From a virus (Duplodnaviria; Caudoviricetes), in IMG/VR virus record IMGVR_UViG_3300020162_000027, positions 1 through 25,047 of that record: a stretch of 25,047 bases of DNA. One strand, 5' to 3'. Positions 1 to 25,047 of the stretch are shown in pieces (within the stretch, counting starts at the first letter, position 1; every line of letters starts with the position of its first letter). Made by a program: the position numbers and the translations under genes. The notes under the pieces were generated by a model. That model was given only the letters and a program-made list of their open reading frames with translations. It was not told where the DNA came from and did not search any database.

Positions 1-27
1 GTTGAATCGTGTAAAGCAGTTTATAGA

Positions 28-324
28 ATGTTACGTGAACTCCCACCTTTCAACAAATATGAGTTACCTACCCCTTCCGAGATAGAGTTTTTAGTTGTAG
101 ATGATCCTGCAATGTATGGTCAATACCAACCTGAACCACACTGTATAACAATCAGTTCAGCTAAACAGAGTTATTTACAAACCCTTGAGAAAACAATGGC
201 ACATGAAATGGTGCATCTTATTTTATACCTTCAGGGTAAACGATATGAACTCCATAACAAAAACTTCTATAAACTAACATATCAAATAGCCGAGATATAT
301 GGCTGGGAACCCAAGGACTTATAA
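28..324 (+). CDS. SprT-like zinc metalloprotease domain protein (start uncertain, close to window edge)
   Basis: HExxH motif (TMAHEMVHL) followed by a downstream H in HNKNF, the SprT-like pattern; 98 aa. Confidence 0.65.
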   Translation: MLRELPPFNKYELPTPSEIEFLVVDDPAMYGQYQPEPHCITISSAKQSYLQTLEKTMAHEMVHLILYLQGKRYELHNKNFYKLTYQIAEIYGWEPKDL

Positions 325-503
325 TGGAACATTTACAAGAATCAACTAAACATGTATTAGATACTGCATCAATAGCTACAGCAGTTGGAACAGTAATGCA
401 AGTACTACCTGCTATTGCAGCTCTATTTACTATTGTATGGACTTTAATTCGTATCTACGAAACAAAGACAATACAAAAACTATTAGGTAAAAATAAAGGA
501 TAA
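324..503 (+). CDS. Small membrane protein, putative holin (59 aa, absent from ORF track)
   Basis: Hand-translated MEHLQESTKHVLDTASIATAVGTVMQVLPAIAALFTIVWTLIRIYETKTIQKLLGKNKG. TAATG stop/start overlap with the upstream gene, hydrophobic helix or helices and a basic C-terminus. Fills the gap up to the next gene. Confidence 0.65.
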   Translation: MEHLQESTKHVLDTASIATAVGTVMQVLPAIAALFTIVWTLIRIYETKTIQKLLGKNKG

Positions 504-505
504 GT

Positions 506-1522
506 ATGGCTACTTCAGGTACTACTACATTTACAGTTACCAGAGATCAAATTATTGAAGCTGCTTTACGTAGTTTGTCAGTTCTTGAAGAGGGGGCTCA
601 GCCATCCGCTACTACTTTAGAAAACTCTTCTTTTTCTTTAAATCTTATTTTAAAGAAATGGCAATCAGAAGGTATGAAAATATGGACTATTAAAGAGTAT
701 ACGTTACCTTTAGTTCCTAATCAAACTTCTTATACTATTGGACCTTCAGTAACTTATGATTATAATGCTGCTAAGCCTTTAAGACTTATCCAAGCCTACT
801 TAAGAAACTTATCTAACTCTACTGATTCAGTTGGTAAGATTGCTTTAGTATCTCCAGGGTCAGGTTATTCAGCTGTTGCTAGTAATCCTGTTTCTGCTAC
901 AGGTGGTCTAGGTTCTGGTGCCTCTTTTAATTTAACTTTTGGTGGTAATCTTACTTTAGGAACTGGTTATGTAACTGGTGTTCAACTTGCTAACACTGGA
1001 GGTAGTTCATACTCTGTTGGAGACATATTAACAATGCAAGGTGGTGCTTACACAACCCCAGCAACTATAAGAGTAGACTCTCTTCTAAATGTAAATACAG
1101 ATATGCCAATGACTATTATCTCACAACAAGAGTATAATATCTTGGGTGCTAAACAATCACAGGGTAATGTAAACACTGTATACTATAAGTCTTGGAGAGA
1201 CTATGGAGAACTTAGTGTATTCTTAACTCCTAATACTTTTACAGCTACAAATTATGATTTACATTTATTTGTACAAACACCTATTGAAGATATTACAAGT
1301 TCTAATCAAAACTTTGATTTCCCATCAGAATGGTTCTTAGCTCTTAAATGGGGTCTAGTTGCAGAGCTTGCATCAGACTATGAAAAGACTCTTACTGATA
1401 AACAATACTACGAACAAAAAGCAAATATGCTTAAGAATGAATTAATGGATTGGGATATTGAATGGACTTCAACATTCTTCCAACCAGATGTAAGATCAGG
1501 GTTTAATAGGAGCTTCCGTTAA
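506..1522 (+). CDS. Head-tail adaptor, P22 gp4-like, with an inserted Gly/Ser/Thr-rich beta domain
   Basis: N-terminus TRDQIIEAALRSLSV...LNLILKKW resembles the P22 gp4 N-terminal helices; C-terminal FPSEWFLALKWGLVAELA. AAGGA RBS. Lies immediately before the gp10-like gene. Confidence 0.7.
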   Translation: MATSGTTTFTVTRDQIIEAALRSLSVLEEGAQPSATTLENSSFSLNLILKKWQSEGMKIWTIKEYTLPLVPNQTSYTIGPSVTYDYNAAKPLRLIQAYLRNLSNSTDSVGKIALVSPGSGYSAVASNPVSATGGLGSGASFNLTFGGNLTLGTGYVTGVQLANTGGSSYSVGDILTMQGGAYTTPATIRVDSLLNVNTDMPMTIISQQEYNILGAKQSQGNVNTVYYKSWRDYGELSVFLTPNTFTATNYDLHLFVQTPIEDITSSNQNFDFPSEWFLALKWGLVAELASDYEKTLTDKQYYEQKANMLKNELMDWDIEWTSTFFQPDVRSGFNRSFR

Positions 1523-3171
1523 TACCTATTGTTAATGTTCCGTTAACAACGCCTATAAAACAACGTACTAACAATTTTAGCAAAGATGCTAAGATGGTTA
1601 ATTGTTTTAAAGAATCTATGGCTGACGGTAGAACATTAGCTATTAAACGACCAGGTAAAGCCCCTTACCCAATTACCCCTGCCTTACCTATTGATGGTAA
1701 TGGTCTTTGGGCATTTAATAATAATTTATATGCAGCTGCTAATACTAAATTATATAGTATTACTGGTGGTAATTCAGTTGAAGTACTTACAGGTATGAGT
1801 GGGTTAAATGTTAGTTGGGTTAATACATTAGCTACAACAGCACCACGTCCTTATATGGTATTTCATGATCAGGTTGCTGGTTATTCTATGGATTCTACTG
1901 GTCTTGTTGTACAAATTAATAATCAAGTAGCAGGGGTTACATTAGTAAGTGGAGGATCTGGTTACACAGCAACTACTGGTACTTTTACAGTTACAGGTTC
2001 TGTTAGTGGTTCTGGTGCGGGTGGTACTTATATTTCTGATGGAAGTTCTGTAACAAGTGTTACACTTACAAGTTCTGGTTCTAACTATCAAGGTACTTTA
2101 GCTGTTGTATTTGATGTGGGTGGTTCTGCTGTAGCTACTCCTTATTTAAATTCATTTCCTCTTAACCCTGTACCAGGTTTAGTATACCTTGATGGTTATG
2201 TTTTTGCTATGGACTCTGAAGGTCAAGTATGGCAATCTGACAATGAAAATCCAAATATCTGGGGACCTTTAAACTATACTTCAGCTAAATCAGAAGGAGA
2301 TAAAGGTAAAGCTATAGCTAGACATCTTAATTATGTTATTGCTTTTAAACAGTGGACAGCTGATTTTTTCTATGATGCTGGTAATCCTACAGGTTCAGTG
2401 TTAAATATTAACCAGTCTGCTCACTTAGAAATTGGGTGTGCTGATGGTAATAGTATTCAAAACCCAGAACAAAGTTTAATCTGGATGGGAACTGTAGTTG
2501 AAGGAGGCAGAGGTATCTATATGCTTGATGGCTTATCTCCAATCAGAGTATCTTCTAAAGCCGTTGAGACTTATTTAAATGCTAGTGACCTAACAGGTAC
2601 CTACTCTTGGTTATATAAAATTGCTGGCCATACTTTATATGGACTTGTATTAACAGATCAAAATGTTACACTTGTATATGATATAAATGAAAAAGAATGG
2701 CACTACTGGACTACAAGTACTGAGGACATTGGTGGTGATGAGCACTACTTTGAATGTTCTTTTGTAGTACAATTTCCATTTAACAGTGGTAACTTCTATG
2801 TATTAGATGCTATTAATGGTTTAGTATTTACATTAAGTCCTAATAACTATGTAGACCCTTTTGGGCCTATTAAAATGCGTATTGTAACTGACCGTATAGA
2901 CTTTGATACATATGCTTTTAAAACTGGATATGGTTTAACTATATTTGGTGATAACATTAATGATGTACTACAAGTTAGGCATACTGAAGATGATTATCAA
3001 CATTGGTCTAGATATAGAAGTATAAACTTAAGTTTACAAAAACCTTGTTTATATCAACTTGGTAGATTTAGACGTAGAGCTTATGAATATTTATATACAG
3101 GAAATAACCCATTACGTTTAGAAAAAGTAGAATTTAATATTAATGGTAGACTGGATCTAAAACAAGAATAG
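1522..3171 (+). CDS. Tail hub / DNA stabilization protein, P22 gp10-like (probable ATA start at 1522; first ATG at 1594)
   Basis: Beta-propeller-like sequence (YLDGYVFA, SAKSEGD, EIGCADGNSI, TLVYDINEKEWH, LGRFRRR) typical of gp10/Phage_stabilise proteins. The frame is open from 1510, with AGGAG at 1508-1512. Confidence 0.75.
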   Translation: MPIVNVPLTTPIKQRTNNFSKDAKMVNCFKESMADGRTLAIKRPGKAPYPITPALPIDGNGLWAFNNNLYAAANTKLYSITGGNSVEVLTGMSGLNVSWVNTLATTAPRPYMVFHDQVAGYSMDSTGLVVQINNQVAGVTLVSGGSGYTATTGTFTVTGSVSGSGAGGTYISDGSSVTSVTLTSSGSNYQGTLAVVFDVGGSAVATPYLNSFPLNPVPGLVYLDGYVFAMDSEGQVWQSDNENPNIWGPLNYTSAKSEGDKGKAIARHLNYVIAFKQWTADFFYDAGNPTGSVLNINQSAHLEIGCADGNSIQNPEQSLIWMGTVVEGGRGIYMLDGLSPIRVSSKAVETYLNASDLTGTYSWLYKIAGHTLYGLVLTDQNVTLVYDINEKEWHYWTTSTEDIGGDEHYFECSFVVQFPFNSGNFYVLDAINGLVFTLSPNNYVDPFGPIKMRIVTDRIDFDTYAFKTGYGLTIFGDNINDVLQVRHTEDDYQHWSRYRSINLSLQKPCLYQLGRFRRRAYEYLYTGNNPLRLEKVEFNINGRLDLKQE

Positions 3172-3174
3172 TCT

Positions 3175-3591
3175 ATGCAAGTATCTATAGTAGACACAAA
3201 ACACATTGAAACTATGTGGCCTCTTATTGAAGGCTATATGAAAAGAGCAGCTAAGTATACTTATGGTAGATTTGAAGCTGAAGATATTAAAGAAGGATTA
3301 CTAAAGCAACCACAACAACTTTGGATTGCTTTTGATGATAAAAAGATTTATGGTGCTGTAGTTACTGAAATAATTAAGTACCCTAGAATGACAGCTTTAA
3401 CTGTACACTTTTTAGCAGGCATTGAGTTTGAAACATGGAAAGAACCTATGCTTAAAATAGTGCAACAATTTGGTAAAGACAATGGTTGTAAATTAATTGA
3501 TAGCTATGGACGTCCTGGTTGGGAAAGAGTCTGGGCTAACTATGGTTATACTAAACGTTTTATATTTTATGAATTACCTCTGGAGAACTAA
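3175..3591 (+). CDS. GNAT-fold-like virion assembly protein (positional analogue of P22 gp14)
   Basis: 138 aa with QLWIAFD...GAVVTEI...HFLAG...GRPGWERV, a pattern common in podovirus tail modules. Sits between the gp10-like and gp7-like genes. Confidence 0.55.
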   Translation: MQVSIVDTKHIETMWPLIEGYMKRAAKYTYGRFEAEDIKEGLLKQPQQLWIAFDDKKIYGAVVTEIIKYPRMTALTVHFLAGIEFETWKEPMLKIVQQFGKDNGCKLIDSYGRPGWERVWANYGYTKRFIFYELPLEN

Positions 3592-3593
3592 CA

Positions 3594-4313
3594 ATGTACA
3601 AGATGTTTAACTTATTTAATTGGGTAACTACTTTAGTAGAGTCTTTTACTTTCTATGGTGGTGGTAAAGGTGGAGGAGGATCATCCTCATCAAGTTCTCA
3701 ACCTGTAGACTTTTTTGGTAAAGGTACAAGAGCTCCTTATGAATCAGCTCTTTCTGAGATGCTTTTAGGTGGAGGTCCTTCTCTTAATTATATTAAAAGT
3801 CAACCAGGATTTATGTTGGGTAGTCAAATGGGACAAGACGCTCTTTCAAGAAGATTTGCCGCTACAGGAATAGGTCCTAGTGGGGCTGAAAATTTAGCTA
3901 TTAATAACTTTCAAAATCAGTATACTGGTGATTATATGCAAAGAATGATTACTAACCTTATATCAGCTTCTGGAGCTGGTATGGTAGCAAATTCAAGTAC
4001 ATCACAATCTACAGGCCCAAGTCAAGTACCTGGTATTTTTGGTACTCTTGTAGGGGCTGGGTTAGCTATGAGTAATCCTTTTGGAAACGCTGCAACAATG
4101 GGTGCTACAGTGTCTGATAGAAACCTTAAAACTAACATTAAACATATTAATACTATTAACGGTATTAAGATTTATAGCTTTAACTATATTTGGTCTTATA
4201 TTAAATCAGTTGGTGTTATGGCTCAGGATCTTCTTAAGATTCCTGAATATAAAGATGCTGTACATATGACTAATATAGGTTATATGGTTGACTACTCTAA
4301 ACTACCTATTTAA
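3594..4313 (+). CDS. DNA ejection/pilot protein, gp7-like, with C-terminal peptidase S74 chaperone domain
   Basis: A 21-aa leader followed by GGGKGGGG (cf. KGGKGG after the cleaved leader of P22 gp7) and a Gly/Ser-rich body. SDRNLKTNI...GVMAQDL...VDY S74 signature from nt 4113. GGAG RBS. Confidence 0.7.
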   Translation: MYKMFNLFNWVTTLVESFTFYGGGKGGGGSSSSSSQPVDFFGKGTRAPYESALSEMLLGGGPSLNYIKSQPGFMLGSQMGQDALSRRFAATGIGPSGAENLAINNFQNQYTGDYMQRMITNLISASGAGMVANSSTSQSTGPSQVPGIFGTLVGAGLAMSNPFGNAATMGATVSDRNLKTNIKHINTINGIKIYSFNYIWSYIKSVGVMAQDLLKIPEYKDAVHMTNIGYMVDYSKLPI

Positions 4314-4328
4314 TTAAGGAATATAATT

Positions 4329-6086
4329 ATGGCACAATCATTTGGTGAAGGTTTATCTTCGGGCTTCCAGCTTGCTAGTGCCTTTAGACAAAGGAAGTTT
4401 GAACAGTCTATTGATGATGCGGGTAAGTCAGTAACAGAAGAAATGCAAAGAGAAAAAGACTTTAAAGCTCAACAAAGACAACTTGCAGATAATGCTAGAG
4501 CTAATAATACACCCACAACAGAACCAGTAAATCCTAGTGTCTATCAACAAGGTGACTCATTAGGACTCAAAGGGTATCAAGTAGGTAATAAACCTATACA
4601 AACTACAGTTCCTATAGCACCCCCTGGTTATATGTCTAAAGAAGATACTACAGTTGAGAATGATTTATCTCCAGGTGGTTTAGACTATCCATCTGCTAAC
4701 CCTGCTACAGCTCAAACATTAATAGGTAACTATGGTACTACTGCTTCGTTTAAGGGTGAAAAACCTACAAGAGAAGACTCTCTTAGAATGCAACAAGATA
4801 AACCATTAGCGTTTGGAGAAACCCCACCTTCTAATGTAATAGACTTAGCTCAAATTAAACCAGAAGTAGCACCTCAAGAAGCTGTTAAACCTAAGGTATT
4901 AGATACTTTAAATGAACAAGTTACTACAGCTGATAGAGCTAAAGATATCTATGAGTACAATACTCGTGTTATTCAAAAGCTCCAACAAGGTGGTAATGCT
5001 AGAGCAGCCTTAGAGTTTCAAGGTAAAGTAGCTAATGCAGAGCTTACACTAGCTCAAGCTGATCATTCAAAGTTTACCACAATGTCTGCCCTATCTAAAA
5101 AAGTAGGTGATATGGCTACTAATGCTTTAGAAGCAATGCAGCAGCCTGGTGCTGATGTTAATAAGATTTTCTATGATACTATGGCTAGTGCTAAAAATGA
5201 TTTAGGTTATACTGGTAAAGTACCTTTTAGTATGGACCCTAGAGAAAATATTAAAACATTACAAATGTTAGAAAAGAATTCTCTCACTGTAGCAGAAAAA
5301 GCTGAACTTGGTATTAAACAAGCTGTTGCTTCTCAAAAGTCTGTAATGGATAATGCAGAACTTAGAATTAAAGAAGAGAAGTTAAATCTTGATAAGATTA
5401 ATACTGGTTTAGCTATGACTAAAGAAACTCGTGAACAAGCTACTGTAAGCTTTAATCGCTTAGCTGAGAACGTTAAACTACAGTTCCAAGCTCTTAATAG
5501 TATTAACTCTGTAATGGATGAAGACTACAAGAAGGCTTTAAAACCTAGCTATGATGCTAACTTAAAAGCTCTTCAAGGGTATGCTAAAGCATTAAATGTA
5601 CCAATGCCTAATATTGCAGTTGCAACTCCAGGTAGCACTCTTCCAGGAGCTAAACCTATGCCTGGTGCAGCTCCAATCCCAGCACCTGCTGCAGTTAATG
5701 CACCTGCTAATACACAACCAGATAACACTAGGTTTGGTGAATTAACTACAGCTGCTATGGAAGGAAAACCAATAACTGATACTGCAGGTGGTTATGAAAC
5801 ACCTACACCTAAAACTCCTGCTCAAGAGAAACAAGATGCTAAAACTCGTGCTGCTGCAAAAGAAAACATTAAAGCTCAGATTGAAGCCTTAAAAGAGTCT
5901 ACTGATGCTGCAGATATTAGAATGGCTAAGAGTGCAGCTAAAGGTTTAAAAACAGTTGGTAAAGCTACTTTAGCAGTAGCAAGTGAGGCAGGTAACGCTA
6001 TAAAAGAATGGGCTGTTGGTAAAGACCAAGCAGAAGTAAACGCTAAGATTAAAGAACTTCAAAAACAATTAGACGCACTTAAATAA
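4329..6086 (+). CDS. Internal virion / ejection protein (gp20-like position)
   Basis: 585 aa, Ala/Gln/Lys-rich coiled-coil with Pro-rich linkers; starts MAQSFGEGLSSGFQLA. AAGGA RBS. Lies between the gp7-like and the large ejection gene. Confidence 0.6.
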   Translation: MAQSFGEGLSSGFQLASAFRQRKFEQSIDDAGKSVTEEMQREKDFKAQQRQLADNARANNTPTTEPVNPSVYQQGDSLGLKGYQVGNKPIQTTVPIAPPGYMSKEDTTVENDLSPGGLDYPSANPATAQTLIGNYGTTASFKGEKPTREDSLRMQQDKPLAFGETPPSNVIDLAQIKPEVAPQEAVKPKVLDTLNEQVTTADRAKDIYEYNTRVIQKLQQGGNARAALEFQGKVANAELTLAQADHSKFTTMSALSKKVGDMATNALEAMQQPGADVNKIFYDTMASAKNDLGYTGKVPFSMDPRENIKTLQMLEKNSLTVAEKAELGIKQAVASQKSVMDNAELRIKEEKLNLDKINTGLAMTKETREQATVSFNRLAENVKLQFQALNSINSVMDEDYKKALKPSYDANLKALQGYAKALNVPMPNIAVATPGSTLPGAKPMPGAAPIPAPAAVNAPANTQPDNTRFGELTTAAMEGKPITDTAGGYETPTPKTPAQEKQDAKTRAAAKENIKAQIEALKESTDAADIRMAKSAAKGLKTVGKATLAVASEAGNAIKEWAVGKDQAEVNAKIKELQKQLDALK

Positions 6087-9000
6087 ATGGCAACAACTAC
6101 TAAGTTAAAAGAATCACCTTTTCTAAGTGAGGGAGAGGCTTTTACTAAAGATAAGCTTATTGAGTTTATTAAAGATAGAGAATCTTTTAGTCCAAAAGCA
6201 TACAAGGATGGAGATCATTACTCTATTGGGTATGGTACTAAAGCTTCTGGCCCAGATGAAACTATCTCTAAGAAAGTAGCAGAACAAAGACTACTTCAAG
6301 ATATTGACACTCGTGAAAAGTTTATTCGTAACTTTGCTAAGGTTAAAGGTTATGATTGGAATGACTCACAAGTTCATAGTTTAGTTGACTTTCATTACAA
6401 TACAGGTCAAAAGAACTTCTTAGCCCTTACTGATAATGGTAAACGTTCTAATGATGAAATTGCCCAAAAGATTCCTGAGTACAATCAAGTTGAGGGAGAG
6501 TTTAATCAAGGTATTCAAAACCGTAGATTCCAAAATCAACTAGCATTTACTACACCTACTGAAACAAATTCATTACAAAACTTTGCTGGGGCTCCTCAGG
6601 AGCAACCACCTCAAGCTACTACACCAGTAGCACCTATTAAAACAGCTCAAGTAGCTCCTACTGAAATAGTACCTAGTAAGGTAACTCAAACAACACCTGA
6701 ATCTGTAGACCAATCTACTTTTACTAACACACCTCCTATACAAGTTGCAGCTAATACAAATCCTAATGTAGCTAGTGATGTGCCTACATCAGTTATAGAC
6801 ACTACTAGTAGTCCTCAAGTACCTCAATCTATAAGTCAGAAGTTTGGATATGATCCTAACAAGTTTAAATTTAACCAACCACAACAAGCAGCCCTTGCTT
6901 CTGTAAATCAAACACCTCAAGAACCTTTTTCTAAAGATTTTAATGATCAAATTGTTAAAGTTTTATTAGACAATAAAAAACAAGGTTTAGCTAAAAACTA
7001 TTATGATAATATAAATAATCTATTTAATAAACAAAATATACCATCTAAAGAATTTAATGATGAAATTGTAAATAGTTTACTTTCTTTAAATCAAAAAGAT
7101 TTAGCTAAACAATATTACAATGATATGATGTCTATTCCTTCTGTTCAACCAAAAGGACAACAACCCCTTCAACCTGAAACTAAACCAGTAGAACCAGTAA
7201 AAGAACAAGGTGCTCTAAGGGTATTAGGTCAGACAGCTTTAAAAGAAGTTATTCCTACTGGTATTGGTTTTGGACTATCAGAAATTGTTGGTGCTGCCCT
7301 AGCACCTGAAACAGGTGGTGCTTCTTTAGCAGTAGTACCTTTACTTGTTAACCTTGCAGCACGTATTGGTACTTTTGTAGCAGGTCATGCTGGTGGTAGT
7401 GCTGCTCAAAAGAATTTACTTCCAGAATCACTTAACAAAACTTTAGAACAAGGTGAAGCACAACACCCTACAGCAGCTATGGTAGGTGGTTTCTTACCCT
7501 TTGGTTTATATGGTGGCTATGGATTATCTACAGCTGCTCGTAAAGAAATAAGTTCAGCATATGACCTAGCTAAAACTGGTGACTACTCTAAGATTAAATC
7601 TTTAAAGACTTGGGCAGAACCTGCTGTGCAGGCTGGCTTTGGTGCTGGTATTGAAGGGGTCTCACAACTAGTTACAGGTGAGTTTGATCCATCACGTATT
7701 TTAATTAGTGGTATGATGATGCCATTAGTAAGTGGCGACAAGACTCGTCTTGGTAAAGCCGTATCATTTGAAAATGTAAACTTTAAACCAAAAGAATCAG
7801 CAGATTCTATTATTGATAGGATTTCAAAGAGTGAATTCTTTGTACCTAAACAAGTAGATGATATACCTATTATAAACCTCTCAAAGGAGACTAAAGGTGA
7901 ATACGCAACTAGACATGGTATTACTGAAGCTGAAGTTGATACTCATAAAGCTAATGCAGACTCTGTAAGAATTAAAACTATTAAAGACGTTCCTACAATG
8001 GAAGTCGACAATGCTAGTGTTATTAAAGAGTTTGCTACTAAAGCTTGGACTAAACTATATAACCTTCCAGAGAATACATTTAAAGACTTCCAGTCTTATC
8101 TAGACTTTAAGATTCAAAGAACTAAGATTGAACATCAAGAACCTCAATCTGCTTTTGAATATATGAATAAAGAATCTTTTGCTGCCGCTGAGCAAGAGTC
8201 CTTTACTAGAAGACAAGAACACTATAATAAAGTTAGTGATCTTCAATCTGAGATTGATGGATTAAAAACACTACGTCAAACAGAAACTGACCCTAAAGAA
8301 AGTGCTGATCTTTTAAAACAAATTAGTGCTAAAGAAGTAGAACTTAAAACATTAAAAGAAAATGAACCACCTGAAGCTAGGATTTCTCATAAGGAGTTTT
8401 TAACAACTGAAGATACACACAATGTATTAACAGGTGCTAAAACTATTGGTGAAGCTTTAGATCGTTTAGTAGAGGGTAACTTAGGTACTCCTATTGAAAA
8501 GGCTTTATTTAAACTTCTTAGATCTAATAAATATATTAGTGAAATACCTTTAGTACTTAACCCTACTAAAGAATTAATGGATAAAGAAGGCTATCTTATC
8601 CCTGGTTTTTATAACAGGAAAAAGATAGGTGAAGGTCTATTTGACGATGGTAGCTTACATCTTAATAAACATGCTAACTTACATACTTTTGGTCATGAAA
8701 TGTTACATGCGGCTACTCTTAATGCAATGGATAAAGATCCTGCATTTGCTAAACAAATGGATGACTTCTTTGAAAAGCTTAAAGCTACCGCAAGTAAGGA
8801 TGAACTCTGGGAAAGTCAAACTGAAAAGTCTTTTTATGGTTTAGCTGATGCTAGAGAGATGATATCTGAAGCATTTGCTAATGAAGCATTCCAAAGATGG
8901 TTAAGTGAAAGACCACCACTATTAGATGTTAAAGCTCCTAGTGCTTGGCAAGAGTTTAAAAACATCATTAAAGAGTATCTTGGTACTCCTAAAACAGAGA

Positions 9001-11375
9001 ATGCATTAGATCAACTTATAGATCTTACACAACAAAATTTAAGTAAAGATCAAAAGTTTGGTGACTTTACTAGAAAAGGTGGGCCATCAGACCTTAAGTT
9101 TAAAGATAGTTCATATCAGTCTTACTTAAATCAAAGTGCAATGGAGCAAGCTTCTGTTAATCCATTCTTTAACTTAGATAACTTAGGATTACCTCCTATG
9201 CCTAAGAATGAAAAAGAATTGTCAGATGCTGCATTTATCTCAGCTAATGCTAAGATGATTGATAACATTAGAGGTATTAAACTATACCAGGTGGCCTTAA
9301 ACGAAGGTTTAACTGCTGAAATGCAAAACAATATTAGAATGCATTTAGAAGGTATTAATCCAGTTCCATTAACTAAAGCAGAACAAGTAATATTTGATAA
9401 GTATTATCAACCTTTAATTAGTGAACTTACTAAGGCATATGAGTACCTTAAAAACATTAACCCTGAACTTGCTAATCAATTAGGTGAAATGAGAGATGGT
9501 AAATTTTTCTTTAATAGAATGATGAACCCATTAACTCGTGAACAAATTAAAGTGATGCAAGAGAATGGTACTATAGAAAACCCTAACTTCTTTGGTAAGA
9601 TTAAGAATACTTTTGCTGAACTAGGTGGTAAACTAGAAGGGGGCTTTGACCCTGACTTAGGTAAGATATCTAGTGCTTCTAAGACTCGTTCATTCTGGGT
9701 TGTTGAAGGTAAGAATGGTACACGTGAAGTAGTTCAAATAGCTAAAGATGGTAAGATATTTAAATGGGATAATCAAAAAGCTACTTTAATAGGTAGAGTG
9801 CCACAACGTGATCAGATGTTACGTGAAGGTGATGCCTTCTTTGGAGGTAAATTAGCTCAAGGTTCTATTGAAGAACTTGAAACACATGCACCTATAACTT
9901 ATAATAGAAACTCATTTGCAGTGTTAATTCAAAAGATGAATGAAGCTCGTGAGGAAGTACGTCAAGATGCTTTCCTTAAAGAACTTATGGCATCTCCTCT
10001 GATGAAAGACATTGCTTTACCTACTCATGCAGATGGTAAACTACAAGAAGTACCTGAAGGTTACATGGTACCTAAGAATGTACAGAAGTATCCAGCATTG
10101 GCTGGTTACATGTTCCCTACACGTGTAGCTCATATTATTAATGACTTTGCTAGAGTATGGGATCCTACAGTATTAACTAATTTAACTAACATCATTGTTA
10201 AGAACATGATGATTAACCCTATAGCTCACATGTTAAACGAAGCATTCCACTTGTATAATGCTCGTGGTTTATCTGGTTGGGTAACTCCTGGTGGTATTGC
10301 AAGATTCCAAAAAACAGGTAAAGATGCCATTAATGATGTAATTAATTTAACTGATTTCTATGAAGAAACTATTAGACTTGGTGGTTCTTTATTAGCCCCT
10401 GGTACAAGAGCATCTGCTTTCCAAGAAGCTTTATTTGGTAAAGGTCTAAATGAATTTTCTAAGACTGGTGAGTTTAAAGAACTAGCTAATGATATGGGTG
10501 TATCTCTTAAACAACTATACAATAACATATCTAAACAATCTAACAGGGCTATGTGGATTACTCGTGATATTATGTATATGCAATATCTCAGAGAGATTAT
10601 GGCTACTAAAGGTGTATCTCATGCTGAAGCTATTGTTTATGCAGAGAAACACATGCCTAACTATAGACTTCCATCAATAGTAGGTGAAAAGGTTGTAGGT
10701 GAAAACTTAGGTAGAGGTTTAAGTTACGTCATGCAAAACCCTAACATTTCAGTGTTTAGTCGATACCACTATGGCATGGTTAAGTCTTTAGTCAACATGG
10801 TACGTGAAGTTGGTGCTATTAAAAAAGGTGCTGAGGGTGTAAAAGAGTTTAAACAAGGTATGGACTCTGCTGCAGCTGTGGCTGTAGCTCTAGCAGTTGT
10901 GTACCCATTAATGGACATGATGGCTAAGTCGTTAACTGATAATGACAAGGCTAAGTTTAGACGTGCTGGTCCTTACCATTTAATACATGCTATGGAAGAT
11001 GTAGTAGAAGGTGCTAAGTCTCCTGCCGCAGCTATGAACTCTGTGTTTACATTTAATCCAGCATTAAGTGGTTTAGTACAACTTGGTATGAATACTAACT
11101 GGTATAGTGGACAAGCTATTTATAACCCACAAAGTGATCCTGTAACATTAGCTTCTGATCTTACTCGTTATATGGGTATGCAATTGCCTATGGCAAGTCA
11201 AGCACTACGTGCTCAAAACGATAGAACAGGTGAAGGCTTTGATGCAATGGCTGCTCGTCAGATTGATATTGAATCTCCAACAGCTGCTCAATATGTTTCT
11301 ACTGAGAAACGTAAACGTGAGGCAGCTAAAGACTCACTTAGACGTCAGCTTGAAAGACAACTAAGGGGATTTTAA
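6087..11375 (+). CDS. Large internal virion/ejection protein with N-terminal GH24-type lysozyme and internal HExxH metallopeptidase-like domain
   Basis: RESFSPKAYKDGDHYSIGYGT...LVDFHYNTG...GIQNRR lysozyme signature at about aa 20-155. GHEMLHAAT (nt 8694-8708) plus downstream EMISEAF. Hydrophobic Gly/Ala-rich segments at about aa 380-550; 1762 aa. Confidence 0.75.
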   Translation: MATTTKLKESPFLSEGEAFTKDKLIEFIKDRESFSPKAYKDGDHYSIGYGTKASGPDETISKKVAEQRLLQDIDTREKFIRNFAKVKGYDWNDSQVHSLVDFHYNTGQKNFLALTDNGKRSNDEIAQKIPEYNQVEGEFNQGIQNRRFQNQLAFTTPTETNSLQNFAGAPQEQPPQATTPVAPIKTAQVAPTEIVPSKVTQTTPESVDQSTFTNTPPIQVAANTNPNVASDVPTSVIDTTSSPQVPQSISQKFGYDPNKFKFNQPQQAALASVNQTPQEPFSKDFNDQIVKVLLDNKKQGLAKNYYDNINNLFNKQNIPSKEFNDEIVNSLLSLNQKDLAKQYYNDMMSIPSVQPKGQQPLQPETKPVEPVKEQGALRVLGQTALKEVIPTGIGFGLSEIVGAALAPETGGASLAVVPLLVNLAARIGTFVAGHAGGSAAQKNLLPESLNKTLEQGEAQHPTAAMVGGFLPFGLYGGYGLSTAARKEISSAYDLAKTGDYSKIKSLKTWAEPAVQAGFGAGIEGVSQLVTGEFDPSRILISGMMMPLVSGDKTRLGKAVSFENVNFKPKESADSIIDRISKSEFFVPKQVDDIPIINLSKETKGEYATRHGITEAEVDTHKANADSVRIKTIKDVPTMEVDNASVIKEFATKAWTKLYNLPENTFKDFQSYLDFKIQRTKIEHQEPQSAFEYMNKESFAAAEQESFTRRQEHYNKVSDLQSEIDGLKTLRQTETDPKESADLLKQISAKEVELKTLKENEPPEARISHKEFLTTEDTHNVLTGAKTIGEALDRLVEGNLGTPIEKALFKLLRSNKYISEIPLVLNPTKELMDKEGYLIPGFYNRKKIGEGLFDDGSLHLNKHANLHTFGHEMLHAATLNAMDKDPAFAKQMDDFFEKLKATASKDELWESQTEKSFYGLADAREMISEAFANEAFQRWLSERPPLLDVKAPSAWQEFKNIIKEYLGTPKTENALDQLIDLTQQNLSKDQKFGDFTRKGGPSDLKFKDSSYQSYLNQSAMEQASVNPFFNLDNLGLPPMPKNEKELSDAAFISANAKMIDNIRGIKLYQVALNEGLTAEMQNNIRMHLEGINPVPLTKAEQVIFDKYYQPLISELTKAYEYLKNINPELANQLGEMRDGKFFFNRMMNPLTREQIKVMQENGTIENPNFFGKIKNTFAELGGKLEGGFDPDLGKISSASKTRSFWVVEGKNGTREVVQIAKDGKIFKWDNQKATLIGRVPQRDQMLREGDAFFGGKLAQGSIEELETHAPITYNRNSFAVLIQKMNEAREEVRQDAFLKELMASPLMKDIALPTHADGKLQEVPEGYMVPKNVQKYPALAGYMFPTRVAHIINDFARVWDPTVLTNLTNIIVKNMMINPIAHMLNEAFHLYNARGLSGWVTPGGIARFQKTGKDAINDVINLTDFYEETIRLGGSLLAPGTRASAFQEALFGKGLNEFSKTGEFKELANDMGVSLKQLYNNISKQSNRAMWITRDIMYMQYLREIMATKGVSHAEAIVYAEKHMPNYRLPSIVGEKVVGENLGRGLSYVMQNPNISVFSRYHYGMVKSLVNMVREVGAIKKGAEGVKEFKQGMDSAAAVAVALAVVYPLMDMMAKSLTDNDKAKFRRAGPYHLIHAMEDVVEGAKSPAAAMNSVFTFNPALSGLVQLGMNTNWYSGQAIYNPQSDPVTLASDLTRYMGMQLPMASQALRAQNDRTGEGFDAMAARQIDIESPTAAQYVSTEKRKREAAKDSLRRQLERQLRGF
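6930..7130 (+). repeat. Two imperfect in-frame tandem repeats, 114-nt (38-aa) period, inside the large virion gene
   Basis: SKDFNDQIVKVLLDNKKQGLAKNYYDNI (from 6930) versus SKEFNDEIVNSLLSLNQKDLAKQYYNDM (from 7044). Confidence 0.75.
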
Positions 11376-12097
11376 TGGCTCAAGGATTAGCACCAATACC
11401 CAATCAACCTGTAAGTAATGCTCACGAGTGGAGAGAGTGGTTCTTTAACCTATGGCAAAGTTTAGGTGGGACTGAGGGACAGATTTATTATAATGATCTT
11501 AACTTTACAGGATCTAATATAACATCTATTCAAACTAGGGCTCATAATACATTACAAGGATTACAAGGTGGTAACGTAGGTGGTACAGAGTATTACCATT
11601 TAAGTGCTTCACAATATAATAGTCTTATTTCTCCTAACTATGGAGCTTTTCAAGATAGTACAACACAATCAGTAGCAAGTACAACTACAGCTTATCCTAT
11701 AACATTTAATACTACTGATTACTCTAGTAATGTTACAATGGTTAGTAGTTCTAGAATTACATTTGCTAATGCTGGTTTATACAATATACAGTTTAGTTTA
11801 CAGTTATCTAACTTGGCTAACTCTACAGAAGATGTAGATGTATGGTTTAGATTAAATGGTACAGATGTGCCAAAGTCTAATAGTATATTTGGATTAGCAC
11901 CTAGAAAGAATGTTACAGATCCTTATCATGTTATTGCTGCTATAAACTTTTATATACAAGTAGCTGCTACTAATTACGTTGAACTTATGTGGAGAGCTTC
12001 TAATACTGCTGTTACTATTAAAGCACAGGGTGCACAAACATCACCTACTAGACCAGAAACTCCTAGTGCAATTGTAACTGTAAATCAGATAGCATAA
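11375..12097 (+). CDS. Short tail fibre/needle-like structural protein with C-terminal beta-sandwich (C1q/BclA-like) head
   Basis: HNTLQGLQGG...EYYHL fibre-type motif, then YGAF...PITFNTT...ITFANAGLYNIQFSLQ...YVELMW. TAATG coupling to the upstream gene; last gene of the structural arm. Confidence 0.55.
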   Translation: MAQGLAPIPNQPVSNAHEWREWFFNLWQSLGGTEGQIYYNDLNFTGSNITSIQTRAHNTLQGLQGGNVGGTEYYHLSASQYNSLISPNYGAFQDSTTQSVASTTTAYPITFNTTDYSSNVTMVSSSRITFANAGLYNIQFSLQLSNLANSTEDVDVWFRLNGTDVPKSNSIFGLAPRKNVTDPYHVIAAINFYIQVAATNYVELMWRASNTAVTIKAQGAQTSPTRPETPSAIVTVNQIA

Positions 12098-12122
12098 AAA
12101 AAGGGGAGCATTGCACTCCCCC
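12096..12122 (-). terminator. Rho-independent terminator between the convergent arms (possibly bidirectional)
   Basis: Stem GGGGAG (12103-12108) / CTCCCC (12116-12121). On the minus strand it is followed by a T7 run (A 12096-12102). Located between converging stop codons. Confidence 0.85.
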
Positions 12123-12131
12123 TACTACATA

Positions 12132-12278
12132 TTAGCCCTTCAGAAAGGCTAGAACTTCGTCAAAAGTTTCAAAGACTGCGATCTTGTTATCTTGTTGTTT
12201 AGTCAAGACATCAAGTTTGGTTGCATTCACGATGTAACCATTTGATACTTTATTTACTTGCACGCCATCATAACTCAT
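12132..12278 (-). CDS. Hypothetical protein, 48 aa (absent from ORF track)
   Basis: MSYDGVQVNKVSNGYIVNATKLDVLTKQQDNKIAVFETFDEVLAFLKG; strong AAGGAG RBS 5 nt before the ATG. Confidence 0.8.
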   Translation of the reverse strand: MSYDGVQVNKVSNGYIVNATKLDVLTKQQDNKIAVFETFDEVLAFLKG

Positions 12279-12287
12279 ACTATCTCC

Positions 12288-12431
12288 TTATGTTAATGAA
12301 ATTACTACTCTAAATATGAGAAGTTCTAAGACTAAGTAAGTACCGTCGTCGTCTAACTCAGGCATGTATTTAGTCTCAACTATCTCAAAACCAAGTGATA
12401 CACCGCATATAGGTTTAATTGATACTTCCAT
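12288..12431 (-). CDS. Hypothetical protein, 47 aa (absent from ORF track)
   Basis: MEVSIKPICGVSLGFEIVETKYMPELDDDGTYLVLELLIFRVVISLT; TAATG overlap with the RNR stop codon; tiles the gap exactly. Confidence 0.7.
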   Translation of the reverse strand: MEVSIKPICGVSLGFEIVETKYMPELDDDGTYLVLELLIFRVVISLT

Positions 12432-14299
12432 TATGCTATCTCACAACTTCCACCAGTACACGCAAGTGTCTGGGATCCTTCGGTATTATCATCCTTTTCA
12501 ATAAGATCTTCCCAGTTAATATTACCAGGCATCTTGGATGCTAATTCTTTGTATTGCTCTTCTGTAATGTCTTCATATGGTGCTTGTTGATACGTATGAT
12601 TTGAATGAGGAAGGAAACTAATACCACTAACCTCATCAAAGTATTTCCATACCCATGCACCTACTTCAGGCCATTCATTATCTGTTACTGTAATAGTTAC
12701 AGAAGGTTTGTGCTCACACCAATGACGTTGATAAACTAACCATAGGTTAAGTTGTTCTATAGCAGTCATGTCATTACGTGTTATAGCACTCTTAGGGGCT
12801 TTCATCGGAAAGCTGAACACAGCTGTCGAGTCAGGCCTAAACACTTCGTCTTCCACTGGGAAACCTTTTTCTTTAAGGAACGAGTATATAGGATCCTTTT
12901 TATCAATCCGTACCCTTCGTATGTAATAAGCATTGTGTCTAGCATGAATGCCACTAGCACTATCCACCAACTGGGATACGGTACCTGAGGGTTTAACACA
13001 AGTGATAGAAGCAGAAGGAGGAATACCCAGTTCTTTAGAAAGTTGTTTATTTGTTTCTCTTGCTGCATCACGTAATTCCTCTAATAGTAATGGATCAGGA
13101 TTGTTAGTTACTTTACAATCCATAATACCTGTTAATGATACTCCTAATAAACGTTCTTCCTCAGTATTCTTTTTCCATTCTTCAGATAAGAATTGGAAGT
13201 TTATGAGTGTAGACTGTAGAGTACCTAAAATTGTAGCTAACTTAACTTTTCTAAGTAAGGAATCTCTAGTATCTTTTTCCCGTACAACAACTTCTGTAAG
13301 ATTACAGAATTGTTTATCACGGAGGATAATTTCTGAACATGGATTGGTTCCGTAGCTGAGAGTTGGATCTCTTCGTCCCCACTTTGCTGCTTGATTTTGA
13401 GAAGCAACTCGATTAAATACTCCTCGTTCACCTGACTTGGACTTAACCAAGCTGACCCATTCTTCCATGAAAGTTTCACTATCGGGTTTCTCAGTATATG
13501 CAACTGAATTGTTGGCAAGACCTCTGTATGGGTAATCATTATACCATGCTCCTGTTTTTGCATCACGCATTCTTTTATCTGTTAAGTTACTTAAAGAAAT
13601 AAGAGCTGATCTCCTAACACCTCCAACTACAACAATCTCACCAATCATACATAAGATGTCATGTACTTCTAAACTATTAAGCTTTCTTCCTGCAGATCCT
13701 TTGCAAGTATCCACCGTGAACTTGAACAATTTACGCAATGGGTCAGGGCCACTAGCTCTCCCTCCAAATGTTTTAAGTCTTGCTCCAGCTGGTCTGACTT
13801 TGCTGTAGTCAACTTGAGGAATGTCTCCTTCCCACAATGAAGACAATAGCTTTTTAAATGCTTTAGCCCACCCAAGTTTTGAGTCTCCAACTGATATGAC
13901 ATCATCAACCTCCTTAAAAGAACTAGGTAATGGTGGTAACTTATCAATCTCTTGACGTTCACATGAGAACCCAACACCTGTACCATTCATTAGAATGTAA
14001 AGAGCTTCAGAGAATGCTCTCTTATTATTAATAGCAAGGTATGAACAGTTATAAGCTGCTATGTTATCTCGTTCAACTGCATCCCCTGCAGTCATTAGTA
14101 GACGCATAGAGGGCATAACCTCTAAGTCTATAATAGATTGTCTTAACTCATCCCAGGGTATTGTAGTAGAAGTTTTAGTCTTTAGATAAGACACAAGTCT
14201 ATCTACAGTTTCTGTCCATGTCTCTCTTCGGTCTTTATCAGGCAACCATCTAGCATAACGGCTTGCATGAATAAAACGTTGGTAGTCTGTTAATTGCAT
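12431..14299 (-). CDS. nrdJ: Class II adenosylcobalamin-dependent ribonucleotide reductase (monomeric RTPR type)
   Basis: PSMR, AAYNC, VVVGGVRRSA, TNPCSEI (thiyl-radical Cys), TCVKPSGTVSQL and C-terminal redox pair ACTGGSCEI. No nrdB in the window. Confidence 0.93.
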   Translation of the reverse strand: MQLTDYQRFIHASRYARWLPDKDRRETWTETVDRLVSYLKTKTSTTIPWDELRQSIIDLEVMPSMRLLMTAGDAVERDNIAAYNCSYLAINNKRAFSEALYILMNGTGVGFSCERQEIDKLPPLPSSFKEVDDVISVGDSKLGWAKAFKKLLSSLWEGDIPQVDYSKVRPAGARLKTFGGRASGPDPLRKLFKFTVDTCKGSAGRKLNSLEVHDILCMIGEIVVVGGVRRSALISLSNLTDKRMRDAKTGAWYNDYPYRGLANNSVAYTEKPDSETFMEEWVSLVKSKSGERGVFNRVASQNQAAKWGRRDPTLSYGTNPCSEIILRDKQFCNLTEVVVREKDTRDSLLRKVKLATILGTLQSTLINFQFLSEEWKKNTEEERLLGVSLTGIMDCKVTNNPDPLLLEELRDAARETNKQLSKELGIPPSASITCVKPSGTVSQLVDSASGIHARHNAYYIRRVRIDKKDPIYSFLKEKGFPVEDEVFRPDSTAVFSFPMKAPKSAITRNDMTAIEQLNLWLVYQRHWCEHKPSVTITVTDNEWPEVGAWVWKYFDEVSGISFLPHSNHTYQQAPYEDITEEQYKELASKMPGNINWEDLIEKDDNTEGSQTLACTGGSCEIA

Positions 14300-14318
14300 T
14301 ATTTATTCCTTTTATAAT

Positions 14319-14347
14319 ATTATATCAAGCTTTTGTATCATTGTCAA
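14319..14347 (-). promoter_or_regulatory. Perfect-consensus sigma70 promoter upstream of nrdJ
   Basis: Minus strand TTGACA (14347-14342), 17-nt spacer ATGATACAAAAGCTTGA, TATAAT (14324-14319), then AAGGA RBS and ATG at 14299. Confidence 0.85.
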
Positions 14348-14876
14348 TAATAAAAACATAATTAACTACTCTTCTTATGTTGTTACCTGTAGGAGGGGTT
14401 GCTCTATGTTCTATATTAGATCTAAATAAAATAGCATCACCTGCTGTAGGCTTATATCTTTTAATACCTTCATCTGTTTTAAATACAGTATCACCATCAG
14501 AGTCATCTACAAAGTAAAGTAAAGTATAATAGTTATCAAACTTAATATCGGTATGCCAACTCTTTTCTAAATCAACTTCAGTATAACTTTGTACTGGTAA
14601 GAAATTAGTTTTAATTCTATGAAGAAGTTTTACATCAGTACCTATTCGTTCATTCAATAACTTTATTAAGTATGTAAAAAAATGTATATACTGACAAACT
14701 ACATGACCTTCTTGTATTGTTCCATGTGTAAACTGGTAAATGTTATCTTTAGAATCTTCATTGTAAGAACTATGTTTATTAAATTCCCAAGCAAAAAGAT
14801 GTGAATCTAATAGTTCTTTTATTTTAGTTTTAAATTCTTCAGAACCTAAGTCTTTTAAATATGTAAGTTTATCCAT
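14325..14876 (-). CDS. 2OG-Fe(II) oxygenase superfamily protein (start revised to MDKLTYL at 14876)
   Basis: HxD...H...R pattern: WHTD, TLLYFV, SDGDTVF, HRATPP, RRVVNY. GGAGG RBS and TAATG coupling support the 14876 start over 14903. Confidence 0.8.
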   Translation of the reverse strand: MDKLTYLKDLGSEEFKTKIKELLDSHLFAWEFNKHSSYNEDSKDNIYQFTHGTIQEGHVVCQYIHFFTYLIKLLNERIGTDVKLLHRIKTNFLPVQSYTEVDLEKSWHTDIKFDNYYTLLYFVDDSDGDTVFKTDEGIKRYKPTAGDAILFRSNIEHRATPPTGNNIRRVVNYVFIIDNDTKA

Positions 14877-15610
14877 TACTTTCCTCCAAATCCAAAAGGA
14901 CATTTCTTTTTAGACTCTTGATCATCTATTAGTTTTTTATATTTATTATAATTAAGACTAAAAGCAATTTGAGGTATTTTAATTTTATTCCATTTATCTA
15001 CTGACACTACATGGTATTTAAATTCAACTTCTTTTTCTGTAAGAGGTATAAATTGAAGTATAGGAGTATTAAATTTTAATATAGTTTCAAAGTTCTTTTC
15101 CATATCAACAAACATATTAATATTAGTACCTGATTGATATTTAAAATTAAGTATACCTTCTGGAATAAAAAAAGGTTCTTGAAGTTTAAAATTCCAAAAG
15201 GGTTTTTGAACTACCCAATTAATAGCTTCTTTTGTTTTTAACAACCAAGGTGAGTTTAGTTTAATATGTTTATATTGTTTAGGATCTGCATAAGTTTTCC
15301 ATTGATCTTCTGGATGAGGACTTACAGGAGTTTCTCTATCAGCAGGGTAAGAAGTTAAATTTCCATTCTCTGCACTAATAATAAACTCTGTCCATAAAGG
15401 CATAATAAAACTATTTTTATATAAATCAATTATACCTGAACATTGTTTAATTGTTGATTCTTTTATAACACCATGACCATAACTATTAGGTGTATTTTTA
15501 AACCACTCAGGCCAGTGTTTAGATGCTCGTTCTATTGGTGATAAATTAATATACTTTTCATCAGTAACAAAAGCATCTACTATTATTTTATTTCTTTTAA
15601 AGAAAAACAT
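14876..15610 (-). CDS. Conserved phage protein of the type found beside 2OG-Fe(II) oxygenases (possibly DUF6065-like beta fold)
   Basis: PEWFK...TIKQCSGIIDLY..FIMPLW...KLNSPW...TPILQFIPL, with C-terminal KCPFGFG. AAGGAG RBS. Family name is tentative. Confidence 0.5.
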   Translation of the reverse strand: MFFFKRNKIIVDAFVTDEKYINLSPIERASKHWPEWFKNTPNSYGHGVIKESTIKQCSGIIDLYKNSFIMPLWTEFIISAENGNLTSYPADRETPVSPHPEDQWKTYADPKQYKHIKLNSPWLLKTKEAINWVVQKPFWNFKLQEPFFIPEGILNFKYQSGTNINMFVDMEKNFETILKFNTPILQFIPLTEKEVEFKYHVVSVDKWNKIKIPQIAFSLNYNKYKKLIDDQESKKKCPFGFGGK

Positions 15611-15612
15611 TA

Positions 15613-16275
15613 TTACTCCTTAAAGTATTCAGTAACATCAAATTCAAAGTTACCAGATACAGAAATTCTGTAGTCATCAGATGTATAAAAAGGATATACA
15701 CAATGATTTAAATTAGCTGGAAATACTATTAATTTGTTATTCCATTTTTTATCTGCTGGTATTTGAAATGTTTCTATTTGGTTATTAGGACTATAAAATA
15801 TAAACTGAAAATTACCAGGATAACATGAATTAGAATTTATACTAGAAGGTCTAGCCATTTCTTCATTTATATCATAAGGTATATCTATCCATAATACAAA
15901 ACTAAAAGTACCACTATGTATATGAACTGGATTAAATTCATATTTTTTCATAAAGTTTACCCAAAGTCTTGTAAGACTATAAGGAAAAAACTCTTTATTA
16001 ATAGCAACATCATGAACAACTCCTACTCTTTCTTGAAGTTCTATAATGTAAGGTTTAAGGAGTTTTGAAATAGCATCTTTAGAAAGAATTAATGTATATT
16101 CTTTTTCTAAATTACCTGCTAAATCTCTATGAGGAGTAGAAGTATTAAAGCTTTCTTTTATACTTTTTATCTCATCTTTAATAGTTTTTAGTTCTTCTTC
16201 AGTAAGATCTACTTCTAAAAAACCTACACGATTACCTAAATTTCCTATTTTATAATCATGTATTTTAGTAGTCAT
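15613..16275 (-). CDS. Putative 2OG-Fe(II) oxygenase (TIGR02466 / 2OG-FeII_Oxy_5-like)
   Basis: WVNFMKKYEFNPVHIHSGTFSFVLWI...FPANLNHCVYPF...RISVSGN, i.e. HxH...H...RxS. Confidence 0.8.
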   Translation of the reverse strand: MTTKIHDYKIGNLGNRVGFLEVDLTEEELKTIKDEIKSIKESFNTSTPHRDLAGNLEKEYTLILSKDAISKLLKPYIIELQERVGVVHDVAINKEFFPYSLTRLWVNFMKKYEFNPVHIHSGTFSFVLWIDIPYDINEEMARPSSINSNSCYPGNFQFIFYSPNNQIETFQIPADKKWNNKLIVFPANLNHCVYPFYTSDDYRISVSGNFEFDVTEYFKE

Positions 16276-16432
16276 CTTCTATCTCTTTACATAAATGTTC
16301 GTAACGTTCTTCTATAATATCTTCAAATCGTTCTACTAAATCATAAGAAGTAATATTTAATAACTCTAGAAGAGTTACCTCATCTAGTCTATTTGCAAGT
16401 CGTTCTTTCAACTCTTCTAAAGTTAATTGCAT
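16265..16432 (-). CDS. Small acidic helical phage protein, 55 aa (absent from ORF track)
   Basis: MQLTLEELKERLANRLDEVTLLELLNITSYDLVERFEDIIEERYEHLCKEIEDDY; starts 1 nt after the DUF3310 stop and overlaps the next start. Confidence 0.75.
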   Translation of the reverse strand: MQLTLEELKERLANRLDEVTLLELLNITSYDLVERFEDIIEERYEHLCKEIEDDY

Positions 16433-16433
16433 A

Positions 16434-16658
16434 TTATGTTTTAAGTTCTTTCAATAATTCTATATAATGAATGGCTTTATCAAGGTCTTCTACTCCACCT
16501 TTTTCACGCCATCTACAAATGTATTTAATAATATTACCTTCAATGTAAGGTATATTATTTTTAGTAATAAATTCAACAGGTTGAATTACATACTTCTTGT
16601 AATGTGTACCTGCCACTTGAGTTTGTATTGCTTTTTTTAGTTCTGGAAATTTAGCCAT
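16434..16658 (-). CDS. DUF3310 / SaV-like protein (related to T7 gp1.7 nucleotide kinase domain)
   Basis: QVAGTHY...IQPVEFI...EGNIIKYICRW..KGGVEDLDKAIHY signature. Confidence 0.8.
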   Translation of the reverse strand: MAKFPELKKAIQTQVAGTHYKKYVIQPVEFITKNNIPYIEGNIIKYICRWREKGGVEDLDKAIHYIELLKELKT

Positions 16659-16664
16659 AGTATT

Positions 16665-16693
16665 ATTATACCATCCTTTTTAAATATTGACAA
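16665..16693 (-). promoter_or_regulatory. Sigma70 promoter with extended -10, directly upstream of the DUF3310 ATG
   Basis: TTGTCA (16693-16688), 17-nt spacer ATATTTAAAAAGGATGG, TATAAT (16670-16665); TGn extension present; ATG begins 6 nt after the -10. Confidence 0.75.
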
Positions 16694-17426
16694 GCTTTTG
16701 TTGGCCTTTTGGCTTAAGATTTGTACCATCTCTAAACCAGTTACCACAGGCACGACATTGGTATCGTTGATACTTACTTGTTGTAGTTATATTAAAGCCA
16801 CGTTTTTGTACGTTTTTAGACTGGCATGTAGGACAGCAGTCAGTTGTACCATTAAGGACATTGTTATTAAGATGATTTTTAATCCAAGGTTTAAAACGTT
16901 CATAGACTTTTTCTAAAAGAATAACATCGTTCTTGTTATACTCTTCCATTTTCTTCCAAGCTTTAGGTATACCTGCCATACACTGTACCCATAACTCATG
17001 CCCACTATGTTCAGTCTTCTTACCTAAACCTAGGGACTGTGCTACATAGTCTAGTTTGTTAGATACAAATCTAAATCTACCTTTAGCTACAGTAAGTAAA
17101 TCAATTTCTTTAAAAGGTGCTGGTGGAAACATACCATGCAATAAGAACTCTTTATTAAGAGAAGGTATATCAAAACGTTTACCATTGTAGTGTATAACTG
17201 CATCCGCTTCGTCAAGAAGCTTATGGATACTAGTTAACATTTTCTTATCACCAGACTTTTTAACAGAGTCAAACATCATCTTATTATCACCTAACCATTT
17301 AGCTGCGTAACACATGACATAAGAACTTTCTTGTAACTGATTGATACCAATGTTTTGATCCCAAATACCCCATACATGGGCTACATTAGGAGCCATTTCA
17401 ATATCTAATAGTAATATTTTACTCAT
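16680..17426 (-). CDS. RNase H-like (DnaQ/DEDD) 3'-5' exonuclease with C-terminal zinc ribbon (start revised to MSKILLLDIE)
   Basis: LLLDIE, HYNGKRFDIP, YNKNDV exonuclease motifs; CPTC...CRAC zinc ribbon. ATGA overlap with the HNH stop codon and AAGGA RBS. Confidence 0.85.
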   Translation of the reverse strand: MSKILLLDIEMAPNVAHVWGIWDQNIGINQLQESSYVMCYAAKWLGDNKMMFDSVKKSGDKKMLTSIHKLLDEADAVIHYNGKRFDIPSLNKEFLLHGMFPPAPFKEIDLLTVAKGRFRFVSNKLDYVAQSLGLGKKTEHSGHELWVQCMAGIPKAWKKMEEYNKNDVILLEKVYERFKPWIKNHLNNNVLNGTTDCCPTCQSKNVQKRGFNITTTSKYQRYQCRACGNWFRDGTNLKPKGQQKLVNI

Positions 17427-17779
17427 TTCTTTATCCTTTGTTTTTTCTCTTTTAGAGTTTTCTTGTCGTGGCATTCTTTACAGAGCACTTGCAAGTTATC
17501 TTTGGTACAATAAAGTCTTTCAATAAAATCATCCCAAGATGTAAACCCAACTTTAACATCAACCACTGGTTTAATATGATCAACTTGAACTTGTTTAGCA
17601 GGGTACTCTTTTTTACAAGACTTGCACTTATAGTGCATACCCATACGTTTAGTAAGTTCGTTAATCTTTTTACCAGTTTGTGCTTCTTTGAGCGTTTCGT
17701 ATTTAGGAGGCCAACGTCTGTACCCACCTCGCAACACGGACGTAATAAAACCTTTGATTCTGCCATCAGTCCACTCCAT
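17423..17779 (-). CDS. HNH endonuclease
   Basis: CKSC...QVDHIKP...NLQVLCKECHDKKT. Confidence 0.85.
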   Translation of the reverse strand: MEWTDGRIKGFITSVLRGGYRRWPPKYETLKEAQTGKKINELTKRMGMHYKCKSCKKEYPAKQVQVDHIKPVVDVKVGFTSWDDFIERLYCTKDNLQVLCKECHDKKTLKEKKQRIKK

Positions 17780-18105
17780 TATAATGTAGGTTCTTTCTTA
17801 TAAGTATCATCTATCTTAGGATTAGTAAGAAAGACATTAGCAGGGAATCTGCTTGTATCACCTTTGTACCATTGTATTACAACTTCGTCACCTTTGTGAG
17901 TATAACATGCTAGAAGACGTTCACCGTCAATCCTAGTAGCTACTGCAGTTAAAGGGTATAAACTTTTAAGTTCAGGTAAAACACAATCAATGTTTGAAAT
18001 AGTTATAATTACATTTTGATTGTACCTGTAATGTAAATATTTATAAGCTTCAGCAATTACATTTGTACTTAAGCATAGCCCAATAATTAACAATAGCTTT
18101 TTCAT
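17779..18105 (-). CDS. Putative secreted/periplasmic protein
   Basis: N-terminal signal peptide MKKLLLIIGLCLSTNVIA; two Cys in the mature part; GGAG RBS. Confidence 0.6.
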   Translation of the reverse strand: MKKLLLIIGLCLSTNVIAEAYKYLHYRYNQNVIITISNIDCVLPELKSLYPLTAVATRIDGERLLACYTHKGDEVVIQWYKGDTSRFPANVFLTNPKIDDTYKKEPTL

Positions 18106-18134
18106 TTTAGGTCTCCACGTGATGATAGTAGTAA

Positions 18135-18338
18135 TTACGGATACTTAACACGTTCGTCAAGCATTGCATTTGAGACCTTATAAGCTTGTTTAGCTAATTC
18201 TTTAGGGTCTTCCGACCACTGAGAATCAATCATTGCATGTAATGCTTCCATTGCAATGTAATCCCTAAGGTTCATACCAGTATAGATTTGTTTCTTGTTA
18301 TCTTGACATGGGAATGCTGGTGAGTTTCCGTTACTCAT
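18135..18338 (-). CDS. Conserved small phage protein with GM[TN]LRDY motif (start revised to MSNGNS)
   Basis: PAFP...GMNLRDYIAMEAL...AKQAYKVSNAML, a widespread family in proteobacterial phages; AAGGAG RBS before 18338. Confidence 0.7.
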   Translation of the reverse strand: MSNGNSPAFPCQDNKKQIYTGMNLRDYIAMEALHAMIDSQWSEDPKELAKQAYKVSNAMLDERVKYP

Positions 18339-18389
18339 GCTACTCTCCTTCATAAATTAAAATCATTAGAGCTACCCAGACGAGGATGA

Positions 18390-18584
18390 TCAATTTAATT
18401 GACCACCTTCCTCTTTAAATAAGTCTAACTCCTGTTCAACGGCATCTGTTGCAACTTCAAAGACACCTCTACGCACCAGTTCTTTGATAGCATAGTCCAT
18501 TAAGAAGGCAGCCTCCTTAGGGTCTACATGAAACTCAAAGTCTAATGACCCATCTTTATTCTGTACACAGTTTGATATAAGCAT
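18390..18584 (-). CDS. Hypothetical protein, 64 aa
   Basis: ORF in operon orientation, overlapping the end of the exonuclease gene; plausible composition. Confidence 0.65.
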   Translation of the reverse strand: MLISNCVQNKDGSLDFEFHVDPKEAAFLMDYAIKELVRRGVFEVATDAVEQELDLFKEEGGQLN

Positions 18585-19230
18585 CTAACCAGTTTTCCTT
18601 TCCTTTTTGTCTAATCCAAAGAACCTGAGCATTCATCTTAAACTCTTCATCGTTACTATAAGCATTCCTAACTGCGTCAAACAAATGTTGTTCTGTTTCA
18701 CATTCAGCTAAGATTTTATCTGCTTTCTTAGTACCAATCTTTTCTATGCCTTTAATGTTATCAGACCTATCACCCATAAGACATTGCTTATAAAAGTGTT
18801 TAAGTCCTTCAAACTCATTAACCTCACAGAATTCATTCTTAACAAAGTTAAAATGTTTACCAGGAATCATAAGAAGATCTTTATCTATAGAACAAATAAT
18901 AGTATCATCTGTTTGATTTAACCCAAGTGCATCGTCAGCTTCCATACCATCAATAACTTCTGCATTAAATGTTGCAATAAGATATTGACGAATAGGTTCT
19001 AACCAGAATGGTTTCTCTTTAGGACGGTGGGCTTTATACTCAGGGTATATACTATACCTAAAGTTATCTTTACCCGTTAAATAAAGATTATACTCAGAAG
19101 CTTCGGTACTAACTAGGATATGATCAACTAGATCTTCTGTCCTAGAGTACGCAAAGTCCTGAGCATCATCATCTTGTAGCGTACAAGCAACCCTATACGC
19201 TACTATATCAGCATCAATAAGTGCTTTCAT
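18556..19230 (-). CDS. 5'-3' exonuclease / flap endonuclease (T7 gp6-like)
   Basis: ALIDADIVAY, YKAHR, MEADD, SIDKDL, GDRSDNIKGI..IGTKKA (helix-3-turn-helix) motifs. Confidence 0.9.
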   Translation of the reverse strand: MKALIDADIVAYRVACTLQDDDAQDFAYSRTEDLVDHILVSTEASEYNLYLTGKDNFRYSIYPEYKAHRPKEKPFWLEPIRQYLIATFNAEVIDGMEADDALGLNQTDDTIICSIDKDLLMIPGKHFNFVKNEFCEVNEFEGLKHFYKQCLMGDRSDNIKGIEKIGTKKADKILAECETEQHLFDAVRNAYSNDEEFKMNAQVLWIRQKGKENWLDAYIKLCTE

Positions 19231-19757
19231 TAGACTGGGATGTCATCCTCTAAGTCATCAAAGTTTACTTCTTTAGTAGGATTTGGATCTTTACTAAATA
19301 CATAAGCTTCAAATTGTTTAGCTGTTGCAATAACTTCATCAACAGATTTACCCTGTCCTAGTAACTCTACTGCAGTTGATAGAGATGATTGACGAATAAT
19401 AAACACTTGTCGTGCAGCTCTTTCTTCTTTAGTTTCATAGTTACTTCCTGTTACTCTACCACCTGCTTGAGCAGTTGCTGGTTTACTTTGTGTAGCCACT
19501 GGTGCATCTCCTTCATTACCAATACCTGTCCAATCCCAAAACCCTTTGGCATTCTTAACAGTCGTTACATTAACAACCTCACCTTTAGCTAAACCTTTGA
19601 TATGATTAAATACCGATGGGTTACTAAAAGACATAAGCTTTTTATTAGCTACTTGACCATTTTCAGTCTTGTAAGTTATCTCAATCTCTTGGTAAGATCT
19701 ACCATTAGATGAAGCTTTAGTACTAGGTGTTCCAACATCAACAATATTAATTAACAT
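19230..19757 (-). CDS. Putative single-stranded DNA-binding protein
   Basis: Beta-rich OB-like N-terminus, flexible linker and acidic tail NFDDLEDDIPV; located between the polymerase and exonuclease genes. Confidence 0.6.
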   Translation of the reverse strand: MLINIVDVGTPSTKASSNGRSYQEIEITYKTENGQVANKKLMSFSNPSVFNHIKGLAKGEVVNVTTVKNAKGFWDWTGIGNEGDAPVATQSKPATAQAGGRVTGSNYETKEERAARQVFIIRQSSLSTAVELLGQGKSVDEVIATAKQFEAYVFSKDPNPTKEVNFDDLEDDIPV

Positions 19758-20466
19758 TTACTATCTCCATGTTACCCCAATTAGGTCCAACTTGACATTC
19801 GACCCTCATAGGAAGATTAAATTCAACCCCAAATAACTTCTTAAAGTTAAGAGGGATGTCCGTAAAACAGTCATCAACTAACTTAACTATACTATTATTA
19901 TCGCATAGTTTCTCATCAAAGTCAACTATAATCGAATCATGAACAGTGTTTATTAACTTAGTTCCTTCCACTTTCTTTAGTCTATTAGCTAGACTAACTC
20001 TTGCTATAGCCATCAAATCAGCACCGAGTCCTTGCACTGGATAGTTAAGGATTCGTGTGCGGGGCCATTTAGCTTTACCATATCTTATTTCTGGTTCATA
20101 ATGATATACCCTCCCTGTAGGCATAGTTATCTTTCTATCTCTTTTAGCTTTCTCAACAATCTCTTTGTGCCAGGTATCAAGGCCACTATACTTTTTATAA
20201 AACTCATCAATGATGTTTTGCCAGAACGTTTCTTGTTTACTGGTATCAGTGAAGTTAGGATCATTAGCATAACTATAAGCACTGCCACCATAGATGAGTC
20301 TGAAAACAAATGTCTTAGCAATGAGACGAGAAGGTAGACCGAACCTAACCTGATTATCCGTGTGCTGATCTGTCCCATCCCATATCTCCTTAATAGCAGT
20401 TTGATCTTGTGATAGATAAGCTGCACATACCCATTCTAGTGCTTTATCATCAGCTTGTAACAGCAT
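19747..20466 (-). CDS. DNA polymerase family A, C-terminal catalytic part (start revised to MLLQADD at 20466)
   Basis: Motif A LQADDKALE, motif B RLIAKTFVFRLIYG, LNYPVQGLGAD, motif C TVHDS. GGAG 5 nt upstream of the ATG. Confidence 0.88.
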   Translation of the reverse strand: MLLQADDKALEWVCAAYLSQDQTAIKEIWDGTDQHTDNQVRFGLPSRLIAKTFVFRLIYGGSAYSYANDPNFTDTSKQETFWQNIIDEFYKKYSGLDTWHKEIVEKAKRDRKITMPTGRVYHYEPEIRYGKAKWPRTRILNYPVQGLGADLMAIARVSLANRLKKVEGTKLINTVHDSIIVDFDEKLCDNNSIVKLVDDCFTDIPLNFKKLFGVEFNLPMRVECQVGPNWGNMEIVNVN

Positions 20467-21619
20467 ACCTACTCCCAAATAGTTGTTTAATTTCTCCATC
20501 AAAGTTTTGTAAGTTAGGTTTAGTTGACGATAGTCTACCTGTCTTAGCAACACATTGATTAAGAACACCGTGTAGTGTACCTTCTTTCCAGTTCATAGTC
20601 TTGCGTAGTTCTACTAATCCTTCATAGTATGAAGACAATCGTTTCTCTAATGTAGCTCTAGCTAAGATAAGTTCTATTAATTCTTTAGCTTTTTTACTAC
20701 CTTTAAGAGATCGTAATGTCTGTTCATCATTAGAAAAGAATCCTTCTTTCTCTAGTTCAGAACCCTTAAGAGGATTAATCATACGCTCAAACTCTATGAC
20801 GTACTCTTTCCATTGGCTTTTTGGTAAGCCCGCTCTAGTGCCTGTTTTAAAAGTACCAATAACTTCTTGACGTCTGACTTTAATAGATCCCCCATAGAGA
20901 AGAGCACTAATATGTTCAGAGCTATTAGCATTAAACTCAGGAAGGTTATGGTAAGTGTAAAGAATTGAATCAATACGTTCAATATCTTTTGTAGTTTCTT
21001 GCCCAAGCCTAACACACTCTGTTTCATTGAATTTAAGACCATTGTATTCCATCTCCTCTAATATTAATAAGTCTTGGTTATGTAAACTAAGAAGTCTTTG
21101 CATCTGTTTTGTACCAGCCGCAAATTCTTCCATCTGTTTCTCATACACTTTTTGCGTTAACTGCAAATCTTGTGTGAGGTATTCTTCTAACAAGTCTTTA
21201 GGTATCTTGTCAGTATCTATTCCGTTCTTCCAATAATCAGTAGCAATGATATCAAGTTTACTACCCAAAGCATAGCTGTCAGCAACGCCATTGAGACTTG
21301 GATAGGGATGTTGTTGGCCCGTAAGTATAAAATGAGCCAACTGACAATCCCAAATACGCTTATCCATAAAATTAATTCCATAGCGTCTTAACCAATGCAA
21401 GTCAAACTTAATGTTAAAGCCAACAAGAGTATCGTGACTGTCGATGCTTCTTTGTATAGCGTCAAGTCTTTCTCTGTTAGGACTTCCGCTATAATCAATA
21501 TCATATAGGTAAGTGCCATCAGTACTATAGAGTCCAACATAACAAAGTTTATTCCTTTCATCAAATGGATTGCCCTTATTACTTATGGTTGTCTCAACAT
21601 CTAATATTAAGCTGCGCAA
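20450..21619 (-). CDS. DNA polymerase family A, N-terminal part (3'-5' exonuclease plus thumb), TTG start
   Basis: ExoI LDVET, ExoII GFNIKFDL, ExoIII YLTQDL; FNANSSEH; ends shortly after KTGRLSSTKPNLQN. Confidence 0.88.
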   Translation of the reverse strand: MRSLILDVETTISNKGNPFDERNKLCYVGLYSTDGTYLYDIDYSGSPNRERLDAIQRSIDSHDTLVGFNIKFDLHWLRRYGINFMDKRIWDCQLAHFILTGQQHPYPSLNGVADSYALGSKLDIIATDYWKNGIDTDKIPKDLLEEYLTQDLQLTQKVYEKQMEEFAAGTKQMQRLLSLHNQDLLILEEMEYNGLKFNETECVRLGQETTKDIERIDSILYTYHNLPEFNANSSEHISALLYGGSIKVRRQEVIGTFKTGTRAGLPKSQWKEYVIEFERMINPLKGSELEKEGFFSNDEQTLRSLKGSKKAKELIELILARATLEKRLSSYYEGLVELRKTMNWKEGTLHGVLNQCVAKTGRLSSTKPNLQNFDGEIKQLFGSRYAVTS

Positions 21620-21765
21620 TCGCCAGTTCCTTGGTTAAGTGGGTAATATTTATTTACTGCTTCAAGCAGAGTTTCATTAGGACCCATTAGATCTATTATA
21701 TCATAGATGTCTGCTCTGTTTAAGTCAGGTCTAGCATTTAAAACTTCTGTAAAATCATTATCCAA
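21607..21765 (-). CDS. Hypothetical protein, 52 aa, TTG start (absent from ORF track)
   Basis: MDNDFTEVLNARPDLNRADIYDIIDLMGPNETLLEAVNKYYPLNQGTGDCAA; AAGGAG RBS; fills the helicase-polymerase gap. Confidence 0.65.
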   Translation of the reverse strand: MDNDFTEVLNARPDLNRADIYDIIDLMGPNETLLEAVNKYYPLNQGTGDCAA

Positions 21766-21783
21766 AATAGATACTCCTTTAAT

Positions 21784-23025
21784 TTAAATATCAATATATC
21801 TTGCAATGTCTGCTTTAATTAACACTTGTGTAGAACCATGTCTTAGGTCAGGTAAAGTATCTTTATCACCTACTAATTTATTCTTACAGATATTAAAATA
21901 TCTACTACGACTAAGGTTATCTTGTTCTTTACCTATCCCTAGGATCCAATCGGCTTCGCCCTGCTTAGCCGTTTTGGAGCCGTCGACTTGATCCATTGTT
22001 AGAAATAACTTGCCTTCCGCTTCGCCCGATGCTTGTGACACGGCAATGACAGGTGCGTAAGTTTTAGCAATCTCTCTAGCCCATTGATAAATTTGCTTAA
22101 GTTCAAGATCATTTCTTTCTCCTTTAAATCCACGGATCTTATCTATCTGGTCAAAGATAATAAGAGCTGGGTTATATTGTTTAAGTACTGCTTCAATGCG
22201 AGACTTGTTACTTGAATCTTCAAAGTCTAAGATATGAATACGATTACCTGTTAGTTTATTGTATCGTTCTTTGTTAGTACTTTTATCTTCAAACAACTCG
22301 TGTAATGTTAAACCAAGGGCTGCTTGGTAAACTCTGATGCCAACTTTCTTTCCTTGTTCTTCATTATTAAACCATAGTACGTCACCATCAGTTTGACCCA
22401 CCATGTGCGTAATTTCACTCGCAAGGAATGTAGTCTTACCTGTTTCGGGGCGAGCAAAGATAAAACCAAAGTCACCTTTACGCAAAGATCCAAGAGATTT
22501 ATTAAGCCAATCAATACGCCAACGTAGACCAGGGGTAGATATTTGTGTGTCATACAAGTTTTCCAAGTCCATATCCACTGGTGTAATTTCATCTGCTTCA
22601 ACCTCTTGATGTTCAAACTCATTAAATAAATTAAGAAGATCTTCAGTAGATTTCTTACCACCTTCTACATCTAAAGCCATCATAGCTACTTGTCCTGCTA
22701 GAGAACGTCTGCGATGTTCTTCTAGTAGTGACACAATAATACTTTTGTTAGTAGTATCTTGATTAAAGATGTCTTCAATAAGAAGACTTAACTCTTTACG
22801 TTCTTGATCACGCAATAAGTAATTACTATTATAGAATATTTCTAATTCATTATTAGTAATAGTAGTACTAGTATTATATTTACTATAGTATAATGATACT
22901 ATATTAAATAACTTATATATATCATTATAATTAATCTTTATATAATTAATGTTAACATACTTGTAATACTTTGTAAAGAGATTTACGTCTTCACAAAACA
23001 ATTTAATGATTTGTTTCTCTACCAT
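21784..23025 (-). CDS. Replicative DnaB/T7 gp4-like (SF4) helicase
   Basis: Walker A ARPETGKTT, FNNEE, Walker B IIFDQID, VIAVSQ, KQGEADWILG, KNK. AAGGAG RBS. Confidence 0.9.
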   Translation of the reverse strand: MVEKQIIKLFCEDVNLFTKYYKYVNINYIKINYNDIYKLFNIVSLYYSKYNTSTTITNNELEIFYNSNYLLRDQERKELSLLIEDIFNQDTTNKSIIVSLLEEHRRRSLAGQVAMMALDVEGGKKSTEDLLNLFNEFEHQEVEADEITPVDMDLENLYDTQISTPGLRWRIDWLNKSLGSLRKGDFGFIFARPETGKTTFLASEITHMVGQTDGDVLWFNNEEQGKKVGIRVYQAALGLTLHELFEDKSTNKERYNKLTGNRIHILDFEDSSNKSRIEAVLKQYNPALIIFDQIDKIRGFKGERNDLELKQIYQWAREIAKTYAPVIAVSQASGEAEGKLFLTMDQVDGSKTAKQGEADWILGIGKEQDNLSRSRYFNICKNKLVGDKDTLPDLRHGSTQVLIKADIARYIDI

Positions 23026-23036
23026 TTAACTCCTTT

Positions 23037-23267
23037 CTACAGGCCACAAAAGGCTTCTGTAAGTTTTTTACTATTATATTTATTTTCTTTATTGTAAGTC
23101 TTTCTTTCAGTTACATCCAGATACAAAGGCGTGAGCACAAAGTGATGCACGTCTTTGAGTCTGGTAATTTGTTGTAGATCTGCAGGAAGAAATGACCAAA
23201 GGTATTTAGCACGAAGTGCTCCAGTAGAATCGTATTCTTCATATAGCCAAGCGTCAGGTTGTTTCAT
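23037..23267 (-). CDS. Hypothetical protein, 76 aa
   Basis: ATGA coupling to the primase stop and AAGGA RBS; begins MKQPDAWLY. Confidence 0.7.
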   Translation of the reverse strand: MKQPDAWLYEEYDSTGALRAKYLWSFLPADLQQITRLKDVHHFVLTPLYLDVTERKTYNKENKYNSKKLTEAFCGL

Positions 23268-23956
23268 TGTTTATCCTTTATAATCAAATCAATATCGTGT
23301 GTACTATACTCTTTAGGATCTTTATCTGTAATAATAACATTTGCATCAATACCCTTTTGTTTTAAATTTCTAGACATTTTAACGGCATCAATTGCCTTAT
23401 CCCTATCCAACCATATCCAAACCTTTTTAAAACGTTCTAGGATAGTTTCTGTAAGTTTTAGAGGCATACTTGAACCTAGTAGAGGACACCCTGTGTAACT
23501 ATTGTTAGCTTTGCTAACTTTTATTGCTGATAAAACATCTTCTACTACAATTATTGTATCACTGTTACCATAGAATAGCAAGGGTTTGTTTCCTTTAGAC
23601 AAATACTTAGGCCCATCGTTAAAGTTTCTAGCTTGGTAATAGTGTGGTAAATATACAAGCACTAAAGCTTTTCTTGACGGACACCAAGTAATGTGGTAAG
23701 TCTCACAATCTTTACTTGTTATCTCGTATTGTAATAGCCATTGCATTGGTTCTTTAGGAATGTCAAGTACTAAATCTAAGTTTAAATCATTGGGACATTC
23801 TTCGTCGATTGTTACCAATCTTCTGCGAACTCCTTCGATTGTGTTCTTAGACTTCCAATACTTACATCCAAAACAAAACAAATGATCGTCATATTCTGCC
23901 AAGTTATCTTTGCTACCACAACTTGGACAAGGTATATGACCAATGAATTTACTCAT
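23264..23956 (-). CDS. DNA primase (zinc finger plus TOPRIM), T7 gp4 primase-like, stand-alone
   Basis: CPSC...CFGC zinc-binding domain; PKY; TOPRIM VVEDVLSA and WLDRD; KDPKE. Confidence 0.88.
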   Translation of the reverse strand: MSKFIGHIPCPSCGSKDNLAEYDDHLFCFGCKYWKSKNTIEGVRRRLVTIDEECPNDLNLDLVLDIPKEPMQWLLQYEITSKDCETYHITWCPSRKALVLVYLPHYYQARNFNDGPKYLSKGNKPLLFYGNSDTIIVVEDVLSAIKVSKANNSYTGCPLLGSSMPLKLTETILERFKKVWIWLDRDKAIDAVKMSRNLKQKGIDANVIITDKDPKEYSTHDIDLIIKDKQ

Positions 23957-23982
23957 GAATATCCTTAGTAGTTATTAACAGA

Positions 23983-24058
23983 TTGACACACGACATAATT
24001 GTAAAACTATAGTATAATATTATCATAGTATAAATTTATATACTATAACTAAAAGGAG
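23983..24058 (+). promoter_or_regulatory. Candidate promoter/operator region and RBS of pqqA (divergent from the primase gene)
   Basis: TTGACA 23983-23988; -10-like TATAGT 24008-24013 and TATAAT 24013-24018 (spacings 19 and 24, non-ideal); ATAGTATA repeats; AGGAG 24054-24058. Confidence 0.5.
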
Positions 24059-24065
24059 CTACACT

Positions 24066-24137
24066 ATGTGGACTAAACCAGCAGCGACAGAAATGCGTTT
24101 TGGCTTTGAAGTTACAATGTATGTAATGAATAAGTAA
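24066..24137 (+). CDS. pqqA: Pyrroloquinoline quinone precursor peptide PqqA (23 aa, absent from ORF track)
   Basis: MWTKPAATEMRFGFEVTMYVMNK: MWxKP start, RxGFE-VT-xY with the invariant E-x-x-x-Y (E15, Y19). AGGAG RBS 7 nt upstream; hairpin downstream. Confidence 0.96.
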   Translation: MWTKPAATEMRFGFEVTMYVMNK

Positions 24138-24154
24138 TTACATACCGTATGAAT

Positions 24155-24179
24155 GCAGGCACCCGTGGGGATGCCCTGC
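24155..24179. terminator. GC-rich hairpin between the convergent pqqA and 24183-24419 genes; putative terminator
   Basis: GCAGGCACCCGTGGGGATGCCCTGC can fold (GCAGG/CCTGC or GGCA/TGCC, with CCC/GGG). No long U tract on either strand. Confidence 0.5.
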
Positions 24180-24182
24180 GTT

Positions 24183-24419
24183 CTACGGCTTATAATTCTT
24201 AATCACTTCACCCGTGGACTTGTCAAGTTCATACTCAGCTAATTGTTTTTTATCATGATGATGTTGTACAATATCTGCAATGATTTCTACATTAGCTAAT
24301 TCTTCTTCAGTTAAAGTAATGCCTTGTTTTTTAAAGATACGATCCCAATTATCTTCACCTTCTTTAGATAGTCTTTTATTAATAAGTCTATCTCCAGTAA
24401 TATCATTCCTTGAAGCCAT
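24183..24419 (-). CDS. Hypothetical phage protein, 78 aa
   Basis: MASRNDITGD...DNWDRIF; AAGGAG RBS. Confidence 0.7.
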   Translation of the reverse strand: MASRNDITGDRLINKRLSKEGEDNWDRIFKKQGITLTEEELANVEIIADIVQHHHDKKQLAEYELDKSTGEVIKNYKP

Positions 24420-24624
24420 CTAGCAAGTCTCCTTGTAAATCATCAAGTTCTACCTCGTCTTCGACATCGTTAGTTTCCCTTAAGTCTTCTCGTTCGAGAG
24501 ACTCAATGTCATACTCAACATCATGAAAACAATGGTTACATAAGTCTACATAAGTGCCAGTCGTTGCCGACTTGCGTGTAGCCTCGAAATCATTTAACGC
24601 TTTGTTACAAGCTAAGCATCTCAC
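24403..24624 (-). CDS. Small zinc-finger protein, 73 aa
   Basis: CLAC...CNHC with an acidic tail; ATGA coupling; AAGGAG RBS. Confidence 0.7.
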   Translation of the reverse strand: MRCLACNKALNDFEATRKSATTGTYVDLCNHCFHDVEYDIESLEREDLRETNDVEDEVELDDLQGDLLDGFKE

Positions 24625-24953
24625 CCGTATACTCCTTTAAATTGAAACTCTTGTTTACGATATAGTTGTCTAATTTTATTACAAATGTCAGCATGTTTAC
24701 TAGTACTAAGTATTGATTTTAAATGTTCTCTAAGGTTTTCTTTAGTAAACACTTGATACTCGTCAAAGACTTGATTTACATGGATAGTTCTAGAAGCATC
24801 ATGTGCTTGCACATCTAACCAATCATCACCAGCATCTTCTACTTTATACCAAGCTAAACCATCAATAAACAAATCAATATCTTTGAATGTTACATGATTA
24901 AATTCTTCTTCAAGACCAAAGAATGTAACGAAATTACCTATTTCTACTGACAT
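24621..24953 (-). CDS. Hypothetical protein, 110 aa
   Basis: AGGAG RBS and a consensus promoter upstream; in operon orientation. Confidence 0.7.
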   Translation of the reverse strand: MSVEIGNFVTFFGLEEEFNHVTFKDIDLFIDGLAWYKVEDAGDDWLDVQAHDASRTIHVNQVFDEYQVFTKENLREHLKSILSTSKHADICNKIRQLYRKQEFQFKGVYG

Positions 24954-24955
24954 AA

Positions 24956-25047
24956 TTATAGACTCCTATAGTAATTATAAATTGCTTTTGAATATTTGTC
25001 AAGCGTAGTTCCTTCTAATCCTGGGGCAGTATTAATTTCGAATACAA
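24956..25047 (-). CDS. C-terminal fragment of an ATP-grasp (RimK-like) ligase, truncated by the window edge
   Basis: Hand-translated ...VFEINTAPGLEGTTLDKYSKAIYNYYRSL*; E-x-N-x-x-P-G is the ATP-grasp metal-binding motif. Confidence 0.75.
   Translation of the reverse strand, partial: VFEINTAPGLEGTTLDKYSKAIYNYYRSL
24974..25002 (-). promoter_or_regulatory. Perfect-consensus sigma70 promoter embedded in the 3' end of the ATP-grasp gene
   Basis: TTGACA (25002-24997), 17-nt spacer AATATTCAAAAGCAATT, TATAAT (24979-24974), then AGGAG and ATG at 24953. Confidence 0.85.

What the first reader, a model, noticed from the sequence alone, without database searches (positions are those of the whole stretch)
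23960..24180. Phage carries a lone pqqA (PQQ precursor peptide) as a self-contained antisense mini-cassette
Seen: a 72-nt ORF below the ORF-track cutoff encodes MWTKPAATEMRFGFEVTMYVMNK, with AGGAG RBS, upstream promoter-like elements and a downstream hairpin. It is the only supported + strand gene in a 13-kb minus-strand arm and sits just upstream of the primase. Known: PqqA is the ribosomal precursor whose Glu and Tyr (ExxxY) are cross-linked by PqqE/PqqD and processed by PqqB/PqqC and proteases into PQQ, the cofactor of MxaF/XoxF methanol dehydrogenases. One peptide is consumed per PQQ. From memory this sequence closely resembles Methylophilaceae PqqA. Inference: the phage supplies only the stoichiometric substrate and uses the host pqqBCDE machinery, boosting methanol oxidation and energy during infection. 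It could instead act as a decoy for PqqD/E. No other pqq gene is in the window. Viral pqqA may already have been noted in freshwater metagenomes, so novelty needs checking.
Basis: partly seen in the sequence, partly recalled or inferred. Interest (0 to 1): 0.92.

Follow-up and report, generated by a model that had tools for sequence, protein, structure and literature searches.

The report
Phage-borne PQQ precursor gene, pqqA
A phage that likely infects methanol-eating bacteria carries an intact, conserved 23-codon copy of pqqA, a peptide that the host's enzymes would likely convert into the cofactor PQQ; the same tiny gene lies unannotated in nine cultured-phage genomes from these bacteria, but a viral pqqA was already reported from lake metagenomes.

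Summary
The gene is real; the idea is not new. ORF 24066-24137 (+) passes both PqqA models at twice their cut-offs and encodes the same peptide as 32 of 123 sampled bacterial copies, mostly Methylophilaceae. It is no chimera: ten relatives share both flanks. Among relatives fetched by primase, 41 of 46 carry it, with dN/dS about 0.045 and Glu15/Tyr19 invariant. None of 59 viral records has pqqB or pqqE. Nine cultured Methylophilaceae phage records carry it unannotated. The anatomy needs correcting: a conserved -10 box and a predicted 5'-terminal hairpin precede the gene, but the downstream hairpin has no U-tract, and antisense placement is typical of this lineage, not general. Most likely it feeds the host PqqBCDE line with its only consumed component; expression and function are untested. 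Viral pqqA is in print (Lake Baikal, PMC7678222), and this scan's notes list 117 such findings in at least 95 other genomes. Not found in the papers searched: how general it is, and lone copies of other host types.

The parts
24066..24137 (+). pqqA coding sequence, 23 aa plus stop; Glu15 codon 24108-24110, Tyr19 codon 24120-24122
   Evidence: Glu15 and Tyr19 invariant in 27 of 27 distinct lineage sequences
23990..24018 (+). Predicted sigma-70 promoter: -35 ACGACA (23990-23995), 17-nt spacer, perfect -10 TATAAT (24013-24018)
   Evidence: perfect TATAAT 30-80 nt upstream in 24 of 29 distinct lineage leaders, 27 of 103 other viral and 1 of 120 bacterial; start site not mapped
24025..24046 (+). 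Predicted 5'-terminal stem-loop (8 bp, 6-nt loop), starting at the expected +1, 7 nt after the -10 box
   Evidence: compensatory changes among 10 relatives with 4-nt loops (the window is not in that subset)
24054..24058 (+). Shine-Dalgarno AGGAG, 7-nt spacer
   Evidence: SD-like word in 29 of 29 distinct lineage leaders
24145..24188 (.). Long imperfect hairpin (about 19 bp) without U-tract; folds on both strands and overlaps the stop of the convergent minus-strand ORF; likely 3'-end protection, processing site or bidirectional stop (inferred)
   Evidence: z -4.2 on +; z -6.1 for the wider minus-strand stretch; conserved, no compensatory change; no Rfam family near its threshold
23264..23956 (-). 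DNA primase, divergent neighbour (context)
   Evidence: phrog_47 E 5e-21
24183..24419 (-). 78-aa ORF of unknown function, convergent neighbour (context)
   Evidence: no PHROG match, no Pfam match over cut-off

Best explanation
This is an intact phage copy of pqqA whose peptide is likely made during infection from a predicted host-type promoter and likely handed to the host's PqqD/E/B/C enzymes to keep up PQQ for the methanol dehydrogenase of an inferred Methylophilaceae host. Inferred steps: (1) host sigma-70 polymerase transcribes the gene soon after entry; (2) the 5' hairpin and the 3' hairpin lengthen the life of a transcript of about 160 nt; (3) peptide supply limits PQQ, so an extra strong copy raises or sustains PQQ when host transcription declines; (4) more holo-dehydrogenase gives more energy and formaldehyde for nucleotides over a long latent period. 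Facing against the replication operon likely lets the cassette sit there without cutting that operon short.
For: Family match. Peptide identical to 32 of 123 bacterial copies; 103 of those 122 loci are titled Methylophilaceae or one of its genera. Helicase 63% identical to OM43 phage MEP401. Present in 41 of 46 primase relatives; pS 0.51, pN 0.038. No pqqB or pqqE over cut-off in 59 of 59 viral records, both bacterial controls positive. Hosts multiply only pqqA: 3-5 copies in 5 of 5 genomes tested, 3 in the 1.3-Mb Ca. Methylopumilus universalis; 3-12 copies against one pqqB-G set (PMC4109929). Three different PqqA queries returned the same 12 of 50,697 phage records: 9 Methylophilaceae phage isolates, 1 spring metagenome virus and 2 Acinetobacter chromosome-like contigs. 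Latent period of MEP401/402 is 17-20 h (PMC10580990). Leader hairpin z < -1.5 in 25 of 25 scored lineage leaders against 3 of 25 control segments.
Against: No RNA or protein evidence for this phage. PQQ is a reusable cofactor, so extra need within one infection is not obvious. In Acetobacter, pqqAB overexpression raised PQQ only 29% against eightfold for pqqABCDE (PMC7936290), so peptide alone need not be limiting. A complete relative with a 62% identical helicase (MW202796.1) has no pqqA, so the gene is dispensable or that phage has another host. The host is inferred, not linked. A canonical terminator follows only 5 of 28 lineage copies against 104 of 114 bacterial ones. Related contigs are not independent samples.
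Confidence: 0.65

Rival explanations
1. The peptide is processed to PQQ, but the benefit is not methanol oxidation in the infected cell: PQQ serves as a redox or antioxidant buffer, or is released at lysis and feeds the next hosts.
For: Fits all sequence evidence equally. The phage also has two or three 2OG-Fe(II) oxygenase-like genes. That methylotrophs excrete PQQ is recalled knowledge.
Against: Among cultured phages the gene is confined to those of Methylophilaceae, whose energy runs through a PQQ dehydrogenase (PMC4109929). Phages of Pseudomonas or Klebsiella, whose hosts also make PQQ (recalled), gave no hit.
Confidence: 0.15
2. Decoy or sponge: excess peptide ties up PqqD/PqqE or the maturing peptidases and lowers host PQQ, or spares SAM.
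For: A strong predicted promoter and a stabilised transcript could flood the pathway.
Against: The peptide is identical to host precursors, and leader, Glu15, Tyr19 and tail are all kept, so it should be turned over as substrate. A decoy would be expected to keep the leader and lose the core.
Confidence: 0.06
3. The peptide has a second role unrelated to PQQ, for example bait for a host protease or defence sensor, or a signal.
For: Near-core status across unrelated phage types (19 neighbourhood groups in 80 loci) is unusual for a metabolic extra. One paper reports co-expression of a PqqA-annotated RiPP family with defence systems (PMC11118758).
Against: No direct evidence; the constraint covers exactly the residues the PqqA models weight.
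Confidence: 0.08
4. Selection acts on the DNA or RNA: an integration or recombination site using the multi-copy host gene, or an antisense RNA against primase read-through.
For: In 35 of 35 lineage loci where it lies within 4 kb of primase it is on the opposite strand, 29 of them 110-135 nt away.
Against: Synonymous sites are half saturated while the peptide is fixed. No tyrosine integrase in 5 of 5 records, four of them complete (serine integrases not tested). The gene sits elsewhere in 6 relatives and in MEP401.
Confidence: 0.05
5. Assembly chimera or host contamination.
For: The record is a metagenome contig; no raw DNA reads were laid.
Against: A complete 45-kb relative aligns at 98.6% over 16308-25047 in one block, and all ten close relatives align across the cassette and into both flanks at 86-99%. 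Cultured phages carry it. No pqqB-E nearby.
Confidence: 0.01

Closest known systems
Viral PqqA of Lake Baikal population VP_266 (Coutinho et al., bioRxiv 10.1101/2020.04.02.019802, also PMC7678222)
   Same: Phage-borne pqqA, predicted Methylophilaceae host, proposed to boost methanol oxidation (passages seen).
   Different: That virus is T4-like and also encodes methanol dehydrogenase. This one is a podovirus-like phage of about 45 kb with no PQQ dehydrogenase (0 of 4 viral records). The passages seen give no account of spread, selection or regulatory signals, and state that P19250A lacks these genes, though it carries pqqA.
Orphan pqqA copies of Methylophilaceae (PF08042 / TIGR02107)
   Same: Identical peptide, own SD, stand-alone; only 13 of 80 long bacterial loci had pqqB-E beside them.
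   Different: Bacterial copies nearly always end in an intrinsic terminator (104 of 114) and rarely have a perfect -10 box (1 of 120); this lineage shows the reverse (5 of 28; 24 of 29) (AT-richness not controlled).
MEP401-related phages of OM43 (Zobellviridae subfamily, Yang et al., PMC10580990)
   Same: Replication module with split polymerase A, class II RNR and 2OG-Fe(II) oxygenases; helicase 62-63% identical. MEP401 and MEP402 carry pqqA.
   Different: The head-closure protein does not rank MEP401 among its 12 best hits, which resembles the paper's group II (not tested with TerL). In MEP401 pqqA heads the opposite arm. The paper's text and two supplements never mention pqq.
Cyanophage psbA (recalled, no call)
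   Same: A phage supplies the one rapidly consumed part of the host's energy-capturing system.
   Different: PsbA is an enzyme subunit with shown function in infection; PqqA is a cofactor precursor and nothing is shown yet.

Membership tests
PqqA (PF08042 / TIGR02107) | Score above curated cut-off | tested here: met
   40.4 vs 20 bits; 42.4 vs 21.1 bits
PqqA (PF08042 / TIGR02107) | Glu-x-x-x-Tyr core near the C-terminus of a 23-30 aa peptide | tested here: met
   Glu15 and Tyr19; invariant in 27 of 27; role from PMC10906245 passages
PqqA (PF08042 / TIGR02107) | Intact N-terminal leader for PqqD | tested here: met
   Whole peptide identical to 32 of 123 bacterial copies; binding itself not tested
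PqqA (PF08042 / TIGR02107) | Conversion to PQQ in a cell | not testable with these tools
   Needs complementation or in vitro assay
Complete pqq biosynthetic cluster | pqqB, C, D, E in the same genome | tested here: not met
   pqqB and pqqE 0 of 59 viral records; pqqC and pqqD 0 of 5 (one search had no positive control); host PqqB-E by tblastn absent from the window
Auxiliary metabolic gene | Host-like metabolic gene embedded among viral genes | tested here: met
Auxiliary metabolic gene | Maintained by selection on the product | tested here: met
   dN/dS about 0.045
Auxiliary metabolic gene | Expressed during infection | tested here: inconclusive
   The one RNA run offered does not cover this phage's leader
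Auxiliary metabolic gene | Alters host metabolism or phage yield | not testable with these tools
   Bench test needed
Intrinsic terminator (downstream hairpin) | GC-rich stem followed by a U-tract | tested here: not met
   Stem present, U-tract absent
MEP401-related Zobellviridae, group II | MEP401-type replication module | tested here: met
MEP401-related Zobellviridae, group II | Distinct capsid and terminase type | not tested
   Only a head-closure protein was compared

The most novel reading that the evidence does not exclude
Lone pqqA is the psbA of methylotroph phages: a near-core gene picked up many times by unrelated podo-, sipho- and myoviruses of Methylophilaceae, and by viruses of other PQQ-using hosts, fitted with a stronger promoter and a 5' stabilising hairpin, because the precursor peptide is the step of methanol energy capture that fails first in an infected cell. 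Gene callers have hidden it, and it would also serve as a host marker.
Probability: 0.5. Interest if true: 0.75.

Novelty: new member of a known kind. Interest (0 to 1): 0.5.

Why it matters
If the function holds, phages of the main aquatic methanol oxidisers steer host energy with a 72-nt gene that encodes a substrate, not an enzyme. Culturable systems already exist (P19250A, Venkman, MEP301, MEP401/402, Melnitz), so it can be tested now; note that one published OM43 medium contains 1 nM PQQ, which could mask the effect. It also shows that size cut-offs erase a near-core gene from phage annotations. This window itself is one more instance of a reported kind.

Tried and rejected
Expression: the single RNA run offered holds 0.06 of the words of 22500-25047. 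Its contigs match the 72-nt gene with foreign flanks and leave 23265-24029, including this phage's promoter, uncovered, so they say nothing about this phage. One of those contigs has the leader of another pqqA phage (L099), and relatives of that phage cover 30 of 30 bins of a 15-kb stretch; contigs cannot show strand or level, so this is a hint only. Consensus folding of the leader gave no structure on all 18 leaders or on the 7 six-nucleotide-loop leaders including the window, where the aligner put stems out of register; only the 10 four-nucleotide-loop leaders gave pairs, and 46 of 500 shuffles reached the same number of two-sided pairs. The window's leader folded over 51 nt is not unusual (z -0.7); over 28 nt, 2 of 500 shuffles match it. 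Conservation among the 120 pattern hits (92 distinct genes, 6 peptides) was not used as evidence of selection because the pattern fixed the peptide. Rfam, PDB by sequence, PHROGs for the peptide and tRNA scan: nothing over threshold. Nearest bacterial DNA copies differ by 3-5 of 69 nt and span several genera, so no host genus can be named. No structure or complex prediction was run: the peptide is 23 aa and the PqqA-PqqD pair is a textbook one. No DNA reads were laid on the junctions.

Full report
Observation. The window is a linear viral record of 25,047 bp, estimated 59% complete. A 23-codon ORF runs from 24066 to 24137 on +, 109 nt from the start of the divergent primase. It scores 40.4 bits on TIGR02107 (cut-off 20) and 42.4 bits on PF08042 (cut-off 21.1). 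AGGAG lies 7 nt upstream. In 12100-25047 it is the only + strand ORF of 10 codons or more that avoids the minus-strand genes and has a Shine-Dalgarno.

The phage. The minus arm holds primase, DnaB helicase, a split family-A polymerase, exonucleases, class II RNR and 2OG-Fe(II) oxygenases. The closest helicases among 50,697 phage records are MEP401 (63%), MEP402 (62%) and a spring metagenome virus MW202796.1 (62%). MEP401/402 infect OM43 Methylophilaceae, have split polymerases and a latent period of 17-20 h (PMC10580990, results section read). A head-closure protein did not list MEP401 among its 12 best of 39 hits, as expected for that paper's group II, which I did not test further. The host is inferred to be Methylophilaceae; no direct link was made.

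Not an artefact. A complete 45-kb relative aligns to 16308-25047 in one block at 98.6%, and all ten close relatives align across the cassette into both flanks at 86-99%. The gene is 36% GC in a 35% GC window.

Conservation, without circularity. I fetched 55 loci by primase kinship. Of these 35 have pqqA within the locus, all 35 opposite to primase, 29 at 110-135 nt. A whole-record search of the other 20 found it in 6. Among the 46 loci L244-L289 (primase 44-98% identical) that makes 41; the 5 misses are fragments 15-32% complete. Among the other 9 (distant or short primase matches) none has it, including two records over 90% complete with primases about 30% identical. One record has two copies. 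Over 27 distinct genes from 43 copies, pS is 0.51 and pN 0.038 (ratio about 0.045 after correction; pooled pairs, not independent), and Glu15 and Tyr19 never change. Against this, MW202796.1 and the more distant MW202697.1, both complete, lack the gene.

Spread. The 80 with flanks fall into 19 neighbourhood groups; both neighbours are opposite in 20, co-oriented in 26, mixed in 20 and undetermined in 14, so antisense placement is a trait of some lineages only. In the phage collection three different PqqA queries returned the same 12 records: P19250A, Venkman, MEP301, MEP401, MEP402, four Melnitz records, one spring metagenome virus, and two 'Acinetobacter phage' contigs, of which the one opened is a chromosomal pqqABCDE operon. 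In the five isolate records opened the gene is not annotated; Melnitz has a hypothetical gene called on the opposite strand. I could not list all Methylophilaceae phage isolates, so 'every one' is not shown. A second pattern for other PqqA types found 86 viral stretches, all short PqqA-like ORFs; two peptides match Enterobacterales and Rhodocyclaceae entries, seven others looked up are in no record.

Lone. pqqE and pqqB models passed their cut-off in 0 of 59 viral records and in both bacterial controls (one weak radical-SAM hit). PqqC and PqqD were absent from the window and four complete relatives. Host PqqB-E by tblastn hit 0 of 120, 0 of 55 and 0 of 86 viral loci and 15 of 122 bacterial loci (40, 0 and 6 of the viral loci are short).

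Host side. The pattern gave 122 bacterial loci (7 of 64 parts scanned); 103 are titled Methylophilaceae or a genus of it, 17 carry only higher ranks and 2 come from one assembly labelled Acidovorax (my count). The window's peptide is identical to 32 of 123 distinct copies. Five of five genomes have 3-5 copies; in the 1.3-Mb Ca. Methylopumilus universalis all three lie far from pqqB. PMC4109929 reports 3-12 pqqA copies against one set of the other genes (passages). The hosts thus multiply only the consumed part, and the phage adds one more copy of that kind.

Signals. A perfect TATAAT lies 47 nt before the ATG, with ACGACA 17 nt further up. The regional count of such sites is not above chance, but a perfect -10 is kept in 24 of 29 distinct lineage leaders against 1 of 120 bacterial ones (AT content not controlled). 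An 8-bp hairpin (24025-24046) begins at the expected start site. Leaders fold better than shuffles in 25 of 25 scored lineage sequences against 3 of 25 upstream controls, in 43 of 56 other viral and in 18 of 45 bacterial ones. Among 10 leaders chosen for a 4-nt loop, 98.6% of cells pair and 3 of 7 pairs show two-sided changes; wider alignments gave no consensus. That 5'-terminal hairpins slow RNA decay is recalled knowledge. The downstream hairpin (24145-24188) is strong on both strands, conserved without compensation in 10 sequences, replaced by unrelated long hairpins in other subgroups, and lacks a U-tract. It is likely an end-protecting or processing structure shared with the convergent gene, not a standard terminator.

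Mechanism. Most likely (0.65) host polymerase makes a short, stable transcript, and the peptide enters the host pathway, where PqqD binds the leader and PqqE links Glu and Tyr (PMC10906245, passages), sustaining PQQ for the methanol dehydrogenase through a long infection. Each of these steps is inferred. Against: PQQ is reused, and in Acetobacter pqqAB alone raised PQQ by only 29% (PMC7936290, passages). The decoy reading is weak because the peptide is a perfect substrate copy. A DNA- or RNA-level role is weak because synonymous sites drift freely and no tyrosine integrase is present. Expression was not shown.

Literature. Viral PqqA with this proposed role is in the Lake Baikal paper (passages), and PMC13188868 lists virus-encoded pqqA, pqqD and pqqE (passages). 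Word searches in the Melnitz, MEP301, Venkman and MEP401 papers found no phage pqq gene (MEP401 supplements). Searches (30 of 60 listed; 25 of 478 listed) showed no paper on its generality, selection or leader; the library lacks most subscription journals, and the P19250A paper was not read. PMC11118758 and PMC9851590 were seen as passages. This scan's notes hold 117 findings with these words in at least 95 genomes and none on look-alike stretches of this locus.

Verdict. Real, conserved, well supported as PqqA; function inferred; a new member of a reported kind. Interest 0.5, earned by the near-core spread and ready testability, not by this window alone.

Noticed in passing
L346-L431 (viral contigs): 86 viral stretches carry lone pqqA of non-Methylophilaceae types (D-L-R in place of E-M-R); none is beside pqqB-E. 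Includes an Enterobacterales-type peptide in a prophage-like setting (L378, L379, L412) and a Rhodocyclaceae-type one (L416). Hosts mostly unknown.
   Followed up: partly
L346:223-1413 (-): A 396-aa NAD-dependent 2-hydroxyacid dehydrogenase family gene, resembling formate dehydrogenase by recall, directly follows a viral pqqA; possibly a second C1-metabolism gene, or host DNA.
   Followed up: partly
window 19747-21619 (-): Family-A DNA polymerase is split in two overlapping ORFs with no small ORF between them, unlike MEP401; the second frame likely starts about 14 nt before the first stop (translational coupling or frameshift).
   Followed up: no
G024:C1:32547-32609 and 45383-45445: One complete relative carries two pqqA copies.
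   Followed up: no
window 24974-25002 (-): Perfect sigma-70 consensus promoter TTGACA-17-TATAAT, overlapping the end of a gene and facing the early/replication arm.
   Followed up: no
window 14325-16275 (-): Three adjacent genes of about 200-240 aa; two match 2OG-Fe(II) oxygenase families, the middle one an unknown PHROG.
   Followed up: no
window 6087-11375 (+): 1762-aa virion protein with an N-terminal lysozyme-like domain (phrog_7), likely an ejection protein.
   Followed up: no
L305 (CAKLQF020000010.1): Record filed as 'Acinetobacter phage MD-2021a' holds a chromosomal ppk-pqqABCDE region, so it is likely bacterial DNA in a phage collection.
   Followed up: yes
window 24120-24144: A second short inverted repeat overlaps the last pqqA codons and the stop; not kept in all close relatives.
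   Followed up: partly
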